Shown here piece after piece: positions 1-64,000 of a DNA stretch of 64,000 bases (within the stretch, counting starts at the first letter, position 1; the number at the start of each line of letters is the position of its first letter). Under the pieces are notes generated by a model. That model was not told the origin of the DNA. It saw only the letters and a program-made list of their open reading frames with translations, and did not search any database. The position numbers were made by a program, and so were the translations under genes. The stretch is from a virus. The DNA lies in the IMG/VR virus record IMGVR_UViG_3300001201_000002, positions 1 through 64,000 of that record, one strand, 5' to 3'.

Positions 1-58
1 TCGAACCTGTAAACGACCGCTTCGTAGACGGGTGCTGTTCCAGTTCAGCTTCCGAAGC
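1..58 (-). tRNA. tRNA-Arg (anticodon ACG), truncated by window edge
   Basis: Reverse complement gives acceptor GCTTCGG, D arm GCTG/CAGC with GG in the loop, and an anticodon arm with 7-nt loop CTACGAA (ACG). The T arm start ACAGGTTCGA then runs off position 1. Confidence 0.6.
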
Positions 59-71
59 ACAAAGATGATTT

Positions 72-147
72 TGGTCAGGGCGGTAGGACTCGAACCTACG
101 ATCTCCGCATTCCAAATGCGGCACTTTACCAGCTAAGCTACGCCCTG
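72..147 (-). tRNA. tRNA-Pro (anticodon UGG), CCA encoded
   Basis: Reverse complement folds as a full cloverleaf: acceptor CAGGGCG/CGCCCTG, D stem GCTT/AAGT, anticodon stem CCGCA/TGCGG with loop TTTGGAA, T arm GTAGG-TTCGAGT-CCTAC, discriminator A plus CCA. Confidence 0.9.
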
Positions 148-692
148 ATAAAGAATTGAGATCGGGTTGAGGGATGTCCTTTATTCATCTTCTGCTCGAA
201 CCCGAAGGTGAGCACGACAGTACCCACCGCTTAAGACGGTTGATAAGGTCGCTGTAGGAGATGAGCTAAAGTTTTCATGGGGCGAGCTCTACAGCCTTAA
301 AACAGCCCCGTCAACCTGTTATTTGCAAAAACAGCCATATTCGACTGATCGCGCCGGGCAACCTTGCAAATCAGGAACAGAATTCCGAAAATACACGCTA
401 GAGCGCAACATCGTCCTATTTACGGGCCAGCGTAAGAACACCCGTCCTGGTTTGAACCAAGAAGAGGAACACCTGTTCTTCCTGGCTCGCTTGACAGGGT
501 TGACCCGAATTTCGTACACATTGCCTCCGGTTTATGACCGTCCAGGGAACTTGCTTGCCCGAAATATATCTATAATGGAATACGTTCACCCATGTTATAG
601 ATAGCCTTTTCTCGCTGAACTACAGCTCGAAAAGCTTTACTTCCGTATCCCTCAGTATCGCTGCGGAGCATCCGGGGATGTCCTTGCTCTGG

Positions 693-705
693 TATCCGGA
701 GGAGT
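693..705 (+). repeat. 13-nt direct repeat TATCCGGAGGAGT, copy 1, in ORF-free leader
   Basis: Identical 13-mer recurs at 855-867. A partial inverted copy (CCTCCGG) lies at about 524-530. Confidence 0.6.
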
Positions 706-854
706 AAAGAAGGGTTTTGTGTTTGTTTTAACAACTCAGGAGTTTAGCTTTCCTTTTTCTCTTCGGTTGTCATTTAGGACACTGCCTCGAAGCAAGCTTC
801 TCGTTGGTCCACATTCCTCCCTCATCGTAAAAGTAAACCGAAATCCTTCGTTAT

Positions 855-867
855 TATCCGGAGGAGT
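855..867 (+). repeat. 13-nt direct repeat TATCCGGAGGAGT, copy 2
   Basis: Identical to 693-705, 162 nt apart. Neither copy is followed by a credible ORF. Confidence 0.6.
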
Positions 868-1261
868 TATAACAAAATCGACTTATAACCATGTAGATCT
901 TTATATGATTGCCCGATCATAGCCTCGACTTATGGCCTGAAAATCATAAAATTTATATTTGAAAACATGATCTAACTACCGAACGTGGCAGTGGATTACA
1001 CTCCCCACCTACACACTCAGAATAGGACCCCCCGGTCTTTTACACCTGTGTCGTTATGTACCCCCATTGATTGGTACACACTGGGTGGCCAGCGTTGCTA
1101 CTGCTTCGCAGCTATTGGACTGTGTATGCAGTAACGGTAACGTAGATCTCTGCCATCATCATGATGTCTTAAAGCAGACGACTGATCGACCTAAGCCTGT
1201 ATGTGTGGACACACAGCATAGTCCTAAAACAAAATCCCATCTCAACCAAGGAGTTAAACCA

Positions 1262-1519
1262 ATGGCATCCATCTTCACATCACTCATCAACACCATCACT
1301 ACCACGTTGGACACAGTCACTGACGTCATGGGCGCAGGACAAGAAACTGTTTCTATGGGAACAGAATTCATCCACAACAGGGCCAAAGCACAGCAGATCA
1401 CAGATCGTGACTCAGTAGCAATGGCAACTACGTTAGAGCTAGAGAACATCCAAGCACAACTGGATGGTAACGAGAAACGTAAAGCTCTGTTCGAAACAAC
1501 TCGCAAGATGTTCGACTAA
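1262..1519 (+). CDS. hypothetical early protein (85 aa)
   Basis: ATG preceded by AGGAG. This is the first credible ORF after the leader. No recognisable motif. Confidence 0.6.
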   Translation: MASIFTSLINTITTTLDTVTDVMGAGQETVSMGTEFIHNRAKAQQITDRDSVAMATTLELENIQAQLDGNEKRKALFETTRKMFD

Positions 1520-1583
1520 ACAACGTCCATTCCACCTAAGGTGGTGTGGGCATATCCCTTAATCAAACCAAAGGACCAACACA

Positions 1584-1691
1584 ATGCTTACACCATCTAT
1601 CACCAACTTCATCTCAACTCACCCTGTTGAGTCCATGATCCTTGGAGCTCTCATTCTAATGGCAGCTCTGTGGGTATGGGAGAACATCTAA
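1584..1691 (+). CDS. small hydrophobic peptide (35 aa)
   Basis: ATG after AAGGA. One predicted TM stretch (MILGALILMAALWVW). Its stop overlaps the next start (TAATG). Confidence 0.45.
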   Translation: MLTPSITNFISTHPVESMILGALILMAALWVWENI

Positions 1692-1849
1692 TGCTTAGCT
1701 TAGGTGAACTCTCACAACTCATCGCAATGATTGAACGCCTCGGTCGTCCTGTGTCACAGCAGGACGCTGAGTTCCTCATCACTGCATCTCCTTCATCTCG
1801 CAACAGCTGGATGATCAATGAACTTCCAACCAATTGGAGCCAACTATGA
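1691..1849 (+). CDS. hypothetical protein (52 aa)
   Basis: TAATG coupling to the upstream ORF and ATGA coupling to the downstream ORF. Confidence 0.45.
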   Translation: MLSLGELSQLIAMIERLGRPVSQQDAEFLITASPSSRNSWMINELPTNWSQL

Positions 1850-2163
1850 ACCGCTTAAACACATTCTATGCTGCCACAGCATTCGCTCTGGTAGCTTCTC
1901 TTGGTACTGACACATCTGCTCAGAACCGCAACTGTGCAATCCATGATACTGTCGTAGAGCGCCTAGCTGACGCCTATGGTGAATCACGTACAGCCATCGC
2001 AATGAACTCTGACACATCAGTGTTGGAGATCTTTGCATCAGATGAGACTGGTACATGGACAATCACTGTAACCAAGGCTGGTGGACTTACCTGTATTGTA
2101 GCAGCTGGTGACAACTATCAGCATGTCGGTGAAGTTCTACCATCAACTGATGATGACGCATAG
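1846..2163 (+). CDS. hypothetical secreted protein (105 aa)
   Basis: N-terminal signal-peptide-like MNRLNTFYAATAFALVASLGTDTSAQ. ATGA overlap with the previous ORF. Confidence 0.6.
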   Translation: MNRLNTFYAATAFALVASLGTDTSAQNRNCAIHDTVVERLADAYGESRTAIAMNSDTSVLEIFASDETGTWTITVTKAGGLTCIVAAGDNYQHVGEVLPSTDDDA

Positions 2164-2166
2164 GTT

Positions 2167-2328
2167 ATGTGGAGCTTCCTTACATTCCTCGCTGTAGTGG
2201 TCATCTTGATCCGCTTTTGGCCTGTCACACTGCTAGTGTTAGGCTTCATTATCGCAACCGTATCACTGGTCATAGCTGCATTCGTAGCTGTGATCTGGTC
2301 CATCTTAGAGTGGGCCGTAAACCGATAG
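2167..2328 (+). CDS. small membrane protein (53 aa)
   Basis: Two hydrophobic helices (FLAVVVILIRFWPVTLLVLGFIIATVSLVIAAFVAVIW). Starts 3 nt after the previous stop. Confidence 0.5.
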   Translation: MWSFLTFLAVVVILIRFWPVTLLVLGFIIATVSLVIAAFVAVIWSILEWAVNR

Positions 2329-2354
2329 CGTAGCAATCAAGCTTCGCTTTTATT
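2328..2354 (+). terminator. hairpin plus T-run
   Basis: GCGTAGC-AATCAA-GCTTCGC (one T:T mismatch) followed by TTTTATT. Confidence 0.45.
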
Positions 2355-2406
2355 GGACAATCATGTCCTTCTGAAACCGTGAATCTCATGAAAGGATCAC
2401 AACACT

Positions 2407-2814
2407 ATGGCACTTACACGTCAAACTCGTCGCTCACTCATCAACGCTTCTGCTTCTAACGACCGTGAGGTCTCAGAATACGATGGTGTGTGGCTGAACA
2501 TCGGTATCAACGTCAAAGACGAAGACACTGGTGAGACCAACTTCATCCGTCTGCCTCTCGGCGTAGCCGTTGCTGACATCGCCAAGAAGAAGCGTACAAT
2601 CCACGCTAACACCTTGCGCGACAATCCCGAATATGCAGCTCGCGTTGCGTATGAGAATGAAATGATCGACCAGATCTGTGCTGCTGCATTGTCAATGGAA
2701 GCTGGTGAATCAATGCCAACTAACACTCTCGATGTTCAACTGTTCAAGAAGAACGAAGAAGTCGAAACAAGTGTCGAAGAAGGCACAAAGCCACAGTTCA
2801 GCCTGTTCGGCTAA
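2407..2814 (+). CDS. hypothetical early protein (135 aa), ends in ..FSLFG
   Basis: RBS AAAGGA upstream. Acidic C-terminal third. The C-terminal LFG resembles the tail of the SSB at 38093-38926. Confidence 0.7.
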   Translation: MALTRQTRRSLINASASNDREVSEYDGVWLNIGINVKDEDTGETNFIRLPLGVAVADIAKKKRTIHANTLRDNPEYAARVAYENEMIDQICAAALSMEAGESMPTNTLDVQLFKKNEEVETSVEEGTKPQFSLFG

Positions 2815-2893
2815 CACCCAACTTAGAGCGTCATTCCCTAACCGGAGTGGCGCTCGAAAGTTCAACTTAGATAGATACTGAGTTGATCTCTTC

Positions 2894-2913
2894 GACGCTT
2901 TGCGTCTTTTACC
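2894..2913 (+). terminator. 5-bp/3-nt-loop hairpin plus TTTTACC (terminator or hairpin promoter candidate)
   Basis: GACGC-TTT-GCGTC followed by TTTTACC. A similar hairpin plus TTTTACACC lies at 1024-1046. Confidence 0.35.
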
Positions 2914-3013
2914 GTGGGTTGTGCCTTTGGCCCATCAACTCGGTGTTCAACATCTGGAAACTAGAAGTTCAACTTTCGTGTTCAATCGACGGGACACGGA
3001 CTGGAGGCCAACT

Positions 3014-3214
3014 ATGGCGACGGAAGACCAGAATAAGCTATCAACAGTCAGATGTACCTTCTCAACTACTGAGGGTGCAACAGTTGGAAAGTTCTATAAA
3101 ACCAAGTGGTTAGGCCATTTGGGTATGCAGGGCGTAGAGACCAACAATGGCACCTTCACACCAATCAAACTCATCCATGCAGTCTATGAAGAGGACAATA
3201 CCAATGAATCATGA
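3014..3214 (+). CDS. hypothetical protein (66 aa)
   Basis: ATG after GGAGG. The longer upstream extension in the ORF track lacks an RBS. Confidence 0.5.
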   Translation: MATEDQNKLSTVRCTFSTTEGATVGKFYKTKWLGHLGMQGVETNNGTFTPIKLIHAVYEEDNTNES

Positions 3215-4004
3215 CGCCCAGAAAAACCTTGAAGAGACCTATTCGAAGTATCAGCTGATGCCGGTGCTTCGCTCTGAATTCGGAGAGATAGTCGAAGGTT
3301 TCGATGACCCAGACTGGGGCAAATTCGTCGTAGATGTGCTGTGTCAGATCTATCTGCATCGCCAAGCAGACGTCACCACAATGGTAGGTGTGCTGTATCC
3401 AGTCCATGGAGAAACACCTCAGATCGTGGCAGACAAATTGCTCGTTGCCGCGGAAGAAGACTACATCGACTTCGATGAGGATCGCCAACGTTTCAGCGTG
3501 ATCTATGACCTCACCGACGATGTCGTCTCGATGCTGGACAAATATCAGTATCCACTGCCGATGATCACACCTCCACTTCCTGTCAAATACAACAACCAGA
3601 CAGGATATGTGACCATCCACAACTCAGTCGTGCTGAACACAGCTGGCAGTGACTACTTCGACGACAAGGACATGTGCCTTGACCACCTGAACCGGGCGAA
3701 CTCTGTTCCGCTCACACTCGACGCTGATGTGATCAAATCACCTGAAGGTCGTTACTCCATGCCCAAGAGAAAATCGGGTGAGGACTTCAACGATTTCCAA
3801 AAACGCCTACGCCAGGCGACCATATTCTATGACACATCTCTCAAAGTCATGGATGAGGTGGCTCAGCTCTCCGATCAGATCTTCCTAACTCATAGGTTCG
3901 ATCGCCGCGGCAGATGCTATAGCTCTGGCTACCACATCAACACACAAGGCACAGACTACAACAAAGCTGTGCTTCAACTCGCAAACAAAGAGGTACTATC
4001 ATGA
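3204..4004 (+). CDS. T7-like RNA polymerase, N-terminal subunit (N4 RNAPII gp15-like, RNAP1)
   Basis: FLTHRFDRRGRCYSSGYHINTQGTDYNKAVLQLA matches the T7 RNAP DxxGR block (DWRGRVYAV..FNPQGNDMTKGLL). At 266 aa it is the size of N4 gp15. Confidence 0.85.
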   Translation: MNHDAQKNLEETYSKYQLMPVLRSEFGEIVEGFDDPDWGKFVVDVLCQIYLHRQADVTTMVGVLYPVHGETPQIVADKLLVAAEEDYIDFDEDRQRFSVIYDLTDDVVSMLDKYQYPLPMITPPLPVKYNNQTGYVTIHNSVVLNTAGSDYFDDKDMCLDHLNRANSVPLTLDADVIKSPEGRYSMPKRKSGEDFNDFQKRLRQATIFYDTSLKVMDEVAQLSDQIFLTHRFDRRGRCYSSGYHINTQGTDYNKAVLQLANKEVLS

Positions 4005-4153
4005 TTAGAGGAATTCTGGAGTGGATCTCCGCATTAATCGACGAGATATTTGTCTGGCTTGTCCGTGCTTTTGGCGCTTGTCTTGGTCTCAAACTGTTCT
4101 TCATGTTTGTTGGCTTCGGTGACCCAATCTTCCTAGAGATGCTAGGGTTATGA
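4001..4153 (+). CDS. small membrane protein (50 aa)
   Basis: ATGA overlap with RNAP1. Hydrophobic core FVWLVRAFGACLGLKLFFMFVGF. Confidence 0.45.
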   Translation: MIRGILEWISALIDEIFVWLVRAFGACLGLKLFFMFVGFGDPIFLEMLGL

Positions 4154-4314
4154 GCCGCAAGCGGTATCTCTACATGAACAAGTGGGGTGTCATCATGATT
4201 GATGGCGCCTCAGCTACAATCGAAGAGTTCTGCAGACTAACCAAGAACACAATCTTATCCATAGATACAGACGGAACTGTATCTGGATGTATCCATGAAT
4301 CAACGGAGAAATGA
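4150..4314 (+). CDS. hypothetical protein (54 aa)
   Basis: ATGA overlap with the previous ORF. Confidence 0.4.
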   Translation: MSRKRYLYMNKWGVIMIDGASATIEEFCRLTKNTILSIDTDGTVSGCIHESTEK

Positions 4315-4315
4315 A

Positions 4316-4705
4316 ATGCTAACCGGTCAACAAATCGAAGCCATGACAACTGAAGAACTGAACCAGTATGCCAGAAAAGAAAATGCCTGTGCGGCATTCA
4401 TGAATTCGTTGCTACCCTCAGGTGTCCAGCCTAGCACTGTGGCATCAACCATCCGCAAAGCTTTTCATAGTGGATGGGAGCAGCGCAAGATTGCTGAGTA
4501 TGAAGCCATGGCGGAAAATGGTGTCGAACCAGCACCCAATCTGGCTTACGTCACTGCGCTGGAAGAATTCATTGTGGAAAATACCTTCGGATCCACCACA
4601 GATGAGATCTACTCAAGCAACAAAGATGATGAGGTATTGGATGATCCTACAGGTCTGATCCTGACTCTCATCAAGAAGAAAGGCTGCAGTTATGCCCAAT
4701 CATAA
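4316..4705 (+). CDS. hypothetical protein (129 aa)
   Basis: ATG 1 nt after the previous stop, GGAGAA upstream. Confidence 0.6.
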   Translation: MLTGQQIEAMTTEELNQYARKENACAAFMNSLLPSGVQPSTVASTIRKAFHSGWEQRKIAEYEAMAENGVEPAPNLAYVTALEEFIVENTFGSTTDEIYSSNKDDEVLDDPTGLILTLIKKKGCSYAQS

Positions 4706-4946
4706 GTTCACTTTCGATGCTCGCCTCAATACCACCATTGAGGTGACTGTCGATGAACTGCTTGACGTCCGTCATGCTCACCCAAGAGCCAAAGAGATCT
4801 TTGAGCGCTTGGTTCTAACTGATCCTGTGACCGGGAAGACTTACGACTTGGACCTTGAAGATGGTCTGGTCGTACTCTCGATCGAAAATGACGACTCACC
4901 AACAGCAATCGAAAGGCTGAATGCAAATGACACTCAGACCCTGTAA
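4692..4946 (+). CDS. hypothetical protein (84 aa)
   Basis: Open frame with a 14-nt overlap on the previous ORF. Confidence 0.55.
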   Translation: MPNHKFTFDARLNTTIEVTVDELLDVRHAHPRAKEIFERLVLTDPVTGKTYDLDLEDGLVVLSIENDDSPTAIERLNANDTQTL

Positions 4947-4966
4947 CCACTGCGGAAGGACACACC

Positions 4967-5206
4967 ATGGGCCTATTGACGAAGACTGCGCAACGTTTGT
5001 TGCGGGGAAAATATCCGAGATTGCTCGCAACTTGGGTACTCCGAGAGGAAATAGAGGAGATGAACCAGACAGTGAAATACCTGTCGGAAGCGAACGACAC
5101 GATCGAGATAATCCTCGAAGCTAATGCTGGTCTAGCAGCCAGGCTCAACCAATCCCACGAATACACGAGATCGCTGATCTCCCAAATCCACGGAGAACTA
5201 CACTAA
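4967..5206 (+). CDS. hypothetical protein (79 aa)
   Basis: RBS GGAAGGA. TAATG coupling to the next ORF. Preferred over the overlapping frame 4921-5124. Confidence 0.5.
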   Translation: MGLLTKTAQRLLRGKYPRLLATWVLREEIEEMNQTVKYLSEANDTIEIILEANAGLAARLNQSHEYTRSLISQIHGELH

Positions 5207-5550
5207 TGGAAGACGCAACACTCAAAGCTGACATCATCCACGACATCGCAATGTATCGGAAACCACTGCCAACTCTGATCGAGATGGCTCTCGACATTGC
5301 GTATGACAACGACATGATCAACCGGGTTCGGCCGGAAAGCCTGTTCCTCACCAAGCTGGCCACATTGTTCAGTGAGCAGCCGATCGTCAGATTGTTATCT
5401 GTTGAGCACTTCTGCTTCAGCTTGTCCGAATCAGAACGCATGGTCATCACTTGTGGCGACCAACAAATGGCACGTGAGCTTGCTCGTGAATTCAGTGACG
5501 CTGGCCTGTTGACCGTATTCCTCAACGCTGTGTTCGAGATGGAACTATGA
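5206..5550 (+). CDS. hypothetical protein (114 aa)
   Basis: Coupled start and stop (TAATG, ATGA). Confidence 0.6.
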   Translation: MEDATLKADIIHDIAMYRKPLPTLIEMALDIAYDNDMINRVRPESLFLTKLATLFSEQPIVRLLSVEHFCFSLSESERMVITCGDQQMARELAREFSDAGLLTVFLNAVFEMEL

Positions 5551-5807
5551 CTGAGATCCCTCAACCAGTCATAGCTGTATCCTATGTCCTCAATTGGCTC
5601 ACCTTCGGGCCAAATGGGGCGACACTGTGCTCGCGGGCATACCACGCTGAACAAGAGGGCTACCGCTCAGGCAAGATCTTCCGTCCAATCTTGGACTGGA
5701 TCTTCAGCCCTCTCGAAACAACACACTGCAGAAAGGCCTACATCAAATGGAAACTGACAATCCTGAAAAACCAAAGATCATGCTCACAGACGGAGCCACA
5801 AGCATAG
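5547..5807 (+). CDS. hypothetical protein (86 aa)
   Basis: ATGA overlap with the previous ORF. Confidence 0.5.
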   Translation: MTEIPQPVIAVSYVLNWLTFGPNGATLCSRAYHAEQEGYRSGKIFRPILDWIFSPLETTHCRKAYIKWKLTILKNQRSCSQTEPQA

Positions 5808-6172
5808 CCAAACAGCTGCTGCACATGAACCTGTCCGATCTTGAAATCAAAATCCTTGCCGAAGACAGGAATTACAGTCCGTATATGCACGGCAGGCAAA
5901 TTGGCAAATCCATGCTTCAACAAAGACTCCACGAAGCAATGCTTGAAAGAATCACCGGAAACAAAATCGACTACGTCGTAATTGACGATGGTCCTTTCAA
6001 AATGGATCGGAGATACTTCCAGAAGTATTACATGCAGGATTGGTCAATTCCAGATTCTGACAACCGTGGTGACCATGATTGGAAGAGAACTGAGTTCAAA
6101 TCTGGACCTACAACTCCACCTTCTGAAGCCAAGCGTGCAAAGCTCAGAGTCAAACGAAAGAAGAAACGATGA
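5747..6172 (+). CDS. hypothetical protein (141 aa) with basic C-terminal tail
   Basis: Ends KRAKLRVKRKKKR. The start is uncertain (ATG 5747 or 5780). Confidence 0.55.
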   Translation: METDNPEKPKIMLTDGATSIAKQLLHMNLSDLEIKILAEDRNYSPYMHGRQIGKSMLQQRLHEAMLERITGNKIDYVVIDDGPFKMDRRYFQKYYMQDWSIPDSDNRGDHDWKRTEFKSGPTTPPSEAKRAKLRVKRKKKR

Positions 6173-6255
6173 CTATAGAGAAACTCTGGTTCGCTGCAGG
6201 AGTGATCGCTCTTTGTTATATCGTCCACTGGTTCGCATCCGGTGTGTCGATATGA
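6169..6255 (+). CDS. tiny membrane peptide (28 aa)
   Basis: ATGA overlaps at both ends. Sequence LWFAAGVIALCYIVHWFASGV. Confidence 0.3.
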   Translation: MTIEKLWFAAGVIALCYIVHWFASGVSI

Positions 6256-6392
6256 ACGTGGTCACGTACTACAGACGTGCCTGCCAAATGTATCCATATT
6301 TCAGCATGTGCCTCACATGTTGGACTGTGGGTCAACCTTGCCGGATCAGGAAGAAATCCCGTAAGTCCTTCAAATGTAAATGTAAAGGATAA
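6252..6392 (+). CDS. small Cys-rich basic protein (46 aa)
   Basis: ATGA coupled. Seven Cys residues, including CLTCW..C and KCKCKG. Confidence 0.35.
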   Translation: MNVVTYYRRACQMYPYFSMCLTCWTVGQPCRIRKKSRKSFKCKCKG

Positions 6393-6396
6393 ACCA

Positions 6397-6651
6397 ATGG
6401 CCCAGATTCTAACCGCAGGAATGACCGATGACGACCGTCGAGCCCAGCTCGAAATGATCACCGAAAATGATGTCAAGCACAACTTGTTCTCGCTAACTCA
6501 GGTATATTGTGCCAAAGATCTATGGCGTTGCAGTGCTGAGACTGCAGAGAAACGACTAAGAAATGGAAGGATGCCAAGTGCCCAAGCTATCTCTCGACAA
6601 CAAGAGCGTGATAATGGAATCGACAGATCGTGGAGTAAACGAGACCAGTGA
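6397..6651 (+). CDS. hypothetical protein (84 aa)
   Basis: ATG after AAAGGA. Confidence 0.5.
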   Translation: MAQILTAGMTDDDRRAQLEMITENDVKHNLFSLTQVYCAKDLWRCSAETAEKRLRNGRMPSAQAISRQQERDNGIDRSWSKRDQ

Positions 6652-6739
6652 GACAATCGCTGAGACAATGCTCAACAATCGTTATATCCTCGAAGAAGAA
6701 TTCGATGATGACGACTTCGATCTATCTTTCCTGAATTAA
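6614..6739 (+). CDS. small acidic protein (41 aa)
   Basis: Fills the gap before RNAP2. Sequence EEEFDDDDFDLSFLN. Weak evidence. Confidence 0.25.
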   Translation: MESTDRGVNETSETIAETMLNNRYILEEEFDDDDFDLSFLN

Positions 6740-6762
6740 AACACCACCAAGGAGCCTCCAAA

Positions 6763-7962
6763 ATGTTCACATCACTTACTGGAACTGAATACCTTAAAGC
6801 TGAAATCGCATGCAAACATGATAAAGCATTCGAGAAAGAAACATGGGAAGAACGACTAAACCATTTCGACTCTTTGGATCTTGATGATCCAATGACATTC
6901 AAGAAGGCCAGCAATCCAATTGGTCTTCGCGCAGCTGTCCATGCTCTCAATGAGGGATTAGCCGGCAAAGAGACTGGCTACATGATCTCACTGGATGCTT
7001 GTTCATCTGGTCTTCAGATCCTCTCGTTGTTGGTTTCCTGCCCGAAATCCTTCGCGCTCTGTGGTGGTAACTCGCAGCAGTGTGTGGACAGCTACACCAC
7101 AATCTACGACTCCATGAACCTTCACGGCGCACTGACTCGAAAGGAAGTCAAGAACGCAATCATGACGTCACTGTATGGCTCAGTGGCTATGCCTGAGATC
7201 ACCTTCGGAGACAACGTCGACCTGTTCTATGACACCATGGAAGAGATGGCACCAGGCGCATGGGACCTTAACCTCGGACTCCAAGAGCTCTGGGAGAAAG
7301 TTCCTGGCTCAACCTACAGCTGGACCATGCCAGACAACTTCCACGCTTGCATCGAAACCAAGGACAAAGAGATGCTCGACTTCAACTTCCTCGGTGAAAG
7401 TTATGCCCTGAAGGTCAAAGTCAACGGACGACCTGAGTTCCATAAAGGCTTGGGCCCGAACCTCATCCACTCAGTGGACGGTATGGTGGTACGTGAGATG
7501 TTCCGTCGTTGTATGTTCAATATCGAATCACGTGACCGTGTCATGTTGGCTCTATCAGCCCACTGGGGTGGTAAATCGACTAACCAACTTAAGACTGCAG
7601 ACGACCGAATGGTCAACTTACTGTGGGATCGTTACATCGAGACTGGCTTCCTGTCAGCTCGTATCCTTGACCATACCACACCTGCCAACATCGGACTTAC
7701 TGATGCTCAGGTGATCGACGATATGATCAACAGTCTGCCGGCAAAGCCATTCGACGTGGTCTCAGTCCATGACTGCTTCCGTGCTCATCCAAACTACGGT
7801 GATGATCTACGGCGCCAGTACAACACCATCTTGGCTGACATCAACGATTCCAAGCTGCTGGGTTACCTCTGCAGCCAAGTCACCAACTCACTTGTTCCAG
7901 TCAAGAAGATCGGTAAGATCAAGCGTGAGACAATCACAGAAGGGAACTATCTCCTCGCCTAA
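6763..7962 (+). CDS. T7-like RNA polymerase, catalytic C-terminal subunit (N4 RNAPII gp16-like, RNAP2)
   Basis: SLDACSSGLQILS corresponds to T7 motif A (DGSCSGIQHFS). KNAIMTSLYGS is motif B. VHDCFRAHP is motif C (HDSF). Confidence 0.9.
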   Translation: MFTSLTGTEYLKAEIACKHDKAFEKETWEERLNHFDSLDLDDPMTFKKASNPIGLRAAVHALNEGLAGKETGYMISLDACSSGLQILSLLVSCPKSFALCGGNSQQCVDSYTTIYDSMNLHGALTRKEVKNAIMTSLYGSVAMPEITFGDNVDLFYDTMEEMAPGAWDLNLGLQELWEKVPGSTYSWTMPDNFHACIETKDKEMLDFNFLGESYALKVKVNGRPEFHKGLGPNLIHSVDGMVVREMFRRCMFNIESRDRVMLALSAHWGGKSTNQLKTADDRMVNLLWDRYIETGFLSARILDHTTPANIGLTDAQVIDDMINSLPAKPFDVVSVHDCFRAHPNYGDDLRRQYNTILADINDSKLLGYLCSQVTNSLVPVKKIGKIKRETITEGNYLLA

Positions 7963-7968
7963 ACAAAT

Positions 7969-8005
7969 CCTCCTTGCACATCCCAGTGCAGGGAGGTAAT
8001 TTTTT
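7969..8005 (+). terminator. rho-independent terminator after RNAP2
   Basis: 11-bp stem CCTCCTTGCAC/GTGCAGGGAGG, loop ATCCCA, then TAATTTTTT. Confidence 0.8.
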
Positions 8006-8074
8006 CTCTATGAAATGCGAAAGGGGCTCCTCAATCAAGAGAAGCCCCACCACAATCAAACAAGGAGGAAACCG

Positions 8075-8281
8075 ATGGCCAATCCACAATCATCGACTCG
8101 CACAGAAAACCATTTTTACACCGACGATGCAAGCAAAATTATCTACTACGGACCAAATAGTCCTGATCAGGATCTCGGGCTAGTATTTCTAGGCAGCTCA
8201 GACAACCCTAAGCCGGCCTCGGCCGCCACTGCTATGTTAAAGGGACAGAAGGGCTGGAAGATCCGTAAACTAGAAGCATAA
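8075..8281 (+). CDS. hypothetical protein (68 aa)
   Basis: Strong RBS AAGGAGG 6 nt upstream of the ATG. Confidence 0.6.
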   Translation: MANPQSSTRTENHFYTDDASKIIYYGPNSPDQDLGLVFLGSSDNPKPASAATAMLKGQKGWKIRKLEA

Positions 8282-8330
8282 ACCTTCTGTTTTGGTTCCG
8301 CTATTCGCGGAGAGACATAGGGAAATTATC

Positions 8331-8585
8331 ATGACAATTGCTTCAACCACAGCCACAGAACTCGAAGAAATTCTACGTGCATACATCGACGAGCAGTCTA
8401 TGCCCATCACCGATGGTATCGACTACGATCTTGGGGACAATCTCCACGACAAATTGGGTCTGGATCAGCTTGATATTCTTGAAATGCTCATGCACCTAGA
8501 AGAACTCTTTACAATCGAAATGCCTGACGATGATTACGTGTCCCTCCAAGACATGATCACTGCAGCTGAGGAACAAATTGGATGA
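8331..8585 (+). CDS. acyl carrier protein homologue lacking the phosphopantetheine Ser (Ser to Gln)
   Basis: KLGLDQLDILEMLMHLEELFTIEMPDDDYVSLQDMI aligns with the ACP core [35 protein letters not shown]. The Ser codon position is CAG at 8466-8468. Confidence 0.75.
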   Translation: MTIASTTATELEEILRAYIDEQSMPITDGIDYDLGDNLHDKLGLDQLDILEMLMHLEELFTIEMPDDDYVSLQDMITAAEEQIG

Positions 8586-8968
8586 GTTCTTCAGCCTCAG
8601 ATGCCTGGTATGTGAAGAAGGGAGGATACTATTATAGACCTAAGGCCCAAGGTTACACTCCTCACATCTGGGAAGCCGGCCGGTTCACCTACGAAGAAGC
8701 CTACAGCCACTCTCACCCTAATGGCCCAGACGGACCAAGAGACGGCATCACCATGGGCAAAACTTCCAATGTTCACATTGGCTTAGGTGGTTGGCTCGAA
8801 CGGGTTCAAGTTCACGAACCAGGTGAAGCACAGACTCCTCCTTCCACATTGGAAGAGTGGTTCTACGTCTCTGACGCCAATGTCATCATCGCGTTCTTCC
8901 GTAATATGGACGACGCATTCACATTCAAACTCGACTACATCAATGGAAAGCTGAACAAATGCCGCTGA
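8582..8968 (+). CDS. hypothetical protein (128 aa)
   Basis: ATGA overlap with the ACP-like gene. Confidence 0.6.
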   Translation: MSSSASDAWYVKKGGYYYRPKAQGYTPHIWEAGRFTYEEAYSHSHPNGPDGPRDGITMGKTSNVHIGLGGWLERVQVHEPGEAQTPPSTLEEWFYVSDANVIIAFFRNMDDAFTFKLDYINGKLNKCR

Positions 8969-10077
8969 AGATACTCACACCCTCGCAAGCGAAAGAGCAC
9001 ATCGTATTTGCACTTCGCTCGATCCCACCTGAGATCCCTTACATTGCCGGAGAGCCTGGTATCGGGAAGACCGACATTCAGAGCCAGGTGGCAGAAGAAT
9101 TCAACCTGAAGCTCATCGTTGAGCACCTGAGCCAGCGTCTCCCTGAAGACCTCACAGGCATGCCACGCATCAATGCCGACACAGGTCGCTCAGAGTATGT
9201 GCCCTTTGGCATTATCCCTCTGGAAGGTGACCCATTGCCTGTGGATGATGACGGCGATGAGATGGAAGGCTGGTTGCTATTCCTCGACGAGCTTGCAGAT
9301 GCAGACGATGCTGTCTGGTCAGCAATCTATCCACTACTCATGGGACGCACAGTCGGCGGCCGTAAGATCCACGACAAAGTTCTGATCAGCGCGGCCGGCA
9401 ACCGGGAAAGCGATGGCGCACTGTCTCGTAAGCTCCCTGACACTCTTGTCACCCGCATGTTGTGCCGTGAAATGCGTGCCTCTCATGAAGACTGGTTGGA
9501 ATGGGCTAAGTCCTCTTCCAAATCAAACGAACGGGTTGTCCAGTTCATAGAGAACAACGCAACCATGTTGCTCTCGACCATGAAACCAGAAGAACGGCAA
9601 GAGCTTCAGGCTTATGAGTCACCACGTGGCTGGGCTAAAGTGATGAATATCGTGAACACCCACGAGCGCATCACCAAGGCAACTGACACCAACGAACTGG
9701 GTATTACCCTGTCTGAGGCTGCAGTCCACAACATCCAGGCTGCCGTAGGTGACTTCGCCTCCAAAGCTTTCGTTGACTTCTACGACAGCTCCACCACCTT
9801 GCCTTCACCATTTGACATCGTGACATCTCCGTCATCGTCGATCGTGCCTCCTACCTCAGTGGGCAAAGCACGTTTGACAACGTCACTGGCTGAATACTTC
9901 CTGCACAACAAGGGCGACTCAATCGTCACAAATGCAATCATGAAGTACATCAACCGTCTGCCGAAAGACAACGGCGGTCAGTTCTTCCAGTTGGTTGAAG
10001 CAGGTCTGGGTCAGATCTCATCTGATCAAGCTCTCTTGAAATCACTCCAGAAGACTCTCGGTCTGGACCTCATCTAA
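8959..10077 (+). CDS. MoxR-type AAA+ ATPase
   Basis: Walker A GEPGIGKT and Walker B LLFLDELADAD. Immediately followed by a VWA partner. Confidence 0.8.
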   Translation: MPLKILTPSQAKEHIVFALRSIPPEIPYIAGEPGIGKTDIQSQVAEEFNLKLIVEHLSQRLPEDLTGMPRINADTGRSEYVPFGIIPLEGDPLPVDDDGDEMEGWLLFLDELADADDAVWSAIYPLLMGRTVGGRKIHDKVLISAAGNRESDGALSRKLPDTLVTRMLCREMRASHEDWLEWAKSSSKSNERVVQFIENNATMLLSTMKPEERQELQAYESPRGWAKVMNIVNTHERITKATDTNELGITLSEAAVHNIQAAVGDFASKAFVDFYDSSTTLPSPFDIVTSPSSSIVPPTSVGKARLTTSLAEYFLHNKGDSIVTNAIMKYINRLPKDNGGQFFQLVEAGLGQISSDQALLKSLQKTLGLDLI

Positions 10078-10086
10078 GGAAACCAC

Positions 10087-11304
10087 ATGCTACCTCCATC
10101 AAGAACCTGGGAAGATGTGAACTTTCGCAAGGAAGTCTACAAAATCATCACCAGCGATAGCCGTTTCGACGGCATGGCATCCTACCTGTCAAGCGTCCAC
10201 ATGTGCTGGTCCTACACGACAGCAAACTCAGTATCAGGCTACGGCTTCATGTTCTTCAATCCCGACTGGTGGGATCTCCTGCCAGAAGAGACACGTAAGA
10301 CTGTGATCTTCCACCATGGCCTGGCACTCCTCTGCCGGCACCGTCAACGCGGAGAAGGCCTGCAGCCTATCGTCTTCGCCCAAGCGAGCCAGAATGTCAT
10401 CAACTTGGTGGCCTCAGACGAAGGTTTCACCGCGGATGGTTGGAACTGGACCTGTGATCATATCTTCACTGGTTCCTCTGTCGAGAACGTCTACACACTT
10501 CTGATGGAGCAGGAAGACTACACTGCTCCTGAAGATCTGTTGGCATCCATCCTCCCAGATGAGATGCTGGAAGACATGATCGAGTCTGTGCTGGACGAAG
10601 ATGGCAAACCAATCGACCTGGAAGACGCCAAAGCAGAAGACGAAATCAACGTTGTGCGTACCGTGGAAAATGGTCCCGGTTACGGCATCGGTTTCGTTGG
10701 AGGCTCAGCTGGTCTTGACCTGAACATCGGTCACCAGGAAGAAATCATCGTGGGAGCCACCTACGAGGAGATCCTGGAGCCTTACACGGACACCGGGGAA
10801 CCACAGATGACAAGGACATATCGTCGTCCTAGCCGTCGCTCAGCTGGTTCAGACTTCATCCTACCGGGACGCATGAAGATCAAAGGGCATCGCCCTGATC
10901 GCATCAAGCACCTGTACCTTCTCTTGGATGTGTCAGGCTCGATCGGCCAGGAACAGGCTCGTCAGTTTAACTACTCAGCCCAAACCATCAAATCGACTTT
11001 GGATCCTGAGATGATGACTGTCATGTTCTTCGACACGCGCATCGTGAAAGAAGTCTCCTTCAAGGACACAGAAAAATATACTCCTCTGAAGGTACGCGCC
11101 GGCGGAGGCACCAACCTCAACCCACCTTACAAGCGTATCGCTGAAATCAACCCAGAATTGGTTATGATCTTCACAGACATGCAAGTGGGAATTCCTGATC
11201 AGCCTGAATGGGACACGATCTGGATGGTGCCTGACAAGCAATGCCCAATCCCGAAAGATCTGTACGGACAGGTCTACCTGATCCCACCACGGGAGAAGGT
11301 CTGA
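10087..11304 (+). CDS. von Willebrand factor A (VWA) domain protein
   Basis: MIDAS motif LLLDVSGSIG in the C-terminal half. Pairs with the upstream MoxR ATPase. Confidence 0.75.
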   Translation: MLPPSRTWEDVNFRKEVYKIITSDSRFDGMASYLSSVHMCWSYTTANSVSGYGFMFFNPDWWDLLPEETRKTVIFHHGLALLCRHRQRGEGLQPIVFAQASQNVINLVASDEGFTADGWNWTCDHIFTGSSVENVYTLLMEQEDYTAPEDLLASILPDEMLEDMIESVLDEDGKPIDLEDAKAEDEINVVRTVENGPGYGIGFVGGSAGLDLNIGHQEEIIVGATYEEILEPYTDTGEPQMTRTYRRPSRRSAGSDFILPGRMKIKGHRPDRIKHLYLLLDVSGSIGQEQARQFNYSAQTIKSTLDPEMMTVMFFDTRIVKEVSFKDTEKYTPLKVRAGGGTNLNPPYKRIAEINPELVMIFTDMQVGIPDQPEWDTIWMVPDKQCPIPKDLYGQVYLIPPREKV

Positions 11305-11486
11305 TGGAAGATTTCTACGCTGCAGTAGGGGAGGGTGCCATATTTATTGGCATCCTCGGCATCTTCTTTGTGTTGATCTGGGTAATGCTCGATTCTGAAT
11401 TCGATCCTATCTCGGCAACCCAAGGGTCCATTGCGTTAACAACTGTGTTTGGTTTCATACTTGGCGCATGGTGGTTCTTCATGTAG
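11304..11486 (+). CDS. small membrane protein (60 aa)
   Basis: Start overlaps the previous stop (TGATG). Two TM helices. Confidence 0.5.
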   Translation: MEDFYAAVGEGAIFIGILGIFFVLIWVMLDSEFDPISATQGSIALTTVFGFILGAWWFFM

Positions 11487-11531
11487 GTAACGGTTATCAG
11501 GAATTCCCTGTTAACCCGAACTGGAGAATAC

Positions 11532-11663
11532 ATGTTTGACTCACTGAAAACTGCCATCAAAGCGTTCATCATCCGTCAACTCCTTGACCTAGTCTTGGAA
11601 GAGCTGGAAGCTGGCCTAACCCCTGAAGTTGAAGCAATTCTGCTTGCTGAAATCAACAAATAG
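11532..11663 (+). CDS. hypothetical protein (43 aa)
   Basis: ATG after GGAGAA. Amphipathic helix. Confidence 0.35.
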   Translation: MFDSLKTAIKAFIIRQLLDLVLEELEAGLTPEVEAILLAEINK

Positions 11664-11672
11664 GATTTCGTC

Positions 11673-11942
11673 ATGAGCCTCAACATTATGGAAACCCTGG
11701 TCAAATTCTTGATCTCACACGACGTTTCGTCTTCGGGCGATGAGCGAGTGATGGCCAATGGTGTTGATTTTGATACTGCCTGTCGCGCGTTTTACGTGGA
11801 TGGGCTGTTGACTTCGATCACCTACATCACAGAGAACGACCAGACAATTACCAAAACTGTCCAACAAGGAACTTACCACCCGACTAAGATTAAACAGGTG
11901 GTTTCACGAGTTGGCACTGGTAACATCATCGGTATGTGGTAA
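11673..11942 (+). CDS. hypothetical protein (89 aa)
   Basis: ATG after TAGGAT. Open frame. Confidence 0.55.
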   Translation: MSLNIMETLVKFLISHDVSSSGDERVMANGVDFDTACRAFYVDGLLTSITYITENDQTITKTVQQGTYHPTKIKQVVSRVGTGNIIGMW

Positions 11943-12014
11943 CTTCACCACAACCATCGACAATTAAGGGCTTCTCATTGATTTGGGGAGCCTTTTCATT
12001 TCAAGGAGCACACT

Positions 12015-12566
12015 ATGATCATCAACGGCAAAAGCTTACTTAAAGCGGCACCCATTCAAAACATGCAGACATCTAAACAGAAGTTTGGAGGAGTCTCCCA
12101 CGGCCTTGCAGAGGCTGGCTACGATATTCGTATTGCACAAACCGTGAAATTCTACCCATCAAATTGGTTTTTCCACTCTGGTATCATGATCACAGGACTA
12201 TCAGATATAACCGAGAAGATGGAGACGTATCGTACCTCTGGGCGTTTCACTCTAGCTTCGGCTATCGAGAAATTCCAAATGCCTAACGATCTCGTCGGAG
12301 TTGTTCATGACAAGTCAACATGGGCACGTCGTGGACTATCCGTGTTCAACACAGTTATTGAACCAGGTTGGAACGGCTACCTTACGCTGGAGTTGGTATT
12401 TCACGGAAATAAGCCTGTTGTAATTGAGGCCGGTCAAGGAATTGCACAAGTCCTTTTCTCTAAGTTAGAGGAGCCAGGAGACTATGGAAACGGGAAGTAC
12501 CAAAACCAAGAAAATAGACCAGTCGAAGCTCGCACTGAGCACCGCACGTTGGATCGTAAAGTCTGA
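12015..12566 (+). CDS. dcd: dCTP deaminase
   Basis: GYDIRI, HDKSTWARRGLSV and EPGWNGYLTLEL blocks typical of the dCTP deaminase/dUTPase trimeric fold. RBS AAGGAG. Confidence 0.85.
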   Translation: MIINGKSLLKAAPIQNMQTSKQKFGGVSHGLAEAGYDIRIAQTVKFYPSNWFFHSGIMITGLSDITEKMETYRTSGRFTLASAIEKFQMPNDLVGVVHDKSTWARRGLSVFNTVIEPGWNGYLTLELVFHGNKPVVIEAGQGIAQVLFSKLEEPGDYGNGKYQNQENRPVEARTEHRTLDRKV

Positions 12567-12744
12567 GACGGTTGCAGCGACCAAACACCTGGTCTACCAC
12601 GGAATCCCTCATCGGATAATTCAGTCGGATGAGGGTTACTGGATCAACGTATCCTGGAAGAACGGAATCACAGCTCCACTTAGCTATCAGGAGCTCGACC
12701 AACTTCCAGACTACCTGATCTATCAACCAAGAGGAAAATCATGA
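12484..12744 (+). CDS. hypothetical protein (86 aa)
   Basis: Open frame overlapping the dcd 3' end by 83 nt. The start is uncertain. Confidence 0.4.
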   Translation: METGSTKTKKIDQSKLALSTARWIVKSETVAATKHLVYHGIPHRIIQSDEGYWINVSWKNGITAPLSYQELDQLPDYLIYQPRGKS

Positions 12745-13211
12745 CTCAACACCCACAAGTGAAGGCGTATAGGCGCCAACGTATGCTTGAGGTTCGGAAG
12801 ATTGTTGCAGAGACAGTTAAGAATGGTGGTCGCGTTGACCAGCTGTCTATTGCTGAAGCTGACGTCCCAAGATACCTCATTGCCCTGCAAGACATGCTGG
12901 ACGATGCAAACACCCGCCATGCTAAGGCGACAGATCACATTCAGAAGAATGCCAATGCTCTGGCTGATACTGAAGAGATGTACCTGTCGGCTATGGCTGA
13001 TTCAGGTAACCAGTTCCTTGCAATGCACGAAGAGATCCTCCGCGCTGAATCCCATGCTGACAACATGGAAGATGAAGCAGTTCGTCTCTCTGAAGGTTGG
13101 AATCGGGCAAATATGGACGTGAACTCTTTGACCATGGAAAACGAGAATTTACAGCGTCGTATAGAAGCACTGCTGTCGACTATCGCTATCCTGTCGGAGG
13201 GTTCCGTATGA
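12741..13211 (+). CDS. hypothetical coiled-coil protein (156 aa)
   Basis: ATGA overlaps at both ends. Heptad-like C-terminal half. Confidence 0.6.
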   Translation: MTQHPQVKAYRRQRMLEVRKIVAETVKNGGRVDQLSIAEADVPRYLIALQDMLDDANTRHAKATDHIQKNANALADTEEMYLSAMADSGNQFLAMHEEILRAESHADNMEDEAVRLSEGWNRANMDVNSLTMENENLQRRIEALLSTIAILSEGSV

Positions 13212-14689
13212 GCGAGTTGCGTGATAAATCACAAACTAAACCTCAGCTACTAATCATCGGTCATGGGCGCCATGGGAAGGACAGCTTTGCTGAACTTCTC
13301 TCGGTCATCTGCGGCCTTCAGTTCACATCCTCCTCACACTTCGTCGGTGAGCGCTGTATCTGGCCTGCTTGGGGCCAAGAGCGTTACGAAACGTTTGAGG
13401 ATTGCTTTGTGGACCGGGTTAACTACCGGAAAACATGGGCAGATTTGATCTCAGCATGGAACACTCCAGACAAGGCTCGCACTGCGCGGACTATGTTCGA
13501 AGAAGGCAACCACATGTATGTCGGCATGCGTCGTAAAGACGAGTTCGATGCTTGCATGGAAATTGACCTGTTTGACCATGTGATCTGGGTGGACGCGGGG
13601 AACCGCTTGCCTCTGGAACCAGCAGACTCAATGGAGATGGTCCGTGAGATGGCTGATCTCTATGTGGACAACAACGGTGCTGAAGGAGCTTTGCTCGATT
13701 ACGCCTTGGCCATACAGAAACACCTCCACGACGAGGGGTTCTATGTGGGATACCATGAGCCAATCATCGAAGAGAAGTCAGAACCTGTGTTCAAAACAGC
13801 TCGCCCAATCGAGAAACCTGAACTTGAAATAGCTGAAGAGCCAGTAGAGAAAGGTGATCGTCTAACTTGGTTCGATGCCCCTGAGGGCGCCACTCCAGTC
13901 CTTGACCACGGGTTTATCCAGGTGAAGGAAGTGATGGGCTCTGATAAGGACATCGCTGACTCTGCTCGTATGAGTTACGGACGCGGCACCAAGACGGTGA
14001 ACAATGACCAAGGTCTGATTAATTATCTTGTTCAGAATCACCATACATCACCACTTGAGATGGGTGAGATCAAGTTCCACATTCGTCTACCGATCTTCAC
14101 CATGCGTCAGTGGGTGCGTCACCGCACAGCTAACCTGAACGAGTATTCAGGACGTTATTCTGAGATGATCCGTCTGTTCTACATTCCTGAATTGGATAAA
14201 ATCATGTATCAGGGCTTGGTCAACAAGCAGATGTCTGGTGAACCATTACCAGAAGAACTAGCCAAGGGAGCTCAAGACGTGATGAGGATAGCTTCTATGG
14301 AAGCGTTCAATGCCTACGAACGTCTGCTCAACGAAATGGATGTATCACGGGAGACTGCCCGCATCGTTCTACCCCTTAACACCTACACAGAGGTGGTCTG
14401 GAAGATGGATGTTAGCAATCTACTAAAGTTCTTGTACTTGCGTGACGACCCACATTCTCAATGGGAGATTCAGGTCTATGCTCGCGAAGTTGCAAAAGCT
14501 GTGAAAGAATACTTCCCTGCAGTTTATGCTGCTTACGAGCGTTCTAAGACACGTGTTTCGTTAAACGAAGATCAGCTTTACGCTCTCATGACGTCAGACA
14601 CATCTCACCTTGGAAAAGGTGAAACTGCTGTGGTTGAAGGCATTGTGAAAAAAATGTTTAAGCGTGCAGCACTTGAAGACTTAGCCTAA
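13208..14689 (+). CDS. thyX: dNMP-kinase-like P-loop domain fused to FAD-dependent thymidylate synthase ThyX
   Basis: C-terminal half carries the ThyX signature RHRTANLNEYSGRYS. The N-terminal ~190 aa has LLIIGHGRHGKDSFAELL (cf. T4 gp1 GVKRSGKDT). Start is at ATGA with GGAGGG upstream. Confidence 0.85.
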   Translation: MSELRDKSQTKPQLLIIGHGRHGKDSFAELLSVICGLQFTSSSHFVGERCIWPAWGQERYETFEDCFVDRVNYRKTWADLISAWNTPDKARTARTMFEEGNHMYVGMRRKDEFDACMEIDLFDHVIWVDAGNRLPLEPADSMEMVREMADLYVDNNGAEGALLDYALAIQKHLHDEGFYVGYHEPIIEEKSEPVFKTARPIEKPELEIAEEPVEKGDRLTWFDAPEGATPVLDHGFIQVKEVMGSDKDIADSARMSYGRGTKTVNNDQGLINYLVQNHHTSPLEMGEIKFHIRLPIFTMRQWVRHRTANLNEYSGRYSEMIRLFYIPELDKIMYQGLVNKQMSGEPLPEELAKGAQDVMRIASMEAFNAYERLLNEMDVSRETARIVLPLNTYTEVVWKMDVSNLLKFLYLRDDPHSQWEIQVYAREVAKAVKEYFPAVYAAYERSKTRVSLNEDQLYALMTSDTSHLGKGETAVVEGIVKKMFKRAALEDLA

Positions 14690-14696
14690 AGAAACG

Positions 14697-14721
14697 AGGA
14701 GGCCCATTAAGTTGGCCTCCT
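14697..14721 (+). terminator. hairpin terminator after thyX
   Basis: 8-bp stem AGGAGGCC/GGCCTCCT. The T-run is weak. Confidence 0.5.
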
Positions 14722-14788
14722 TGACTATTTGGTAATTTTCCTTGTAGATGAGACCTAATCAATCCCAACGGATAAAGGTTTCCACTCC

Positions 14789-15133
14789 ATGGCTCGAAAT
14801 ACCATCCCTACTATCCAGCTGAAGCGTGGGAACACCTTCCGTCTGGACATCTCAGCGACTGATCCAAATGCAGAAAATTTGCCAGTCGATCTCACTGACT
14901 ACGTCATCACCGCCCAATTGCGTTACGGCGACGAATTAGCGGCCGATCTTCAGGTTATCCTGACAGACGTTACCGCTGGTGACTTCTCCCTCTACCTCAA
15001 TGCTTCCTTGGTTCGAGAACTCAAGGTTCGCAAGTATGATGGAGACATCCTGTTTCACACACCGGATGGGACGTTTATCTCTTCCGAATCATTCATTCTC
15101 GATCTGGAAAAAGAGGTGACACGTTTTGCTTAA
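14789..15133 (+). CDS. hypothetical beta-rich protein (114 aa), coupled to tailspike
   Basis: Its own RBS (AAAGG). Overlaps the TTG start of the next gene by 8 nt. Confidence 0.6.
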   Translation: MARNTIPTIQLKRGNTFRLDISATDPNAENLPVDLTDYVITAQLRYGDELAADLQVILTDVTAGDFSLYLNASLVRELKVRKYDGDILFHTPDGTFISSESFILDLEKEVTRFA

Positions 15134-18110
15134 TCTCAACGCAAATTCCAATCCAATCATTTCATTGGCTGTATCACAGCCTGATACGGATGTAGCCTTC
15201 ACCCTCGGTGTAGGCATCAATTCATCGGCTCTCCACTACACTGACCTCGGCACAGGCGGAGCATCATCCCCTCTTCGCAAGGCGACCAACGGTGTCAACC
15301 TGAAAAACCTGGCTGTCCTTGAGACAGAAGCACACGCTCTTGGCGACCTGGCTATGGGTTTTGCAGAGAACATCACCGGTGGATCCGGCCTCGACGTCTA
15401 CTGGGTTTCCCACACTGTTCAGAACGGTGAGCTGCGTGATACGCGCCAGGCTAACGCTCAGGACAATTCAGACTTCGTCTACGGCTCATTCCGCTGGGCG
15501 GTTCAGATGTGCCGTGAGAACAATGGCGGCATCATCCTGTTCGAACCAAAAGGCTTCCACCAACTGTCGATCACGTGGCAAGAAGAGATCCCAAGCAACA
15601 CAACCATCTGGGCACCCAACAAGAACGTGGTCTTCGTGAAGCCTACCCAGGCTACAGCGATCAAACCAGCTGGTTCAAATATCATCATCCGCGGCATCTA
15701 TTTCAAAGACGTCAAAGACCTGCGTTCACACTCCTCTCGTGATGGTATCTATGTTGACCCGAACATCACCAACCTGATGTGGATCGACAGCTGTACCTTC
15801 GAGCAAATTGCTGACGGGTGTATCGACATCAACTCCCTGTCTGAGTTCACTTCCCGCTCTGACATCACGATCTCGAACTGTATCTTCCGTGGTCACGACA
15901 AAACCATGCTGATTGGCTCACTGGCCTGTTACCAGGACACTGAGGACGGTACGGTCTTGCCAACATACTGTGCAACACCTCTTGACGCTCCAGCCCTGCT
16001 CCACGTGACGCTCTACAACAACTACTTTGACCACACCTCTCAGCGTAACGCGAAGGTCCTTGGTCAGACGTTTGTTGACTTCTGCAACAACTTTGTTGGA
16101 TTGGCTCCATTCAGCCGGCCGGATGCGTCTGTAGCCTCAGTCTACGGAACTCACGCTCACATGGGCGCACGTGTCATCTCACGATACAATCACTATGCGT
16201 CATACGCTGGTGACGGCTATCTGGCTGTCGACGGTATTGCTGACGGTGTCTTCTCACCACGGGTGGGCAGTGACCTGGCTGACGCTTCACCGGGTGCCAT
16301 CGTTGAAGAAGGTAACCGTTACGACTCTGGTATCACCTCCACACCAAACCCATTGGAGGCAATCGTCGCTCCAACTTATACGACTCCTTTGGAAATCGTA
16401 CCGGTCAACTCTTTGGAAGAGGTTCTCTCTTCACGTGTTGGTGGATGGAACCACTTCCTACCTTACAACTATGTCGTTCAATCCGAGGCAGACAGCACAG
16501 GCATTTACCCAGATGGTGTGACTCTCCGCGGTGACCTGTACGACCGGACCCAGTTCTTCTCAGTCTTCCAGCCCCTGGATGTGATCCAGCCTATCGGCTC
16601 ACGTCTATCTCTGGAATTGGGAACCAATGTGGTAGCGAACTCAGTTGGTCAGATCGGTGTTGGTAACGACATCGACATCAACATTGCAGCCTACCATGCA
16701 AGTGCTATGGGCCAAGAAATCTACGTTGGAGAACTTGGAGACATGAGCTTCAATGCCGGTCGCGGTATATGGAACAACGTGTCCCAGTCTGTATCTGTTG
16801 GCTCATTCCCTACCATCAACGACGAGAAAGAAGTCCATTATTGGTACGAGGACATGTGGGAAGAGGGTGACCCAGTCCTCACCTATGATAAAGACGCGCC
16901 AGACATCCTCAACAAAGGATATGTCTTCCAGGTTGGTTCAGGTGGATCTACCGGGTCTCGCCGGAATGCTATCGGTGTCAAGAAAGACAGCGGTACAACA
17001 GAGATGCAGTCGATTGCTTACCCACGTGATGGGTCAAAAGACATCGTAGACGGTATTGTACGGCTAGAGGCTGTGTACCACACTCTTCGTACTGAGGGTT
17101 GGGATGATCCAGTCACTCCAGTCTATGAGGATGACATCGAAACCATTCTATACGGCCGTTACCGTGACGTTTATGTAGATGAAGTGTATGTTGAAACTGT
17201 CTATGATGACTTCATGACAGACGGTCTGTTTGTAATGATCACTCCTGCGTCATCAGCAGGTGTTATCACTATCAAGCATGACACTGAAGATGGTAACATC
17301 CGGCTGGCTGGTGAGCAAGACATCATCCTTGACGGATCTAAAGCACACATGTTGCAGTTGTTCTACCAAGCATCTCGTGGATGCTGGACTAATTTCATTG
17401 GAACTGGTACTTCAACGGCTCAATCTGGAACAACACCTCTTGGTGATGTGGACATCACAAGCGTATCGTCCTCTGCTGAATTGCAGAGCATTATTGATGA
17501 TCCAAACTATCACAACAATGACTACAACGACACATTGGTCAAGTGGGCTGCTCAAGAGCCTATGAATAACCTGGTTGCTGACTTTGGTCTCACAAGTCAC
17601 TACGATCTTAATGGTTACAACGCAATTAATGACCTTCAGGACAACCATAATTGGTCTATCACCGATGGAGGAGTAGACAATAACGCCTTAAGTGATACTT
17701 TGACTGTTAACCCAAACTTCGACACTGATATCAATAACTGGAATCCATACAATGGCGGGAATTCAAGTGCTGTATGGGATAACGGTAAGATTGAGGTAAC
17801 TTCAGGCAGCAACGGTCTTGGTTATGAGCAAGGTATCAGCTTGATTGCAGGTAGGGTCTATGTGCTTAGTGCTGAGGTACAAGCAACTGCCACTGGTCCA
17901 TCAATTCTTGGCCTTGTAAACTCGTCTCGGTCTGCGTTTATTAAAACCAGTGAGAACATTAATGTTAGTGATGGCGTGACTAACGTATCGTTTATCTATG
18001 AAAACCCAACCTCCACGAATTACTACCTGTACTTACGGGTCGGTTCTGGATCCGGTCGGGTTGGTGTCTACGACAATATTTATGTGAAGGAGCTTCAGTC
18101 CTTATCTTAA
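15126..18110 (+). CDS. tailspike-like polysaccharide lyase (pectate lyase PL1-type beta-helix plus C-terminal carbohydrate-binding domain)
   Basis: Blocks NIIIRGIYF, DGIYV, MWIDSCTF, DGCIDI, ITISNCIFRGHDKTMLIGS and VTLYNNYFDHTSQRNAKV..FCNNF follow the PL1 pectate lyase order. The C-terminus NPNFDTDINNWNPYNGG...YDNIYVKEL is CBM4/9-like. TTG start after GAGGTGA. Confidence 0.75.
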   Translation: MLNLNANSNPIISLAVSQPDTDVAFTLGVGINSSALHYTDLGTGGASSPLRKATNGVNLKNLAVLETEAHALGDLAMGFAENITGGSGLDVYWVSHTVQNGELRDTRQANAQDNSDFVYGSFRWAVQMCRENNGGIILFEPKGFHQLSITWQEEIPSNTTIWAPNKNVVFVKPTQATAIKPAGSNIIIRGIYFKDVKDLRSHSSRDGIYVDPNITNLMWIDSCTFEQIADGCIDINSLSEFTSRSDITISNCIFRGHDKTMLIGSLACYQDTEDGTVLPTYCATPLDAPALLHVTLYNNYFDHTSQRNAKVLGQTFVDFCNNFVGLAPFSRPDASVASVYGTHAHMGARVISRYNHYASYAGDGYLAVDGIADGVFSPRVGSDLADASPGAIVEEGNRYDSGITSTPNPLEAIVAPTYTTPLEIVPVNSLEEVLSSRVGGWNHFLPYNYVVQSEADSTGIYPDGVTLRGDLYDRTQFFSVFQPLDVIQPIGSRLSLELGTNVVANSVGQIGVGNDIDINIAAYHASAMGQEIYVGELGDMSFNAGRGIWNNVSQSVSVGSFPTINDEKEVHYWYEDMWEEGDPVLTYDKDAPDILNKGYVFQVGSGGSTGSRRNAIGVKKDSGTTEMQSIAYPRDGSKDIVDGIVRLEAVYHTLRTEGWDDPVTPVYEDDIETILYGRYRDVYVDEVYVETVYDDFMTDGLFVMITPASSAGVITIKHDTEDGNIRLAGEQDIILDGSKAHMLQLFYQASRGCWTNFIGTGTSTAQSGTTPLGDVDITSVSSSAELQSIIDDPNYHNNDYNDTLVKWAAQEPMNNLVADFGLTSHYDLNGYNAINDLQDNHNWSITDGGVDNNALSDTLTVNPNFDTDINNWNPYNGGNSSAVWDNGKIEVTSGSNGLGYEQGISLIAGRVYVLSAEVQATATGPSILGLVNSSRSAFIKTSENINVSDGVTNVSFIYENPTSTNYYLYLRVGSGSGRVGVYDNIYVKELQSLS

Positions 18111-18143
18111 TTCCTAAACCATCCTAACAAAGAAAGCCCACTC

Positions 18144-19301
18144 ATGGCAAATCAAATGACCGACACCCAGCGGGAGGCTCTTGAGGCCTACCGCGAACAT
18201 GGTAACAATTATCAAGCAGCTGCAGATGCTCTGAACAAATCCCGCCGAACGATCAGAGAACTGGTTGCAAAAGCCCTGAAGTGGGAAGAAATCTCTGAAT
18301 CACCTGGGCTCGCAAAAGCTCTCCACACCACTGGCCTTGACGGCGCCGTAGTCGAAGGTGGCTGGCGGATTACACAGGAGACTTTACCCGATGGCACTGT
18401 TGTCCGGAACTCTGTCCGATACCGCCTTAAAGGAGTTCAAGACTCAACTCCAATTGATGTTGCACAAGCCATCACTGAAAGCCTCAAAACTGTCATTCCC
18501 ATGGCCCTCATCCAAGGACCGAATGACAAACTCCCCGCAGAAATCTGCAATTTCATTCCGTTGGCCGACCTCCACGTCGGTGGAGAGTACGGAGACCCAG
18601 AATATAAACCCACAGTCATCGCAGCAATCGAACGACTCATCCTCGGACTACCTAAGGCCTCCAAAGCTGTCCTCCTTGACATGGGCGATCTACTCGACGC
18701 AAATGATCACAAAGGTCTGACACCAGCTTCGATGAACGAATGTGACGTCATTCGGGAAAACCATTTGAAGAACACACTAGACGCTTTGGACATCATGCGC
18801 TACGCAGCCACACGGCTTGCTGAGACACACGACGAAGTCGAAGTCCACCTGCTCCGCGGCAACCACGATGAGACGGCCTACATTGGCGTCATGGTTGGCC
18901 TCCACGAGTATTTCCGTGACAACCCACGTGTGAATATCGTCATGACCGACGATGACTTCCGTGTGATCCCATGGGGCAAGTGCGCAGTGTTCCCACACCA
19001 CGGTGACAAAGCCAAGTGGGAAGATCTTAAGTCTGTCTTCTCAGATCAGTTCTGTGACGCATGGGCTGCAGCGAAATACTGGCGCTTCATCTGGACAGCT
19101 CACGTCCACCATGACAAGCAGCGCGAGATGATCGGTGCCGTGGGTGAACACTTCCGGACCCTGGCTGCACCAAACCGCTGGGCCCAACTGAAAGGCCTGT
19201 TCTCACGTGGTGGGATCCAGGCGATTACTCTCCACAAGGAATTCGGTGAGACTGACCGCAAAAAGGTCAATCTGCAACCGCTATTGCTTCAGGACAAGTA
19301 A
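18144..19301 (+). CDS. metallophosphoesterase with N-terminal helix-turn-helix
   Basis: Calcineurin-like motifs ADLHVG, MGDLLDAND, RGNHDE, HHGD and AHVHH. The N-terminal 50 aa is HTH-like (NYQAAADALNKSRRTIRELV). Confidence 0.8.
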   Translation: MANQMTDTQREALEAYREHGNNYQAAADALNKSRRTIRELVAKALKWEEISESPGLAKALHTTGLDGAVVEGGWRITQETLPDGTVVRNSVRYRLKGVQDSTPIDVAQAITESLKTVIPMALIQGPNDKLPAEICNFIPLADLHVGGEYGDPEYKPTVIAAIERLILGLPKASKAVLLDMGDLLDANDHKGLTPASMNECDVIRENHLKNTLDALDIMRYAATRLAETHDEVEVHLLRGNHDETAYIGVMVGLHEYFRDNPRVNIVMTDDDFRVIPWGKCAVFPHHGDKAKWEDLKSVFSDQFCDAWAAAKYWRFIWTAHVHHDKQREMIGAVGEHFRTLAAPNRWAQLKGLFSRGGIQAITLHKEFGETDRKKVNLQPLLLQDK

Positions 19302-19354
19302 TCATGGCATAGAGGTGTCGGGCGCAACTCCTGCGTCCGGCAACCTTAAGGAAA

Positions 19355-19564
19355 ATGCCCATGAAACGTAAACCCTTCCTACCGGACACTCCCGTCCGGT
19401 TGATTGCAACCCCAGCTACTGTTTACACAGTCGTTGACCACCTGATTATCGACGGTGGTGACGAGTTCACAGTGAAGACTCCAGCTGGCGTTGAATCAGT
19501 CGTAGCAGGTTCACTTCTCGAAGTTGATCCAGGCGCGACACCTTCTGACGACTTCCCCTACTAA
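19355..19564 (+). CDS. hypothetical protein (69 aa)
   Basis: RBS AAGGAAA. Confidence 0.55.
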   Translation: MPMKRKPFLPDTPVRLIATPATVYTVVDHLIIDGGDEFTVKTPAGVESVVAGSLLEVDPGATPSDDFPY

Positions 19565-19692
19565 TGCTTGAGTATGGACTCGCCTTCGGGGCGGGCCTCA
19601 TTGTAGGCTGGAACGTACTTCCACAACCAGCTTGGGTCCGAGCGATTTACGTCGCTGCCGAGCTTTGGTGGAACACCTCGAAAGAGGACTAA
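19564..19692 (+). CDS. small membrane peptide (42 aa)
   Basis: Start overlaps the previous stop. Sequence GLAFGAGLIVGW. Confidence 0.35.
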   Translation: MLEYGLAFGAGLIVGWNVLPQPAWVRAIYVAAELWWNTSKED

Positions 19693-19700
19693 CACACAGA

Positions 19701-19738
19701 GGGCGCGGTTCACCCCGCGCCTTTCTCTTTGGTTTTTT
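19701..19738 (+). terminator. rho-independent terminator
   Basis: GGCGCGG-TTCACC-CCGCGCC followed by TTTCTCTTTGGTTTTTT. Confidence 0.8.
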
Positions 19739-19776
19739 AATGCAATCACGCATCCACAACAACCGAGGAGAAACCG

Positions 19777-20001
19777 ATGGGCCTATTTACAGGACAAAAG
19801 ACAGTCGCGGGCGTGATGAGCGCTTTCACAACAGCAATCGCTGATTTGACGACAGTCGAAGAAAACAACACTTCAATCGCACAGAATCTTGATGCTGAGC
19901 GTGAACGTTTGGCAGCCGAATCTGCAGCTGCAACAAACGAAGCACGCAACGCTGCAGCCATCCGTGCGAAGTTGGAAGCAATCGTCAACCCTGACGCCTA
20001 A
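19777..20001 (+). CDS. hypothetical coiled-coil protein (74 aa)
   Basis: RBS GAGGAG. Lies between two terminators. Confidence 0.6.
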   Translation: MGLFTGQKTVAGVMSAFTTAIADLTTVEENNTSIAQNLDAERERLAAESAAATNEARNAAAIRAKLEAIVNPDA

Positions 20002-20012
20002 ATCCATCACCC

Positions 20013-20048
20013 AGAGCTCGTAGGCTAACCCCTGCGAGCTCTTTTTAT
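20013..20048 (+). terminator. rho-independent terminator
   Basis: 12-bp stem AGAGCTCGTAGG/CCTGCGAGCTCT followed by TTTTATT. Confidence 0.75.
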
Positions 20049-20062
20049 TCAAGGAGCTCAAC

Positions 20063-20659
20063 ATGTTCAAAGTCGGAGACGAAGTCCGTCTTAACAAAGG
20101 CTGGACACGTATGGTCGTGATTCAAGTCAAAAACAATGGGGACGTCAAAGCCAAGTACGACTCTGAATCCTACAGCCGGGAACGTCGTGTCTCGGATGAG
20201 GATTTTAAAAACCCCGCTCACGCAACCAACACTTACACCCGCAACCAATCAGGTTTCACAGCCTGGGATGGAGCCAAAGCAACGGAAGTATTCTACAAAA
20301 TGGGTAACCAAACAGCACAATACCGTCTCATCGAAGGTCCTGACGCAGGAACCATCGGCACATACCATGGTATCACTGCCGGCGGCCGGACAATCTTGGA
20401 GTTTCCAAATGGCCATGTGGCCCAATTCCCTGAAAGTGCGATTGAAGAGGTCGTAGACTTCACATTTGAAGTCCGTGGTTTCACAAACCCACGGTATACA
20501 TGCTCTTACCGCCTGCCGGCAGAGGCAACGAAAGTTAAGGTTGGTAACATCCTGATGTCATCTTCTGGCAATCTCTACATCGTCAAGAAGATCCACACAC
20601 GTGATCGGAATCCGAAGAAGACATTCTCCGGCTGCCGCGTCGTCACAGAATCACTATGA
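20063..20659 (+). CDS. hypothetical protein (198 aa) with SH3/DUF2158-like ends
   Basis: RBS AAGGAG. MFKVGDEVRLNKGWTRMVV resembles small YodC/DUF2158 proteins. Similar VKVGNILMSSSGNLYIV near the C-terminus. Confidence 0.65.
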   Translation: MFKVGDEVRLNKGWTRMVVIQVKNNGDVKAKYDSESYSRERRVSDEDFKNPAHATNTYTRNQSGFTAWDGAKATEVFYKMGNQTAQYRLIEGPDAGTIGTYHGITAGGRTILEFPNGHVAQFPESAIEEVVDFTFEVRGFTNPRYTCSYRLPAEATKVKVGNILMSSSGNLYIVKKIHTRDRNPKKTFSGCRVVTESL

Positions 20660-20919
20660 ACATCGTTGAAGTAGAGCTTTCAGGGGCTTCAGCCAAGATC
20701 GGTACACTCACCGAATTTGGCACTATGCAGTTCCTGGAAGCCGCAATGACTACCGAACTGGAAGATGGTCGGGAAGTCGAAATCCTCCGCGGAGCATTCA
20801 ATCCTTGTCACTTCGAAGTCAAAATCGAAGGCGACGATCGGTACATGCGGGTAAACATCGAAGACGTCATGCAGGATGCTGTACGTCAATTGGTCGAGGA
20901 GATCAAAAATGACAAATAA
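20656..20919 (+). CDS. hypothetical protein (87 aa)
   Basis: ATGA overlap. Confidence 0.55.
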   Translation: MNIVEVELSGASAKIGTLTEFGTMQFLEAAMTTELEDGREVEILRGAFNPCHFEVKIEGDDRYMRVNIEDVMQDAVRQLVEEIKNDK

Positions 20920-21835
20920 GTTCAAACCAATGAAACCAGACAATAAGGATTGGGTGCCGGCTAATGTCGAGGCCAACCTTCCATTGCTTGGTTTCACCAA
21001 AGTGGACGGGATCCGCACGGCCATAAATGATGGAGTGGCTCTGTCCAACTCACTGAAGCCTCTGCCTAACAAGCAGCTCCAGGCTTTCGTCCAAGAATAT
21101 GCCCACAAGCTGCAAGGCTGGGACATGGAAGTGGGCGTCGGTCCGATGACTGATGAGTTCTTCTTCAAGAAATCCCATGGTTTCTGTATGAAAGCAGACC
21201 GGGAAGCGGACTTCCACCTCTATGTGTTCGACAAATGGGACATCCCAACCACTCCCTACGTCGAACGTATTGGCCTGCTGGAACAGCTGCAGATGGAATT
21301 CCAGATCCCACGGGTCACCATCCTACCGTTCCGCGTCCTACCTACTATGGATGAGGTCGATTCCTTTGTTGAAGACTTGTTGGAAGAAGGTCACGAAGGT
21401 GCAATCTACCGTCGCCCTGATCGTCCATACAAATATGGCCGGGCAACTCCGAAGTGCGGTGGTATGTATAAGCGCAAGTCTCGCGTTGACACTGAAGTCA
21501 CTATCGTTGGTTTCAATGAACTGATGATCAACAACAACCCAAAGGCTACCAATGAACTTGGCCGGACCCAGCGGTCCACTCACCAAGAGAACCTGGTGCC
21601 AGGCGGGACATTGGGGTCTATCGACGTCGAAGGCTTCTTCGAAGATGGTCGTCCGTTCGCATGCCGTATCGGCGTATTCTCAGGCTTCACCAAAGAAGAT
21701 CTGCAGAACATCTGGGACAAGCGAGATCGCTTTGCAGGTGAGCTGATGAAGATCAAATACATGGGAGTTGGTTCAGACCAGGCCCCACGTACCCCGGTTG
21801 CCCTTGGCTTCCGGAACAAAATCGACATGTCCTGA
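20909..21835 (+). CDS. ATP-dependent DNA ligase
   Basis: Motif I TKVDGIR (KxDGxR), motif IV EGAIYR and motif V LMKIKY. RBS GAGGAG. Confidence 0.8.
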   Translation: MTNKFKPMKPDNKDWVPANVEANLPLLGFTKVDGIRTAINDGVALSNSLKPLPNKQLQAFVQEYAHKLQGWDMEVGVGPMTDEFFFKKSHGFCMKADREADFHLYVFDKWDIPTTPYVERIGLLEQLQMEFQIPRVTILPFRVLPTMDEVDSFVEDLLEEGHEGAIYRRPDRPYKYGRATPKCGGMYKRKSRVDTEVTIVGFNELMINNNPKATNELGRTQRSTHQENLVPGGTLGSIDVEGFFEDGRPFACRIGVFSGFTKEDLQNIWDKRDRFAGELMKIKYMGVGSDQAPRTPVALGFRNKIDMS

Positions 21836-21845
21836 AAGGAAACTG

Positions 21846-22040
21846 ATGACGTCAAAATTCGTAATGCTGAACACCTCAAGTCTGGAGGTCTTGTCCTATG
21901 TGACCGCCCTGGCTGACGAGGCGAAGATGCGCAAAACAAAAGACTTCCAAGCCAATATGAGGATTTTCCTCTGGGAGCGCTACAAACAGATCCTTCGGGC
22001 AACCCCGCCTGGAGTCTTTGAAATGTTCTATCGAGGATAA
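21846..22040 (+). CDS. hypothetical protein (64 aa)
   Basis: ATG after AAAGGAAA. Confidence 0.5.
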   Translation: MTSKFVMLNTSSLEVLSYVTALADEAKMRKTKDFQANMRIFLWERYKQILRATPPGVFEMFYRG

Positions 22041-22045
22041 AACCA

Positions 22046-22735
22046 ATGCGTTATGTGAGATTTAGAGTAGTCGAGGACCAAGAATTCGGAGGTCTCGGCC
22101 TCAAGTTTGCACAGACGCACAAGCTCTGCAATGGCATGTTCACCATTCAGAATGGATTGATCCTCGCCCACGATCTGGTTGAACACCAGCAGGGCCACCA
22201 GAAAATCGGATCCATTGGAGACGAAATGGTGGCCCTCGGTGGATCCTGTTATACCCGCGGTCAGTGGGAGGATGTTAGCCGACGATCCATCTATTCAGCA
22301 GCCGACAGCCTGGCTTCAGATTTAACTGGGCAGATGGCAACACTTTACCTGGAGCAAAACGTTCCGTTCCGGCAGAAGCTGGTCACCTCTCGGGATGAGG
22401 ATCCATCTGGATTCGTCGACTGCGTGATCGAAACAGCCCGTGACTCCTGGAGCAAAAACTATGAATCATACGATCTCGATCATCGTCCAACTCAGGAACG
22501 TGTGGACACTTATCTTGAGGCATGTCGCACATACATGCTTCATGGCGCTAAGCTCGCCCATCGTCGCTATGGTTGTGGCATGTTGGCTAACAACCTCTTC
22601 CGTGAAATCGAAAGAGTAGTCGGAGAAGACCGCATCTCTTTCATGGATTACGAAGGCCAAGAGTTCCTTTTAGGCTATGATTTCAAGCTCAACGTGACCT
22701 TCAGGGAAGACTATCCAGAAGATTATTATTGGTGA
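22046..22735 (+). CDS. hypothetical protein (229 aa)
   Basis: Long open frame with no motif recognised. Confidence 0.65.
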   Translation: MRYVRFRVVEDQEFGGLGLKFAQTHKLCNGMFTIQNGLILAHDLVEHQQGHQKIGSIGDEMVALGGSCYTRGQWEDVSRRSIYSAADSLASDLTGQMATLYLEQNVPFRQKLVTSRDEDPSGFVDCVIETARDSWSKNYESYDLDHRPTQERVDTYLEACRTYMLHGAKLAHRRYGCGMLANNLFREIERVVGEDRISFMDYEGQEFLLGYDFKLNVTFREDYPEDYYW

Positions 22736-22800
22736 TGGCAAAATAGAAACCAATGGTGTAGGTTGCCGGCGTATACAACTAACTCCTATAGGAAAACATC

Positions 22801-24048
22801 ATGGCTAAAACGCGCTTCGTCTATCGCGAACAGGTCCTTCACCAGGGCGTCGTTCGTGAAGTAACATCCATCAAATTCCACAATGCAGATCCATGGGTCT
22901 CTTACGAGCTGACCGGTGTCGCTGATTTTGTGGGTCAAGAAGAACTCACAAAGATCCAACCACAGGAAGTCGACGGTGCTGCTTATGTCAAGGAAGCACT
23001 CATGTTTGCTGACTTGCTTGTCATCACAGGTGACTCAACCTCTGACAACAGCTACAGCGAATCAATCGAATACTTCACCCGCATGTACGGTAAAGTTGGG
23101 ATCGACATCTTTGACAACGCTGCATCTGGTCTGGAAGCTGCTGACTGGGTCGATAACACAGGCAACGCTACTGTGAACGAAGCCATTGCGGCTATTCCCG
23201 GCACCGGTGAAGGTACTGTCTGGCAGTTCTGCTTGGGCATCAACGACGTTGGTTCCGGTGGTGGTATGTTGACTCCTCAGCAACTGGTTGACATCTTCAC
23301 ACCTGGTATCGACGCTGTACTTGCAGCTAAGCCTGATGTGGTCCTGTACTTTGTGCAGCCAACTGCTCTTGCAGACTCAACACGGAATGATGCTCTGAAT
23401 GGGGCTTATGAAATCCTTGAAGATCTCTATGGTGCTTACGTGGTTCCGCTGTATCAGCCAATGCGTGACATCTATGACGCTGCGACTGACAACATCTTCT
23501 ACCAGGACAGCACACACCCGAACAACATCGGGACGATCCGTCAGATCAACATCATCCTGAACCACACTATCCCAGGTGCTTTCGTTTCAGATATGACTCT
23601 TGATCAAGAGCATTACACCGACATCACAGAAATCCTTGTCGATGAAATGGGTCCTTCGGACATCATCGCCGGACGTTACTGGAACTCTTCAGGCAGCCGC
23701 AGCAATAACGCATCCTGGGCCAGCTTTGATGCTCTGCCGGTGAAACTTGGACAGCGTGTTCGGGTCAACCACGGTGGTAACCGTTCGGATCTTCGACTGG
23801 TTTCATCTCCTTTTGATAACGATGGTGGCACGTTTGTCCGTACAATCACAGGCACTGGTGATCCTATTGTCTTTGACATCGCAGATGCAGGGGATGCTGT
23901 TGGTATCAACGTCGATTCGTCTGGGGCATATACAGCCCCTGGCGATGCTTATGCTCGTGTTTACGATCTCGTAAAAGAGAAAGCAGATTCCGATTTGACT
24001 CAAGACGAAATCAATATCGGTTTGACCATGCGTCTTATCGAGGCGTAA
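22801..24048 (+). CDS. SGNH/GDSL-family esterase with extra N- and C-terminal domains
   Basis: Block I VITGDSTSD, block III CLGINDV and block V QDSTHPN. Confidence 0.75.
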   Translation: MAKTRFVYREQVLHQGVVREVTSIKFHNADPWVSYELTGVADFVGQEELTKIQPQEVDGAAYVKEALMFADLLVITGDSTSDNSYSESIEYFTRMYGKVGIDIFDNAASGLEAADWVDNTGNATVNEAIAAIPGTGEGTVWQFCLGINDVGSGGGMLTPQQLVDIFTPGIDAVLAAKPDVVLYFVQPTALADSTRNDALNGAYEILEDLYGAYVVPLYQPMRDIYDAATDNIFYQDSTHPNNIGTIRQINIILNHTIPGAFVSDMTLDQEHYTDITEILVDEMGPSDIIAGRYWNSSGSRSNNASWASFDALPVKLGQRVRVNHGGNRSDLRLVSSPFDNDGGTFVRTITGTGDPIVFDIADAGDAVGINVDSSGAYTAPGDAYARVYDLVKEKADSDLTQDEINIGLTMRLIEA

Positions 24049-24066
24049 ACTAATCCCAACCAATCA

Positions 24067-24100
24067 AAAGGGTCTGCAGGAAACTGTGGGCCCTTTCTTT
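24067..24100 (+). terminator. hairpin terminator/attenuator immediately upstream of the luxI-like gene
   Basis: 8-bp stem AAAGGGTC/GGGCCCTTT (one G:U) followed by CTTTA. The GGAG RBS and ATG of the next gene follow within 12 nt. Confidence 0.5.
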
Positions 24101-24111
24101 ATGGAGCAATC

Positions 24112-24621
24112 ATGTCTTACAAAATAGTGCCGTTCGGCTACCAAGGCCCACTTGTTGATGAAATGTTTTGGGCCCGTAAGCGCCTGTTCGTAGATCGTCT
24201 GAAGTGGGACCTCACTGTTACCGCAGAAGGCTACGAAGTTGACAATTATGACAACTACCGCTGTGAATACCTGATCCTCGGAGAGCCACACGAGGCCTCC
24301 ATGCGCCTGATGCGAATCTCGGATCCTTGCATGACAGTGGAAGCATTCCCTGGACTGTTCGATCGGTCCATGGCTAAAGATCCAGACAACGCAATTGAAG
24401 TCACACGCTTCTGCGTCGACCCTTGGACACCCGGTAAAGCTACTGAACTGTTCCAGGCTGGTCGTGACTGGCTCTACACCACCGAGTTCACGTCATTCGT
24501 GGCCGTCTACACTCCAGCGATGCTGCGGGTCTACAAGCGGGCCGGCTGGATGCCGAACACAATCAACTCAGCTGACAGCCCAGAGGGTAAAATACTCGTA
24601 GGACAGTGGAGTAAGCCATGA
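24112..24621 (+). CDS. luxI: LuxI-family acyl-homoserine-lactone (autoinducer) synthase homologue
   Basis: Family blocks appear in order: RKRLFVDRLKW (R..F.....W), GYEVDNYD (ExDxxD), MRLMRISDPCM (RL..P), IEVTRFCVD (E.[ST]RF.V) and MLRVYKRAGW. Confidence 0.85.
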   Translation: MSYKIVPFGYQGPLVDEMFWARKRLFVDRLKWDLTVTAEGYEVDNYDNYRCEYLILGEPHEASMRLMRISDPCMTVEAFPGLFDRSMAKDPDNAIEVTRFCVDPWTPGKATELFQAGRDWLYTTEFTSFVAVYTPAMLRVYKRAGWMPNTINSADSPEGKILVGQWSKP

Positions 24622-24992
24622 TCGAATTTTCCAAAATCAAAGAGACTTGGCAGTTTGATTTAAGTCAACGTGATGGTGGAATGATTGCTATCATGTGCAA
24701 CGAAGAGGATGATCCTAATTTCCACGCTGTCTACGAGTTACCTATTGATGTCATACAAGAACCAATGACATGGATGGGGATCTACCCTACCTACCTCATT
24801 GATGTTGACGTTGAGGCGTGTGCCGAAAAAGAAATTGATCTTGTGGATCTTCGTGAGTCCATCGAGATTTGGATAGAACAAAACGTCCGAATAGCTTACC
24901 GATATAATCCTTTGGATCGTCGACCAGACTACAATGAGGACACGTACATCCGACAGCGTCACGCTGTTGAATCTTTGGAGGATACGTTGTGA
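24618..24992 (+). CDS. hypothetical acidic protein (124 aa)
   Basis: ATGA overlap with the luxI-like gene. Confidence 0.6.
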   Translation: MIEFSKIKETWQFDLSQRDGGMIAIMCNEEDDPNFHAVYELPIDVIQEPMTWMGIYPTYLIDVDVEACAEKEIDLVDLRESIEIWIEQNVRIAYRYNPLDRRPDYNEDTYIRQRHAVESLEDTL

Positions 24993-25489
24993 TTTACACC
25001 GGTATTGGTTCACGTACCACGCCAGCACCGACTCTCAGAGCCATGATGGCACTCGGTCGGTTCATGGCCAAAGAAGGACACGTTCTACGCTCAGGAGCTG
25101 CCCCAGGCGCTGATACAGCGTTTGAGACGGGTGCTCGTGCAGAGAAAGGTGAGTGCGAGATCTACTTGCCTTACAAGCTTTTTCGTCAGCACCCATCCCT
25201 TCTCTTTGGCGATACAGTTGAAGATCGGAACTTCACTTCTAAGTTCCATCCGAACTGGGCCAACGTAGGATCCCGTGGCCGGGATTATCTGACTCGAAAC
25301 ATGTATCAGATCCTCGGCCGAGATCGACAAACACCAACCCGTTTCATGGTCTGCTGGACAGATGACGGAAAAGTCAAAGGCGGCACAGCCATTGGCATCC
25401 GTATTTGCCAGGAGTACAAAATCCCATTCTTCAATCTTGGTTCCATGAGCTTAGATGAAGCCAACGAGAAAATACAGGATCTGCTATGA
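24989..25489 (+). CDS. SLOG/DprA(Smf)-like Rossmann-fold protein
   Basis: YTGIGSRTTP ... VLRSGAAPGADTAFETGA matches the DprA/SLOG GxGSR...SGxAxGxD pattern. GTG start after GGAGG with a GTGA overlap. Confidence 0.6.
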   Translation: MIYTGIGSRTTPAPTLRAMMALGRFMAKEGHVLRSGAAPGADTAFETGARAEKGECEIYLPYKLFRQHPSLLFGDTVEDRNFTSKFHPNWANVGSRGRDYLTRNMYQILGRDRQTPTRFMVCWTDDGKVKGGTAIGIRICQEYKIPFFNLGSMSLDEANEKIQDLL

Positions 25490-26010
25490 TTAAAGAATTC
25501 ATTATCCGCAAAGCCAAGGCCTTAACACAAAGCCGGGCCCCAGACTTCGCTATCGGCCCAGCCGAAGACCCCTACATGCTTCGTTGGTGGTGGCTGCCGA
25601 GGAATCGCTTCTTCAACGTCTACGTCCATATCATGCGGCATGACGATGACGATCGGGCCCTGCATGACCACCCTTGGCCAAGCCTCAGCCTCTGCGCTCA
25701 AGGTATTCTATTGGAGCATTACAAAGACTCCGATGGTGATGCCCGCAAACGTCTGATCTACGAAGGTGATTGGATTTGGCGCCCAGCATCATTCGCTCAC
25801 CGTTTGGCCGTCTTCTCTGAAGACGAACTGCCAATGACAATCTTCATCACCGGTCCTCGGATCCGTGAGTGGGGCTTCCATTGCCCAAAGGGTTGGCGTC
25901 ATTGGATGGACTTCGTCTCTTCAGACGACAAAGGTGTCATCGGCCGTGGCTGCGGTGAGATGACCGGTCCAAGCAAAGCACCGAAGAGACGTCGAGGTTT
26001 CTTCAAGTAA
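25486..26010 (+). CDS. hypothetical protein with cupin-like HxH..E..H motif
   Basis: LHDHPWPSLSLCAQGILLEHY ... PASFAHRL. ATGA overlap. Basic tail KAPKRRRGFFK. Confidence 0.5.
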   Translation: MIKEFIIRKAKALTQSRAPDFAIGPAEDPYMLRWWWLPRNRFFNVYVHIMRHDDDDRALHDHPWPSLSLCAQGILLEHYKDSDGDARKRLIYEGDWIWRPASFAHRLAVFSEDELPMTIFITGPRIREWGFHCPKGWRHWMDFVSSDDKGVIGRGCGEMTGPSKAPKRRRGFFK

Positions 26011-26032
26011 TTCGAGATGGTCCACACTCGAT

Positions 26033-26073
26033 AAAGAAAGCCCGTGTCACACCAGATGCGGGCTTTCTTTTTT
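26033..26073 (+). terminator. strong rho-independent terminator
   Basis: 12-bp stem AAAGAAAGCCCG/CGGGCTTTCTTT running into a T-run. Confidence 0.85.
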
Positions 26074-26124
26074 CACCAGGGGTGGTATGACAGCCGTCCC
26101 TAACCTCAAAATCAAGGAAAAACT

Positions 26125-28620
26125 ATGGCATTTACACCTTCGCCGTTCCCACAGCCAATCTCATTGGAGATCTGGGATCGCAAATACCGGCTGGTCACAC
26201 CGAACGAAAAGATCCGCGATGATGTGACGGTCCAGGACACCTGGGATCGTATCGCACGGGCAACAGCTTTCGCTAAACGCGAAGTCTACGGTGACCCAAT
26301 CGCAAAACCTGCTGACATCGACCACGAGTACCTGAACAACTTGGCGATCCTTAACGACTTCAATTATCTGCCCGCTGGGCGGATCACAGCTGGTGCCGGC
26401 TCTGGCCGGGAAGTCACACTCTTCAACTGCTACGTCATGGGTACAATCCCCGATGACATGGGCGGCATCTTTGACATGCTCAAAGAAGCAGCGCTGACCA
26501 TGCAGCAGGGTGGTGGTATCGGCTACGATTTCTCACCTATCCGTCCGAGCGGCGCACCAGTCAAAGGTGTGGATGCTGATGCTTCAGGTCCTCTGAGCTT
26601 CATGGATTGTTGGGATGCAATGTGCCGCACTATTATGTCGGCCGGCGCCCGCCGCGGTGCGATGATGGCAACCATGCGGGATGACCACCCTGACATCCTG
26701 AAGTTCATCAAAGCAAAGCGTGAGAAAGGCCGTCTGAACATGTTCAACATGTCAGTGTTGGCTTCTGACGACTTCATGGAAAAAGTCATCATGGACGGGG
26801 ATTGGCCTCTGAAGCACGAAGTTGCACCAGCTAAGCCAGTTCAATACGAAACGGCTATGGGCCAGTTTGTCACTGAGATCGACGGCCGGCACATCTATGA
26901 AGTCGTTCGGGCCCGTGACCTCTGGGATGAGATCATGGAGAACACGTACAACCATGCTGAGCCTGGTGTGTTGTTTGTCAGCCGGATCAACAAGCAGAAC
27001 AACCTATGGTACATTGAAGACATCCAGTCGACCAATCCATGTGGTGAGCAGCCGCTACCTCCGTATGGCGCATGTCTGCTTGGTTCATTGAATCTGTCAC
27101 GCTTTGTGAACGAACCGTTCTCAGCAGTGGCTGAAATTGATTTCACGGGTATTGAAGAAACTGTGAAACAAGCTGTCCGTATGACAGATGCAGTCATCGA
27201 CATCTCTAACTTCCCTCTGGAAGCACAACAGAAAGAGGCGAAGCAGAAGCGTCGTATGGGTCTCGGTGTAACCGGCCTGGCCAACATGCTGCTCATGGCA
27301 AACCTAACCTACGGATCTCAAGATGCCCAGCGCATCACTGAGAAGGTTATGCGAACCATGGCAGAGGCTGCCTACTGGGAGTCTATCCAGCTGGCTCGTG
27401 AGTTTGGCCCATGCCCAGCAGTGACCACCTTCGAGCAGCGTCAGAAGTTCGTAGCATCGGGCTACATGGAGAACATGCCTTCTGCTATGAAGGATGCGAT
27501 CATGCAAGACGGGATCCGGAACACCCACCTAATCTCAATCGCACCTACCGGCACAATCTCTATGTATGCCGGCAACGTCAGCTCTGGTGTCGAGCCAGTC
27601 TTCGCGATGAAATACAATCGCAAGGTTCTGGAAGATGACGGAAAGACTCAGGTCGAGCAGCTTGTCGAAGATTATGGCTACCTGCGCCTTCGTGAATACT
27701 GCGAAGAGACTGGTGCCAACATCGAAGACAAGATGTACCACATGGTCACAGCTCAGACTCTCACTCCCGAGGACCACTTGGTGATGCAGGCGGCTGCTCA
27801 GAAATGGGTGGACTCTTCAATCTCCAAGACAATCAACTGTCCTGAGGACATCTCCTTTGAAGACTTCAAAGAAGTCTACATGCAAGCCTACAACATGGGC
27901 TTGAAGGGGTGTACCACTTACCGTCCAAACGACACTCTAGGTTCAGTCCTGGAAGTCGTTGACGACAAGCCTCATGACGATGATGTCGACGCCTTGGCAT
28001 CAGTTTCTGAGATCTTCGAAGAGCAGGAAAATATGACTCTGGAAGATGCCTTGGGTCCACAAGAACCAGTACCTACGGTGCCAGTTCGTGAGAAAATCCT
28101 GGATGCTCAAGTTTACAAGCTGAAGTGGAAGAACCGGAACTTCTACGTCACGATCTCAAACCAAAAGATCAATGGCGTTCTGTCTCCATTCGAGATCTTC
28201 ATCAACAGTCAAGACATGGAAAACTTCCAATGGATAACGGCTCTGACTCGCATGATGAGTTCAGTGTTCCGTCGTGGCGGAGACATCAGCTTCGTCGTTG
28301 ATGACCTCAAGGCGATCAAAGATCCGAACGGTGGTGAGTTTGTGGAGGGTGGCTACCAGCACTCCTTCATCGCTTACCTTGGGAAGACCATTCAGCTTCA
28401 CCTGAACCGTCTGGACGAAACCCGCATCGAATATTCCGGAACTTACGAACCGATTATCGTTGTGGAGCCTTCTCCGTTGATCTCTGAGATGGAAGAGGAA
28501 ATCCAGGCAGTGCTCAACAAAGCTCCGGACAATGAGTGTCCTGAGTGCGGCGAATACGCAATGGTGAACCGAGGCGGCTGCCCGGTTTGCGACAATTGCG
28601 CCCACTCCAAGTGCGGATAA
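26125..28620 (+). CDS. nrdJ: class II (adenosylcobalamin-dependent) ribonucleotide reductase
   Basis: NPCGEQPLPPYGACLLGSLNLSRF active-site block. C-terminal Zn ribbon CPECGEYAMVNRGGCPVCDNCAHSKCG. 831 aa. Confidence 0.9.
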   Translation: MAFTPSPFPQPISLEIWDRKYRLVTPNEKIRDDVTVQDTWDRIARATAFAKREVYGDPIAKPADIDHEYLNNLAILNDFNYLPAGRITAGAGSGREVTLFNCYVMGTIPDDMGGIFDMLKEAALTMQQGGGIGYDFSPIRPSGAPVKGVDADASGPLSFMDCWDAMCRTIMSAGARRGAMMATMRDDHPDILKFIKAKREKGRLNMFNMSVLASDDFMEKVIMDGDWPLKHEVAPAKPVQYETAMGQFVTEIDGRHIYEVVRARDLWDEIMENTYNHAEPGVLFVSRINKQNNLWYIEDIQSTNPCGEQPLPPYGACLLGSLNLSRFVNEPFSAVAEIDFTGIEETVKQAVRMTDAVIDISNFPLEAQQKEAKQKRRMGLGVTGLANMLLMANLTYGSQDAQRITEKVMRTMAEAAYWESIQLAREFGPCPAVTTFEQRQKFVASGYMENMPSAMKDAIMQDGIRNTHLISIAPTGTISMYAGNVSSGVEPVFAMKYNRKVLEDDGKTQVEQLVEDYGYLRLREYCEETGANIEDKMYHMVTAQTLTPEDHLVMQAAAQKWVDSSISKTINCPEDISFEDFKEVYMQAYNMGLKGCTTYRPNDTLGSVLEVVDDKPHDDDVDALASVSEIFEEQENMTLEDALGPQEPVPTVPVREKILDAQVYKLKWKNRNFYVTISNQKINGVLSPFEIFINSQDMENFQWITALTRMMSSVFRRGGDISFVVDDLKAIKDPNGGEFVEGGYQHSFIAYLGKTIQLHLNRLDETRIEYSGTYEPIIVVEPSPLISEMEEEIQAVLNKAPDNECPECGEYAMVNRGGCPVCDNCAHSKCG

Positions 28621-28666
28621 ACTAAACGGCTGGGCCTTCGGGCCCGGCCACCAACAAGGAATCACT

Positions 28667-29005
28667 ATGACCCACCACATTGACAAACTGGTTGGGGAAC
28701 GCATTAAATCAGTTCGACTGACGCAAGGCCTTTCCCAAGAGGAGCTGGCCTCTAAGATCGGCACCTCATTTCAACAACTACAGAAGTACGAATCGGGCAA
28801 GAACCGGATCAGTGCATCTCGTCTTTTCGATCTGGCTAAAGCCATGGGCATGCCTGTTAGCTACTTCTTTGCTCAGAATTCAAAGACAACCCCACTCCTG
28901 GACAAATCGACTGCCACTCTGGTAGGTCGGTACTCCGAACTTCCACAAGAACGACAGCAGCTCGTTTTCAAACTCATCAAGGAACTCTCCAATGGCAGCA
29001 CTTAA
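28667..29005 (+). CDS. XRE-family HTH transcriptional regulator
   Basis: VGERIKSVRLTQGLSQEELASKIGTSFQQLQKYESGKNRISASRLFDLAKAMG is a canonical HTH_3 domain. Confidence 0.85.
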   Translation: MTHHIDKLVGERIKSVRLTQGLSQEELASKIGTSFQQLQKYESGKNRISASRLFDLAKAMGMPVSYFFAQNSKTTPLLDKSTATLVGRYSELPQERQQLVFKLIKELSNGST

Positions 29006-30266
29006 CGAAGGTCAGCAGGCAGTATTCATGGAAGTGATCGACTTCCTAGACTCTGACGAGCAATTCATGGATGTCAATGGTGGCGCCGGCACTGGCAAGA
29101 CCTTCTTGATCTCCAAGATTGCGGACAACATTCTGCAGCATAAGCCTGCTGGTTCTCCTCTTCACACGGTTGCGATCACTGCAACAACCAACAAAGCAGC
29201 AGCTGTCATCTCGGACGCTATGCCTCACCGGGCCGGCGAGATCGGGACAGTCTACAGCTTCATGAACCTGCGTCTCCAGGATAACTATCAGACTGGTGAA
29301 TCCAAGGTTGTACCTAACCGGAACTTCGAAGTCCACCGCGGCACCCTGTTGATCATCGACGAAGACTCAATGGTCAACGCTGAACTGTTCAAGTGGCTGC
29401 AGCAAGGCTTGGATTCAACCTGCAAAGTCATCTTCGTTGGTGACCGGAATCAGCTCGCACCTGTGAAGGAAGATCTCTCTCCAATCTTCACCCAAGGATA
29501 CCGAACCATCGGCCTAACTCAGCCGGTACGGAACTCTGGGCAGCCTGCGTTGATGGCTCTATGTGAGCAAGCCAAGCAGACAGTCTTGACGGGTGTCTTC
29601 ACACCAATCGTTGAGGTCCCAGGTGTCATCGACATCATTGATGGGCCTCAGATGGAAGGTCTCCTCCAGCGGGAATACACCACTGAGGATCCAGGCAAGC
29701 GTCTACTTTCCTACACAAATCAACGGGTTATCGACTACAACGAATATATCCGTGATCTGCGCGGATACACTGATCCATACGAGATAGGTGAGATCCTCTC
29801 CAACAACCAGTCAGCTGAATTGGCCGGCAAGACTCGCCTCTACACTGACCAGATCGTGGAAGTTGTTTCGATCCAGAAAGACTACATGGACTCGCAAATC
29901 GTCCCTGGCTACGACATCCAAATGATCGACCTCACAGTTCGTGATGTGATGAACGGGACCGAATATTTCGTAACCTGCTTCGCCCTGTCAGAAGACCGCA
30001 AGCAAGCAATGAAGCTTTATGCCGGCGCAAAGAAGTGGGACCGGTACTACAAGATCCGGAATAACTATCCTGATCTTCGCTCGGTCTCAGCATCGACAAC
30101 TCACAAAGCCCAAGGCTCTACCTATGACGAGGTGATTGTCGACTTGGCTGACATTGGTACATGCACAAATTCTGCACAAACAGCGCGGATGCAGTACGTT
30201 GCCTTGTCACGTCCAAAATCTCGGATTTACATCCGTGGGACACTGCCTGATCGTTACTTCGCATGA
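28992..30266 (+). CDS. SF1 (RecD/Dda-like) DNA helicase
   Basis: Walker A GGAGTGKTF, Walker B LLIIDEDSMV and TTHKAQGSTYDEV. Confidence 0.85.
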   Translation: MAALNEGQQAVFMEVIDFLDSDEQFMDVNGGAGTGKTFLISKIADNILQHKPAGSPLHTVAITATTNKAAAVISDAMPHRAGEIGTVYSFMNLRLQDNYQTGESKVVPNRNFEVHRGTLLIIDEDSMVNAELFKWLQQGLDSTCKVIFVGDRNQLAPVKEDLSPIFTQGYRTIGLTQPVRNSGQPALMALCEQAKQTVLTGVFTPIVEVPGVIDIIDGPQMEGLLQREYTTEDPGKRLLSYTNQRVIDYNEYIRDLRGYTDPYEIGEILSNNQSAELAGKTRLYTDQIVEVVSIQKDYMDSQIVPGYDIQMIDLTVRDVMNGTEYFVTCFALSEDRKQAMKLYAGAKKWDRYYKIRNNYPDLRSVSASTTHKAQGSTYDEVIVDLADIGTCTNSAQTARMQYVALSRPKSRIYIRGTLPDRYFA

Positions 30267-30472
30267 AACTAACCCAGGCTCAAAAGAAGTGGCTGACAGC
30301 CCTAAACGAGACTGGTTTCGTGGAGTTCGGATGGTCAATGAGAAATGGTCAACGAAACCGTCCTTTGAGGACTCTTATCCGCTTAGGTCTTGCCGCTGAA
30401 ACCGAAACTCATCCAGATGGTGGGTATTCTTGGGGAGTTATCCCAACACCAGAAGGGAAAGCCTTGTTATGA
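30263..30472 (+). CDS. hypothetical protein (69 aa)
   Basis: ATGA overlaps at both ends. Confidence 0.55.
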   Translation: MKLTQAQKKWLTALNETGFVEFGWSMRNGQRNRPLRTLIRLGLAAETETHPDGGYSWGVIPTPEGKALL

Positions 30473-32454
30473 AATATGAAATCGTAGGCACCACAACACG
30501 AGACCCAGAGATTGCTATCCTGGTTCCCACCATCAAAGTATCGGAGATCAAGAAACACTATTACGACCCGTATCTCAAAGCTTTGGACCGGGATGTGATG
30601 GTCTGCGATCTCTACATCAATGCGGAATACTTCAAGGTCCTCACAAAGCGCAGCAAGACAGACGCTTCGATCGGTGACGTGATCGAGACAGTTATCCCTG
30701 GCTTGTATGCGACCTACGCGCCCCACTATTCACGTGTCTTCTACGATCCTGAGAAAACCAATTCGAAGATCCAGATTGCTATGGAGGCCACGACGAAGTG
30801 GATGGGTGGAGACACCAAGGTCCTTGGGTCTGACATCATCAAGTTCGCTGAATACCCGAACACCGATGCAGAGATTGAAGCCTGGCTTGAGAAGCTGCTC
30901 GACATGGATTGCGATCTGTCCTGTGACATTGAGGGCTTCTCCCTGAAGCACTACGATGCCGGGGTCGGCACGATTACATTCTGCTGGAACGACCATGAGG
31001 GTATTGCCTTTTCAGTCGACTATTTCCCATCTGACGGGCGCGATCCGCTTGTCCACGGGATGAACGTTACCAACCCACGGATCCGTGCAGCCTTGAAGAG
31101 TTTCTTCGAGCGTTTCGCTGAATCCGGCAACAAGATGATCTATCACAACATCTGTTACGACGTATATGTTCTGATTTATCAACTGTTTATGGATCACATC
31201 CTCGACCAAGAGGGTTTACTCTATGGACTCAAGATCTTGTTGGCAAACTGGGATTGTACCCAGTTGATCAGCTATCTGGCGACAAACTCCTGTGCCGGCA
31301 ACGAGCTCAGTCTCAAGGCCCAAGCTCAGGAATACGCTGGCAACTACGCCCAAGAGGACATCAAAGACATCTGTCTGATCCCTGAAGCCGATTTGCTAGA
31401 GTACAACCTGATCGACGGCCTGGCCACATGGTATGTGTTCAACAAAAACCACCCAATCATGGTGGCTGATGATCAAGAAGACATCTACAACCGGATCTTT
31501 AAGCCGGCTGTGGCCGACATCATTCAGATGCAACTGACCGGTATGCCAATCAACATGCCTAAAGTTGTGGCTTTGGATAAGAAGCTTCAGAAAGAATCTG
31601 ATCTGAATGTTCAGCGCATGCTGTCAACCCAGGTGGTTCAGGACTTCGTCTATGAACTCGAAGAACGGGCACTTGCCAAGAAGAACCTGAAGCTGAAGAC
31701 CAAACAGGTTGATCGGTCTGACCTCGGAAAGACCAAAGATCTCGTTGTCGAATTCAACCCCGGCAGCGCAAACCAACTCCAAGATCTGCTCTATTCAGAA
31801 GACTTCCTGGGACTCCCTGTCCTAGATTTGACCAAGAGCAAATTGCCGGCCACTGGCGCCGACACACTTGAGAAACTGAAGAATCACACCGCTGATCCTG
31901 ATGTGCTCAAGTTCTTGGACATCCTGATCGAGTTCAAAGCCTCAGCAATCATCCTATCTACATTCCTGCCGGCCTTCTTGAAGGCAGCACAGGGACCTGA
32001 CGGATGGTGGTATCTCTTCGGGAACTTCAGACTGGGCGGCACTGTGTCTTCACGACTGTCCTCAAACAACCCCAACCTACAGAACATTCCATCCTCTGGT
32101 TCAACCAAGGTCAAGCAACGTTTGGCCAAGATGATCAAGGAATGCTTCGAGCCACCTGATGGGTGGTTGTTCGTTGGACTCGACTTCGACTCTCTCGAAG
32201 ACAAGATCTCTGCGGTAACGACCCGCGATCCTATGAAGATCAAGGTCTACTCAGACGGCTATGATGGTCACTGCCTACGTGCGCTTGCCTACTTTGGTGA
32301 GCACATGCCTGACATTGAGCTGGCGCCCGACGACGCAAAGACTTTCTGCACAGAAGTCGACGGTGAAAAGATCTACTTCCACGCTGAGGAAGAGATCGAC
32401 TACCAAGGGAAGAAGATGACCGGACAGGAATTCTTCGACCTCATCAACTCGTAA
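30469..32454 (+). CDS. family-A DNA polymerase, part 1 (3'-5' exonuclease plus palm motif A)
   Basis: Exo I LSCDIEGFSL, Exo II YHNICYDVYVL, NPNLQNIP and motif A LFVGLDFDSLEDKI. Ends at TAA 32452-32454. Confidence 0.85.
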   Translation: MKYEIVGTTTRDPEIAILVPTIKVSEIKKHYYDPYLKALDRDVMVCDLYINAEYFKVLTKRSKTDASIGDVIETVIPGLYATYAPHYSRVFYDPEKTNSKIQIAMEATTKWMGGDTKVLGSDIIKFAEYPNTDAEIEAWLEKLLDMDCDLSCDIEGFSLKHYDAGVGTITFCWNDHEGIAFSVDYFPSDGRDPLVHGMNVTNPRIRAALKSFFERFAESGNKMIYHNICYDVYVLIYQLFMDHILDQEGLLYGLKILLANWDCTQLISYLATNSCAGNELSLKAQAQEYAGNYAQEDIKDICLIPEADLLEYNLIDGLATWYVFNKNHPIMVADDQEDIYNRIFKPAVADIIQMQLTGMPINMPKVVALDKKLQKESDLNVQRMLSTQVVQDFVYELEERALAKKNLKLKTKQVDRSDLGKTKDLVVEFNPGSANQLQDLLYSEDFLGLPVLDLTKSKLPATGADTLEKLKNHTADPDVLKFLDILIEFKASAIILSTFLPAFLKAAQGPDGWWYLFGNFRLGGTVSSRLSSNNPNLQNIPSSGSTKVKQRLAKMIKECFEPPDGWLFVGLDFDSLEDKISAVTTRDPMKIKVYSDGYDGHCLRALAYFGEHMPDIELAPDDAKTFCTEVDGEKIYFHAEEEIDYQGKKMTGQEFFDLINS

Positions 32455-32463
32455 GGAGACCGT

Positions 32464-33207
32464 ATGCTTAGTTTCACTGAGCCGGTCACAGGTGCCTCAG
32501 AGGTTTCGGCCTCTGAGCACAACGTGGCCAGGGTAAATTCCATCAAGAAAAAGTACAAGCATTGGCGCCAGGAATCGAAAGTTCCTACGTTCGCTCTGAC
32601 GTATGACGGGACCTACATCACTCTGATGAAGAACCTCGGCATGAGTGAGGAGCTGGCCAAGTCAATCGAAGAAAACTACCACAAGCTTTATGCCGTTTCG
32701 GATGCCTGGGTAGCGGATAAGATTGACCAAGCCTCCAGGGATGGGTACATCACCGCTGCATTCGGGCTGAGAGTGCGAACTCCGCTCATGAACCAAGTGG
32801 TAATGGGTACGAGCAAGACACCTCATGAGGCTGCCTCTGAGGGCCGCACAGCGGGTAACGCTCTAGGTCAGTCTTGGTGCATGCTCAACAACCGGGCAGC
32901 ATCTGAGTTCATGGCTCTGGTTCGGTCCGGTGAGCACCGACTGGACATCAAACCATGTGCTCACATCCACGATGCCCAATACTACTTGATCCGCGACAAC
33001 ATGGAGACGTTGATGTACGTCAACACCCATTTGTCTCAAGCGGTTCGCTGGCAAGATGATCCACTGATCGAGAATGAACACATCTCAATGAGTGGGCAGC
33101 TGGAAATCTTCCACCCAACCTGGTGTCACGGATTTGACATCCCTAACGAAACTACCGAAGAGGAAATCGGATGTCTGATCAAAGAACACCTGGAAAGCCT
33201 CAGCTAG
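32464..33207 (+). CDS. family-A DNA polymerase, part 2 (motifs B and C)
   Basis: Motif B RQESKVPTFALTYDG and motif C HIHDAQYY. ATG lies 9 nt after the part-1 stop in the same reading frame. The RBS AAGGAG overlaps that stop. Confidence 0.85.
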   Translation: MLSFTEPVTGASEVSASEHNVARVNSIKKKYKHWRQESKVPTFALTYDGTYITLMKNLGMSEELAKSIEENYHKLYAVSDAWVADKIDQASRDGYITAAFGLRVRTPLMNQVVMGTSKTPHEAASEGRTAGNALGQSWCMLNNRAASEFMALVRSGEHRLDIKPCAHIHDAQYYLIRDNMETLMYVNTHLSQAVRWQDDPLIENEHISMSGQLEIFHPTWCHGFDIPNETTEEEIGCLIKEHLESLS

Positions 33208-33419
33208 ACCCTGAGATCAATGCAGTGGGTTATGCTGTCGTCACGTTTGTAGATGGGGCTGAACCGGAAGAGTCCATCGGATTCTCAAGCTATGTGATCT
33301 CAGATGGGGTCATTACCTTGATCTGGGAGGACTCCACAATCACTTCTGAAGTCACGTATCCTTTGATGCGCGTCGAGAAGATTGATTGCCGTTTCGAGGC
33401 TATTGGTGATGCACAATAA
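33171..33419 (+). CDS. hypothetical protein (82 aa)
   Basis: Open frame overlapping the polymerase end by 37 nt. Confidence 0.45.
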   Translation: MSDQRTPGKPQLDPEINAVGYAVVTFVDGAEPEESIGFSSYVISDGVITLIWEDSTITSEVTYPLMRVEKIDCRFEAIGDAQ

Positions 33420-33723
33420 AGGCAAAATCGTCTATTCTCTAATCCAAGGATGGGATGTGCTCTGGGTCTTTCCAGGGATGACAGAAGCATATTACCACTT
33501 GGATTTGTTCATGGATGAGCATAAACCAGACAACCGATCTCGACGAAACATAGTTCACTATCCTCGTGCGATCATCAAGGTCACTTCTTACGAAAATGAA
33601 CTTAGAGGTCACCGAGGGCCCATCATCTTAGATCCATTCATCCCACATTGGCGTGTGGATCGAGATCTACCTTGGGTCAATCAACACAACGGAAGGTTCG
33701 AATTTCCCGATGAAATATACTAA
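33409..33723 (+). CDS. hypothetical protein (104 aa)
   Basis: ATG overlapping the previous ORF by 11 nt. Confidence 0.5.
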   Translation: MHNKGKIVYSLIQGWDVLWVFPGMTEAYYHLDLFMDEHKPDNRSRRNIVHYPRAIIKVTSYENELRGHRGPIILDPFIPHWRVDRDLPWVNQHNGRFEFPDEIY

Positions 33724-34717
33724 CAACCATGGCATTAATCTGGCTCTTGCTGTCTGGCTTCTCGAAGACGGATACAAGTCAGGCGCTGATGTCGCACCCG
33801 AAGGAGAGTTGATCTCCGCAACCCGACTGATGAAACCAGCCAAGCAGCTTATCTTGAGCCGACAGGTCGATGATTCAACCCAGGAAATGGATGTGACCGA
33901 TATGGTTGCTTCCCGATCCGGTCACGCATTCCACGACTCCATCGAACGGGCTTGGACTGAAGGCAAATGGCAGTCTTCCATGAAGAAGCTAGGGTATCCT
34001 CAGAAGGTCATCGACCGTGTCATGATCAACCCTGAACCAGAAGATCTGGAAGAAGATACAATTCCAGTCTATCTGGAGAAGCGCGGCTTCCGTGAATTCG
34101 AAGATGTGGTCCTGACCGGCCAGATCGACTTTATTATCGGCAAGTCTTACACCGACTTCAAGTCCACATCCACATTTGCCTGGACATCGGGAAACAAGGA
34201 TCAGGATTACATCATCCAAGGTTCCATCTATCGTTGGCTCTTTCCTGATTTGATCAAGAATGACACGATGGAAATCGGATTCATCTTCACAGACTGGGCC
34301 AAGTACCGGACCAAGGATCCCAAATACCCGCAGACCCGCGTCACTCAGCGAGAATTCCCTCTTATGAGCGTCGAGGACACTGAAAAATGGATCAGTGCAA
34401 AGTTGGCAGAGATCCGGACAAACGCTAAAGCCCTCGGTAAAGGTGGACAGCAAGCTATGGCCCGCTGTACTCCGAAGGAACTGTGGCAGTCCGATCCTAG
34501 CTACAAATACTACACCAAGCCTGAGACGGCTAAGGCCGGCGGCCGATGCCAGAAGACATTCGATTCACCAACCGATGCTCAACTTCATCTCAAAGAGAAA
34601 GGCAAAGGGGTAGTGGTGACAATTCCCGGCGAAGTGAAAGCTTGCCCGTTCTGCCCTGCCTTTGCAGTGTGTGAACAACGGAAGGAATACTTCAATGATG
34701 ATGAAACCAGGGTCTGA
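33710..34717 (+). CDS. PD-(D/E)XK (RecB/Cas4-like) nuclease with C-terminal Cys cluster
   Basis: GQIDFIIGKSYTDFKST (D...DxK) plus C-terminal CPFCPAFAVC (CX2CX5C). Confidence 0.65.
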   Translation: MKYTNNHGINLALAVWLLEDGYKSGADVAPEGELISATRLMKPAKQLILSRQVDDSTQEMDVTDMVASRSGHAFHDSIERAWTEGKWQSSMKKLGYPQKVIDRVMINPEPEDLEEDTIPVYLEKRGFREFEDVVLTGQIDFIIGKSYTDFKSTSTFAWTSGNKDQDYIIQGSIYRWLFPDLIKNDTMEIGFIFTDWAKYRTKDPKYPQTRVTQREFPLMSVEDTEKWISAKLAEIRTNAKALGKGGQQAMARCTPKELWQSDPSYKYYTKPETAKAGGRCQKTFDSPTDAQLHLKEKGKGVVVTIPGEVKACPFCPAFAVCEQRKEYFNDDETRV

Positions 34718-34831
34718 TGAAGGACCCAGTTTCTGCCTAGCCATTGTAGTTTTACTTCTTCTCTTTGGTGTGTTTGATTCCCCTGAAAATGGGGAGTCAG
34801 ACGCTAAACCTATAACTGAAAGGACGAAGCC

Positions 34832-37000
34832 GTGACTTCACCTCTATTCAATCTCGAAGCAGCCGTCGAACATGACCACCACCCGGCTATGCAGGATCTC
34901 TGTGATCTTCTGTGCCACCGGACAGGTAATGTTGACGATGGTTTCTTCAAAGCAGAAGTTGCCTACTTCTTGGGTCTGATCCCAAGCTCTATGCGGGCTA
35001 CGATCGACTCAGCTGAACGTGGCACTCTGCCAATCAACATCTACTCCATCGCCTTAGCCACATCTGGTTTCGGTAAGGGCCACTCAGTTGGTATCCTGGA
35101 AGATGTGATCAGTGATTTCCGTGACAAGTTCTCGAACTCCACATTCCAAACCATTGCCGATCAGAGCTTGTTCGACATGGCTGTGGAAATTGCCGCAACC
35201 AAAGGCGGTGACGAGGACGAAGAGCTTAAGCTTCTCGAAGGAGAGTTCAAGCGGGCTGGTGCCCCAGTCTTCACATTCGACTCAGGTACAGGTCCTGCGG
35301 TCAAGCAGTTACGTTACAAGCTTCAGCTGGCCGGCGCCGGGGCGATCAACTTCCAGATGGATGAGATCGGCTCGAATCTCCAGGCCAACACTGAAGTTAT
35401 CAACACACTCTTGGAACTCTACGACCAAGGTAAGATCAAAACCAAGCTGGTCAAATCGACTGGTGACAACGAACGTGGTGCAGATCTTGTGGCCCAAACT
35501 CCAGCCAACGTGCTGATGTTCGGTACGACACACAAGCTGTTTGACGGCTCAAAGATTGAGGAGGAATTCTTCTCATTCCTAGAGACCGGATACGCACGTC
35601 GTTGCTTCTTTGGTGTTGGCAAACCCAGCACAGTGAAGGGTGAGATCAACCGGGAAGATGTTTACAAGAGCCTGGTTTCAACCAATCGGTCGATGGCACA
35701 GGAAAAGTGGAAGGTCCAATTGGCCAAGTTCGCTGATCCGCGCTTCTTCAACCGTAAAATCTCAGTATCTGATGCGGTGGGCATTGAGCTCATCGGTTAT
35801 CGCCTGTTCTGCGAGCAACAAGCAGGTGAACTTCCTGAGCACGAAGTTATCCGTAAGGCCGAATGGTCTCACCGGTACTTCAAAGCTTTGAAGCTGGCAG
35901 GTGTTTACGCCTTCCTGGACGATTCAGATGAGATTACTCTCCGCAACCTCTATCAGGCTGTCCGCCTAACCGAGGAATCCGGTGAGAGCTTCCAAAAGAT
36001 GTTGAAGCGTGAGCGTAACTTTGTGCGCTTGGCTAAATACATCGCGACCACACCTGGCGAGCTGACTCACGCTGACCTGGTTGATGACGTCCCGTTCTAC
36101 CCAAACTCAGCTAATCCACGTCGTGAGATGATGGATCTAGCGATGGCTTGGGCGGTGCAGAACCATGTTGTGATCAAGAAGAAAGTCACTCAGAATGTTG
36201 AGTTCTTCTCTGGTTCAACCCTGCAGGAGACCGATCTCAGCCGGATGCGTTTCAGCTACTCTGACCAAATGGCCCATGATTATGAGCCAGCGGTTCAACC
36301 TTTCGATAAAATGCCGAATCTGCTTGCTGCAGATGACATGCACTGGTGTAACCACCAATTCGAAAAGGAACACCGTCGGGAAGAGAACGTCATCCCTGGG
36401 TTCAACATGATTGTCATCGACGTTGATGGCGATTGCCCACTGTCAGTGGTTCATGAGCTGATGAAGGACTACACTTTCATCACGGCTACGACGAAGCGTC
36501 ACACCGAAGAGGAAAACCGCTTCCGTCTGATCCTGCCCATGAACTATGAGCTGCACTTGGACAAAGAAGAGTACAAAGAGTTCATGGACTCTGTGCTTCT
36601 CTGGCTTCCCTTTGACTCTGACAAGGCTGCAAACCAACGGTCCAAGAAATGGATGACGCTGGAAGGCAGCGAGGTAAAGCTCCACCGTGGGCCGAGCCTG
36701 ATCAACGTCTTGCCCTTTATTCCAAAGACAAAATCTAACGCTGAATTCCGAGAACGTATTGTCGATCTTGGTAATCTCGACCATATTGAGCGTTGGTTCT
36801 TGAACAACATGGATGAGGGTGGCCGGAATAACAACCTCCTGAACTTTGCAATGATGCTGAAGGATGCCGGTGCTGACTTTGATCTGATTACGGACAAAGT
36901 GAAGACGATCAACAAGCAATCAGCTTCCCCACTAAAAGAGGAAGAGATCGAAACCACGATCTTAAAATCTGTGGGACAAAAAATGGATGAGGCCATATAG
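34832..37000 (+). CDS. putative DNA primase (N4-type replication protein)
   Basis: GTG start after AAAGGA. NMIVIDVDGD (DxD, prim-pol-like) in the C-terminal third. Size and position between nuclease and Sak4-like ATPase match the N4 replication module. Confidence 0.5.
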   Translation: MTSPLFNLEAAVEHDHHPAMQDLCDLLCHRTGNVDDGFFKAEVAYFLGLIPSSMRATIDSAERGTLPINIYSIALATSGFGKGHSVGILEDVISDFRDKFSNSTFQTIADQSLFDMAVEIAATKGGDEDEELKLLEGEFKRAGAPVFTFDSGTGPAVKQLRYKLQLAGAGAINFQMDEIGSNLQANTEVINTLLELYDQGKIKTKLVKSTGDNERGADLVAQTPANVLMFGTTHKLFDGSKIEEEFFSFLETGYARRCFFGVGKPSTVKGEINREDVYKSLVSTNRSMAQEKWKVQLAKFADPRFFNRKISVSDAVGIELIGYRLFCEQQAGELPEHEVIRKAEWSHRYFKALKLAGVYAFLDDSDEITLRNLYQAVRLTEESGESFQKMLKRERNFVRLAKYIATTPGELTHADLVDDVPFYPNSANPRREMMDLAMAWAVQNHVVIKKKVTQNVEFFSGSTLQETDLSRMRFSYSDQMAHDYEPAVQPFDKMPNLLAADDMHWCNHQFEKEHRREENVIPGFNMIVIDVDGDCPLSVVHELMKDYTFITATTKRHTEEENRFRLILPMNYELHLDKEEYKEFMDSVLLWLPFDSDKAANQRSKKWMTLEGSEVKLHRGPSLINVLPFIPKTKSNAEFRERIVDLGNLDHIERWFLNNMDEGGRNNNLLNFAMMLKDAGADFDLITDKVKTINKQSASPLKEEEIETTILKSVGQKMDEAI

Positions 37001-37025
37001 GCCTTTTCACAACCAAGGAGACAGT

Positions 37026-37274
37026 ATGTCTGAAACCCAATCCACCATTCTGAACCCTGGCCGAGACCAGGTAAAGAACCTCGTGGGACAGGCCTTAGAG
37101 GATGCAGAGGAGCCGGCTCAGTGCTTCGCTGACATCCTCATGGCTATGTGTCAGATCGGTCATATGGCTGATGTTGATATGAATAACCTGGATGACATGA
37201 TCAAGAAAGCGATGCCTGGTGCTATCGTGGCCGGCAACCATGTCATGGAAATTTTGGAGAAAACCCATGAGTGA
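37026..37274 (+). CDS. hypothetical protein (82 aa)
   Basis: RBS AAGGAG. Confidence 0.6.
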   Translation: MSETQSTILNPGRDQVKNLVGQALEDAEEPAQCFADILMAMCQIGHMADVDMNNLDDMIKKAMPGAIVAGNHVMEILEKTHE

Positions 37275-38034
37275 TACGGCCGAAAGCCCAAAAAGCCTTC
37301 TAATCTGCGGAGAGACCGGCCACGGTAAATCTGCTTCTTTGATGGCTATCGCTGACCGCGAAGATGTCTTGTATCTAAACTGTGAATCAGGCAAGCCTCT
37401 TCCGTTCAAAAACAAGTTCAAGAAGATCACAATCACCGATCCGGTGGACATCTTGGACTATCTCGATCAAATGATCGACGAACCAGAAGAGAATCCTTTC
37501 AACATTGTCATCGTCGACACAGTGTCCTTCATGATGGACCTGTACGAAGCTGAGCATGTCATTGGTGCATCTGACACCCAGAAAGCCTGGGGTGAATATG
37601 GACAGTTCTTCCCTGCTCTTATGAACAAGACTGCGAAGATCAATGCCTTCTTCATCTTCCTGGGTCACCTGGATTCGTTCCTCGACGAGGATGAAGGTAT
37701 CGTCAAGCACTCTGTGCCTGTCAAAGGTGCCATGAAGAAGAAGGGTATTGAGTCCCGCTTCACAACCGTTGTTTATGTCAAGAAGATGAAAATCAAAGAC
37801 ATCGACAAAGGCCTGAAGGCACTTGGTGCTGAAAGAAGTGCCCTCCTGAACGTCACTCCTAAAGAGGACGCCAAGGGGTACAAGCACGTCTTCCTCACCG
37901 ATTCGGATAAGTCGACCATTGGCGGCCGGATCCGCACTCCTCTCGGGATGTTCTCAGATGACGAGCTCTACATCGACAATGATGCTGCTCACATCCTCAA
38001 ACGCCTAGAGGAATACTACGCCGAAGAAGAGTAA
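37267..38034 (+). CDS. RecA-fold P-loop ATPase (AAA_24/Sak4-like)
   Basis: Walker A LLICGETGHGKSAS, LYLNCESG and Walker B IVIVDTVSFMMD. Confidence 0.7.
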   Translation: MSDTAESPKSLLICGETGHGKSASLMAIADREDVLYLNCESGKPLPFKNKFKKITITDPVDILDYLDQMIDEPEENPFNIVIVDTVSFMMDLYEAEHVIGASDTQKAWGEYGQFFPALMNKTAKINAFFIFLGHLDSFLDEDEGIVKHSVPVKGAMKKKGIESRFTTVVYVKKMKIKDIDKGLKALGAERSALLNVTPKEDAKGYKHVFLTDSDKSTIGGRIRTPLGMFSDDELYIDNDAAHILKRLEEYYAEEE

Positions 38035-38092
38035 ACACTTTCTCTTTTTGGTTATCCACCATCAAACAATCCACAATTCAAGGAACTACCCA

Positions 38093-38926
38093 ATGTCAAA
38101 CCGTTTTAAGAACGCAGACGTAGCCGTCGATGATAAGGTCGAAACAGACTTTGTTGCAGGCGCATCCCTTCTCGACACAGACATTTATCCTGCGACGATT
38201 AAAGCCGCATACGAGGTGCCTTCTGCTTCATCTCAAGCGATCATGATCCACTACATCCTGGTTATTAACAGCAAAGAGTATCGCTTCAGCAATTGCATCA
38301 TCTCCGGCAAAGGCGTCCCAACTTACGGCACAGGCAAGGATAAGAAAAACCTACCTGGCTTCACTCAGTTGAACTCCCTGACCATGCTCGCACTGGGCAC
38401 CGAAGTGGGCGATACTGAAGTCGAAGAGCTGACTCTGAAGTTGTACGACTACGACGCAAAAGCTGAAGTTCCAAAGGCAGTTAACTGCTACTCGGATCTC
38501 CACGGTGTTGAAGTTCTGGTTGCGATTCAGAAGCAAACTGTCGACAAGACGAAGAAAGATGATTCGACCGGCAAATACGAGCCAACTGGCGAAACACGTG
38601 ATGAAAACGAGATCGTTAAATTCTTCCCTGCGTCAGCTGCTGTAACCATCTCTGAAGTTGCTCAGAAGATCAAATCTCTTGGCGGTACTCTGGATGAAGT
38701 CCTTGCTGAAGACCAAATGGGTGATGCTGTTGCGGCGATGATCCCTGACGACTTCGAAGGCGAAATGTTCCTCGGAACCTACGCTGAGAAGTGGTTGGAC
38801 AACAACAAAGGCCAAGTCTACAACCGTGCTAAAGGTGCCGGCAAAGCTGGATCAGGTAAGTCTTTCGGTAAGAAAGCTTCTGACTCCGATGGTGAAGACA
38901 AGCCTAAGAAGAAGCTCTTCGGCTAA
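38093..38926 (+). CDS. N4 gp45-type single-stranded DNA-binding protein (putative)
   Basis: 277 aa. Synteny: directly after the Sak4-like ATPase and last in the replication module. Gly/Lys-rich tail ends KKKLFG. No motif-level proof. Confidence 0.5.
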   Translation: MSNRFKNADVAVDDKVETDFVAGASLLDTDIYPATIKAAYEVPSASSQAIMIHYILVINSKEYRFSNCIISGKGVPTYGTGKDKKNLPGFTQLNSLTMLALGTEVGDTEVEELTLKLYDYDAKAEVPKAVNCYSDLHGVEVLVAIQKQTVDKTKKDDSTGKYEPTGETRDENEIVKFFPASAAVTISEVAQKIKSLGGTLDEVLAEDQMGDAVAAMIPDDFEGEMFLGTYAEKWLDNNKGQVYNRAKGAGKAGSGKSFGKKASDSDGEDKPKKKLFG

Positions 38927-38973
38927 GTTACTGGTTGCCTAATCAACAACCAGGTGTGGGAGTTCCGATATAT

Positions 38974-39930
38974 ATGGAAGACGGTGAAGTCATCTTTACA
39001 ATGACGGATCCGCCGACCATACGTTCAAACCCGACCCAACGAGCCCATAGCATCAGCCTTCCTATGCGGATCCAAACATCCTCTAAGAAGCAAACCGCGC
39101 TCAACCTGAACGTCTATCGGAACCTCCACCACCGTTCTCATCATGCTCTGAAGAAGAAATTCGAGAAGCTGGCAACGGACCTTCTGGGGGACATCCCTCC
39201 AATGGGGCGAATCAGACTGCATTACTCAGTCTGCCCACAAACCAGACGCAGACTTGACATCATGAATGTGTGCTCAGTCATCGACAAGTATTTCTCGGAC
39301 GCTCTAACAGAGAACGGGATAATCGAAGACGATGATTACACCCATCTCGACTTTGTCTCTTGTGGTTTTGGTGGCTTAGCCCCGAAAGAACATGTCCTCG
39401 TGACAATCACTGAAATCGAAGAAAGAGATCCAATGAAACTTGCAATGACTGCTGAGCTTGGTGCCGAAGACATCAAGGAAGCCATCGCGAATTATGTTAG
39501 CACAAAGGTGGACCAAGAAGTGTCTCCATCTGATGTTGTTATGAATAACGCTAACAGCGCGACTGTGACCGTGGGCGATGCTCCGGCCGCTACAACCACC
39601 CCTGCTCCGAAGCGTAAGCGTCGGACCAAAGAAGAAATTGCTGCTGACAAAGCAGCAGAAAAGGCTGCCAATGAACCCGATGCTGACGAGACTGTTGAGA
39701 GTGGCAGTGACGGCGATGGCACAGGATCTGGTAACGACACAGAAACGACAACTCAGCCTACCGAAACAACGGAAGCCGACCCCGCCCCAGCGGAGGATAA
39801 GCAGCCAAAAAACGATTCAGCGGAATCGACCGCGGAATCCTCAAAGACTGACGGTCCAGCCGAAGTCGTCGAAGAACCTGCTGAAGCTCCCGTGAAGAAA
39901 AAGCGGAAGTCTTCCATCTTTGACCAATAA
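38974..39930 (+). CDS. rusA: RusA-family Holliday junction resolvase with ~160-aa acidic disordered C-terminal extension
   Basis: PQTRRRLDIMNVCSVIDKYFSDALTENGIIEDDDYT and VLVTITEI match the RusA blocks (RRRDLDN..K...DAL.....DD..V ; L.ITI.E). The tail is rich in E/D/T/A/P. Confidence 0.7.
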   Translation: MEDGEVIFTMTDPPTIRSNPTQRAHSISLPMRIQTSSKKQTALNLNVYRNLHHRSHHALKKKFEKLATDLLGDIPPMGRIRLHYSVCPQTRRRLDIMNVCSVIDKYFSDALTENGIIEDDDYTHLDFVSCGFGGLAPKEHVLVTITEIEERDPMKLAMTAELGAEDIKEAIANYVSTKVDQEVSPSDVVMNNANSATVTVGDAPAATTTPAPKRKRRTKEEIAADKAAEKAANEPDADETVESGSDGDGTGSGNDTETTTQPTETTEADPAPAEDKQPKNDSAESTAESSKTDGPAEVVEEPAEAPVKKKRKSSIFDQ

Positions 39931-40111
39931 AGAATTGTTCAAGTGGGCGAGCTATGCTTGTCTGCTTGGCTGTCTTTCAGTTGGTGTTCTCGTTGTAGGA
40001 ATCCTGATCGGATTCGTCCTCACACTGTTGACCCCAGTGCTCATAGTTTTCACGGGACTATGGGTCTGGCGGTTCATTAATGTGGACCCTGACGAGACAC
40101 CAACTGAATAA
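39920..40111 (+). CDS. small membrane protein (63 aa)
   Basis: TTG start. Two TM helices (YACLLGCLSVGVLVVGILIGFVLTLLTPVLIVFTGLWVW). Confidence 0.45.
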   Translation: MTNKELFKWASYACLLGCLSVGVLVVGILIGFVLTLLTPVLIVFTGLWVWRFINVDPDETPTE

Positions 40112-40329
40112 CGACTTCAGCTCCATTTGATCGAAGCCGGTAGGATTGCAAATCCGAAAGAAGCGAAAGATTGGACAGAAGGCCGGTGACCTGAATTGGC
40201 GTTAAACAGGTGACGTGGGAGAGACCTCAACTATTTTTTCAAAGGAAGTGGCGCACTGTGAATCCGTAGTCGACCGGGGCACCGGTGGTGAGGGTTGCAA
40301 CTGTTTGGACTCGTATTTCCTGTCAGTCG

Positions 40330-40649
40330 ACGGGCAGATCTCACTGGTTCGGATAAGTGCTTAGCGCGGTATGGAAGGACCATGCAGGTAGCTCAATGAG
40401 AGCCTTCCTTTGAAAAGATAGTTTTTTGAGTCGCCCTGGCGGTCCGCGGAGGACCGGTATTTGCCAGAATGCGAGCAAGAGGAGACTGGCATCCCTCTTA
40501 GGACCAGGGCCTCACAATAAGCTATCTTCCATGCGGGTTCATGGTGAGTGTAACCGGTGCAAGCCCGGTCAGTTTCCATTGCGGTTGCTGCCTGACGTAG
40601 GTCAGATTAAGACTTAAAACTGCGGGTTCAAATCCCGTCGCCCGTACCA
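40330..40649 (+). ncRNA. structured RNA with tRNA-like 3' domain (tmRNA-like architecture; function unknown)
   Basis: T arm GCGGG-TTCAAAT-CCCGT (40622-40638). Acceptor 3' strand CGCCCGT plus A plus CCA (40639-40649) pairs with ACGGGCA (40330-40336; 6 of 7 bp). Closing helix 40354-40364 with 40607-40616. H-type pseudoknot GCCAG/CTGGC interleaved with AAGAGG/CCTCTT (40463-40499). No credible ORF. Confidence 0.5.
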
Positions 40650-40671
40650 ATTTCAACCAAGGAGCAAACAA

Positions 40672-41427
40672 ATGACACCGAATCAACTTTCCCGTAAGGT
40701 ACTGGAAACACTGAACCAATTGAACAAGTCAGGCACCGTCCTGGCTATGGCCTCCGGCATGGAGACTGCTGTTGTGGTTCGTGAACGCAAAGACCTGAAC
40801 GATCAAACTTCCACCGTTAATGTCATGAGCATTCCGTCCTTCGTGGCCGAGCACATGATGAACCAGGAGTACATCACACCTACAGTAAACCCAGGCCGGG
40901 TTGTTCGTCTTGTGATCTCTCCAGAAGGACGTCAGGCAATCCCACGTTTGACAGCTGATCAAGAGAACCTGGCTTCCTCTCTCACAGAGAAGAGCCCTGA
41001 TGAGGTTCCAATGAACATGCGCTACGTTGCGGATGACAGCCCAATCGTAGGCCTGGCTCGTCGCCGTGGTCCAGATGGCAACCACTTCCTCTCACCTGAA
41101 GAGGTAGCGGCTGGTGACCGGTTCCGCGAAGACTTCCAACTCAGCGAGACTGATAAGTTCATTGCTGAGAACTGGGCCGAGCAGCTCTTGGACACTGAAG
41201 TCCCTGCAGGTGTGGTGATGGCCCGATCTCGTCTTCTTGGTGTTCTCAATGACCTTGGGCCCGACCTGGCTGAGCTAACAATCACTGTGCTTGGTTTGAA
41301 TCAAGGTTTGGAGAAGACTGAAAAGGATTTCGGCTGGTCTGCACGATCTGCCAAGATTGTACTCCGCATCGCACTACGTCGGATGATCACCTACTACGAT
41401 CAGAATCCTAACGCTTTGATCGGATAA
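40672..41427 (+). CDS. putative DNA-binding regulator with sigma-70 region-4-like C-terminal HTH
   Basis: RBS AAGGAG. C-terminus LGLNQGLEKTEKDFGWSARSAKIVLRIALRRM resembles sigma region 4 (..s.gTVKsRL.RAl..L). Last gene of the rightward arm. Confidence 0.45.
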   Translation: MTPNQLSRKVLETLNQLNKSGTVLAMASGMETAVVVRERKDLNDQTSTVNVMSIPSFVAEHMMNQEYITPTVNPGRVVRLVISPEGRQAIPRLTADQENLASSLTEKSPDEVPMNMRYVADDSPIVGLARRRGPDGNHFLSPEEVAAGDRFREDFQLSETDKFIAENWAEQLLDTEVPAGVVMARSRLLGVLNDLGPDLAELTITVLGLNQGLEKTEKDFGWSARSAKIVLRIALRRMITYYDQNPNALIG

Positions 41428-41433
41428 AGAATC

Positions 41434-41471
41434 TCACCGGGGGTTTCCCTTCCCCCCGTTTACCCCGGTGA
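41434..41471 (+). other. 9-bp hairpin after last rightward gene
   Basis: TCACCGGGG ... CCCCGGTGA. No T-run. Confidence 0.5.
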
Positions 41472-41668
41472 TGAGTATCGGCTTGCTAGGTCGAGAAATA
41501 AAACATCAGCAATGGGACCCGATTGTCCAGCTCCTTCAATCGCCTCCCTAAAGTCCTCACGTCATGTTCAGAGTCGCCACAGCGCGATACCACTGTCAGG
41601 GGGCATCCCATTCTAATACATCAAGCGATAATGCGTTCACATTCCCTTTGGTCAGGCGCTTGATGTTA

Positions 41669-41711
41669 GGTCCGGTCAATACAGGCTATCACTGTCTGAT
41701 ACGACCGGACC
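41669..41711. other. perfect 9-bp inverted repeat with 25-nt loop in convergent intergenic region
   Basis: GGTCCGGTC (41669-41677) / GACCGGACC (41703-41711). Confidence 0.6.
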
Positions 41712-41893
41712 ACCTAATTCTAATTGTCATGAAAGTCAGACCTATCTTCATGGGTTGAGACTCCACGACAATCGTACCGTCGGTCACACCGGCACAGATG
41801 ACCCGTTTTAATCGGGTGGCGTAGTACGTGAAAAGAAGGGATTCGACCCGATTAATTATCGTCACGGCAAACGAAGCATTAGTGCTTACATCG

Positions 41894-41954
41894 AAAAGAG
41901 CCCACACCTTGGATGGTCAGCAATCATCCTCAGAACGGTGTGGGCTCTTTTTTA
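41894..41954. terminator. bidirectional rho-independent terminator between convergent arms
   Basis: 15-bp stem AAAAGAGCCCACACC/GGTGTGGGCTCTTTT with A-run and T-run flanks. Lies 3 nt downstream of the vRNAP stop. Confidence 0.85.
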
Positions 41955-41956
41955 GC

Positions 41957-44900
41957 TCAATCCTTCGCCCAGTCGATCAAGTTAATCCATGGGTTGAGAT
42001 CTGGGGCGCCAAAGAGCATGTCTGAGCCTAATGAGTAGTCCAAACGACCATCCGCCGCCACAGAGAGCAAGTTGTCGTCTACGGGCGAGCCCACGTCCTC
42101 AGCCAGGCCACCAGTGATCAGAGCACCCACAGGATTGTTCTGCAAGGTCTTCAAACCAATCTTCATGATCCGGATCTTAAACGCAAGGAACCAAGATCCA
42201 CCCATAGACTCCAAGTAGGAACGTGTGCGGCCCGGCAATACGGAGAAGTTCACAAACTCTTCGTTCACCTCTTGCATCGCTTCATCGTGAGTCTTGCCTT
42301 GCTCAACCATGTGATCGTAATAGATGGCCTTCGCAATGAAATCACCATACTGGACCGACTTGTTCGCAGCCTTGTAGATAGGCGTGTCACGGCTCACCAG
42401 AGCGTATTTGGCGACTGTCTGTAGTTTTCCTGGCAAACGATCCAGTTGACCCTCGACGTAGTCCACAATACCTCCGCCAGTTAGCTCTTTGTCCATCTCA
42501 GTGATACCCTCGGAGATGTTCTTGTAAGCACCGGCTGCAACCAATGGAGCGATACTCATACGAGCGTTTTGATCCCAAACAGCCTGACGCTGCTTCTGCA
42601 GGATCTTCACTTGGTTCTTGTCTGTACCGGCCAGCTGGATACGTGCATTGAGTTCGATAATCTTGGTCACGTTCTCGTTGTACTGCTCGATCTCAACTAA
42701 CTTGGCGCGTGTGCCCTTAACGATGGATTTAACTCCGACACCACGAGTCGCCAACTGCAACATGTTAGCCTGAGCGTTCATGAATGGGACAACCAAGGAA
42801 CGAACAACAATCAAATCTTTCGCACTAGAGATGACGCCCTGAGTACCTTCTTCAATCTGGCTGAGTATAGGGATGGCCTTATCCCCTAGCAGTGCTTTAG
42901 CGGTGGCACGAACTGTTGTCTGTACTCCCTCTGGGAGGCGTGTCTTTCCGGACCACACATCAACGATTGAAGGTTCACGGTATCCTGTGGTCAAATTGAC
43001 CATATCCTTGCGGATCATGAACCCACCTTCTTCACCGAAGATCTCTTCGATCATCAAACGAGTCTCAGGAGAAATCACGTTCCAGCTGTCTGCGAAGATC
43101 GGATCATCTGACTTGCTCATATCAACGAACAGGCCATCAGTGCCTTCCTCACGGTTGTCGTAGATGTCTTTGACAGCCTGGATAAGCTCAGCGTTGTATT
43201 TACGTGCGAACTGCTCTTCAGCCTGGCGACCGGCCCATGCACCAACCATGAGAGCCAGGTTAGAGCGAGGAGCTGTGTATGCCTCTTTTAGATCAGGGTT
43301 CAGCGCTCGCTCATAACCAATGACACCATCAGCATCGAATACTGGGATCAGGACTTCTTTATCATCAGATACGTCACCCAACTGCTCAAGCTTAGATGTG
43401 ATGGTTTGAACCGATGCAGCATCGTTAATGTAGCCGGATGTGGTCCCATTCACAGACTGTCCCGTATCAGCATCAACACCACGGTATGAAGCCTGAACCG
43501 ATTGGATAACTCCCTGGGAATACATACCGCCCTGTTTTACGGTCGTTGCATAGTACCCGTAGGTGTTTGAAGAAAAATCCAGATCCGCGGATGCGTCAGC
43601 AACCCGTGTGAAACCTTTGCGAACCAGACTATCCATGTCTTTATCGTTACGGATGACAAGCTGGGCTCCACCAGAACCTTGATCAGGAATGAAGCCTTTG
43701 TATCCATTCATCTGGGCTTCTGTAGAGACAAGACCCTTTGTAATTTTGTCCTCTTCCTGACGGTTAAGGCCTTGCATGTAGACAACCAGAGCAGAAACAC
43801 CATCGGGATCTGCGTTGTAAAGGTCGACAATCTCCTGCTTAGCCTCGACCGACTGCCCCTGCAGAGCATACAGAGAGATGAGCTGGTCGATCTCAGCAGT
43901 CATGTTCGCATCGAACTCAGTTGTGATCTTGTTGATCGCGTATGCGTTCTTCAGCATCTGGTGACCGGCGCCATTCCCATTCATGAAGTTGGCCAGCTGT
44001 TGAGCCTTAGTCAGAACGAAGTCCGCACCGTCCTTGGAATAGTTGGCTACGATCGCTTTCTCAGCAGCTTCGATCTTCTTGGTTAGACGAGCCTCGCTCA
44101 TAACCAGACCAAGAGAAGCATTTGGGTTGTTCACATCGAACAAAGCCGCAAAGTCAGTCTTGCCTAGAACAGCGTGCATTGTTTTCCACTGATCTGCAGT
44201 TGGCTTGTTCTCGAAAGCACCTGCCAGAATGTTAGGCAGATCTTCACGGAAAGCCTGGCGCACAGAAGAAACCGCATAGTTGGTACGGTCGAGCAGAGCA
44301 ACAACGCTGGAGTTGATGGAGTCTGTGCCAACAACCTCTGTGACGAACTCACGGATTGGAACGAAGTGATCGAGAGCCTGTCCGAAGTGTGTGACATCTT
44401 TCAGACCTTTGGCAGCCAGCTTGCTACGATCCTCGGTCAAGAATGAAGAAGCTAGAGCAACAGAACCGGTCACCGCTTGTACCAGTGCGTTTGCATCTTC
44501 GTCTTTCATCTTGCGGTCAAACTCAGACGCCCGGCCGGCCAATAGATCCATGGCTCCGGAAGTTGCTTTGTTCGCACGGTTGATGTTGCTCATCAGGCCT
44601 TTCAGAAGGCTGTACTCTTTGTCACCTTCCTGGATGATCAGCTCTTCAGCCGCAGAACCGTCTGCAGTGTCGATTGAACCAAGGACCTTAGCCATCAGCT
44701 TAGATGTGGTCGCCTCAAGGAAACCATCCAGATTGCCGTCATAGATTGGAGACTCAGGTTCAGGCAACTTGTCCAGAGCAGCGCGGAAGCCGTTAGATGT
44801 CTGAGACAGAGCCAACAGAACAGCGACAGCGTCTGACACGTCTTCATCGTTGCTTGTGTTGCCGAACATGTCCATGACAGTCTGGAAGCGCTCAGCAGAG

Positions 44901-47900
44901 TTCACAGAACCAAACATGTTAGGGCTCAGGTTAGCTGACACGTGTTCAAACATCTTGTGCAGTGCGACACCTGAAGTTGGATCGAGACGCATCTCAGTGG
45001 CCAACACAGTGTGGATCGCCATGAATGTCTGCTTCTGGTATTCGCTCATTGAGAAGCCACCAAAGTCAAGATCACGAACCAGTGACTTAGAAGAGGCCAC
45101 GTAACGGATCAGCTGATCTTGATCGACAGTCCCATCAGTTACAGAGTTGTCCAACCGTTCACGAACAAGGTCGATCCAGAAGTTAGAGAAACGCTTAGCT
45201 GCATCAGAGACTCCGTCGCCCGATCCATCGTTTCCATCACCACCATTCCCGTTGCCGCCTTGGCCCAACATACGAGTGTTGAACAGGATGTTTGAGAACA
45301 TGTCACGTGGGACAGCTCCACCCAGTACCCGGCTGATTAGGGCAATGACTTTCTTGGTCAGTGTCTGTGTTTCGGTCGCCTTCGTCTTGTTGATCAGGTC
45401 TTGGTTTGACAGGTTCCAAGCCATGAATTCGTTCAGAGCAACTGCTTTGCTCATCGCAGTTCCAGAGTTCTGGTTCAACAGGATAGAGGCAGACGCTTTG
45501 TTCGCAGCAGCCTGCAGCTCAGGAGACTCTTTAGAGAAGTCCATGCCCATAAACTCATTCATAAGCAGCTCAAGGCGCTCGACCGCTTCATCACGGTTGC
45601 CCTCATAGTGAGCCAGAACCTTACCGAATGTCGCCAAGTGGACCAGTTCGTGGGACATGGTCTCAGCGTTGTTGTTGACCATGAAGATCACGTTGTTCTC
45701 AACATCGTACATGCCGTTCGCATCGACCAGAGTTTGGCCGTCAGTTGCGAAGTTCTCACGACGGTAGTCTTGAAGCATATCCAAAGGACCGGTCACCACA
45801 CGAGCACCCTCAGGGATCTCTGAGCGAATTGCTTTCAGAACCTGACGGATCTCTGCAGATTTGGTTGACTTCAGAAGAGCATCAATAACAGTCGTCGCCG
45901 GAGCAACGCCCACTGTGTTGAATTCACCTTCCACAGCTTCACCTACTGGAGTGTCTGACTCCATGCCGATGTCAGTCTCATTGTTGAAGACTGCGTCTGG
46001 AACGTTGTTGATCTCACGACGGATCATGTGGTTGATCTGGGCCAAGTCCGCTTCACCTTCGCCGCGGGTGTATGCAGAATTTGAGCCACCCATGTGATCG
46101 ACGGAGACTGGGATGTTCTTGAATGCCGCCTTACGTGCTTGGTTCTGTTTGTGCATTTCTTGCACAGCTTCCAGCAGTTCTTGAGCATTCAGAGCAGTTA
46201 CGCTGGTCTTGTCCGCAGCCTCTTTAGTAGCAGCAAATGCCGCTTCCAGGAGATCGCTATCGTCACCGACAGACTCAAGGAATGTGGAGAAGTCAGCTTC
46301 TACGTCTGCCAGGACATCACGGTCCCAGTTCTGCATCACAGCTTCGTTGATCTGGTTTGCATAGCTAAAGACTTTATTGATAGGCATGTCGATCCCGTCA
46401 AAGACAGGAAGCGTATCAGTCGGCGCATTGTCTGCAGAATAGATCGTGTTCATCATCATCGCGTCACCACGACCGATTGACAAATATGGGATCACCTTGA
46501 CACCGGCCAGTGCCGGCTGAGCCATAGTCGCAGGCATACGAAGAGCACCGTCCATTGTGGAAGAGAGCTCGATGTTTGAGGCAGCAGGTTCGAATGAACC
46601 AACAGCAAGGGTCTGTGTGCCGTTGGAGTAAGTCGGAGCATAGGCCCGCAGTTCACGAACAAGGTTGTTGTAGTCGCGGTTGCTCAGCTCAGAGATGATA
46701 CCCTTGCCTTGCTTGTTGCGACGTAGCTTGCCTTCTGATGCACGCTTCTCAGCCAGCTCTTCCAAACGACGCTGGAACAGGGCTTGCAAGAAGTTGGTCT
46801 GGACATTGGTCAAGAATACCAGAGCATCGTTCACGTTTGTGATCTTATCACCGATCACCTTCTTAGCAGTGGTCGACAGGATGTCACCAAGGCCTTTGGT
46901 TACAGTGTCTTCGAAGCGCTTCATTGACTCTCCGTCGAGGAAAGTAGAACGCCAGTCTTCACCCTTCACGAGTGTCTCACCGAAGATCGTTTTGAAGTCC
47001 TCAGCTAGGTTTGGATAACCAAGGAATGAGGCAGCATCTTGGCCCGCTGGGACCTTCAACATCTGCTCATAGAACTCAAGGACCATGTCCTGAGCGATGC
47101 CGGCAGCCACACCACGAACCCCAGATCCGTAGACAGTCTTGGTCATCGGAGACTTGGATGTGGAACGTGTCATCTCGTATTGGCCGTCTGAGATCTTCAG
47201 GTCACCGAATGCCGCAGAGAAACGAGCCACCGCATGGAGCATAGCTTTTTCGTTACCCTTAGCGTTGCCGATCCGTGTTGCCAGTTCACGCTGGGCTGTC
47301 TTGGATGTCACTTCGTAAAGGTCAACCTCACCCTGAGTGAATAGTTCATTCAGAGTTCCCTCAGTTGTGCCGAGGAAGAAACCAACACGCTGGAAGTTCT
47401 CAAAATCAGACTGGGTCAATTCACCTTGGCCGAAGTTGCTCATCATGTTGGCTGGGCCATCAGTCTTACCGTCAAGCTCGAAGCTCATGGTTGTGTTGAA
47501 CTCAGCCTCTGTGCCTTTGGCTACTGCAAAGCGATACTGAGCGACTGCAACCACAGCAGAGATCTCAGCCATTTCAGCAGTGCCGATAGCTTCACCGAAT
47601 GCCACGCTGTCAATCTCACCGGTCTCAACCCACTGTTGGGCTAGATCAGTTGCCTCACCGAAGCGCTCATTGAAAGCAGCCTCTACGTTTTCAAGGATCA
47701 TCTTATGGTCTTGGTTCTCAACTTTGAACAGATCTGCAGCCTGAGCCACAGTCAACCAGAACGCATCTTTGTCAGCCTGGTTTGTCATGTCCAATGTGGA
47801 GTGAGTCGGTGTCACCATCGCACGAAGGATCTTGTTGTTCTGAGGGTTGATGCCCTTGAACTGATGACGGCCAACTTTAGAGATGCCGACCGGGTAGTAA

Positions 47901-50900
47901 ACCGGAACAGCTTCATCTGAGTTCTGGCCATTGATTGCATCAACCAAAGCCATCGCATCTTCAAAGTCACGCTCGATAGACAGGTTCTTGCCTGTGATCG
48001 AAGCCTTTAATGGGTGCCCATCAGAGAGGTCTGTAGCATCGCGGAAACCAAGAACGTTATTGAGGACAGGGAAACCGAGAGCAGAAACAAAACCAGATAC
48101 GCCTTCGCTAATGAAGTGAGGAGTGTCCTGCATGCGCTTGAGAGCAGCTTTCTCGATTCCTGAGAGCGGTACTGACGAGCGGTTTTGATTGCTGCTAGTC
48201 GTTGCGATAGGTGTTCCGATTGACGGTCCATTGGTATCCTCCGGAGCTACAAGCTTAGCAACAGAGTCACGGGCTTCAAGGCCGATCTTCTCCTGCATCT
48301 TCTTCAGTCGTTCGATGTTGATCGTCTTGGCAGTCACCAACTTGCCATCTTTACGGACAGGCAGATCAGTCATTTCGATAAGACCGATGTCTGCAGATAC
48401 AGAAATCAGTTCCTTGACCAGAGACTCCACAGCACCACGGGAGTTGATGATTGGGGCGTCCTTGGCTTCTGTCATGTTCCAGATCTTCAGAACAGAGCGA
48501 GCCACTGACTCAGATACCTGGCGAGGAGAAACACCAAACATCAGGTCACGCATATTCTGGTCTGTCAGGTCTGAGAAGTTCACACCCATATCTTCCAGAG
48601 TATCGTCCATCAGGGCAGGGTCTGTAGCGCGAGCAGAGCTCATCCAGTCGATCAGTGCAACAGTTGCCATGGACAACAGAGCCGGGTCGTACTGGCCTGT
48701 CTCAGGGTTCACAAACATGGTGTTTTTGTACTGACGGATCGCTGTAGGGTCGACGGAGTCAGATGCCAAAGCTTCAGCCACAGTGTGGTTCTTGTCGAAC
48801 TTCACAGTCTTCAGACGTTGGTTCATACGCACGGAGATTGGACGCAGGAGAGCCTTAGCAATCTGCTTGTATTCAGGGCTTTGAACCTTCCCAATCAGAG
48901 AAGCACCATCAGTGTAATCGACCTCAGCACCAGTTGGTGTGAAGGAGTCTTGGAAGATCTGAGGCAGCTCATATGTATCACGGTCTGATACAACTTCTTG
49001 AGCAGCAGCATCCTCTTCAGCTGTTATCGCCTCCTCAGTCGCATCCGCCGCTGGCGCGTCAGAAGCTTCTTCGATCGCCTCTGGTGCCGTTGTGTTGTCT
49101 GGCTCTACTTCTGTTTCTTGGACTTCTTGTTTTCCGTCCGAATTCGTTTCTGTGTTGCTTTCGTTTTCTGCAACCGGGTCAGTGCTTTCTTCTTGTAGTG
49201 TCGGGCCTTCATTTGTGTTCTCGATGTTCAGGGCTGGTACTGCAACCTCACCAGCAGGAAATAGTTCAGGGAATGTGCGAGCCAAGGTGTTGTAGACGTT
49301 GGCAGCTGCACGAGCATCATTCTCAACCTCTTGAGCAAACCTGACACCATTCAATTTGTGGCCTTGATAGGTTACCGGGCGAGCAGATCCAGCTTCACCA
49401 GGGTTGACCATCTTACGGCCTTTGAGGCTTAGAGAGCGGAATGATTGCTGAGTACCCTTACCTTTAGAGTCTGCTTCAGCAGCAGATCGAGACAAGGCAT
49501 CAGTCTTGTTTGTCATGTGCTCAACGAACTTGGCGAATTCAGATGCCACTTCAGCGACTGGAACCAAAACACCATCAGATCCGCTGACTTCTTTAGTCTC
49601 AGACTGGGCACCTACAAAAATGTCCGCAGCAAAGTCATTGATTGACCGAGCACCTGCAAAACCACCCACCTGGATGGAGCGTGAAGCGTCTTCGATCTTC
49701 ATTTCTGGCTTCAGACGATTAGGGTTTGCTTGGTATGCTGGCTTTTGGCTCAGAGCAACACGTTCGTTATTGGAGATCTCAACTTGCTGACCCATGTGAT
49801 TGTTTACAGTGGTCGCAATTTCAGATGCCGCACGAAGAAGCTTTACTTCCTCGTCAGAGACAGTGCCGGCAGGTTGCTTGAGGATCTTGTTCACAAACGA
49901 AGGATTGACGTTAGCTGGGTTGACCTTGGCAACCTCAACAGCAGAACCGATCTCTGTGTCGTTCAGTTCTGTGTTTTCGCTTTGGGTCTCATTTAGGTTT
50001 GTGTTCTCGAATTCGCTACGAACAAATGTCGTTGCTTCTTGGCTGTATGCCTTTACCGCGGCGCCGGCAGCTTTGACTTTGTCGACGACTTTTCCTGCAG
50101 TGGTGCGAGTTGAGATGCTTTCTCCTTTGGATGGGGCATTACCAAACAAATCAGGGAAAGCACGGATGCTGTTTACACCGCTCTTCTTGACGTTCCCGTC
50201 GATGATGACAGGAGTCCCATCAGCAGTCGTACCGGCATTTTCAATTGTCGCATCATCCCACAACAGACCGTCTTTCTGGACAACTGCAGCGATAGGATCA
50301 GACTCAGCTTGAGTGGAGATTGTCTGTACTTTAGGCATGACTTCCACGATCAGGTTTCCTACCCGTTGGCGAGCAATAGGCTTCAAAACATTGGGGTGAT
50401 CCAGGTAGCCTTCCTGATACTCTTCCCCGATACGAATAACGACGTCAGGGTCAGATGTGCCCATAACAACACGGCTTTGTCCGCCACCAAGCTTCTCGGT
50501 GATCGCGTATCCAGCCTCATTCAACAGAGCCTCGACATTCCCCAGATCAGGAGAAGCCGCGATTGTCTGTGCAGTTGCATCGTTGGTTTCTTGATTGAAA
50601 GCAGAACCAGCTTCACTTACTTCAGCGTTACTTTGGCCAGCAGATGCACCAACCATCTCACTGAACTCAGGAGAAACAGGCTGAGGTGTCTCAGGAGAGT
50701 ATGTCTCGATACCAGGAGTGACTGTCTCTGTGGTTTGGCTTAGACGCACCGCTGGTATCTTATCCGCAGCTGCCTTGATGATTCCAGGAACTGAACTGAG
50801 AGCATTGATCCCAGTGCCACCAACACGAGCCACTTGGCCCGGTCCAGCAAGGACACCAGCCATACCAGCTCCACCAATGGCACCAGTTGCGATTTGCTCA

Positions 50901-52171
50901 CCAACACTTTCAGCCAAAAGCTGTGAAGGATCCACTTGGTTCTGAATTGCTACGTTCTGGTTGAACTGAGCTGAACCACCTTGGAGACCTTCTTCCAGAG
51001 CCTGCTTACCAAGCTCGGAGAACTGATCGACCATGTTACCACGCATTGTGGTGATAGGAGCAGCGTTGAATTTGCCGGCCCCTGTCGCCAGTGTCAGGGC
51101 AGCAGCTGTAGGGAATTGACGATGGAAGGCTTCCAAACCAGCAGAAGCAGCGACCAACTCTTGAGCACGGGCAGGATCCATCCCACCGTCGATGAATTCA
51201 ATGAACTCAGGAGAGCCCATCATGTCATCAAAAGAACGGCCCATCACTGCGTTGACAGTGTCCGTGTAAGCACCTGAGGCTTCTGAAGCACCAACACCTG
51301 CAGCGACACCCGCTGACGTGATGAACTTCTGGCCAGTAGAAAGAGGATCAACACCGAGTGCATCTGAAAGACGTGTGGCCAGTTTACCTGTCCCAGCGGC
51401 AATTTTAGCTGAAGGCCCTAATGAACCAAGAGCCTGAGCAATAGTGTCAGTGACCAGAGCACCGTCGGAAAGAATGCGCTCACCAGTGTTCAGAGTGTCA
51501 CGACCAATACGGGCAACTGAAGCCATAAACTCAGAACCACCTTCGGCAACATCCCGCTCATACTGGGCAAGAGAGTCGGCCGCATCCAGTTGAGCTTCTA
51601 CGTTAGATAGGTTCTGACGGTCGAGGAATTCCTGAGATTTTTGATCATTCAACCAGTTGGTTGCAATATCTGTGCCTTGCGCGATAACAACAGAACCACG
51701 TTGAAGGAGTTCGTTCTTCGTATCCACACCTGCGGCAATTTCATCATTGACAGCAGAGCCTACAACATCGCGGATGTTATTACCTGACCCGGCAGCCGCA
51801 AGAGCTGTTGAAGCAAGGCCACCTACCATAGAAGTCAGGCCGCCCAATGCACCGAGAGCTACATCACCAGCTTGTTGGCCAGTTGTACGTTGCGCATCTT
51901 GAACACGACGCTGTTCTGTAAGTTCCTGAGAGATGTTTCCACGTTGGTTTGCAATCTGTTCGCCATACTTAGCGACGAGCTGACCATGTGTCATTTCAAG
52001 AAGATCACGTCCCAATCCTTCTTCGGTCAGGTCATTGCCTTCACGAGAGGAAACAGCAAGCTGCTCTACCAGCGGAGACCCAGACGACAAAGCTTCCGCC
52101 AAGGTATCACTTGGGGAAGCTTCTAGGAACGCTGGATCACGCAGTGGCGAATTCAGGTACGTGTCTGACAT
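41957..52171 (-). CDS. virion-encapsidated RNA polymerase (N4 gp50-like vRNAP), 3404 aa
   Basis: Giant ORF with a central T7-like RNAP domain. SKVGRHQFKGINPQNNK is the DxxGR-type block. FELDGKTDGP is motif A (~47471). TRSTSKSPMTKTVYGSG is motif B (~47121-47171). LPVFDGIDM is motif C (~46388-46405). Confidence 0.95.
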   Translation of the reverse strand: MSDTYLNSPLRDPAFLEASPSDTLAEALSSGSPLVEQLAVSSREGNDLTEEGLGRDLLEMTHGQLVAKYGEQIANQRGNISQELTEQRRVQDAQRTTGQQAGDVALGALGGLTSMVGGLASTALAAAGSGNNIRDVVGSAVNDEIAAGVDTKNELLQRGSVVIAQGTDIATNWLNDQKSQEFLDRQNLSNVEAQLDAADSLAQYERDVAEGGSEFMASVARIGRDTLNTGERILSDGALVTDTIAQALGSLGPSAKIAAGTGKLATRLSDALGVDPLSTGQKFITSAGVAAGVGASEASGAYTDTVNAVMGRSFDDMMGSPEFIEFIDGGMDPARAQELVAASAGLEAFHRQFPTAAALTLATGAGKFNAAPITTMRGNMVDQFSELGKQALEEGLQGGSAQFNQNVAIQNQVDPSQLLAESVGEQIATGAIGGAGMAGVLAGPGQVARVGGTGINALSSVPGIIKAAADKIPAVRLSQTTETVTPGIETYSPETPQPVSPEFSEMVGASAGQSNAEVSEAGSAFNQETNDATAQTIAASPDLGNVEALLNEAGYAITEKLGGGQSRVVMGTSDPDVVIRIGEEYQEGYLDHPNVLKPIARQRVGNLIVEVMPKVQTISTQAESDPIAAVVQKDGLLWDDATIENAGTTADGTPVIIDGNVKKSGVNSIRAFPDLFGNAPSKGESISTRTTAGKVVDKVKAAGAAVKAYSQEATTFVRSEFENTNLNETQSENTELNDTEIGSAVEVAKVNPANVNPSFVNKILKQPAGTVSDEEVKLLRAASEIATTVNNHMGQQVEISNNERVALSQKPAYQANPNRLKPEMKIEDASRSIQVGGFAGARSINDFAADIFVGAQSETKEVSGSDGVLVPVAEVASEFAKFVEHMTNKTDALSRSAAEADSKGKGTQQSFRSLSLKGRKMVNPGEAGSARPVTYQGHKLNGVRFAQEVENDARAAANVYNTLARTFPELFPAGEVAVPALNIENTNEGPTLQEESTDPVAENESNTETNSDGKQEVQETEVEPDNTTAPEAIEEASDAPAADATEEAITAEEDAAAQEVVSDRDTYELPQIFQDSFTPTGAEVDYTDGASLIGKVQSPEYKQIAKALLRPISVRMNQRLKTVKFDKNHTVAEALASDSVDPTAIRQYKNTMFVNPETGQYDPALLSMATVALIDWMSSARATDPALMDDTLEDMGVNFSDLTDQNMRDLMFGVSPRQVSESVARSVLKIWNMTEAKDAPIINSRGAVESLVKELISVSADIGLIEMTDLPVRKDGKLVTAKTINIERLKKMQEKIGLEARDSVAKLVAPEDTNGPSIGTPIATTSSNQNRSSVPLSGIEKAALKRMQDTPHFISEGVSGFVSALGFPVLNNVLGFRDATDLSDGHPLKASITGKNLSIERDFEDAMALVDAINGQNSDEAVPVYYPVGISKVGRHQFKGINPQNNKILRAMVTPTHSTLDMTNQADKDAFWLTVAQAADLFKVENQDHKMILENVEAAFNERFGEATDLAQQWVETGEIDSVAFGEAIGTAEMAEISAVVAVAQYRFAVAKGTEAEFNTTMSFELDGKTDGPANMMSNFGQGELTQSDFENFQRVGFFLGTTEGTLNELFTQGEVDLYEVTSKTAQRELATRIGNAKGNEKAMLHAVARFSAAFGDLKISDGQYEMTRSTSKSPMTKTVYGSGVRGVAAGIAQDMVLEFYEQMLKVPAGQDAASFLGYPNLAEDFKTIFGETLVKGEDWRSTFLDGESMKRFEDTVTKGLGDILSTTAKKVIGDKITNVNDALVFLTNVQTNFLQALFQRRLEELAEKRASEGKLRRNKQGKGIISELSNRDYNNLVRELRAYAPTYSNGTQTLAVGSFEPAASNIELSSTMDGALRMPATMAQPALAGVKVIPYLSIGRGDAMMMNTIYSADNAPTDTLPVFDGIDMPINKVFSYANQINEAVMQNWDRDVLADVEADFSTFLESVGDDSDLLEAAFAATKEAADKTSVTALNAQELLEAVQEMHKQNQARKAAFKNIPVSVDHMGGSNSAYTRGEGEADLAQINHMIRREINNVPDAVFNNETDIGMESDTPVGEAVEGEFNTVGVAPATTVIDALLKSTKSAEIRQVLKAIRSEIPEGARVVTGPLDMLQDYRRENFATDGQTLVDANGMYDVENNVIFMVNNNAETMSHELVHLATFGKVLAHYEGNRDEAVERLELLMNEFMGMDFSKESPELQAAANKASASILLNQNSGTAMSKAVALNEFMAWNLSNQDLINKTKATETQTLTKKVIALISRVLGGAVPRDMFSNILFNTRMLGQGGNGNGGDGNDGSGDGVSDAAKRFSNFWIDLVRERLDNSVTDGTVDQDQLIRYVASSKSLVRDLDFGGFSMSEYQKQTFMAIHTVLATEMRLDPTSGVALHKMFEHVSANLSPNMFGSVNSAERFQTVMDMFGNTSNDEDVSDAVAVLLALSQTSNGFRAALDKLPEPESPIYDGNLDGFLEATTSKLMAKVLGSIDTADGSAAEELIIQEGDKEYSLLKGLMSNINRANKATSGAMDLLAGRASEFDRKMKDEDANALVQAVTGSVALASSFLTEDRSKLAAKGLKDVTHFGQALDHFVPIREFVTEVVGTDSINSSVVALLDRTNYAVSSVRQAFREDLPNILAGAFENKPTADQWKTMHAVLGKTDFAALFDVNNPNASLGLVMSEARLTKKIEAAEKAIVANYSKDGADFVLTKAQQLANFMNGNGAGHQMLKNAYAINKITTEFDANMTAEIDQLISLYALQGQSVEAKQEIVDLYNADPDGVSALVVYMQGLNRQEEDKITKGLVSTEAQMNGYKGFIPDQGSGGAQLVIRNDKDMDSLVRKGFTRVADASADLDFSSNTYGYYATTVKQGGMYSQGVIQSVQASYRGVDADTGQSVNGTTSGYINDAASVQTITSKLEQLGDVSDDKEVLIPVFDADGVIGYERALNPDLKEAYTAPRSNLALMVGAWAGRQAEEQFARKYNAELIQAVKDIYDNREEGTDGLFVDMSKSDDPIFADSWNVISPETRLMIEEIFGEEGGFMIRKDMVNLTTGYREPSIVDVWSGKTRLPEGVQTTVRATAKALLGDKAIPILSQIEEGTQGVISSAKDLIVVRSLVVPFMNAQANMLQLATRGVGVKSIVKGTRAKLVEIEQYNENVTKIIELNARIQLAGTDKNQVKILQKQRQAVWDQNARMSIAPLVAAGAYKNISEGITEMDKELTGGGIVDYVEGQLDRLPGKLQTVAKYALVSRDTPIYKAANKSVQYGDFIAKAIYYDHMVEQGKTHDEAMQEVNEEFVNFSVLPGRTRSYLESMGGSWFLAFKIRIMKIGLKTLQNNPVGALITGGLAEDVGSPVDDNLLSVAADGRLDYSLGSDMLFGAPDLNPWINLIDWAKD

Positions 52172-52206
52172 GTTTGGAGATCCTCAGAGTTGTTCTGAGG
52201 ACCCTC

Positions 52207-54246
52207 TTACCCTGTCATTGTCGAAATGAGAAGCGATTTCTCACGATCAGTCAATGTTTGATCACGTTCAATCTCAGTTCGCATGTCTTCAATGGCGCGG
52301 AAGTAGTCTGCAGAGTCCGGATCACCGATCTGACGGAGACGTGCGGCCATCCCATTCCCCTGCATATATGTGCGCAACTTTTGCTGTGCTTCCTGTGGAG
52401 TGATACCATTCAGAGACTGATCCTTGAGTTGGTTCACTTGGTTTTGCAGTTGTTGACGACGTGCCGGATCAGTGGCTTTCGCCAGTTGAGTTTGGGCAGC
52501 AGAGATCTGAAGCTGAATAGACTGTGACCGAGCATCACGAGTTTGCTGCTGAACCAGAGCACCTTCATAAGCCCGCATGCCCTCAGGACCGACAGTCTCG
52601 TTAAGGTAGGCCACAACATCATCAGGATTGAACCGCTTGTCACGACGGTTAGTGCCCCATGGGTCGCGCTTGAACTCATCAGCCATAGCCGCTGCAGCCA
52701 TCGCAGGAGTAACCCCGGCAGACTCAGCAATCGTGTTGATGTGACGACGAAGTTGGTTGTCATCCACGTTCTCACCAAAGAGACCGAACACGTATGTGCG
52801 AGGATCTTCGCCATCTGAGCCAAGACCAAGATCTTCGATAAGGCCATTTGTTGGATCATCACCGTAGCGTTCAGCAGTGTTGAGCAGACGGGTCTGCGGT
52901 AGAGCGTCAATCTCACGTTGACGAGTACGCGCATCAGAGTCAGCCTGAGCCTGTAGAAGAGGATCAGCTTCAACCTGAGGAGCAAGAATTCCACCTAGAG
53001 GACCAGCAGCTGCTTGTTCAGAAGCAGATACGGCAGCTAATTGCTGAGTAGGTGTCAGGTTGGAATCATTGATGATCGAGTTAGCCAGGCCGGCAGTCGA
53101 TGTAACATCCGGAGACTGGATACCTGCAAGGATCGAACCAGCTTGAGCATCAGCAACACGAGCCGCTTCGGCAGTGTCAATCTGTGCCTGGCCCCGATCT
53201 TGTGCAGCATTTACACCGTTCACGATAGCGTTTACGTCTTCGATAGTCATGGTTGAGTTTGAAGCCACAGCTTGCATCAGAGCGGCAGCGGCCGGAGACT
53301 GAGCACCATTGCTTGTGATAGGTGCGGAACCAGAACGAAGATATGCAGCAGAGCGAGAGTCTTGGTGTTCTTGAGCAGGACGCAGGAAGTTACGGACGAT
53401 TGCTGCACCAGCTTCGCCTGCATTCGATGTGTTGAAAATGGCCTGAGCCGCAGCACTTTCAGATCCACCGAGCTCTTCCATCATGAAGTCCAGCTGGTTG
53501 TCGATGGAATAATCGTTGCCGTATTTGGCTTCGAACGCATCACGACGAGCACCTGTCAGTTGATATAGGCCTTTGCCGAAAGTACCGTGGACGTTGGCTT
53601 CTGCCTCAGTGATGTCTACGTTGAAACCAGACTCATCTTGGAAGTTCATCATAAACCCTTGAGCCACGTGCTCAGGAATACCACGAGCCAGGAGACCATC
53701 GTAAACCTGGGTCTGAACTTCACCTTGAGGAACGTTGTAGCCATTCTGTTGACCTGAAGCGACAGCATTCGCATAAGCAGGAGTCAGGGCAGCCAGTTCA
53801 TCACGACGTTGGTTGCCATATGCCCAATCAGCGGCTGTACGGCTTTCTCCGGCCAGAGCCAGGTCTGTTGAGACATTGGTTCGACGAGTGTTAGCACCAG
53901 TCAGAGCCGTGTTAGCTCGTGTCTGATCTACATCTGCACGGCCTTGCGCGTAACCGATGACGTTGTCACGCAATCCCAGAACATGGGCCCGCATATCGTC
54001 AGAAAGGTTCGCATTTGCAAGGTCGGCAGTTGAGAGAAAATCAGCCAAACCAGCTTCATCCTGAATACCAGCAATCTCCCCAAGGAGAGCAGCATCGCCT
54101 TTTGATTGTTGACCTTCTTGGTACTTTTCAAGAAGCCCACCAGCTGCGGAAATACCACGGTCAAATGACGCGCCTGCTTGTGCCAGCATATTACCGGCAG
54201 CACTCATGTTAGGTGCGGCGACTTGTTCGATTGTTAGACGTGCCAT
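52207..54246 (-). CDS. internal virion protein with phage tail-lysozyme (peptidoglycan hydrolase) domain
   Basis: GFMMNFQDESGFNVDITE..GKGLYQLTGARRDAFEAKYG...QLDFMMEEL...FLRPA matches the Phage_lysozyme2-type block. Confidence 0.65.
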   Translation of the reverse strand: MARLTIEQVAAPNMSAAGNMLAQAGASFDRGISAAGGLLEKYQEGQQSKGDAALLGEIAGIQDEAGLADFLSTADLANANLSDDMRAHVLGLRDNVIGYAQGRADVDQTRANTALTGANTRRTNVSTDLALAGESRTAADWAYGNQRRDELAALTPAYANAVASGQQNGYNVPQGEVQTQVYDGLLARGIPEHVAQGFMMNFQDESGFNVDITEAEANVHGTFGKGLYQLTGARRDAFEAKYGNDYSIDNQLDFMMEELGGSESAAAQAIFNTSNAGEAGAAIVRNFLRPAQEHQDSRSAAYLRSGSAPITSNGAQSPAAAALMQAVASNSTMTIEDVNAIVNGVNAAQDRGQAQIDTAEAARVADAQAGSILAGIQSPDVTSTAGLANSIINDSNLTPTQQLAAVSASEQAAAGPLGGILAPQVEADPLLQAQADSDARTRQREIDALPQTRLLNTAERYGDDPTNGLIEDLGLGSDGEDPRTYVFGLFGENVDDNQLRRHINTIAESAGVTPAMAAAAMADEFKRDPWGTNRRDKRFNPDDVVAYLNETVGPEGMRAYEGALVQQQTRDARSQSIQLQISAAQTQLAKATDPARRQQLQNQVNQLKDQSLNGITPQEAQQKLRTYMQGNGMAARLRQIGDPDSADYFRAIEDMRTEIERDQTLTDREKSLLISTMTG

Positions 54247-54258
54247 GTGACGGTCTCC

Positions 54259-54693
54259 TTAAAGGCTGCGCTCTTCGATGATCTTGTTTGTCTCTGCTTC
54301 GCTTGCGCCATTGTAAGCACCACGTGAGCGGATACGATCTTCGAGAGCTGAGTTGTATGTTGAACGCTGGTCGTTCAAGTTGTTCTCGTAGGCTCGTTTG
54401 TTCAGGTTGAATGTCTTCTTAGCCATCTTCTGTTGCTGGAAACTGTTCCATAGTGAACCAAGAGTCTGAATGGCTCCAAGCCCGATCTGAGCACCACCAC
54501 CTTCTTGCCAGAAGCCTGGGTTGGTATTCGTAGCAGCACCAGCAGCCGCAGTCGTGCCAGGGGTTGCGATAGGAGCCATATTGGCCCCGGCATTCGGAGC
54601 ATTGATGCCCGTAGATTGAATTGGAGCCATAGCTTGTTGGGCTACAGCGTTATCGGCAGTCTGGCCACCGAAGAGATTCCCTAGATTAAACAT
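54259..54693 (-). CDS. Gly/Ala/Asn-rich virion protein (144 aa)
   Basis: Late-operon position. Low-complexity N-terminal half. Confidence 0.6.
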   Translation of the reverse strand: MFNLGNLFGGQTADNAVAQQAMAPIQSTGINAPNAGANMAPIATPGTTAAAGAATNTNPGFWQEGGGAQIGLGAIQTLGSLWNSFQQQKMAKKTFNLNKRAYENNLNDQRSTYNSALEDRIRSRGAYNGASEAETNKIIEERSL

Positions 54694-54707
54694 GTGTTCC
54701 CTTTCGA

Positions 54708-57419
54708 TTAGGTAGGAAGTTGAAGGTTGAGTTCTGCAAAGTCTGAAACCATCGTTAGCGTAATGTCCACAACTTCCGATCCGGTCATCGTGGTACGGTG
54801 GATGAATTCGTCGAGACTCTCCGGCACATAGCTTCCAGTCCCTGACCCATTGCCAGCTGAAACATCTGTAAGCTGCATTGGATCAAAAGACAAACCGTTA
54901 TTTCCACCAAGTTCAGCAATCATCTCGGCAATCTTGTCCATCTCTTCCTTGTTCTCTTGTCCAAGAACTTCAAGTTGCTCGTTGAGATCTGCGATGTCTG
55001 CTTGGACGAACCCATTGTAACCATTGGCTAAAGCTGAGCTCATGGCCAACAAATTCTTGGGCGTCATAGCCGTAGTCATGTTGAAATTGTTGAATCCACC
55101 GGAAGCACCGAAGGTGATTGCAAAAGAAATGATTGCTCCGATAATAGAGCCCCACTTCTCACCAAAGACGTTGGTTGTTACCTCCGTAACGACTCCGGTC
55201 AATACGATCGCCGCCAGAGCATTTGACACAGCCCCGGCTAGGATTGCTGCCGTTCCAGAGAAACCGAGTGAGGCTCCAACCGCGGCATTCGCACCGAACA
55301 GGCCAGACGCCCCTGACATTGCAGCTGGGTTGATCAGCACTGAGACTACCAGAACCAGTACGATGATCAGAAGCATGCCCAAGAATCGTTGATACCATCG
55401 TTGCACCGTTACCTTGTAAGAGTTGAAGATTAGGAACGTGTTCGACAAGGCCAGCTGAGTTGAATCAACCAGGCTCATGGCACGTAGAGTAGGGTCGTGA
55501 AGCGGGATAAGGAAGCCAGAAGTCTCATCGTCATCCAGGGCCTCATGAAACGAGATGTGGACGTACTTCCCTTGGTAGATGAAGTTCCGGTGAGTTAGCC
55601 CGTAAACAGTCAGCCGCTTGTAAGTTGTGTCACTGGTTTGCCAAAAGACAAGAGTCTTCTCGATCTCGTGTGGAGTTGTGGAACCATTGACCACCTCATC
55701 CCACTCAAAGGTTCCATCCTTCTCGATCCAGACCTCACCGGTCGTAGCCCCTGGCTTGCCTTCCCCAGAGAAGAATTCCTCATCAATCGACACCCATGTG
55801 ATCCGGTTGTCGAAGTTAGGTAGACGGGCATCTGCACTCTTCAGATTGAGAGTTGTCGTTTCTGGTTCAACCAACTGAGGAACAGGCGGTGCAGTGGTGT
55901 TATATCGTGGATGTGAGGAGTCGCTTTGGGCAGCAACCCACTCATCATAATCAGCGACGTCAGCATCGTATGTGGCAACATCCGAGATGAAACCAGCCAT
56001 ATAAGTCCCGTTGGTGTTCTGATATGGGATCATGCCTTCCAGGAAGCTGTAGATGTACTTCAGGCCGGCATTTTCTGTGGTGTTCAGAGAAGCTCCGTAT
56101 GCGATGTAGCAATAGTCGATGTCACCCAGATCTTCGTTATCTTCGACCTGTTCAACCAACTCATCAAAAGAGTTCCCTGAGGACGCTCGCTTGTAGGCAG
56201 CCTTACTTTCCTCGTAGAGACCATTGCCTGTGTCATCGTCGAAGTCCTCATCAAAGATGGAAACGTTGTTCAACCGAACAGGGATGAACGGATAAAATTC
56301 AGCACTTGACGCGGCACTGGCATCTTCCTCAGCCAAAGCATCCAAAGTAGCGTTTCCTGTGCCGATCTCATAGATGAAGATCTGCTGCCCACCGACAACC
56401 TTACCGTTGATCGTATCCTGGGTGTCGATCCGGTAATCGTAGATTGGATCCAAGTGATCACCATCACGCTCAGTGACAACAGTCTCAGTCACTCCACCAC
56501 CAATGTCGTTGTATTCTGTGGTTGTAGAGATCCGATCGACTTCATGGCGCCGCTCAAAGATATGGATAAAGGTCTCAACGTTCTTGGTTTGAGCATCCCC
56601 AGTGTCACCGTTCCCGGCATAGACCGTGTTGGAGAATACCTCTTCAATACCGTTGAAGTCTTCTAAGTCGATCTCTGAAGTTGTTGTGGGCCCATCCTGA
56701 GGGGTTGAGTCTGAATAGGTCTTGGTGACCGTTTCATCGTAGCTCAGAATAAAGGATTCAATCCCTGTGTTAGAGATCGAGTCGCTGGAATACCCTGTTG
56801 TGTCAGGTAGACTGGCAAAGTCCACATCTTCAACCAAGGTGCCTGTCTCCAGGTCCTGGGTCTCTGAAGGCAGAGTGTGCTTGAAATACGCAACGACGTA
56901 CTTCTTGTTCGCATCATATGAACCAGCAGGGACAACATCAGTCGAGGCATCGTCGTACTGAATGATGAACTCATGGTTGTCCAGATCATATTCTGAGCTG
57001 TAATCGGTGTTGAACTTGTCTGGCTCATTCTCAAGGATCCACTCCTCCACAAAGTAGGTGAAGTCTCCGTCGGAGAGTGTGGCCTGGCCCATCTGAACTT
57101 CCATGCCTGCAGGGTCTGCTGGAATAGGAATGTGAGGTTTAACCACATGAGGATCAACAGGGAGGGCCCGTTGAACTGAAAGATCTGGAAGCCCTGCTGC
57201 ATTGTTGCGCTTGGCCCAATTCATAAAGGACCGCTGACGAATGCCCGGTCCACTTAGCAGGTTGTTGACAATCGCCTCACCGAGGTACTGATTGCCGGGT
57301 GACATGATCGTAGAGAAGATTGTGGACTTGATGTAGCTCACACGATCAGCTTCATCCCCGGCCAGGTTATAGACCGAGGATGCTACCGAAATCGTCTTCT
57401 TCTTTGAAAAGAAACCCAT
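54708..57419 (-). CDS. large virion protein (903 aa) with C-terminal transmembrane segments
   Basis: Hydrophobic stretches FLGMLLIIVLVLVVSVLI and AAILAGAVSNALAAIVLTGVV. Late structural operon. Confidence 0.65.
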   Translation of the reverse strand: MGFFSKKKTISVASSVYNLAGDEADRVSYIKSTIFSTIMSPGNQYLGEAIVNNLLSGPGIRQRSFMNWAKRNNAAGLPDLSVQRALPVDPHVVKPHIPIPADPAGMEVQMGQATLSDGDFTYFVEEWILENEPDKFNTDYSSEYDLDNHEFIIQYDDASTDVVPAGSYDANKKYVVAYFKHTLPSETQDLETGTLVEDVDFASLPDTTGYSSDSISNTGIESFILSYDETVTKTYSDSTPQDGPTTTSEIDLEDFNGIEEVFSNTVYAGNGDTGDAQTKNVETFIHIFERRHEVDRISTTTEYNDIGGGVTETVVTERDGDHLDPIYDYRIDTQDTINGKVVGGQQIFIYEIGTGNATLDALAEEDASAASSAEFYPFIPVRLNNVSIFDEDFDDDTGNGLYEESKAAYKRASSGNSFDELVEQVEDNEDLGDIDYCYIAYGASLNTTENAGLKYIYSFLEGMIPYQNTNGTYMAGFISDVATYDADVADYDEWVAAQSDSSHPRYNTTAPPVPQLVEPETTTLNLKSADARLPNFDNRITWVSIDEEFFSGEGKPGATTGEVWIEKDGTFEWDEVVNGSTTPHEIEKTLVFWQTSDTTYKRLTVYGLTHRNFIYQGKYVHISFHEALDDDETSGFLIPLHDPTLRAMSLVDSTQLALSNTFLIFNSYKVTVQRWYQRFLGMLLIIVLVLVVSVLINPAAMSGASGLFGANAAVGASLGFSGTAAILAGAVSNALAAIVLTGVVTEVTTNVFGEKWGSIIGAIISFAITFGASGGFNNFNMTTAMTPKNLLAMSSALANGYNGFVQADIADLNEQLEVLGQENKEEMDKIAEMIAELGGNNGLSFDPMQLTDVSAGNGSGTGSYVPESLDEFIHRTTMTGSEVVDITLTMVSDFAELNLQLPT

Positions 57420-57422
57420 GGT

Positions 57423-58619
57423 TTATGTCAGGTTGTTCTCTGAGCGCAAGTTAGTCAGAACAGCGTTGATGTTTGTCTCATTCAACTGTGCAGGAGGCGA
57501 GATACCTTCATCCAAAGACTTCTGAGTGATCCACGCATCGAACCACATCTTCGCAGCCTTCTGCTTACCATCCTTGACGAATGAGTCGATTTGCTGGGTG
57601 TAGAGGTCCTTCTGTTTCCCAACAGAACCAGTCACGATAGTGGAACCATCTGAGCGAGTATCCAGAGTCTTGGCACGCTCAGCCTCACGTTGTTCTTTGA
57701 CCAGATCCAGCTGAACAGGAAGAACCTGAGACACATTGAAGGTCTTGCTGGCGATGTCTTGATCGAGAGAGTCTTTCTGACGTCCAACCATACCTGTAAC
57801 AGGAGCACCATCCACACGGGTGTCGAGTGTCTGAGCACGTTGAACTTCAGCCTGCTCTTCGTACAAGTGAACCTTGGCTTCTTCTTGATCACGTGTGAAC
57901 GGTAGGATCTCACGGTGAGTGTATTCGTTGATGGCGGCCTCTGCCGGCAATACCCGATCAGCCTGAAGCTTGTTAATAGCAACAGTCGACGGGAGAACCT
58001 GCATACGGTTATACTGGGTGACAGCCAGCTCAGCAGGCATTGTGTAATCAACCTGGAACCGGGCTCCATCAGTCTCTGCACGAATTCCGTGGTGACGAGC
58101 CTCAGCGTTGGCAATTTCCATCTTGGTTAGAGCATACTGAGCACTTGAGTTGTGCATGTCGAACTGCATCTTAGCAGCTTCAGCCTTTGCACGTTCCAGC
58201 TCTACGTTAGCTTGAACCACACCGATCTCAGCAACTCGTGCTTCCATCTGTGCTTTGATTGCATCCCAGCGGGCTTGGTCTTTTGATAGCAGAAACTGAA
58301 CAGAGGTCGAAAGGACCCCTTGAATCATCTGCGCATAAATCTGTGCGTAATTGTCTCCGGTGATCCGACCACCTTTGAACTCTCGCTCCAGGTGTAGGTC
58401 AATAGCACACATCAGTTGGTCGAATGTGCCCTCACCTTCCAGATCAACTTCCGTCAGATCTTCTAGGGAGATTGTCGCGATGTCACCGTAAAGATCGGAC
58501 TCATCGTCCTTGGTGTAGGTGTAAGCATCCCCAGACAAATCCAATGCGGGGATGGTTACAAAATCCTCAGTCAGAGAGAGGTGCAGCTCGTTTGCTAGTT
58601 CATCAATAGTATCGGGCAT
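57423..58619 (-). CDS. virion structural protein (398 aa)
   Basis: Late operon, 3-nt gap to the neighbour. Coiled-coil-rich. Confidence 0.6.
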   Translation of the reverse strand: MPDTIDELANELHLSLTEDFVTIPALDLSGDAYTYTKDDESDLYGDIATISLEDLTEVDLEGEGTFDQLMCAIDLHLEREFKGGRITGDNYAQIYAQMIQGVLSTSVQFLLSKDQARWDAIKAQMEARVAEIGVVQANVELERAKAEAAKMQFDMHNSSAQYALTKMEIANAEARHHGIRAETDGARFQVDYTMPAELAVTQYNRMQVLPSTVAINKLQADRVLPAEAAINEYTHREILPFTRDQEEAKVHLYEEQAEVQRAQTLDTRVDGAPVTGMVGRQKDSLDQDIASKTFNVSQVLPVQLDLVKEQREAERAKTLDTRSDGSTIVTGSVGKQKDLYTQQIDSFVKDGKQKAAKMWFDAWITQKSLDEGISPPAQLNETNINAVLTNLRSENNLT

Positions 58620-58639
58620 AATGCACCTCTCTCTTTAGT

Positions 58640-59386
58640 TTAGGCTACGGACTTGTCGATTGTGCCGGCAGCGCGTTGGTGTGCAGCAAGCTCAGCCATT
58701 TCTTCCTTCGTCAAATCAGGAAGATATTCGATCTGGTACTTGTTGACGTATTTGGTTGAATACTTCTTCACACCAAACTTGCCACCTTTGATCTCACGAC
58801 GCAAGACGAACTTCTGGTTCTTCATCTGCTTCAGGATGATCGCAGGAACGTGCCAGCCATTCTCGCTCGCTTCGCCAAACGGAACGAACTTCGAGACCTT
58901 GCCGGTATACTTGTTCACCGCAGTGATCAAAGCACCTTCCAGCTGAGCTTCTGAAGGGTCAACGTTTGTGATGTTCACACGAACCAAACGAAGAGCTTGA
59001 GCACGGATTACCTGACGGCGAAGAGCTGGGTCGGCAACTTTCTTCGGATCCATCTTCAGGAGCTCTTCAATTGAAGGACCTGCAGGGATCGCCTTAGCGA
59101 CTTCGATAGGCTCATCGTCTGCACCGCCGAGGATGTCATCCATCAGGTTAGCAGCATCGACAGTCGGTGTCGCTTGAACTGTAGGAGTTTCAGTTGGCGC
59201 CGGAGGAGTTGATTCTTCAATCTTAGCTTTCATGGCTTCGAAGATCTTCTCTTTCAGCTTAGGAGCACCGGTGTTGCCGGAGAATGTCAGACCCAGGTCT
59301 GTAGCTGTGCCGCGGAGAACTTCAATGTCTTCGATCAGTTCAACTGTGGCAATTACTTCTTGGGGAGATGTGGAGTTGATGTCCAT
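58640..59386 (-). CDS. virion structural protein (248 aa)
   Basis: ATG at 59386 downstream of the MCP terminator. The upstream TTG extension would run into the hairpin. Confidence 0.6.
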   Translation of the reverse strand: MDINSTSPQEVIATVELIEDIEVLRGTATDLGLTFSGNTGAPKLKEKIFEAMKAKIEESTPPAPTETPTVQATPTVDAANLMDDILGGADDEPIEVAKAIPAGPSIEELLKMDPKKVADPALRRQVIRAQALRLVRVNITNVDPSEAQLEGALITAVNKYTGKVSKFVPFGEASENGWHVPAIILKQMKNQKFVLRREIKGGKFGVKKYSTKYVNKYQIEYLPDLTKEEMAELAAHQRAAGTIDKSVA

Positions 59387-59415
59387 GGTTTGATACTTTC
59401 TGATTACGGTTGGTA

Positions 59416-59441
59416 GCAAAAAGGGCCCCGAAGGGCCCCTT
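59416..59441 (-). terminator. rho-independent terminator after major capsid gene
   Basis: Minus strand reads GGGCCC-TTCG-GGGCCC followed by TTTTT. Confidence 0.8.
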
Positions 59442-59463
59442 CTATTTATCTATGCCCTAAGTT

Positions 59464-60663
59464 TTACTCAGGTGCAACAGTCTTGACAAGACCAATGCGC
59501 TCAGGACGAAGAGCGATGAAGCCGTGGTAGAAGGTGATGGATGTGAAACCCTGCTTCCCGTATGGGTCGTGGATCGTAGCCATCGCCTCGCCAGGCTTCT
59601 TCATGATGATCTTGAACTTCTGCTTGGCGCCTTTCTTGCCAGAGTTCTGCAGACCAACTGTAGCGAACGATTCGTCGCCAACGACAAGCATTGGGAAGAT
59701 GTCGTATTTGCTGTTGGTTTCAGCATAACCTGGGTTTGTAGTGACGTCATCACCAGCACCAGCCCACTTCATCATGTTTGGAACAACAACGATGCGGAAG
59801 TCACCGACTGCACCGATTTCGCCGTTCATGACAGTTGAAGCATCAGCGTACTTGCGAACTGGGATGAATGCAGCCTGCTCGGTAGAACCGATAGTCTGGA
59901 CCATGTTCTCGACAGTGGTCTGAAGCTCAGAACCAATGTAGAGGATGCGAGCTGCGTTAACAGTCGCAGTGTCGGTCATCTTCGAACCTTTGATGATAGT
60001 CGTTTTCTTTGGAGTACGGTTGTCATCCAGAGTAATCGACAGCTTCTTCAGGTCAGAATAAGTCACGACAGATGGGTCAGCACCTTCGCCAGTGATCTCG
60101 TCGTCGGCAGTCGCAACACCAGTGTAAACAACTGTACCAGCTGCGGACAGCAGGTCGATCTGAAGAAGGTCTTCAGTCAGTTCGTTCGCACCAGCAACCA
60201 TCTCACGAGACATGTGGCCGTAAAGCTCAGAGTCCGTATCGAAAGTCAGCGAGTCTTCGGTAAAGTCAGTGAAGAAGCCGTGCTCTTGGAGAGTGCCGGA
60301 GCGCTCAATACGAGTAAAGCCAACGCGGTTCACGCGCCCACCGTTTTCCTGCATGACAGGCATCTTAGACGAGATTGTACCCACGTCTGTAGATGAACCG
60401 TAGATGTTACCGCCAGCGTAAGTTACGCCGTCAGCATCGAGACCTTGGTCGTTGACGTTGCGGTCATCGAGCAAAGGAACGTAGTAGTAGACTTTCAGCT
60501 CTTTACCGTAGTGCATCGGCATAGAACGAACGTCAGCCAATGGGCTGAAGAACATCTGCTCAGCAGCGTCGATAAGAGACTTGCGGTCCCAGTAGTGAGT
60601 GTTGAACTGGCCACCAACAGAAGATGGTGTGCCGCCTGCGGGGTCGTTATAAACTTGAGCCAT
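59464..60663 (-). CDS. major capsid protein (N4 gp56-like)
   Basis: 399 aa. Followed by its own terminator and lies three genes downstream of the portal, as in N4. RBS present. Confidence 0.8.
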   Translation of the reverse strand: MAQVYNDPAGGTPSSVGGQFNTHYWDRKSLIDAAEQMFFSPLADVRSMPMHYGKELKVYYYVPLLDDRNVNDQGLDADGVTYAGGNIYGSSTDVGTISSKMPVMQENGGRVNRVGFTRIERSGTLQEHGFFTDFTEDSLTFDTDSELYGHMSREMVAGANELTEDLLQIDLLSAAGTVVYTGVATADDEITGEGADPSVVTYSDLKKLSITLDDNRTPKKTTIIKGSKMTDTATVNAARILYIGSELQTTVENMVQTIGSTEQAAFIPVRKYADASTVMNGEIGAVGDFRIVVVPNMMKWAGAGDDVTTNPGYAETNSKYDIFPMLVVGDESFATVGLQNSGKKGAKQKFKIIMKKPGEAMATIHDPYGKQGFTSITFYHGFIALRPERIGLVKTVAPE

Positions 60664-60701
60664 GAGAGTGTATCCTTTTCAAACTTCTCAGGTGGACTCT
60701 C

Positions 60702-61925
60702 TTAACTGGGTGGTGCGAGCTTCATGAACTCTTCATCACTCAGATCGGAGTAATCCGGTACGGTGGGAGCTGCTTCTTTCTTAGCAGCGGGTTTGGGGTT
60801 TGAAGAGAGGTTTGGATTGGGTTGCTCAGTCTTCGGCTTAGGAGCGACCTTCCGAGTGCCAGTGTCGATTGGCGCTTGCGCCGCAGGAGTGGACTTAGGG
60901 GCAGAACTTGTCAAAATGCCGCCAATGTTTTCCATCGCATTGCTTACTTGAGTGTAAGCCTGTAAGAAGGGTACATCGGTTAGGAAACCGAGGACACGTT
61001 GGCGTTCAACTTCTGCTTTAATCTTCGAATAATCGCTGGTTCCAGCTGTGTCAACAGCAGATTTTTGATCCAGCAGGGTACTGAAGATAGCGGGCTGTTC
61101 GTAAAGAGCGTTTTTAGAGTCTTCATCCCAACCAGCATTCATGTCAGCAATTAGCTCTTTGCCGCCGTCTGCTTCAAGGGTTGCAGTGATCGCATCTTTG
61201 AACGCAATGCCTTTCTCATCGGCACTGTAGACCTTGTTTCCATCGTAGGTCGCATCCTTGGATACGTCGATGTCAAGCGGGTCAATCCCCTTATCTTTAA
61301 GTAGTTTCTGGATCGCAGCCGGGTCACCTTTGAGGACAGCATCCTGAGCACGTAGTGGCTTCATTTCCTGCATACGACGAGAATAGTTCGCACCCATTTG
61401 CATGAGGCGAATTGCTTCCGCGGCAGTCTTGACTTGGAAATCCTTGCCATCTGCTTTGAAAGGTTTTGTGATCTCGTCATAGAAGGCAGTGGCTTCCGCA
61501 ACTTTGGCATCGTCGACTTTAGGCTTGTCTTCTTTCTTCGCCTTGTCTTTCGCCTCTTCAGCTGGGTTGTCCTCTGGCTTCTCTTCTACAGGTGCGGGAT
61601 CTTCTTCGGCCGTCTCAGTTCCTTCCTCTGCGGCCGGAGCTGATTCTTCGGAGCCTGGTTGTTCAACAACTGGCTCTTCCTCGGCAACTTCCGCGTCTGG
61701 ATCGGCCTCTGGAGCTGGGTCCTCTTCAGGTGCTGGAGTGCCATCGTCGTCGCCTGCAGTTTCATCGACAGGAGTAGGATCTTCAACGACGGGTTCATTT
61801 GTCACCTCTTCTTCCGCAACTGGCTCTTCCTGCATCATCAAAGATTCGATCTGATCAGGAGTCAGCGCATTTACTTCGTCATCGGACAGAGCGTCCAAAT
61901 CAATTGGAGTATTTTCATCAGCCAT
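60702..61925 (-). CDS. acidic Pro/Glu-rich protein (407 aa), scaffold-like
   Basis: The N-terminal 150 aa is E/P/A/D low complexity. Located between portal and capsid genes. Confidence 0.55.
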   Translation of the reverse strand: MADENTPIDLDALSDDEVNALTPDQIESLMMQEEPVAEEEVTNEPVVEDPTPVDETAGDDDGTPAPEEDPAPEADPDAEVAEEEPVVEQPGSEESAPAAEEGTETAEEDPAPVEEKPEDNPAEEAKDKAKKEDKPKVDDAKVAEATAFYDEITKPFKADGKDFQVKTAAEAIRLMQMGANYSRRMQEMKPLRAQDAVLKGDPAAIQKLLKDKGIDPLDIDVSKDATYDGNKVYSADEKGIAFKDAITATLEADGGKELIADMNAGWDEDSKNALYEQPAIFSTLLDQKSAVDTAGTSDYSKIKAEVERQRVLGFLTDVPFLQAYTQVSNAMENIGGILTSSAPKSTPAAQAPIDTGTRKVAPKPKTEQPNPNLSSNPKPAAKKEAAPTVPDYSDLSDEEFMKLAPPS

Positions 61926-61929
61926 TACT

Positions 61930-62325
61930 TTATTCCTCCTCAGCTTGAGCAGCCATGGCTTCAGCGTATGCTTCTTCCAGACCTTCGAGTTGATCGGCAG
62001 CCATCTGACCTTTTTGAACGGCCAGGGATAGGAATGTGTTCAGAGAACCAATGGACTTCAGATCTTTGACGACTTCGTCAGCCTCTTTATCAGTAAGCTT
62101 ACCAGAAACCAACAGACCAGCGAGACGTTGAGGCTCAGTGCCCATGTATCCTTTATGGATCACCGTCTGGAAGTCTTCATTGTGGAATAGACGTTCTGCA
62201 GCCTTTGCAATCTCTATCGTACTATTACAGGCCTCCCGCAGTTCCTGAAGTTCGTCGTAAGAGATTCCAACCTCTTGATGAACCGCATCGTCGCCATCAA
62301 AGCCTTCGTATAGTTGTGTCATCAA
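61930..62325 (-). CDS. hypothetical head-module protein (131 aa)
   Basis: 4-nt gap to the neighbour. Late operon. Confidence 0.6.
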   Translation of the reverse strand: MMTQLYEGFDGDDAVHQEVGISYDELQELREACNSTIEIAKAAERLFHNEDFQTVIHKGYMGTEPQRLAGLLVSGKLTDKEADEVVKDLKSIGSLNTFLSLAVQKGQMAADQLEGLEEAYAEAMAAQAEEE

Positions 62326-62377
62326 AGTATCCTTTATGAGTTGATGATATGATAGTAGTGGTCGTGTCTTGCCCTAT

Positions 62378-64000
62378 TTATTGTGGAAGGGCAAGAGGTA
62401 GTTGCTGCTGAATTGGCGCCATTGGGGAATTAACTGGCGGAAATACCGGAGTAGGAGCCGCCTGACGACGGTCAGCTTCCTCTGTGAGTTCGTTAAATCC
62501 GACCGCTGCTTCGATCTGACCCGCAGGAGTTTCCCCGGCAAGTAGGCCTTTTGTGACCTCCAAGTTCCGGTTACCGCGTGCTTGTGCGCCTGCTGCTTCA
62601 ATTGCTTGCTGGTGCTTCGTACCATTCGCAACCATTTCGGACTCGACGGATGTCGCTTGAGCTTCTGCCTGAGCTTTGGCAGCACGTGCATTCTCGTATG
62701 CGATCTCAGCTTGAAGCTTCTCGATCTCCAACTGTTGGATCTTCTGCTGCATTGGATCAGGTTCTGGGCGATAGTTCCGGATCTGTTGAGCCAAGTGAGG
62801 CATACGCTTAAGATCAGCGATCTCAGCAAGAACGACACCACGTAGACCGGGATCCATATCTGGGCCCACAGTCTGAAGGATCATCCCGAGATCATTTGCT
62901 TTGGTCTCGTCGATCTGTGCAGTGGAGATGTCCACTTTCAGGTCATAGTTGCCGGCAAGCTCAGAGCGTTTGATCTCAACGAATTCCTCGTCGGTGACCC
63001 GAACGATTTCAGTCTCCTCCAGGAAGAAGACGTTCATTGTCAGGATCTTATCCGCTACGTGCTTCATACCCTCAGCAAGACGACGCAGGATACTCATCTC
63101 ACGTTGGCCGGCAGCGTCAATCGCACCAGAGATACCACGAGCAACTTGGCCGTAAGCTTCACCGGAGATACCCGCGGAGAATGACTTAACGCCAGATAGG
63201 CCTTCTGCTTCTTGGTTCTGGGATGCGGCAATCTGCAGTGCGGAGTTAGGGATCTCCGGATATTCCATTTGCTGGATTGCTTGCTTCGGATCAGAGTTCG
63301 GGTTGTATTCGAAGTCTTCCCCATTGAGGAAGCGCTTACGGTTTACCGGATCCAGGAAGCCTTTAGCAAATGCAGTCTGAGCGTTAGCAGAGCGACCAAG
63401 AAGGTCGATCATACCACGAGTGACAGCACCCAAGATACGCTGGTTATCCTGAAGGATTGAAGCATCTGCCTCACCAAAGGATGAACCAAGGATAGGCATA
63501 TATGGAACCAAGACGAAAGGAGGACGACGATCTGGGAACGGGTTCTCAGTCATCTGGATGATTGTATCACCAACCCATGTGACCACAACTGGCACCAGAA
63601 CACCGTCATCGTGAATGTCGTATTCACCCCAGTATTCATAGATGAGTGTTTTGGTCTTGTCGCTGTTGGTGCGAGAGTCTGTAATAGGAGTCGAAGACTT
63701 GTGGTCAGGATCACCAGCTGTTGCTTTGATAGCGTTGGCGCCCCAGTTGACCTTATCCAGGTTCTTGTAGATGCCGCGCTTTGTGAGTTCAGACTTCGTC
63801 GACTCGTAGGTGTGAACCATGTAAGAAGCTTCTTCCCAGTTGCCGTCGCAAGATGGGTCAATGAAGAAGTTCTCTACGTCGATGATTTTGACAGAAGGCT
63901 GGTTGAATGTGATCTTGTCTTGAACCTCGTCTTCATAGCCAGTCTGTTCAGCACGCACAGTGATACCATGCTCCATGGTGTATTCCACAGAGGCACGCAG
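62378..64000 (-). CDS. portal protein (N4 gp59-like), N-terminus beyond window
   Basis: The frame stays open to the window edge (no stop in 63989-64000). Size and position relative to the capsid gene fit a portal. Confidence 0.65.
   Translation of the reverse strand: MRASVEYTMEHGITVRAEQTGYEDEVQDKITFNQPSVKIIDVENFFIDPSCDGNWEEASYMVHTYESTKSELTKRGIYKNLDKVNWGANAIKATAGDPDHKSSTPITDSRTNSDKTKTLIYEYWGEYDIHDDGVLVPVVVTWVGDTIIQMTENPFPDRRPPFVLVPYMPILGSSFGEADASILQDNQRILGAVTRGMIDLLGRSANAQTAFAKGFLDPVNRKRFLNGEDFEYNPNSDPKQAIQQMEYPEIPNSALQIAASQNQEAEGLSGVKSFSAGISGEAYGQVARGISGAIDAAGQREMSILRRLAEGMKHVADKILTMNVFFLEETEIVRVTDEEFVEIKRSELAGNYDLKVDISTAQIDETKANDLGMILQTVGPDMDPGLRGVVLAEIADLKRMPHLAQQIRNYRPEPDPMQQKIQQLEIEKLQAEIAYENARAAKAQAEAQATSVESEMVANGTKHQQAIEAAGAQARGNRNLEVTKGLLAGETPAGQIEAAVGFNELTEEADRRQAAPTPVFPPVNSPMAPIQQQLPLALPQ

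Follow-up and report, generated by a model that had tools for sequence, protein, structure and literature searches.

The window analysed here, a stretch of 64,000 nucleotides, represents most of a contig of about 74 kb from an N4-like (Schitoviridae) phage. RNAP1 and RNAP2 of the N4 type are both encoded in it, as are ThyX, dCTP deaminase, ribonucleotide reductase, helicase, DNA polymerase and primase. Among cultured phages, N4-like roseophages (Rhodovirinae) come nearest, and because they share only about 42% amino-acid identity with it over the ATPase, the phage can be placed in an uncultured lineage. The gene of interest lies downstream of RNAP2 and encodes a small protein related to the acyl carrier protein (ACP), with glutamine at the site of the serine that carries 4'-phosphopantetheine (Ppant). 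The features referred to in the text are as follows.

6763..7962, plus strand: RNA polymerase subunit similar to N4 RNAP2 (phrog_2051, E 3e-131), the conserved upstream anchor
7969..7996, plus strand: hairpin resembling a terminator, with 11 pairs followed by a run of T, directly behind RNAP2, a pattern match only
8015..8281, plus strand: small conserved ORF (phrog_12776), located upstream of the ACP-like gene in relatives too
8331..8585, plus strand: serine-less ACP-like coding sequence (84 aa, net charge about -20)
8463..8537, plus strand: conserved core D45-Y69, with helix II (DxLDxLEIxMxLEE) and the clade-specific PDxDY motif, followed by a three-residue deletion relative to AcpP
8466..8468, plus strand: CAG codon of Gln46, at the site of the Ppant-carrying serine (Ser36 of E. 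coli AcpP) and first residue of predicted helix II
8582..8968, plus strand: ORF of 128 aa, kept in five of the nine placed lineages, while the other four lack it or have a replacement
8959..10077, plus strand: MoxR-type AAA+ ATPase similar to N4 gp24, the conserved downstream neighbour
10087..11304, plus strand: protein similar to N4 gp25 that combines a VWA-like domain (DUF2201) with a putative metallopeptidase N-domain
24112..24621, plus strand: LuxI homologue (169 aa; PF00765, 79.4 bits, E 3e-22)
41957..52171, minus strand: virion RNA polymerase ORF (3404 aa), an N4-like marker

Genomic position of the ACP-like gene

The ACP-like ORF starts with the ATG at 8331 and stops with the TGA at 8583-8585, and homologues with the same start position back its start codon. 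In the window its stop overlaps the start of the 128-aa ORF by 4 nt (ATGA), and the latter ORF overlaps the start of the ATPase gene by 10 nt. Together with the hairpin after RNAP2, these overlaps suggest that the ACP-like gene is probably near the head of the ATPase/VWA transcription unit, a new unit that probably starts after the hairpin. The 128-aa ORF has no match in Pfam, PHROGs or the PDB, and a structure model of its product from the single sequence was unusable (pLDDT 36.6).

The same gene order was found in all nine lineages that could be placed (the window, P0002, P0003, P0043, P0044, P0046, P0023, P0019 and P0026), which lie on N4-like contigs of up to 72.7 kb: RNAP2, the small ORF, the ACP-like gene, an optional ORF of 106-128 aa, the gp24-like ATPase and the gp25-like VWA/DUF2201 gene. 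The small ORF is 55-74 aa as called; in the window, counted from its first ATG, it has 88 aa. This conserved slot at the head of the ATPase/VWA block is absent from an earlier note on the same DNA and is the strongest contextual fact about the gene.

Outside these lineages the slot is occupied differently. None of 11 cultured Schitoviridae, namely three roseophages and eight others including the N4-species phage AlfredRasser (the eight by a local profile search), has an ACP-like ORF within 3 kb of the gp24-like ATPase, and in the three roseophages the gap holds only one or more small hypothetical ORFs. A small ORF at the same position in these roseophages may be, by position only, a candidate counterpart of the phrog_12776 ORF. 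One published ACP call in Schitoviridae, in phage R22Y, was annotated as a fatty-acid metabolic gene (PMC11705849). Three queries, namely the clade profile, a broad profile of ACPs and the AcpP of E. coli, found no ACP-like ORF in the whole genome of this Alteromonas phage (best E 0.34), and R22Y was rejected as a source of a clade member.

Three clade members used as tblastn queries against GenBank phages had no match in Schitoviridae (the P0046 query matched nothing, for which low-complexity masking is the probable cause), and megablast of the locus against the same phages returned a 113-bp match in RNAP2 only. Scans of IMG/VR with the single protein and with the ATPase gave nothing useful, and profile scans of IMG/VR and JGI metagenomes retrieved mostly canonical, serine-bearing ACPs. 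The ACP-like gene is a clade-specific accessory gene and not a general feature of N4-like phages or Schitoviridae. It was acquired by an ancestor of an uncultured marine N4-like lineage and has occupied one genomic position since, and it can serve as a diagnostic marker for that lineage.

ACP homology and the loss of the carrier serine

The 84-aa protein matches the Pfam PP-binding family (PF00550) with 23.3 bits and an E-value of 7.8e-5, above the gathering cut-off of 20.8, and the same match is precomputed for most of its relatives. It also matches PHROG 5934, 'acyl carrier protein' (E 1.3e-8), as do all clade members tested (12 of 12). Scans of Pfam, PHROGs and NCBIfam gave ACP or PP-binding matches only, and phmmer against the PDB retrieved ACPs only, with LGLDQLD aligned on LGLDSLD. 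The homology to AcpP is secure because a profile built from the clade itself matches AcpP-type ACPs over their full length, with E-values of about 1e-17 to 5e-19. The cut-off of the NCBIfam AcpP equivalogs (TIGR00517, PRK00982) was not reached by the window protein (32.6 bits against 70.45), which also falls far under the cut-offs of other AcpP models.

An AlphaFold2 model, for which 12 relatives were aligned, has a pLDDT of 84.7 and a pTM of 0.74. Helices are predicted at residues 6-22, 38-42, 46-60 and 72-83, so that helix II begins exactly at Q46, and helix III is unformed, with a loop in its place. The prediction thus agrees with the compact right-turn helical bundle of the PP-binding superfamily, in which helix II starts at the attachment site. 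When this model was compared with the PDB by Foldseek, all 50 matches listed were ACP chains or ACP-containing complexes (TM 0.55-0.77). The earlier note had described the ORF as an ACP homologue in which glutamine (CAG 8466-8468) replaces the serine of the DSL motif and which follows the ACP core almost residue for residue. The match to PF00550, the predicted fold and the Foldseek result agree with the first point, and codon 46 and the LGLDQLD/LGLDSLD alignment with the second. As to the third, the homology stands and the degree of likeness is overstated, since the 27-residue stretch quoted has 14 identities and six conservative changes relative to E. coli AcpP.

To define the clade, we searched 1.84 billion representative proteins exhaustively with HMMER, which gave 42 matches to the window protein; this was needed, as a word-indexed search with the single sequence returned only the protein itself. 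All of the closest relatives lack serine at the carrier site, where the residue is Glu in P0002, P0003 and P0005, Asp in P0010, P0012, P0013, P0025 and P0040, Gln in P0023 and Gly in P0019. Four more were obtained with a profile, namely P0043, P0044 and P0045 with Gln and P0046 with Asp. About 140 single-domain ACPs were placed in a neighbour-joining tree, and the smallest clade in it that includes all nine members with N4 context comprises 17 proteins, each of which has Q, E, D or G, and none serine, at the carrier site. The earlier note had allowed that relatives might retain the serine, which none of these 17 proteins does. Canonical ACPs with a DSL motif have lower scores with the clade profile and fall outside this clade, and the nearest serine-bearing match, P0047, comes from an unrelated phage of the Rad52/RdgC type.

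The codons at the site tell the same story. Those used in the clade (CAG, CAA, GAA, GAG, GAT and GGG) are each at least 2 nt away from any serine codon (the CAG of the window is two substitutions away), and the residue toggles among Q, E, D and G even between close pairs, such as P0043 (CAG) and P0026 (GAG). On this evidence the loss of serine in the N4-like clade is ancestral and fixed. The dN/dS values of 0.15-0.22, obtained from the five pairs with measurable dS, indicate that the gene is evolving under purifying selection. As judged from these comparisons, the finding is wider than the window and is a fixed feature of a phage clade.

Two readings were discarded at this point. The sequence recurs, CAG codon included, over 1843 bp of a contig assembled independently (Logan SRR2835693; 100% identity), and this second assembly, the distance of the codon from serine and the absence of serine in the relatives dispose of a sequencing error or an isolate-specific mutation. 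The dN/dS values dispose of a pseudogene.

The residues conserved in the clade point to a retained ACP surface. Eight residues, D45, L47, D48, E51, M54, E57, P65 and D66, do not vary, and three more, E58, D68 and Y69, hardly vary, in proteins that share only 30-53% overall identity with the window protein; position 52 is Ile throughout except in the window protein, which has Met. The invariant residues align with D35, L37, D38, E41, M44, E47, P55 and D56 of E. coli AcpP, in accordance with the earlier proposal that the acidic recognition helix had been kept. Clade proteins are 71-88 aa long, with a net charge of -15 to -21 and a pI of about 4, and E. coli AcpP is as acidic as they are. Compared with AcpP, the clade proteins are three residues shorter in the helix III region, directly behind the PDxDY motif that is particular to the clade. 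The clade alignment has no conserved Ser, Thr or Cys at any position.

In established ACP biochemistry it is a serine that receives 4'-phosphopantetheine. A protein with no acceptor serine can therefore never become holo-ACP or carry an acyl chain, and the statement of the earlier note that the protein cannot carry acyl groups holds for the window and for the whole clade. Homology, conservation and selection, taken together, show that the product of the gene is functional and derives from the type II ACP of bacteria (AcpP) but is not a carrier.

A metabolic role could be defended on the grounds that the label of auxiliary metabolic gene (AMG), for fatty-acid metabolism, is routinely given to phage ACPs (PMC11705849) and that the DSL serine is kept in seven of eight sampled ACPs of cultured phages. 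We regard an ordinary metabolic ACP acylated through another residue as next to negligible in probability, and the same holds for a pseudogene in decay and for an artefact of sequencing or assembly. The first would have to do without any conserved Ser, Thr or Cys and with a score far under the NCBIfam AcpP cut-off, and the other two are opposed by the low dN/dS, the 17-member clade without serine and the identical second assembly.

Candidate roles of the non-carrier protein

Among the larger ORFs of the window that were scanned, there are no genes for a phosphopantetheinyl transferase (PPTase) or for fatty-acid synthesis (fab). An ACP fold that lacks the serine, is under purifying selection and has no PPTase or fab genes beside it must therefore work by binding. 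Since the docking residues of helix II are kept and the helix III region is trimmed, we propose that the protein may be a permanently apo-ACP mimic which occupies the ACP docking sites on host proteins, a tentative reading that we favour while giving it somewhat less than an even chance. In AcpP the acidic residues D35, D38, E41, E47, E48 and D56 mediate docking on AcpS and on the Fab and Lpx enzymes, and the residues conserved in the clade are essentially those that AcpP itself conserves. The helix III region of AcpP, which is shortened in the clade, helps to hold and release the acyl chain.

According to this proposal, the mimic would be produced at the onset of middle transcription and would take up the ACP-binding sites on host proteins. 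As part of host takeover, steps that depend on acyl-ACP, such as the acylation of glycerol-3-phosphate or the synthesis of lipid A or fatty acids, would then be competitively blocked, or alternatively ACP-binding regulators would be sequestered. A role as a decoy or inhibitor of host enzymes for fatty-acid, lipid A or AHL synthesis would have the toxicity of apo-ACP as its sole biochemical precedent: apo-ACP has a greater inhibitory effect on the E. coli glycerol-3-phosphate acyltransferase than holo-ACP, and growth stops (reviewed in PMC3896788). In that case an unmodified ACP competes at ACP-binding sites, and in the phage protein that state would be fixed genetically. The E. coli effect differs in being an experimental artefact of overproducing the host's own protein, with no evolved inhibitor involved, and inhibition by the phage protein is conjectural.

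Several points weigh against a mimic. SpoT, a known ACP partner, does not bind apo-ACP (PMC3896788), and therefore not every ACP partner can be mimicked without the prosthetic group. The conservation of helix II could partly reflect a folding constraint inherited from AcpP, and the helix III deletion could weaken docking on enzymes that touch that region. We know of no N4-type phage that shuts down host lipid synthesis. In addition, the only conserved neighbours of the gene are phage proteins, which suits the main rival reading, namely that the protein is an accessory subunit, adaptor or substrate of the gp24-like MoxR AAA+ ATPase and the gp25-like VWA/metallopeptidase-like pair, with the ACP fold docking on the ATPase or providing an acidic ligand to the VWA MIDAS.

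This second possibility, which we consider unlikely but serious, draws on position. In nine of nine placed lineages the gene is immediately 5' of the ATPase-VWA pair, directly or through the single ORF of about 106-128 aa, and in the window the 4-nt and 10-nt overlaps and the hairpin after RNAP2 suggest a single transcription unit. The MIDAS (metal-ion-dependent adhesion site) of VWA domains typically binds acidic residues, and the clade protein would offer these. N4-like gene order, however, is conserved by descent, and synteny within one clade is therefore a weak indicator of functional linkage. The 11 cultured Schitoviridae and R22Y have the ATPase/VWA pair and no ACP-like gene, which means that the pair does not need the ACP-like protein; the intervening ORF comes and goes; and other serine-less ACP-like proteins of phages have no ATPase/VWA neighbour. 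Moreover, a new interface between two phage proteins would not require the exact docking residues of AcpP. Our literature search found nothing on the function of N4 gp24 and gp25.

The charge of the protein suggests a third reading, in which it would be an acidic mimic of a general kind, such as a mimic of DNA or an anti-defence protein, that blocks a DNA-binding or immune protein of the host and not an ACP partner. A net charge of -15 to -21 on 71-88 aa and a pI of about 4 throughout the clade would agree with this, as would the location in the early/middle region, which is typical for host-takeover and anti-defence genes, and a bacterial TIR-domain protein with a serine-less ACP domain (see below) hints at a link with immunity. 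We find this reading improbable. E. coli AcpP is equally acidic, and the charge is therefore inherited and did not arise anew as an adaptation; it is exactly the docking residues of AcpP that are conserved, with no DNA-like array of charges; and the scans of Pfam, PHROGs and NCBIfam gave matches to ACP and PP-binding families solely. We thus favour the apo-ACP mimic over the adaptor, its main rival, and rank lower the generic acidic mimic, a partner of the phage LuxI homologue (discussed below), a true carrier and an artefact.

If the mimic reading is true, the gene would supply an uncomplicated inhibitor, encoded genetically, of a bacterial hub protein that is essential and has many connections. 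It could be used as a tool for mapping the surfaces of ACP partners and would represent a new kind of phage host-takeover factor.

Comparison with known ACPs and with the LuxI homologue

The phage protein resembles AcpP (TIGR00517; PDB 2n57 from Brucella, 1l0h/1acp from E. coli) in full-length homology, predicted helical fold, size and acidity, and the clade has kept the helix II residues D35, L37, D38, E41, M44 and E47 and the P55-D56 turn. It differs in that Ser36 is replaced by Q, E, D or G in every clade member, in the three-residue deletion after the PD motif and in the added conserved Tyr (PDxDY). In addition, it remains under the equivalog cut-offs, has no fab or PPTase context and is encoded by lytic-type N4-like phages.

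The best precedent for a non-carrier ACP, among the Ppant-less ACPs of apicomplexans, is the mitochondrial ACP (mACP) of Plasmodium falciparum, in which the carrier serine is changed to Phe and which is a Ppant-independent partner of Isd11-Nfs1 (Falekun et al. 2021, PMC8547962). The same authors found serine-less ACPs in Apicomplexa and Vitrella only. As a functional analogy, mACP and the phage clade have both lost the carrier serine and been retained under selection, and mACP acts purely by protein-protein binding through conserved acidic residues. In mACP, however, the hydrophobic Phe inserts into the LYR-motif partner Isd11, whereas the phage site is polar, acidic or Gly and variable, and so is probably not the contact residue; the analogy is therefore one of principle and not of mechanism. 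The settings also differ, a eukaryotic organelle in one case and a phage in the other. We found no published account of serine-less phage ACPs, and the clade lengthens a very short list of ACPs with a phosphopantetheine-independent function.

Phage ACPs annotated as AMGs (PHROG 5934/4154; phiCbK-like, P-HM1, RP13, ICP1 and Erythrobacter phages) are also small PP-binding proteins, but they have the DSL/DSI serine in seven of the eight sampled and could be true carriers, whereas this serine never occurs in the N4-like clade. Phage ACP genes are routinely filed as AMGs that boost host fatty-acid synthesis, and at least some cannot perform that chemistry. Since the ACPs of this clade are unable to carry, phage ACP annotations need to be checked for the serine.

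Serine-less ACP-like proteins were also found outside the clade. The Vibrio phage 144E46.1 (Ackermannviridae) encodes a serine-less 'putative ACP', a separate case with no ATPase/VWA neighbour, and at another locus (L028) a serine-less ACP-like gene stands beside a 5'-3' exonuclease gene, again with no ATPase/VWA neighbour. Independent serine-less ACP-like proteins in unrelated phage contexts favour a host-directed role over one tied to the N4 ATPase. Among 185,579 bacterial and archaeal species genomes, the serine-less helix II signature was present at two loci, both times as a domain of a larger protein, one of which combines a TIR domain, the ACP-like domain and a C2H2 zinc finger. It is conceivable, if rather doubtful, that phages have repeatedly turned the host ACP into an unloadable look-alike that jams ACP-dependent enzymes or regulators. 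Such proteins would constitute a new class of host-takeover or anti-host effectors, with the N4-like clade as the clearest fixed example, the other serine-less phage proteins as independent inventions and the bacterial TIR/serine-less ACP/zinc-finger protein as a possible counter-measure.

The earlier note had also pointed to a LuxI homologue in the same genome, 16 kb away, and connected it with the ACP-like gene. The homologue is indeed there, about 15.5 kb downstream. LuxI enzymes use acyl-ACP as a substrate and bind ACP helix II, and given the strong match to PF00765 and the presence of both genes in one genome, the ACP-like protein could be a functional partner, as a regulator or scaffold, of a phage AHL synthase of the LuxI type. 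We consider this very improbable. Many unrelated genes lie in the 15.5 kb between the two, and the ACP-like protein, which cannot be acylated, cannot be a LuxI substrate. The ACP-like gene is fixed and syntenic throughout the clade, whereas close relatives of the LuxI homologue are few: with word-index-limited searches, only five LuxI-like proteins, including the one in the window, were found at E <= 1e-5. One of these relatives, the one examined for context, lies on an unrelated contig of phage-like character that carries a capsid gene together with Pyr_excise and thymidylate synthase. The decoy idea of the earlier note is a plausible hypothesis; its LuxI connection has no support, as only the shared genome links the two genes.

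Among GenBank phages there were three weaker LuxI matches, and the Dinoroseobacter siphophage R26L has a copy with 36% identity. A LuxI homologue is in itself a notable gene in a phage of the lytic type.

Serine-less carrier domains in other phages and in bacteria

Carrier-like proteins devoid of the phosphopantetheine serine were detected in a Vibrio phage and in bacterial proteins, at the following loci outside the window:

MW824370.1 89936..90199 (L072/L074, Vibrio phage 144E46.1): 'putative acyl carrier protein', carrier Ser absent
JAWOHO010000706.1 2740..3933 (L075, Caldilinea MAG): bacterial protein with a TIR domain, a Ser-less ACP domain and two C2H2 zinc fingers

The protein of Vibrio phage 144E46.1 (FDAIEVDTLELVM) is encoded away from any ATPase/VWA neighbour, and its loss of the serine is independent. 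A tblastn search with P0043, the Gln-bearing clade member from the N4-like contig of a relative, gave a match at this same position across dozens of Vibrio phage genomes of about 157 kb each, among which the taxonomy (Ackermannviridae) and the serine were examined in 144E46.1 only. In the Caldilinea protein, the TIR domain (E 1.4e-22) accompanies an ACP domain (PF00550, E 5e-14) with GMDELD at the Ser-less site, an architecture that looks defence-like. Another Ser-less ACP domain (GCDDLD) lies within a lipoprotein of a Pedobacter MAG (L076).

An ACP has also been published as an 'auxiliary metabolic gene' (gp30) of the Schitoviridae phage vB_AmeP-R22Y, which infects Alteromonas (PMC11705849). 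Neither ACP profiles nor E. coli AcpP detected the reported ACP in this genome (PP212876.1; L011/L012), the top-scoring ORF being 23774-24067 with E 0.34-0.76. The gp30 annotation may be based on very weak similarity.

Neighbours of the ACP-like gene

8582..8968, +: 128-aa ORF between the ACP-like gene and the gp24-like ATPase gene

This ORF is strongly conserved in five lineages, with 61-83% identity to the window copy and an invariant C-terminal DDAFTFKLDYINGKLN. No homologue was detectable in Pfam, PHROGs or PDB, and the structure model was unusable. In the relative carrying P0043, the RNAP2 homologue (L008 3353..5475) is found in two ORFs of 138 aa and 253 aa with a 198-aa ORF between them, which suggests that RNAP2 is interrupted by inserted DNA, perhaps by an intron or a homing element.

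LuxI homologue, nucleotide metabolism and replication

22801..24048, +: 415-aa ORF, weak GDSL-like lipase/acylhydrolase match
24112..24621, +: 169-aa homologue of LuxI-type autoinducer synthases (PF00765 match of 79.4 bits, E 3e-22)
13097..14689, +: ThyX, Thy1 domain at residues 279-474
15126..18110, +: 994-aa protein, pectate-lyase and carbohydrate-binding (CBM_4_9) matches
18144..19301, +: 385-aa protein, sigma-70 region 4 / HTH and calcineurin-like metallophosphoesterase matches
30430..32454 and 32464..33207, +: adjacent ORFs of 674 aa and 247 aa, family A DNA polymerase (DNA_pol_A profile)

The phage that carries the LuxI-type homologue here is N4-like and of lytic type. The searches yielded few close relatives of this homologue. 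One of these lies on a phage-like contig that is unrelated (L064), and the LuxI copy of Dinoroseobacter siphophage vB_DshS_R26L is 36% identical to that of the window; LuxI/LuxR in Phaeobacter prophages were reported in a 2026 preprint. The 415-aa ORF directly 5' of the LuxI gene, whose GDSL-like match (26.6 bits) is under the 32.9 cut-off, may form with it an acyl-metabolism pair.

The family A DNA polymerase appears to be split over two adjacent ORFs, which cover the profile consecutively (positions 24-199 by the 674-aa ORF and 200-303 by the 247-aa ORF). No Pfam match was obtained for the N-terminal extension of ThyX (about 280 aa), and relatives, too, carry long ThyX ORFs (498-575 aa). The 994-aa protein, which sits in the nucleotide-metabolism/replication arm and distant from the structural genes, could be an unusually placed depolymerase or tail-fibre-like protein. 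In the 385-aa protein, the sigma-70 region 4 / HTH match is N-terminal and joined with the metallophosphoesterase domain.

Follow-up and report, generated by a model that had tools for sequence, protein, structure and literature searches.

A compact LuxI-type synthase homologue in a probably mosaic four-gene block of an N4-like phage

The four overlapping genes ahead of the ribonucleotide reductase (RNR) gene of this phage are best explained as the mosaic end of a read-through transcription unit, a reading with a probability of roughly 70%. The block would combine a solo acyl-homoserine-lactone (AHL) synthase moron (ORF1), an ORF2-ORF3 pair, and a mobile cupin (ORF4), with no dedicated four-protein system. 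The window, meaning the whole 64,000-nucleotide stretch that was analysed, belongs by its gene content to a marine N4-like (Schitoviridae) phage, a podovirus related to roseophages. Its N4-like markers are a 3404-aa ORF of virion RNA polymerase size and a T7-like RNAP fragment, and its major capsid protein is 62-64% identical to those of Rhodovirinae roseophages. No integrase was seen in this N4-like podovirus. The block lies in the middle, DNA-metabolism part of the genome, ahead of a class II RNR gene.

Organization of the block

The block and its immediate surroundings comprise the following features.

22801..24048, + strand: neighbour, SGNH/GDSL-like hydrolase, 415 aa (Pfam Lipase_GDSL_2 9.7e-6, under the gathering score)
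24067..24103, + strand: upstream intrinsic-terminator-like hairpin followed by TTTCTTT (own hairpin and T-run scan, folding)
24112..24621, + strand: ORF1, 169 aa; compact LuxI-type AHL synthase homologue, "solo" in that no LuxR gene was found with it
24618..24992, + strand: ORF2, 124 aa; lineage-restricted protein with no assigned fold
24989..25489, + strand: ORF3, 166 aa; DprA-like Rossmann/SLOG-fold protein
25486..26010, + strand: ORF4, 174 aa; three-His cupin, possibly thiol-dioxygenase-like
26033..26073, + strand: strong intrinsic terminator before the RNR gene (folding, own scan)

An earlier sequence-only reading of this DNA had described four ORFs chained by start-stop overlaps between two terminator-like hairpins. 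All four ORFs are present at exactly the coordinates it gave, and the overlaps can be read in the sequence as ATGA (24618-24621), GTGA (24989-24992), and ATGA (25486-25489). Shine-Dalgarno-like GGAG, GGAGG, or AGGA motifs precede all four starts, that of ORF1 being GGAG at 24103-24106. Both hairpins fold stably and both appear in our hairpin and T-run scan, while a consensus terminator scan of the window listed neither. The upstream hairpin (24067-24096) lies directly 3′ of the SGNH/GDSL-like gene stop and consists of a 13-bp stem with a GAAA loop, then TTTCTTT (-22 kcal/mol, z = -3.1). The downstream hairpin (26033-26070 plus a T-run) is more stable at -35.3 kcal/mol (z = -5.6), and none of 200 shuffles was equally stable.

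Because the upstream hairpin ends only 15 nt from the ORF1 ATG, it is reasonable to suppose, as had been proposed, that expression of ORF1 would require read-through. The accompanying suggestion that the hairpin acts as an attenuator drew no support from Rfam, which matched no attenuator or riboswitch family and gave only tRNA and a sub-threshold Thr_leader on the terminator hairpin. A promoter candidate at 24022-24051 (TTGACC-18-TAAACT) is given no weight, since the consensus promoter scan returned 2 sites against 7.7 expected. The motif CACCAGGGGTGGTAT, common to the window and L017 after the terminator, showed no above-chance recurrence in the window.

Four-base overlaps are found at about 10 of the 56 same-strand junctions in the window (by a crude gene-call proxy), and they persist in relatives that carry different genes. 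Elsewhere in the window, a hairpin with a T-run again stands 10-20 nt before an RBS at 11970-11993 (ATG 12015) and at 20013-20042 (ATG 20063). The layout of the block thus reflects the packing style of the genome and is no special mark. The pre-RNR terminator is a backbone feature whose position is kept whatever gene precedes it, and a hairpin plus T-run occupies the equivalent position in L011, L015, and L017.

Gene flux in the pre-RNR slot

To judge from gene order, the slot before the RNR gene is a gene-flux hotspot. Its contents differ among the relatives and the isolates V13 and DSS3phi2.

L011-L015: p229, 69 aa, ORF2, ORF3, unrelated small genes, RNR
L017, L024, L029: ORF4, RNR, without ORF1-3
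L028, L033: ORF3, ORF4, RNR, without ORF1 or ORF2
V13, DSS3phi2: ORF3, small hypothetical, RNR

Like ORF1, the SGNH/GDSL-like neighbour is present in the window phage and missing from the same slot in relatives (L011-L017). The sole regulator near the block is an XRE-type HTH gene at 28667-29005, which also occurs in relatives without LuxI.

The sequence-only reading suggested that the four genes form one functional unit and proposed co-occurrence in related phages as a check; on that comparison the claim fails. In the pathway that such a unit might form, a LuxI signal would be made, the cupin would oxidise or modify the signal or a thiol- or SAM-derived by-product, the SLOG protein would bind or process a nucleotide-derived product, and the upstream hairpin would serve as an attenuator. 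Three consecutive 4-nt overlaps within flanking hairpins favour this pathway, as do the ORF2-ORF3 adjacency conserved in relatives and the ORF3-ORF4 adjacency, which also occurs in L028 and L033. However, ORF1 accompanies ORF2-4 in no relative. Among the best 80 of 493 IMG/VR loci with an ORF4 homologue, none carries ORF1 or ORF2 and two carry ORF3, and homologues are spread very unequally over phage records (1337 for ORF3, 66 for ORF4, and only 3 for ORF1). The overlaps and the punctuation by terminators occur throughout the genome, and the leader or riboswitch that an attenuator might resemble has no match in Rfam. A single pathway is therefore highly unlikely, and an operon-level conserved multi-gene module is not supported by gene order, synteny of the four genes across relatives being absent. 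The adjacencies that do persist suggest that sub-modules may exist. Missing co-occurrence leaves room for opportunistic interaction within the window phage alone.

ORF2 and ORF3

ORF2 has no match in Pfam, PHROG, NCBIfam, PADLOC, PDB, or GenBank phages, and a search of 5.8 billion proteins yielded only two clusters of homologues, at 67-68% identity. Scanning IMG/VR with the ORF2 alignment also gave no match, and its AF2 model, built on 3 sequences, is unusable (pLDDT 52.8). The genes at the same position in DSS3phi2 and V13 are 76% identical to each other and have no detectable relationship to ORF2. In the nearest relatives (L011-L015), ORF2 always lies immediately upstream of ORF3, and it is probably a lineage-specific partner of that gene.

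ORF3 was correctly recognised as SLOG/DprA-like. It matches PHROG 768 with an E-value of 5.4e-50 (residues 1-161 on profile positions 4-177 of 191) and has weak Pfam matches to DprA and SLOG cluster4, with PF02481 at 19.3 bits falling short of its threshold of 29.6 and DprA TIGR00732 at 12 bits far short of its cut-off of 191. PADLOC gave a weak match to the DprA-like antitoxin PsyrA/ShosA. Homologues occur in 1337 phage records, 1320 of them with a query coverage of 80% or more; the best matches are N4-like roseophages at 43-50% identity, and the position ahead of the RNR gene is the same in V13 and DSS3phi2. By this distribution, ORF3 belongs to the backbone genes that N4-like roseophages share. 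For phage DprA-like proteins, Iyer et al. (PMC7824862) only suggest a role in ssDNA binding. The most likely target of ORF3 would be single-stranded DNA or RecA, in replication and recombination, and ORF2-ORF3 is most likely a conserved replication/recombination pair.

ORF4

The cupin assignment of ORF4 is borne out by its HxH...H site and by its AF2 model, an all-beta barrel (pLDDT 89). All 49 sequences compared have H60, H62, and H105. Foldseek returned 462 PDB matches at E <= 1e-3, the top ones all cupins, and the fold matches include B. subtilis CDO and ergothioneine dioxygenase at TM 0.52-0.57. A profile search against PDB reached CDO weakly (E about 0.05, with values of 0.05-0.7 for cysteine/thiol dioxygenases), and Pfam CDO_I did not match. 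ORF4 matches PHROG 4786 (1.2e-44) and has 1962 homologues; those in Labrenzia phage V1 and Caulobacter phage Cr30 stand among polymerase, methylase, SNF2, and dNTPase genes. ORF4 is most likely a widespread, independently mobile phage and prophage cupin, carried by hundreds of unrelated phages alongside nucleotide and replication genes.

ORF1

The call of ORF1 as LuxI-like is confirmed by Pfam and by matches to proteins of solved structure. PF00765 (Autoind_synth) matches at 3.2e-22 (79.4 bits, gathering score 24) over profile positions 10-162 of 183, and phmmer matches all solved AHL synthases: EsaI (4.6e-7), LasI, TofI, BjaI, and RpaI. Residues R22, F26, W32, E42, and D44 of ORF1 align with R24, F28, W34, E43, and D45 of EsaI, and D47, R65, E96, T98, and R99 align with D48, R68, E97, S99, and R100, where EsaI numbers carry an inferred chain offset of 20. 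Apart from the Ser-to-Thr swap at T98, the conserved N-terminal catalytic and SAM-binding residues are kept. The C-terminus is 25-55 residues shorter than in cellular LuxI proteins, and ORF1 scores 53-57 bits against the NCBIfam TraI-type equivalogs NF052393 and NF010408, whose cut-offs are 250-292. The short C-terminus and these scores suggest that ORF1 may have lost or changed its activity.

One alternative is that ORF1 is a decayed, non-functional remnant or another GNAT, for example a FeeM-like N-acyl amino acid synthase, and that the block has no signalling role. Its short length and equivalog scores are compatible with that account, and there are weak secondary Pfam matches to Acetyltransf_5 and FeeM (E ~2e-3). 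However, Autoind_synth outscores FeeM by 19 orders of magnitude, all LuxI signature residues are retained, and the reading frame is unbroken and preceded by an RBS of its own. Long invariant motifs kept in homologues of 48-58% identity further point to purifying selection, and a remnant or a different GNAT is thus improbable.

ORF1 could also serve as a SAM-consuming enzyme, an analogue of T3 SAM lyase that starves SAM-dependent defences such as type I restriction and BREX. T3 SAM lyase also yields MTA and homoserine lactone. This role would fit a minimal protein that retains all N-terminal SAM-binding residues of LuxI enzymes, lacks the C-terminal tail, and is carried by a virulent-type phage in which Pfam found no LuxR receptor (Autoind_bind plus GerE) among the ~44 window ORFs scanned. 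However, conservation within the phage clade is highest in the acyl-ACP-facing helix, whose motif PAMLRVYKRAGW is invariant, and in the core that follows (PAMLRVYKRAGW ... VGQW), which argues for continued acyl-donor binding. Moreover, we know of no LuxI enzyme that acts as an acyl-independent SAM lyase, and a SAM sink is considered unlikely.

Homologues of ORF1 were found only in other phage or prophage contexts, on three unrelated backgrounds and never adjoining ORF2-4. Those of 48-58% identity lie either in a different lytic-type phage beside a primase/helicase gene (L005, L008, L023) or at the ends of prophages, where they adjoin genes for an integrase, endolysin, or methylase (L007, L104); a further homologue is in siphophage R26L. 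A single-sequence IMG/VR scan with ORF1 gave no match, and an alignment-based scan gave one locus.

Proposed role and significance

In the favoured explanation, the block would form the final section of a transcription unit expressed by read-through, with ORF1 an independently acquired moron that encodes a minimal LuxI-type synthase. The overlaps and hairpins would represent general compaction and leaky terminator punctuation, which implies that the four genes would be co-expressed without functional interdependence. During infection, ORF1 would probably join host acyl-ACP (or acyl-CoA) and S-adenosylmethionine (SAM), yielding acyl-homoserine lactone and methylthioadenosine. An ACP-like gene at 8331-8585 was rejected as the acyl donor because its phosphopantetheine serine is a glutamine. 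The product may act as a false quorum signal, received by the host population or by resident prophages.

More tentatively, a strictly virulent N4-like phage may make its own AHL during infection through a minimal, receptor-less LuxI to manipulate others and not to sense. Such an AHL could, for example, hold resident Roseobacter prophages in lysogeny or, alternatively, reprogramme in nearby cells those host behaviours that are under quorum control. LuxI proteins of this short kind (163-190 aa), which occur on several marine phage backgrounds, may then constitute a phage-adapted, "broadcast-only" synthase clade.

If ORF1 is active, phage production of quorum signals extends from temperate prophages, where it serves lysogeny control, to a virulent N4-like lineage. 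In a phage with no lysogeny decision to make, this activity would point to a forged signal directed at hosts or rival prophages. The gene orders of the relatives also illustrate why tight start-stop coupling and terminator bracketing in phages should not be taken as a sign of shared function. The ORF2/DprA-like pair is the only conserved unit in the block worth testing.

Comparison with known systems

Thiol dioxygenase cupins (cysteine dioxygenase and ergothioneine dioxygenase) share the barrel and HxH...H metal ligands of ORF4 and are among its best matches. However, identity is 13-18% with TM only 0.5-0.57, and quercetinase, HppE, and archaeal PGI match ORF4 just as closely. ORF4 also has a W-rich N-terminus and an additional pair of conserved cysteines (C133, C156).

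ORF3 shares the GxGxR...SGxAxGxD motif with DprA/Smf, PHROG 768 "DprA-like" proteins, and ShosA/PsyrA, and it aligns with DprA along the Rossmann domain. It has Arg at the three ssDNA-binding arginine positions of H. pylori DprA (PMC12961424; numbering offset inferred). Unlike DprA/Smf, the 166-aa protein consists of the Rossmann domain only and lacks the SAM and winged-helix domains.

ORF1 shares the GNAT-type core of the LuxI family (PF00765; EsaI 1K4J, LasI 1RO5, TofI 3P2F), the signature R/F/W/E/D/D/R/E/(S to T)/R, and the basic ACP-facing helix. It differs in its length of only 169 aa without the C-terminal tail (Pfam profile positions 163-183), in sharing no more than 37% identity with the closest named enzyme of a cell (from Litoreibacter roseus), and in being carried by a virulent-type phage without an adjacent luxR.

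Phage-borne LuxI genes have already been reported, and ORF1 adds another example. The prophage xre-luxR-luxI modules of Roseobacter (Phaeobacter inhibens) make AHLs that steer lysogeny, which they promote (PMC13345283), and a hypothetical role as an AHL synthase has been noted for gp44 of the Dinoroseobacter siphophage R26L (PMC11981692). In a survey of N4-like viruses (PMC10654107), we found neither quorum sensing nor LuxI nor homoserine lactone mentioned. Unlike these prophages and R26L, the carrier of ORF1 is an N4-like podovirus in which neither an integrase nor LuxR was seen, and the gene sits in a replication-gene operon and not in a lysogeny-control operon. All of them appear to place a LuxI-type gene on phages of marine Rhodobacteraceae, and the R26L protein is likewise short (163 aa) and 36-38% identical to ORF1.

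Affiliation of the window phage

The window phage is an N4-like phage related to roseophages. The major capsid protein shares 62-64% identity with its counterparts in N4-like roseophages (Schitoviridae, Rhodovirinae). The minus strand has a 3404-aa ORF that matches the N4 virion RNA polymerase in size, and a T7-like RNA polymerase fragment is also encoded. Compared with Ruegeria phages V13 and DSS3phi2, the class II ribonucleotide reductase (RNR) is 51% identical and the Dda-like helicase 58-60%. The plus-strand DNA-metabolism region contains, in order, an SbcD-like exonuclease, a ligase, p229, an SGNH-like gene, the block, RNR, an XRE-HTH gene, and the helicase. The left end of the window holds a tRNA-Pro (TGG) gene (72-147, minus strand), and a 994-aa depolymerase-like protein with pectate-lyase and CBM_4_9 domains is encoded within the replication-gene block (15126-18110, plus strand). 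The large genes annotated 5′ of the DprA-like gene in V13 and DSS3phi2 are rIIA/rIIB-like, not depolymerase-like.

Layout of the block

The block comprises four genes and two flanking hairpins:

24067-24096, plus strand, upstream hairpin: 13-bp stem, GAAA loop, then TTTCTTT; -22 kcal/mol, z = -3.1
24112-24621, plus strand, ORF1, LuxI-type, 169 aa
24618-24992, plus strand, ORF2, orphan, 124 aa
24989-25489, plus strand, ORF3, DprA/SLOG-like, 166 aa, GTG start
25486-26010, plus strand, ORF4, cupin, 174 aa
26033-26070, plus strand, downstream hairpin and T-run: -35.3 kcal/mol, z = -5.6; equal stability in 0/200 shuffles

The three successive junctions are ATGA, GTGA, and ATGA, and GGAG, GGAGG, or AGGA lies upstream of every start. 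The built-in consensus terminator scan listed neither hairpin; both were recovered by a separate scan for hairpins followed by T-runs. The sequence-only reading had placed the four ORFs and their overlaps exactly, and the hairpin before the first RBS and the strong terminator that it described are both present.

This layout was correctly observed, yet it is the general style of the window genome, because hairpins precede RBSs elsewhere and 4-nt overlaps are frequent. Within the plus-strand gene block, the hairpin scan gave six such elements on that strand, half of them 10-20 nt 5′ of an RBS (11993/12015, 20042/20063, and 24094/24112), and 4-nt overlaps make up about 10 of 56 same-strand junctions by a crude gene-call proxy. 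Strong plus-strand elements recur at 7970-7999, 11970-12015, 19700-19730, and 20013-20063, and a single small gene at about 19778-20001 is flanked by them on both sides. This recurrence suggests leaky terminator punctuation or RNA-processing/stability sites across the middle region.

The ORF1 ATG follows the upstream hairpin after just 15 nt. Given this gap and the co-oriented, overlapping genes, transcription of ORF1-ORF4 must start farther upstream and cross the hairpin, which upholds the earlier proposal that expression needs read-through. The block hairpins would serve as leaky punctuation for phage or host polymerase.

Gene content in relatives

The nearest relatives were gathered through ORF2 and ORF4 homologues. 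Loci L011-L015 share 66% (exonuclease), 59% (ligase), 62% (p229), and 56% (RNR) identity with the window and have the order p229, a 69-aa gene, ORF2 (68%), ORF3 (54%), two unrelated small genes, and RNR; they lack ORF1, the SGNH gene, and ORF4. ORF4 stands immediately 5′ of RNR in L017, L024, and L029, where ORF1-ORF3 are missing, and ORF3-ORF4-RNR occurs in L028 and L033 without ORF1 or ORF2. In V13 and DSS3phi2, both roseophage isolates, a 127-129-aa gene is followed by ORF3, a small hypothetical gene, and RNR. This first gene (V13 gp39, 4493-4876 of L001; DSS3phi2 orf45, 4606-4995 of L002) lies directly 5′ of the DprA-like gene and takes the ORF2 position but is unrelated to ORF2; the two versions are 76% identical and carry the motif FVFGSNKSGxHGAGAA.

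Conserved adjacency is thus confined to ORF2-ORF3, plus ORF3-ORF4 in one sublineage. The four-gene set does not recur in these relatives, and ORF1 is found without ORF2-ORF4 in other backgrounds. Among the best 80 of 493 IMG/VR ORF4 loci (±3 kb), ORF1 and ORF2 occur in none and ORF3 in two. Co-occurrence in relatives was the check put forward in the sequence-only reading, and under the refuting condition set there the single functional unit proposed from the layout is not supported. The pre-RNR slot keeps tight overlaps even when its gene content differs, and the 3′ terminator is kept before RNR in L011, L015, and L017 regardless of the preceding gene. A true four-gene pathway, for which the chained layout had spoken, is very improbable; the block is ordinary phage mosaicism.

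Directly after the pre-RNR terminator, CACCAGGGGTGGTAT (window 26074-26088; L017 3690-3705) is identical in the two phages, although their encoded proteins share only 50-65% identity. It is found nowhere else in the window; a role as promoter or processing signal of the RNR gene is possible.

ORF1, a solo LuxI

By sequence, ORF1 is a LuxI-type synthase. It matches Pfam Autoind_synth at 3.2e-22 (79 bits, cut-off 24) and every solved AHL synthase, and in alignment with EsaI it retains R22, F26, W32, E42, D44, D47, R65, E96, T98 (Ser in EsaI), and R99. The Pfam match ends at profile position 162/183, and cellular homologues run 25-55 residues longer. Since the strands C-terminal to the basic helix PAMLRVYKRAGW are retained, the GNAT core is probably complete, with only the variable tail missing. 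An inactive protein or another GNAT is an unlikely alternative.

ORF1 has few close relatives. Of 1.84 billion representatives searched exhaustively, 554 matched at E <= 1e-3 and only one at E <= 1e-30; the closest named cellular protein is the Litoreibacter roseus AHL synthase (37% identity), and NCBIfam TraI models match far under their cut-offs. GenBank phages hold homologues in only three records, none N4-like. Homologues of 48-58% identity sit in non-window backgrounds. One is a phage type that also encodes a primase/helicase, thymidylate synthase, and dCMP deaminase (L005, L006, L008-L010, L023); the others are a prophage end adjoining an integrase (L007) and, on a Rhodobacteraceae MAG contig, a prophage end where an M15 endolysin and a DNA methylase are the neighbours (L104). 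Siphophage R26L has a homologue of 36-38% identity. None of these backgrounds has a further gene in common with the window. In L007, the 287-aa database protein P0005 (9812-10267) looks like a mis-called ORF, because it is LuxI-like in its first 89 residues only; by tblastn, a full-length LuxI-like coding region lies upstream and overlaps it.

The SGNH/GDSL-like hydrolase gene (22801-24048, plus strand, 415 aa) lies immediately 5′ of ORF1, with the hairpin between. Like ORF1, it is missing from the same slot in every relative examined, and the pair could therefore have been acquired jointly. Among phage proteins it matches only a pre-neck appendage protein of a Clostridium phage (27% identity).

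ORF2, ORF3, and ORF4

No family, structure, or phage match was obtained for ORF2, an orphan whose homologues form two clusters (67-68% identity); its AF2 model is unusable.

ORF3 belongs to PHROG 768 'DprA-like' (5.4e-50), a family with 1337 phage records. Weak Pfam DprA and SLOG-cluster4 matches cover its GxGxR...SGxAxGxD segment, and it aligns weakly along the Rossmann domain of H. pylori DprA. Allowing for an inferred numbering offset, it appears to have arginines where that protein has its three ssDNA-binding arginines (PMC12961424). ORF3, perhaps with ORF2, may act on ssDNA or RecA in replication/recombination, a role consistent with the neighbouring genes and with what Iyer et al. suggested (PMC7824862). 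A weak match to PsyrA makes an anti-ShosTA decoy conceivable.

ORF4 belongs to PHROG 4786 (1.2e-44), has 1962 homologues, and keeps H60, H62, and H105 invariant. Its AF2 model (pLDDT 89) matches cupins; the best include thiol dioxygenases at a TM of only 0.5-0.57, not set apart from quercetinase, HppE, and PGI, and its profile reaches CDO in the PDB at E ~0.05 only. Homologues in Labrenzia phage V1 and Caulobacter phage Cr30 lie amid polymerase, methylase, SNF2, and dNTPase genes. ORF4 would be a metal-dependent oxygenase or isomerase tied to nucleotide and replication modules. The initial LuxI-like, SLOG/DprA-like, and cupin-like fold calls all hold.

Proposed signalling and known phage LuxI genes

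ORF1 is predicted to produce acyl-HSL from SAM and host acyl-ACP or acyl-CoA; service as a SAM sink or anti-restriction agent is unlikely. No LuxR was found in the approximately 44 window ORFs scanned, so the phage would emit a signal that it does not itself sense. AHLs of Roseobacter prophages favour lysogeny of self and rivals (PMC13345283), and a forged signal could therefore keep prophages silent. Purely as a hypothesis, a virulent phage forging AHL could silence resident prophages or change host group behaviour.

An ACP-like gene (8292-8585, likely ATG 8331, plus strand, 84 aa) is notable beside a predicted acyl-ACP-using LuxI in one phage. It scores 22.7 bits against Pfam PP-binding (cut-off 20.8), matches more than 100 PDB ACPs (best 7e-6), and has no relative in GenBank phages or IMG/VR. 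In its DSL motif (LGLDQLD), glutamine stands in place of the phosphopantetheine serine, so the product cannot carry an acyl group; it could be a mimic of ACP or a decoy.

The N4-like virus survey PMC10654107 makes no mention of quorum, LuxI, autoinducer, or homoserine. LuxI on phages was already known: phage R26L encodes a hypothetical AHL synthase (PMC11981692), and xre-luxR-luxI modules occur in 53/93 Roseobacter prophages (PMC13345283). Whereas those prophages carry LuxI with xre and luxR, the block adds an N4-like phage with a solo, minimal LuxI.

Follow-up and report, generated by a model that had tools for sequence, protein, structure and literature searches.

The luxI-like gene and its surroundings

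A stretch of viral DNA of 64 kb (hereafter the window, meaning this DNA at its full length) was analysed, and the features discussed below are collected in Table 1. As judged by sequence comparison and structure prediction, the product of the open reading frame (ORF) named luxI here is a compact, receptor-less homologue of the LuxI-family acyl-homoserine-lactone (AHL) synthases.

Table 1 Features of the window, in order of position
Feature	Position	Strand	Description and evidence
tRNA-Pro	72..147	−	Anticodon TGG; left end of the window, strand opposite to that of the neighbouring ORFs
ThyX ORF	13097..14689	+	530 aa as listed; Thy1 domain only at residues 279-474
Pectate-lyase-like ORF	15126..18110	+	994 aa; Pectate_lyase_4 and CBM_4_9 Pfam matches, no PHROG match
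SGNH/GDSL-like hydrolase	22801..24048	+	415 aa; directly 5′ of luxI
Hairpin	24067..24096	+	13-bp stem, GAAA loop; RNA fold
Shine-Dalgarno GGAG	24103..24106	+	5 nt 5′ of the luxI ATG; read from the sequence
luxI-like CDS	24112..24621	+	ATG start, 169 aa and stop; ORF listing, PF00765, alignment, AlphaFold, fold search
ORF of unknown function	24618..24992	+	124 aa; first ORF downstream of luxI
DprA-like/SLOG ORF	24989..25489	+	PHROG and Pfam matches
Cupin ORF	25486..26010	+	Phrog ‘cysteine dioxygenase’; PHROG and Pfam matches
XRE-type HTH	28667..29005		Only HTH of this type found
Family A DNA polymerase, first part	30430..32454	+	Pfam positions 24-199
Family A DNA polymerase, second part	32464..33207	+	Pfam positions 200-303
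Virion RNA polymerase	41957..52171	−	3404 aa; phrog_2206 matched over its full length, 2231.9 bits

The hairpin lies between the stop codon of the SGNH-hydrolase gene and the ribosome-binding site of luxI. Its folding energy was −22.1 kcal/mol, with a z-score against shuffled sequences of only −1.85, and it was not called in a consensus terminator scan because its T-tail is weak. The hairpin could be a putative weak terminator, an attenuator or an RNA-stability element. Both the promoter and the terminator scans gave fewer matches than shuffled sequence, and these scans are uninformative for N4-type transcription.

Downstream of luxI, three ORFs follow on the same strand (24618..26010), the start of each overlapping the previous stop by 4 nt, and they appear to form with luxI a single compact unit that precedes the ribonucleotide reductase (RNR) gene. 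The base composition of luxI (GC 0.533, GC3 0.60) is within the range of the other phage genes, and several, but not all, roseobacterial luxI genes have a GC3 of 0.70-0.84. The composition of the window gene is thus phage-adapted. Comparison with Ruegeria phage V13 showed synteny over the DprA-like gene, RNR, helicase and DNA polymerase. To the left of this syntenic block V13 has rIIA/rIIB, whereas the window has a ligase-like gene, a 229-aa ORF, the SGNH hydrolase and luxI. Within the rightward replication block, luxI thus belongs to a variable island.

The SGNH/GDSL-like hydrolase encoded directly upstream of luxI has only seven homologues among 5.8 billion proteins, and no relative was found for it in the PDB. 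One of the homologues sits on a contig (L038, JGI Ga0115547_1000393) that looks like an unrelated large phage and at about 4878..6530 encodes consecutively IF3 (a translation initiation factor), ribosomal protein S21, HSP20 and ClpS. The hydrolase was considered as an AHL-degrading partner of luxI and rejected as unsupported, its few homologues all being without luxI. It is likewise absent from the other phage luxI loci examined.

The window comes from an N4-like phage

The preliminary description of this DNA had assigned it to an N4-like phage. This assignment is borne out by the full-length virion RNA polymerase, an N4-type RNAP II subunit (phrog_2051), a portal protein (phrog_1216) and the major capsid protein, alongside which other structural proteins are encoded in the window. 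Rhodovirinae N4-like phages of Ruegeria, Roseobacter, Sulfitobacter and Dinoroseobacter have capsid proteins that share 61-64% identity with the one encoded here. The window is accordingly that of an N4-like phage (Schitoviridae, Rhodovirinae-like), probably of a Rhodobacteraceae host. All genomic relatives of the LuxI protein belong to Rhodobacteraceae or other Alphaproteobacteria, and these sequence relationships are consistent with a host of the Roseobacter group.

A megablast search with 5 kb around luxI gave no match among 50,697 phage records; with no near-identical DNA in this collection, the phage is therefore undescribed. No integrase was found among the window ORFs scanned. An identical LuxI protein is on record from a contig of 74,047 bp, a length on the scale of complete N4-like roseophage genomes, and about 10 kb of that contig is not part of the window. 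As the end of the window cuts the portal gene, the missing 10 kb or so should hold the packaging and tail module. A 3.5-kb piece identical to this DNA is present in SRR2835693.

Several other features of the genome were noted. The pectate-lyase-like ORF is located in the rightward early/middle block and not with the virion genes, which for a protein that degrades polysaccharides is odd in an N4-like genome. Two ORFs, separated by a stop, a GGAG and a new ATG, share the family A DNA polymerase, for which Ruegeria phage V13 has one undivided gene. The ThyX ORF has either an unexplained 278-aa N-terminal extension or an overcalled TTG start. A tRNA gene is found at the left end (Table 1).

The luxI product belongs to the LuxI family

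The preliminary description, made from the sequence alone, had read five LuxI blocks in the 169-aa ORF. All five were found, namely RKRLFVDRLKW at residues 22-32, GYEVDNYD at 40-47, MRLMRISDPCM at 64-74, IEVTRFCVD at 95-103 and KRAGW at 142-146. The profile search that had been proposed as a check gave a clear match, the protein scoring 79.4 bits against PF00765 (Autoind_synth), three times the gathering score of 24, with E = 3.2e-22 and an alignment to positions 10-162 of the 183-position profile. When 1.84 billion representatives were searched exhaustively with phmmer, 554 matches were obtained at E ≤ 1e-3, 91 of them at E ≤ 1e-10, and among PDB sequences phmmer matched EsaI (4.6e-7), LasI, TofI, BjaI and RpaI. 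Annotated AHL synthases from alphaproteobacterial plasmids are 35-37% identical to the window protein. The scores against the NCBIfam TraI-type equivalogs NF010408 and NF052393 were 56.8 and 53.2 bits, far below the cut-offs of 292 and 250. The protein is therefore a member of the LuxI family and not an orthologue of a named synthase, and the possibility that it is a TraI orthologue was ruled out on these scores.

Conservation was measured in an alignment of 140 homologues. The result showed that R22, F26, W32, E42, D44, D47, R65, E96, T98 and R99 are all kept, at columns that are 84-100% conserved (n = 140). These residues align one-to-one with EsaI R24, F28, W34, E43, D45, D48, R68, E97, S99 and R100, which we take, from the literature on EsaI, LasI, TofI and BjaI, to be the residues of the S-adenosylmethionine (SAM) site and of catalysis. 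At every column conserved at 70% or more in the same alignment (n = 140) the window protein carries the majority residue, with the single exception of a Pro to Arg change at position 68. R139, K142 and R143, all basic, show the conservation seen in normal synthases. The position of EsaI Thr140 is occupied by A131, which carries little information because Gly or Ala is the norm there in alphaproteobacterial homologues.

The predicted fold is that of an AHL synthase without its peripheral parts

The AlphaFold model of the window protein (pLDDT 96.6, pTM 0.90) contains a complete GNAT core, b1-a1-b2-b3-b4-a3-b5-a4-b6-b7. When this predicted model was used as a query in a Foldseek search of the PDB, ranks 1-12 were all AHL synthases (TofI, MesI, RpaI, BjaI, EsaI and LasI), with TMq values of 0.69-0.85 and E-values from 2e-11 to 1e-9. 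Generic GNATs and FeeM ranked lower, at a TMq of about 0.6 (0.63 for FeeM). A superposition on EsaI, LasI and TofI had been suggested beforehand, and the predicted fold indeed best matches synthases of this type, well ahead of the GNATs. Profile and fold, the two checks that could have told against the identification, both came out in its favour. The identity to the solved AHL synthases in the structural alignments is about 18-22%. As to the acyl donor, the TM-scores slightly favour the CoA-type enzymes RpaI, MesI and BjaI, and the sequence E-values favour the ACP-type enzymes EsaI and LasI.

These data bear on the alternative that the protein has kept the LuxI fold but has diverged into an acyltransferase that has ceased to make AHLs, such as a FeeM-type N-acyl amino-acid synthase or an enzyme acylating some other amine. 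Such a reading would fit the matches to the FeeM profile PF21926 (17.9 bits, gathering threshold 27) and to Acetyltransf_5 (19.3 bits, threshold 22.4), both of which are below threshold, the appearance of FeeM and GNATs further down the fold search, and a truncated protein that scores far below the NCBIfam equivalog cut-offs for AHL synthases. However, the PF00765 score is four times the FeeM score, and the TM-scores are 0.79-0.85 for AHL synthases against 0.63 for FeeM. The N-terminal SAM-binding block distinguishes LuxI enzymes from N-acyl amino-acid synthases, and in the window protein this block (R22, F26, W32, E42, D44, D47 and R65) is intact. We consider a diverged acyltransferase improbable, and an AHL synthase is the reading favoured by profile, residues and predicted fold alike.

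The window protein is 25-40 aa shorter than the characterised enzymes, the usual length being about 190-230 aa. It had been described as shortened at the C-terminus, and this is correct: the homologues extend further by a median of 30 aa (quartiles 21-37; n = 140). Apart from the tail, the missing parts comprise about 7 aa following strand 1, 3 aa of the b2-b3 hairpin and a portion of helix a3. The tail was examined in a model of a Litoreibacter LuxI of 199 aa, where it consists of two short helices that follow the last core strand and lie outside the core, and it is the least confident region of that model (pLDDT 73-88). As far as the models show, the parts absent from the window protein are peripheral. 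The C-terminal part may help to close the acyl pocket in some solved synthases.

The solved synthases, EsaI (1K4J/1KZF), LasI (1RO5), TofI (3P2F/3P2H), BjaI (5W8x), RpaI (6WN0) and MesI (6WNS), belong to the same Pfam family and share with the window protein the conserved SAM-site residues and the GNAT-like fold, which for the window protein is predicted. They differ from it in being cellular and 193-230 aa long, whereas the window protein is virus-encoded and lacks the C-terminal tail, its helix a3 and N-terminal segment also being shorter.

The window encodes no LuxR receptor

A canonical LuxI/LuxR circuit encodes a cognate receptor (Autoind_bind plus GerE) together with the synthase. Cellular relatives of the window gene (L009-L023) typically have an ORF of about 240 aa immediately upstream of luxI, and all three of those tested are LuxR by Pfam. 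In contrast, a Pfam scan of 36 window ORFs gave no match to PF03472 (Autoind_bind) or PF00196 (GerE). A LuxR HMM was also built from 11 ORFs located immediately 5′ of cellular luxI relatives, three of which were Pfam-confirmed. This HMM recovered control LuxRs at E ≤ 1e-97 and gave no match in the window, translated in six frames, or in the loci of the phage-borne relatives. The 64-kb window, beyond which lies about 10 kb of the source contig, thus lacks a LuxR receptor. The sole XRE-type HTH is located 4 kb downstream of luxI, beyond the RNR gene, at the position occupied in V13 by the small hypothetical gene gp43.

Close relatives are phage-borne and under purifying selection

The nearest proteins (P0002/L002, L006, P0003, P0006/L008/L004 and L029) are 48-58% identical to the window protein and 178-181 aa long, except that the L006 copy is cut at a contig end and the L004 copy reads on to 287 aa. 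In the four loci whose context is visible (L002, L004, L006 and L008), the gene is in viral or prophage DNA, and luxR is absent. None of these relatives is N4-like. The viral contigs L002 and L006 share a backbone with a capsid gene, a T4 endoV-like gene, an AAA_25 helicase and ThyA, and L004 and L008 (and L029) represent a temperate phage in which luxI lies between an endolysin and an integrase or methylase gene.

The dN/dS ratio was 0.08 between L002 and L006 and 0.22-0.28 among the prophage copies, indicating from these sequence comparisons that the closest relatives are under purifying selection. In the tree, the window protein forms a clade with P0002 and P0003 at 93% bootstrap, and a six-member group is weak (58%). 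A monophyletic lineage of short phage LuxI proteins, suggested by neighbour joining (10 members of 164-190 aa), was not supported, its bootstrap being 28%, and 3% when the protein of Dinoroseobacter phage R26L was included.

The 3′ ends of the prophage copies were also inspected. In L004 (10001..10864; prophage of GCA_027059285.1) the 287-aa luxI frame overlaps a convergent integrase gene, and in L008 and L029 luxI stops within 5-7 codons of the conserved V(G/A)Q(W/S) strand. It is exactly at this point that the sequences diverge, as if there were a junction at the 3′ end of luxI.

The selection and tree data can be set against the view that the window gene is an inactive, C-terminally truncated remnant of a host luxI on its way to being lost. 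The protein is indeed shorter than the cellular enzymes, and the gene is part of a variable island, occupied in V13 by rIIA/rIIB. It is moreover the sole copy among some 480 N4-like phages, no luxI-like gene having been found in the approximately 480 phages of the collection that share the capsid protein. However, every family-conserved residue of the catalytic and SAM sites is retained, the model is compact and very confident, and the composition is fully phage-adapted. The nearest relatives, no more than 54-57% identical, are phage-borne, short and under purifying selection, with the clade of P0002 and P0003 well supported, and the gene has a good ribosome-binding site and is translationally coupled to conserved downstream genes. 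A decaying remnant is therefore very unlikely in our judgement, and a gene maintained as a synthase agrees better with these observations.

Known phage LuxI genes

The preliminary description knew of no characterised signal synthase in a strictly lytic N4-type phage. That part stands for the collections and literature searched, in which no characterised synthase of an N4-type phage was found. The wider novelty was overstated, because phage LuxI genes are already known: prophage LuxI enzymes have been shown to make homoserine lactones (HSLs) (PMC13345283), and the genes of phages R26L and RDJL Phi 2 have been named as AHL synthases. The LuxI enzymes of Phaeobacter inhibens prophages make C12-type HSLs, which activate both prophage lysogeny programmes and host quorum sensing, and modules of this kind occur in 53 of 93 related Roseobacter prophages (Bunsick et al., 2026 preprint, Bassler laboratory; PMC13345283). 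That work establishes that luxI genes of phages can encode working enzymes with effects on host as well as phage receptors. The modules of P. inhibens T5 and other Roseobacter prophages resemble the window in that a phage of the Roseobacter group encodes LuxI. They are four-gene switches (hth / xre-luxR-luxI, with hth divergent) that control lysis versus lysogeny in temperate phages (PMC13345283), whereas the window phage is N4-like; it lacks luxR and an operon of this kind, and the ORFs scanned include no integrase.

Short LuxI-like genes were also identified by tblastn and the fold search in three cultured phages, R26L, RcCWillis and RDJL Phi 2. The protein of Dinoroseobacter phage vB_DshS_R26L, which has a latent period of 3.5 h in D. 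shibae, is 163 aa long; its gene has been discussed as a hypothetical AHL synthase, and the phage is described as lytic (PMC11981692). That of Roseobacter phage RDJL Phi 2 (184 aa) is named N-acyl-L-homoserine lactone synthetase in UniProt, which names both this and the R26L protein as AHL synthases; it is matched to the window protein by predicted fold only (TMq 0.77, 21% identity). Gp81 of Rhodobacter phage RcCWillis (L039 3920..4429; OP009268.1) is, like the window protein, 169 aa long, is annotated only as ‘hypothetical protein’ and adjoins a DNA ligase gene. The R26L and RcCWillis copies keep all invariant LuxI residues, and no luxR was found in the stretches of these two phages that were examined. 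The three genes thus share with the window gene a short product (163-184 aa) and a Rhodobacterales phage as carrier. They differ in sequence (21-37% identity to the window protein) and in belonging to phages of siphovirus or Casjensviridae type, not N4-like ones.

A coral-associated viral genome has been reported to carry raiI with a luxR-family gene (PMC11309003). Two human faecal records named ‘Bacteriophage sp.’ (MT835580.1 and MT837523.1) gave weak LuxI-like tblastn matches of 28-38% identity, one of which covers the N-terminal half only; they hint at LuxI-like genes in contigs of gut phages as well. A survey of auxiliary genes in N4-like viruses makes no mention of quorum sensing. Within the collections searched, the window gene is the first LuxI in an N4-like phage.

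Proposed function of the phage LuxI

Taken together, sequence and structure prediction make it likely that luxI encodes a functional minimal AHL synthase, carried as an accessory gene by an N4-like Rhodobacteraceae phage, which would be expressed during infection and produce a one-way signal. N4 places its middle genes in a rightward-transcribed DNA-metabolism block. The window luxI appears to lie in such a block, as the first gene of what would be a translationally coupled four-gene unit, and by analogy it may be expressed as a middle-class gene inside the infected cell during replication. The enzyme would then take host SAM and an acyl carrier, most likely acyl-ACP, and, as its conserved active site suggests, would yield an AHL and methylthioadenosine (MTA). 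The diffusible AHL would be released and act in one direction. As far as the window shows, the phage lacks a LuxR-type receptor, and the signal would therefore not serve its own decision making. The target of the AHL could be the host population, through its LuxR receptors, or resident Roseobacter prophages, through switches under LuxR control; both are plausible because prophage HSLs act on both (PMC13345283). Points against activity are the shortened protein, the NCBIfam scores below cut-off and the Pro to Arg change at position 68, and it is not readily apparent what a virulent phage would gain by emitting a density signal.

An active enzyme might instead serve the consumption of SAM, or lactonisation, rather than signalling, the conversion of SAM to MTA lowering the SAM level of the infected cell and blunting SAM-dependent defences of the host in the manner of the T3 SAM lyase, which has a different fold. 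LuxI chemistry does release MTA from SAM. The fully conserved SAM-binding residues, the position of luxI among genes of nucleotide and DNA metabolism rather than regulators, and the failure to find a receptor in the window are all compatible with this idea. However, LuxI enzymes turn over slowly and use one acyl donor per SAM, and with slow turnover and a need for acyl donor a bulk effect on the SAM pool is unlikely. Furthermore, the half of the protein on the acyl side (b4-a3-b5-a4) is conserved together with R139, K142 and R143, all of which would be needless for SAM cleavage alone. SAM depletion as the purpose of the gene is thus highly improbable, and signal synthesis is the function that we propose.

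A broader proposal, which we hold only tentatively, is that virulent Rhodobacterales phages, in this case an N4-like podovirus, broadcast AHL by means of minimal, receptor-less LuxI proteins, and that the signal could keep neighbouring Roseobacter prophages lysogenic through their LuxR-controlled switches or shift the state of hosts not yet infected. If this were true, the host functions shifted would be quorum-regulated expression of receptors, defence, motility or gene transfer agents. It would amount to chemical manipulation of bacteria by a phage that has no lysis-lysogeny decision of its own.

To our knowledge, all phage quorum-sensing parts that have been studied experimentally (VqmA-Phi, phage LuxR receptors, arbitrium and the Phaeobacter LuxI/LuxR modules) come from temperate phages, and all of them feed the lysis-lysogeny decision. 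A receptor-less synthase in an N4-type phage, which apparently faces no such choice, would have to exert its effect through altered behaviour of other cells or phages. The window gene and those of R26L, RDJL Phi 2 and RcCWillis provide a small and easily expressed test case for one-way signalling of this kind, which would add a virus-derived source of AHL in settings rich in Roseobacter, such as algal blooms and biofilms.

Follow-up and report, generated by a model that had tools for sequence, protein, structure and literature searches.

A family-A DNA polymerase of an N4-like phage that is probably split by nature into two subunits, with an empty gene slot at the break

A polymerase gene that is interrupted by a single in-frame stop codon raises the question of whether a working enzyme is still produced and, if so, whether it is made as one chain or as two. 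Such a gene lies in the window, which is the whole stretch of viral DNA analysed here (64,000 nucleotides). The earlier note left two possibilities for this locus: two subunits, with the division falling between motifs A and B, or a full-length protein of ~911 aa arising by ochre read-through or suppression. Based on sequence comparison, we consider the polymerase of this N4-like phage to be very probably a family-A enzyme that is split by nature into two non-covalently associated subunits, and in which the site that holds cargo genes in relatives is empty.

The upstream reading frame, ORF A, encodes an N-terminal domain, a 3'-5' exonuclease (Exo I-III), the thumb, palm motif A, and the fingers helices as far as the pre-O-helix loop, and the downstream reading frame, ORF B, encodes the O helix (motif B), the remaining fingers, and palm motif C (Table 1). 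The Pfam family DNA_pol_A (PF00476) splits cleanly between them, with profile positions 23-199 matching ORF A and positions 200-303 matching ORF B, and the scores of 83.7 and 35.4 bits both exceed the cutoff of 34.3. All the motifs of a family A DNA polymerase (A, B, C, and Exo I-III) are intact and spread over the two ORFs: Exo II (YHNICYD) and Exo III (YNLIDG) both align within ORF A, and I168, H169, and D170 are invariant in the ORF B alignment. The placing of the exonuclease motifs and motif A in ORF A, and of motifs B and C in ORF B, by the earlier note is therefore borne out by both the alignment and Pfam. A profile search of the PDB matched the polymerase to Taq, Klenow, and Bst. In a mechanical list of reading frames, ORF A begins at TTG 30430; we prefer ATG 30469 because the alignment of homologues (MKYEIVG versus MHYEIIG) supports this start. 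Near its N-terminus, ORF A has an in-frame deletion of 34 aa that is unique to the window sequence.

ORF A is 56-65% identical to its N4-like homologues, from 56% for N4 gp39 to 65% for the polymerase of roseophage DSS3phi2. An N4-like neighbourhood was defined by a helicase upstream of the polymerase, gp42/gp43-like genes downstream, and a giant vRNAP in the genome. In the window, a helicase-like ORF is located upstream, ORFs of 354 aa and 722 aa follow downstream as they do in loci L001 and L002, and a 3404-aa ORF was noted under the criterion of the giant vRNAP. Both the similarity and the conserved neighbourhood identify the polymerase as an orthologue of gp39 of the N4-like phages (Schitoviridae).

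Table 1. Positions of the features of the split polymerase locus and of other genes referred to in the text, numbered from the first letter of the window.
Feature	Position	Strand	Remarks
tRNA-Pro TGG	72-147	-	the one tRNA gene in the window
Helicase-like ORF	28992-30266		upstream of the polymerase
ORF A	30469..32454	+	661 aa plus TAA, 75 kDa; large polymerase subunit
Exo I, D-I-E	30925..30933	+	residues D153-E155 of ORF A; columns invariant in the ORF A alignment
Palm motif A, DFDSLED	32182..32202	+	catalytic Asp; in ORF A, from alignment
A-tail, LAPDDAKTFCTEVDGEKIYFHAEEEIDYQGKKMTGQEFFDLINS	32320..32451	+	last 44 codons of ORF A; missing from every unsplit homologue
TAA stop of ORF A	32452..32454	+	read from the sequence
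Shine-Dalgarno AAGGAG	32453..32458	+	overlaps the ORF A stop; 5 nt 5' of the ORF B ATG
ORF B	32464..33207	+	247 aa plus stop, 28 kDa; small polymerase subunit
B-head, MLSFTEPVTGASEVSASEHN	32464..32523	+	first 20 codons of ORF B; missing from unsplit homologues
Motif B / O helix, RQESKVPTFALTYDG	32566..32610	+	in ORF B; aligns to Taq MRRAAKTINFGVLYG
Motif C, H-I-H-D	32962..32973	+	second catalytic Asp, D170 of ORF B; in ORF B
3404-aa ORF	41957-52171		noted under the giant-vRNAP criterion

At 32440-32470, the junction reads ...CTCATCAACTCG TAA GGA GAC CGT ATG CTT... The two ORFs are separated by TAA plus 9 nt and share one frame because the distance between their starts (32464-30469) is divisible by 3. 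The sequence thus confirms the shared frame, the TAA with three sense codons between the ORFs, and the Shine-Dalgarno sequence across the stop with an ATG after it, all of which had been described previously. The AAGGAG is unpaired in the centroid fold of the junction RNA, no special RNA structure was found at the junction (z = -0.14), and scans of the junction for promoters, terminators, and RNA structures yielded nothing beyond background. A group I or group II intron was rejected as a candidate, as the spacer is 9 nt and an Rfam search at the gathering threshold found none in the window, in Pollock, in Pylas, or in eight cargo loci.

The break recurs widely in relatives. More than 110 clusters of B-subunit proteins (245-256 aa, 56-89% identical, counted at the 90% identity level) that cover ORF B from residue 1 were found in metagenomes (JGI, ENA, Logan, and Tara data). 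The earlier note had proposed that related polymerase genes be compared for the same stop, and an equivalent ORF A stop (TAA or TGA) is present in 21 of the 21 related split loci. The distance between A and B varies across these loci from 10 to 825 nt, with frame offsets of 0 in 10 loci, 1 in five, and 2 in six, and the majority contain complete ORFs with their own stops in the gap. A zero-frame ORF directly after the stop is not kept in the relatives. Here, as in other genes in pieces, adjacent ORFs on the same strand jointly cover a single-chain homologue, have their own translation signals, and are conserved among relatives. The conserved break and gaps of up to 825 nt strongly support the division of the enzyme into two subunits between motifs A and B. 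The split appears to be old and common to many N4-like phages, uncultured and for the most part marine, that form a large clade; the unsplit loci L021 and L035 nevertheless fall within this clade, and the split locus L023 falls outside it. The frame shared by ORF A and ORF B is a 1-in-3 coincidence, and what rises above chance is the conservation of the break.

The split polymerases are further marked by what they have gained. In our alignments, approximately 65 extra residues occur in the pre-O-helix loop of all split polymerases and of no unsplit ones, divided between a tail on ORF A and a head on ORF B. The distance from motif A to motif B is 204-207 nt in every unsplit homologue, without an insertion; in the PDB profile alignment, the insertion of the split enzymes falls right before the O helix, at a point occupied by ~10 residues in Taq. 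The head consensus ML+h..Ph..h..V..SEH(N/D)V is kept across all type-I split relatives, and the length and pattern of the tail and head are constant over 40-90% divergence. For the tail and head codons, which were analysed together, dN/dS is 0.08-0.32 versus 0.02-0.09 for the core (0.08 versus 0.05 between the window and its relative L004), and both peptides are under purifying selection. A profile of the tail gave 87 matches among 1.84 billion representative proteins; in all true matches the tail forms the very end of the protein, at the C-terminus, and no fused polymerase of ~900 aa contains it internally. A search with a junction peptide for a natural fused form gave 16 candidates and no fused protein. 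The type-I tail had no match among 50,697 cultured-phage records, and when the whole six-frame translation of the window and of 98 loci was searched in segments, the tail HMM matched polymerase fragments only and no other split gene with the module. Type-II tails sit at the same site as type-I tails and were not detected by a type-I-only HMM; therefore, we make no claim of homology between the two. In an AF2 model built with an unpaired alignment (pLDDT 67 and pTM 0.32 overall), the tail forms five short strands plus a helix at a pLDDT of ~80, and the head is unstructured (pLDDT 44-57) and not docked onto the tail, although such a model holds no reliable information on their contact. An alignment-free AF2 model of the fused 483-aa region was uninformative (pLDDT 34).

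In the relatives, the gap holds Tad2-like genes, Acb2/Tad1-like genes, ORFs without assignment and, in one distant lineage, an HNH endonuclease; the family calls are backed by Pfam matches. Cargo is present in the nearest relatives: the one that is 89% identical (L004) has a 99-aa ORF in the gap, the 85% relative (L005) a 141-aa ORF that is Tad2-like by eye, the 83% relative (L093-95) a Tad2-like gene, and the 80% relative (L096) RyR plus Acb2/Tad1. A 72-aa ORF occupies the gap of L006. At the same site, only the distant L076 carries HNH_3 plus NUMOD4, which L052, L069, Pollock, and Pylas carry at a site close by. No homing endonuclease gene is present between the polymerase halves in the window, which are 9 nt apart, and tblastn found no homologues of the cargo ORFs elsewhere in the window. 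The Shine-Dalgarno-like sequence after the A stop is conserved: TAA/TGA GGA(A/G)...ATG precedes the cargo ATG in the relatives, and the Shine-Dalgarno sequence behind the stop in the window corresponds to the one that drives their cargo gene. In the relatives, the start codon of B shares bases with the stop codon of the cargo ORF (TAATG/TGATG), a sign that their translation is coupled. Of the Tad2-like ORF of L026, the first 7 codons and the last ones are still present in L027; this remnant is a deletion scar and shows that cargo gets lost. The window carries an empty version of the slot, probably after cargo loss, with the empty state placed as derived rather than ancestral from its neighbours on an NJ tree without support values. 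In this empty state, the slot is one point mutation from re-fusion.

These observations suggest how the enzyme would be made. Translation of ORF A would terminate at the TAA, and ORF B would be started 9 nt downstream at the ATG served by AAGGAG, by either re-initiation or fresh ribosome loading, so that A and B are produced from a single mRNA in coupled, roughly equimolar amounts. The break falls in the fingertip loop directly before the O helix, leaving the catalytic aspartate of motif A on chain A and the O helix together with the aspartate of motif C on chain B. Because the catalytic parts are divided over two chains, neither chain would polymerise alone, and the active site would be rebuilt by association. 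Most likely, the ~65 residues peculiar to the split enzymes (the 44-aa tail and the 20-aa head) act as a clasp that joins the halves, a step that we infer. That association restores activity gains indirect support, by analogy, from Pollock and Pylas: both are viable cultured phages, and two-piece enzymes of this type should therefore work. The space between the halves would serve across the clade as an expression slot for accessory genes, and the in-frame state of the two ORFs in the window would be an accident of the empty slot. A trace of read-through product may also be formed here, as the ORFs are in frame.

Could the stop nevertheless be a regulatory valve, with ochre read-through or suppression yielding a functional single-chain polymerase of ~912 aa? 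The ORFs of the window are in frame and four codons apart, a single point mutation in the TAA would fuse them, and phage-encoded tRNA genes exist. However, in relatives with the same split, the halves differ in frame or have whole genes between them, and read-through is therefore not the general mechanism; even across the 10-nt gap of L019, the halves are out of frame. ORF B has a strong Shine-Dalgarno sequence of its own, and TAA followed by G is an efficient bacterial terminator. The earlier note had pointed to tRNA genes of the phage, and one is indeed present in the 64-kb window, but no suppressor tRNA with a UUA anticodon was found there. With varying frames, intervening genes, and no fused protein carrying the tail internally among the 1.84e9 representatives, the full-length product cannot be upheld as the working mechanism, and we regard this reading as very unlikely. 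The single in-frame stop is also a classic signature of a sequencing or assembly error and, together with the unique 34-aa deletion in ORF A, might indicate a pseudogene that yields only a dead fragment while another polymerase carries out replication. The earlier note had named such an error as a ground for refutation; it is excluded because the same break recurs across more than 110 independent clusters, and the low dN/dS between the window and L004 and the canonical Shine-Dalgarno sequence and ATG after the stop leave the error or pseudogene explanation as a whole with a negligible probability.

Two further alternatives concern the junction peptides. The tail and head could be a minimal or degenerate split intein that joins A and B seamlessly by trans-splicing; the layout of an N-part with a tail, a free-standing gene, and a head with a C-part mirrors that of the "fractured genes" (PMC2677866), a conserved His-Asn or His-Asp ends the head, and related polymerases (P0256 and P0284) contain genuine pieces of a split intein at a different site. 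Trans-splicing is nonetheless highly improbable at this site: the tail starts with no fixed residue (A, C, L, V, or T), Val and not Cys, Ser, or Thr comes after HN/HD, Asp replaces Asn in several relatives, and the ~65 aa of tail plus head amount to about half of the smallest HINT fold (about 130 aa or more). Searches of the tail, the head, and the two combined gave no Pfam match of any kind at E <= 10, inteins and Hint included. The chains might instead associate by the native palm/fingers interface alone, with the tail and head as neutral leftovers of the element that split the gene. The undocked head in the AF2 model and the type-II tails without detectable similarity at the same site are consistent with this view, and split T4-like gp43 and Aeh1 NrdA, as described in PMC2677866, function without known added modules. 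It is at odds with the purifying selection on both peptides, their occurrence in all split enzymes but no unsplit ones, the maintenance of their length and pattern, and the predicted fold of the tail (pLDDT ~80), and we believe that it is rather unlikely.

If the peptides do form a clasp, a broader history can be tentatively considered, and we hold it to be possible, if doubtful. The tail and head may be a portable clasp that does not splice, moves together with homing-endonuclease cassettes, and lets an essential gene survive the cut, after which the gap, co-transcribed with the replication genes and coupled to them in translation, was taken over as a fast-turnover anti-defence slot for Tad2-like, Acb2/Tad1-like, and RyR-like sponges. 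With equal reserve, such a clasp might be said to do the work of a split intein without its chemistry. Under this reading, the absence of a re-fused form among 1.84 billion proteins would mean that selection acts against polymerases fused through the clasp.

A two-subunit enzyme of this kind would provide a natural experiment in polymerase assembly, with motif A on one chain and both the O helix and motif C on the other, and the conserved 44+20-residue junction module may serve as a compact heterodimerisation tag in split-enzyme engineering. The gap in the relatives would represent a previously undescribed anti-defence gene slot within an essential gene and a simple route to new anti-defence genes, for example the 99-aa and 72-aa ORFs of L004 and L006. 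Furthermore, the annotation of N4-like polymerase genes of this type should be corrected to two subunits and not to a pseudogene, an intron, or a frameshift, which matters where the polymerase gene is the marker for marine N4-like phages.

Among cultured N4-like phages, a split gp39-like polymerase occurs in Pollock (E. coli), Pylas (Klebsiella), PMBT57, VEc25, AlfredRasser, and SP5M. Pollock and Pylas resemble the window in the enzyme family, the genome position, and the two polymerase ORFs on the same strand; their downstream fragment also begins with an added head, and their tail is weakly similar to that of the window (type-I-only HMM, E ~2e-3 in a set of 15,531 sequences, with no decoys between). 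However, their break lies ~25 residues upstream, between KVY and DGYDGH, and their gap is occupied by an HNH homing endonuclease where the window has no intervening gene; the two polymerase halves and the HNH gene are three ORFs, all in different frames. The HNH gene of Pollock was described by its authors as intron-encoded (PMC4319500), and we found no description of a split polymerase in the literature on N4-like phages and Schitoviridae except this remark.

According to the summary in PMC2677866, Aeh1 NrdA/mobE and the split T4-like gp43 (family B) are essential enzymes encoded in two adjacent ORFs, with non-covalent reassembly and a homing-endonuclease-associated break. The window shares with them an essential replication enzyme broken into adjacent ORFs but differs in the polymerase family (A), in the position of the break before the O helix, in the conserved tail and head additions, and in having no endonuclease, with anti-defence genes in its close relatives instead. 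According to Dassa et al. (2009, PMC2677866), "fractured genes" of marine phages combine a split intein with a free-standing endonuclease. The relatives of the window match them in the three-part layout, the habitat, and the gene class; the junction peptides, in contrast, lack the defining intein residues and size, and would associate without splicing. The OM43 phages MEP401 and MEP402 also have a split DNA polymerase, with an insert, and belong to another lineage (related to Zobellviridae). In N4-like phages, nucleotide-sponge genes (Tad2, Acb-type, and RyR-like Tad) are concentrated in one variable locus (bioRxiv 10.64898/2026.06.04.730250); the same sponge families fill the polymerase gap of the relatives, but that hotspot adjoins the SSB gene, whereas the slot described here lies within the polymerase gene and is empty in the window. 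PolB of Methanothermobacter thermautotrophicus, as cited in PMC2677866, is a replicative polymerase produced from two genes without an intein; it differs from the present case in being archaeal, of family B, and encoded by non-adjacent genes. Overall, the two-piece polymerase would be a new form of the already known genes in pieces.

The in-frame stop that the earlier note had placed inside the family-A polymerase, between motifs A and B, is real, because the break is conserved in relatives. The window belongs to an N4-like phage: a helicase lies upstream of the polymerase, gp42/gp43-like ORFs lie downstream, and a virion RNA polymerase ORF of 3404 aa is present. At the DNA level, its nearest matches are to roseophages, in short segments of <80% identity. 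The upstream and downstream polymerase ORFs (A and B) share one frame with 9 nt between them, and the junction reads TCG TAA GGA GAC CGT ATG, in which the Shine-Dalgarno sequence AAGGAG overlaps the stop of A and has its last base 5 nt ahead of the ATG of B. Neither a transcription signal nor any special RNA structure was found there. The Pfam DNA_pol_A profile is divided cleanly (positions 23-199 in A, 200-303 in B). The unsplit polymerases of N4, DSS3phi2 and Sulfitobacter phage AX are 56-65% identical to it, and aligning them assigns Exo I-III and motif A to A and motifs B and C to B, with the catalytic aspartates of motifs A and C on separate chains. Separately, the N-terminal domain of A carries an in-frame deletion unique to the window of 34 residues (KAGKGKTPAANIKEYLEDLIPNLLDAGIKLLIVP in L004) that are present in L004, L093, L096, DSS3phi2 and N4.

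A search with B returned 1517 homologues. The best 120 of these, which stem from independent assemblies (JGI, ENA, Logan, Tara) with ~70-kb contigs among them, are nearly all 245-256 aa long, 56-89% identical and aligned from residue 1; they have the N-terminal pattern ML+h..Ph..h..V..SEH(N/D)V in common. Among 89 IMG/VR loci obtained for comparison, 21 (the window not counted) have the polymerase gene broken at this position. Between the stop of A and the ATG of B lie 9 nt in the window, 10 in L019, 47-64 in four loci and 192-825 in sixteen. With the window included, 11 loci have a frame offset of 0, five an offset of 1 and six an offset of 2. For most of these phages, read-through of a single stop therefore cannot yield one fused chain, and the conserved state is two polypeptides.

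Coordinates in the window and in related loci (L numbers)
Feature	Location	Detail
ORF A	window 30469-32454	ATG 30469, TAA 32452-32454; 661 aa
ORF B	window 32464-33207	247 aa
Deletion in ORF A	window 30618/30619	between I50 and N51
tRNA-Pro gene	window 72-147, minus strand	anticodon TGG
Gap, Tad2-like	L023:2761-3501	
Gap, Tad2-like	L026:3029-3508	
Gap, Tad2-like	L093:3571-4008	
Gap, Acb2/Tad1 hairpin	L096:3460-4008	
Gap, Acb2/Tad1 hairpin	L007:2690-3508	
Gap, Acb2/Tad1 hairpin	L020:2953-3501	
Cargo ORF, no Pfam match	L004:2678-2977	99 aa
Cargo ORF, no Pfam match	L006:3132-3350	72 aa
Tad2-like remnant	L027:3449-3500	52 nt
Type-II gap	L044:3438-3485	
Type-II gap	L049:3439-3485	
Type-II gap	L043:3422-3485	
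Extra break sites	L040:872-3501	
Split-intein C-terminal piece	L040:935-1531	
HNH inside polymerase	L098 (Pollock) 3152-3712	
HNH inside polymerase	L097 (Pylas) 3167-3706	

Compared with every unsplit homologue, the window enzyme has ~65 extra residues between motifs A and B, a 44-residue tail ending A and a 20-residue head opening B, and the stop, Shine-Dalgarno sequence and ATG all lie inside this insertion. Tail and head are present in every enzyme split at this site, and the motif A-motif B spacing is 204-207 nt in every unsplit polymerase of the set. In a profile search of PDB sequences, the flanks align to the Taq, Klenow and Bst polymerases, and ~79 profile positions over the insertion correspond to only ~10 Taq residues directly before MRRAAKTINFGVLYG (O helix), which places the break in the fingertip loop ahead of that helix. 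Tail and head are under purifying selection (dN/dS 0.08-0.32 vs 0.02-0.09 in the core). With an unpaired alignment, AF2 gave the tail five short strands and a helix (pLDDT ~80); because the head was unstructured and the whole model poor (pLDDT 67, pTM 0.32), contact between tail and head is what we infer rather than a result, and the two probably form a clasp. Against 1.84 billion representative proteins, the tail profile had 87 matches at E <= 1e-3; the module stands at the extreme C-terminus in all true matches (e.g., residues 629-676 of 678), and none of the matches has it inside a ~900-aa protein. The sole non-polymerase matches (P0219, P0249) are partial and fall in repeats of large bacterial surface-type proteins (e.g., WYRGTINGKTVYIHSNNV), which may hint at a likeness between the tail hairpin and a small beta-barrel repeat.

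The earlier note had offered two subunits or a ~911-aa single chain made by ochre read-through. The varying gap and frame among split relatives bear out the former and make the latter unnecessary, and no fused form was found, though a single base change in the window's TAA would make one. The tRNA cluster mentioned in that note is not visible inside the window, where tRNA-Pro is the only tRNA gene. The layout resembles the 'fractured genes', a split intein with a free-standing endonuclease (PMC2677866). True split-intein C-terminal pieces are found in related polymerases, at the SSxPNLQ site (L040, P0256, P0284; e.g., VYDLEIEEDHCYIANDIYVHN/S and GNGIVNHN/SSS), so that this enzyme family contains breaks of both the intein and the non-intein type. 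The window's own break is not an intein: the first tail residue is variable, the head closes with HN or HD, the next residue is Val and not Cys/Ser/Thr, tail and head total 65 aa, half a HINT domain, and neither has a Pfam match at E <= 10.

In relatives, the gap holds cargo genes: Tad2-like proteins (PF11195, E 1e-17 to 1e-25; L023, L024, L026, L029, L032, L033, L034, L037, L039, L093-95; L005 by eye), Acb2/Tad1-hairpin proteins (PF24729; L007, L020, L028, L030, L096), joined to a RyR domain in L020 and L096, and crAss001_48-like small proteins (L007, L029). The type varies even between close relatives, and those closest to the window all carry cargo: unassigned (89% identity), Tad2-like (85%, 83%) and RyR with Acb2/Tad1 (80%). 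The gap in relatives is thus a fast-turnover anti-defence slot within an essential gene, and the unmatched ORFs of L004 and L006, which are among the window's nearest relatives, are, by position, candidate new anti-defence genes. A Shine-Dalgarno-like TAA/TGA GGA(A/G).. after the stop of A is conserved; it precedes the cargo ATG in relatives and serves B directly in the window. The cargo stop overlaps the ATG of B, as TAATG or TGATG, an arrangement that points to coupled translation. Both ends of the Tad2-like ORF of L026, the first seven codons (start MKQFIG) and the final ones, survive in its near relative L027 as a deletion scar, and cargo can therefore be lost. The window is probably a slot emptied in its own lineage, and an ancestrally empty slot may also account for it. 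The anti-signalling hotspot recently reported beside the SSB gene of N4-like phages (bioRxiv 10.64898/2026.06.04.730250) is a separate locus.

A distant polymerase lineage (type II: L043, L044, L049, L076) is split at the window's site with tails of no detectable similarity to the window's; L076 has an HNH in the gap. The other type-II gaps (47-64 nt) contain a GC-rich hairpin with a run of T after it (GGGCCGCC...GGGCGGCTTTTTT), which looks like a terminator between the halves of one enzyme. In a neighbour-joining tree (no support values), the clade with the window's kind of split (type I) is near-monophyletic and sister to a roseophage clade; unsplit L021 and L035 fall inside it and split L023 outside. 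Split state is thus not fully congruent with polymerase phylogeny, which hints at recombination or lateral cassette transfer. Many metagenomic N4-like polymerases are in at least three pieces (P0122 and P0131, 145-148 aa; P0209, 87 aa; P0169, 370 aa; L040), with further breaks before motif A (head MQDLLVEYLE...), after KVY and in the thumb/fingers region, every one bearing an added head or tail of its own; in P0209, a middle piece, about 25 core residues stand between a head and a tail.

The best reading is a family-A polymerase of two non-covalently joined chains, A and B, whose synthesis is translationally coupled; it would have a composite active site, and its intragenic cargo slot would be in the empty state. 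The two chains presumably associate physically, and the split probably arose by endonuclease insertion. The type-I tail is absent from 50,697 cultured-phage records; a similar tail closes the upstream polymerase fragment of the E. coli phages Pollock (KVYMGVNVYTVTIEGVDHHIRDDDTIIYDGKTYTGEEFYDAF), PMBT57, VEc25, AlfredRasser and SP5M and the Klebsiella phage Pylas, in which the break lies ~25 residues upstream of the window's and an HNH endonuclease fills the gap, with three ORFs in three frames in Pollock. A type-I-only HMM with core residues trimmed found these tails at E ~2e-3 in a set of 15,531 sequences, and no decoy was ranked in between; this is weakly suggestive of homology. These phages are viable, and two-piece N4-like polymerases with such tails therefore work. 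The Pollock HNH was termed 'intron-encoded' (PMC4319500), and the Pylas polymerase CDS is annotated as joined; however, Rfam detects no intron in the window or ten related loci, Pollock and Pylas included, and the tail and head on either side are conserved as coding sequence, so free-standing endonucleases in a gene-in-pieces are more likely. Other split polymerases include T4-like gp43, archaeal PolB (PMC2677866) and those of the OM43 phages MEP401/402.
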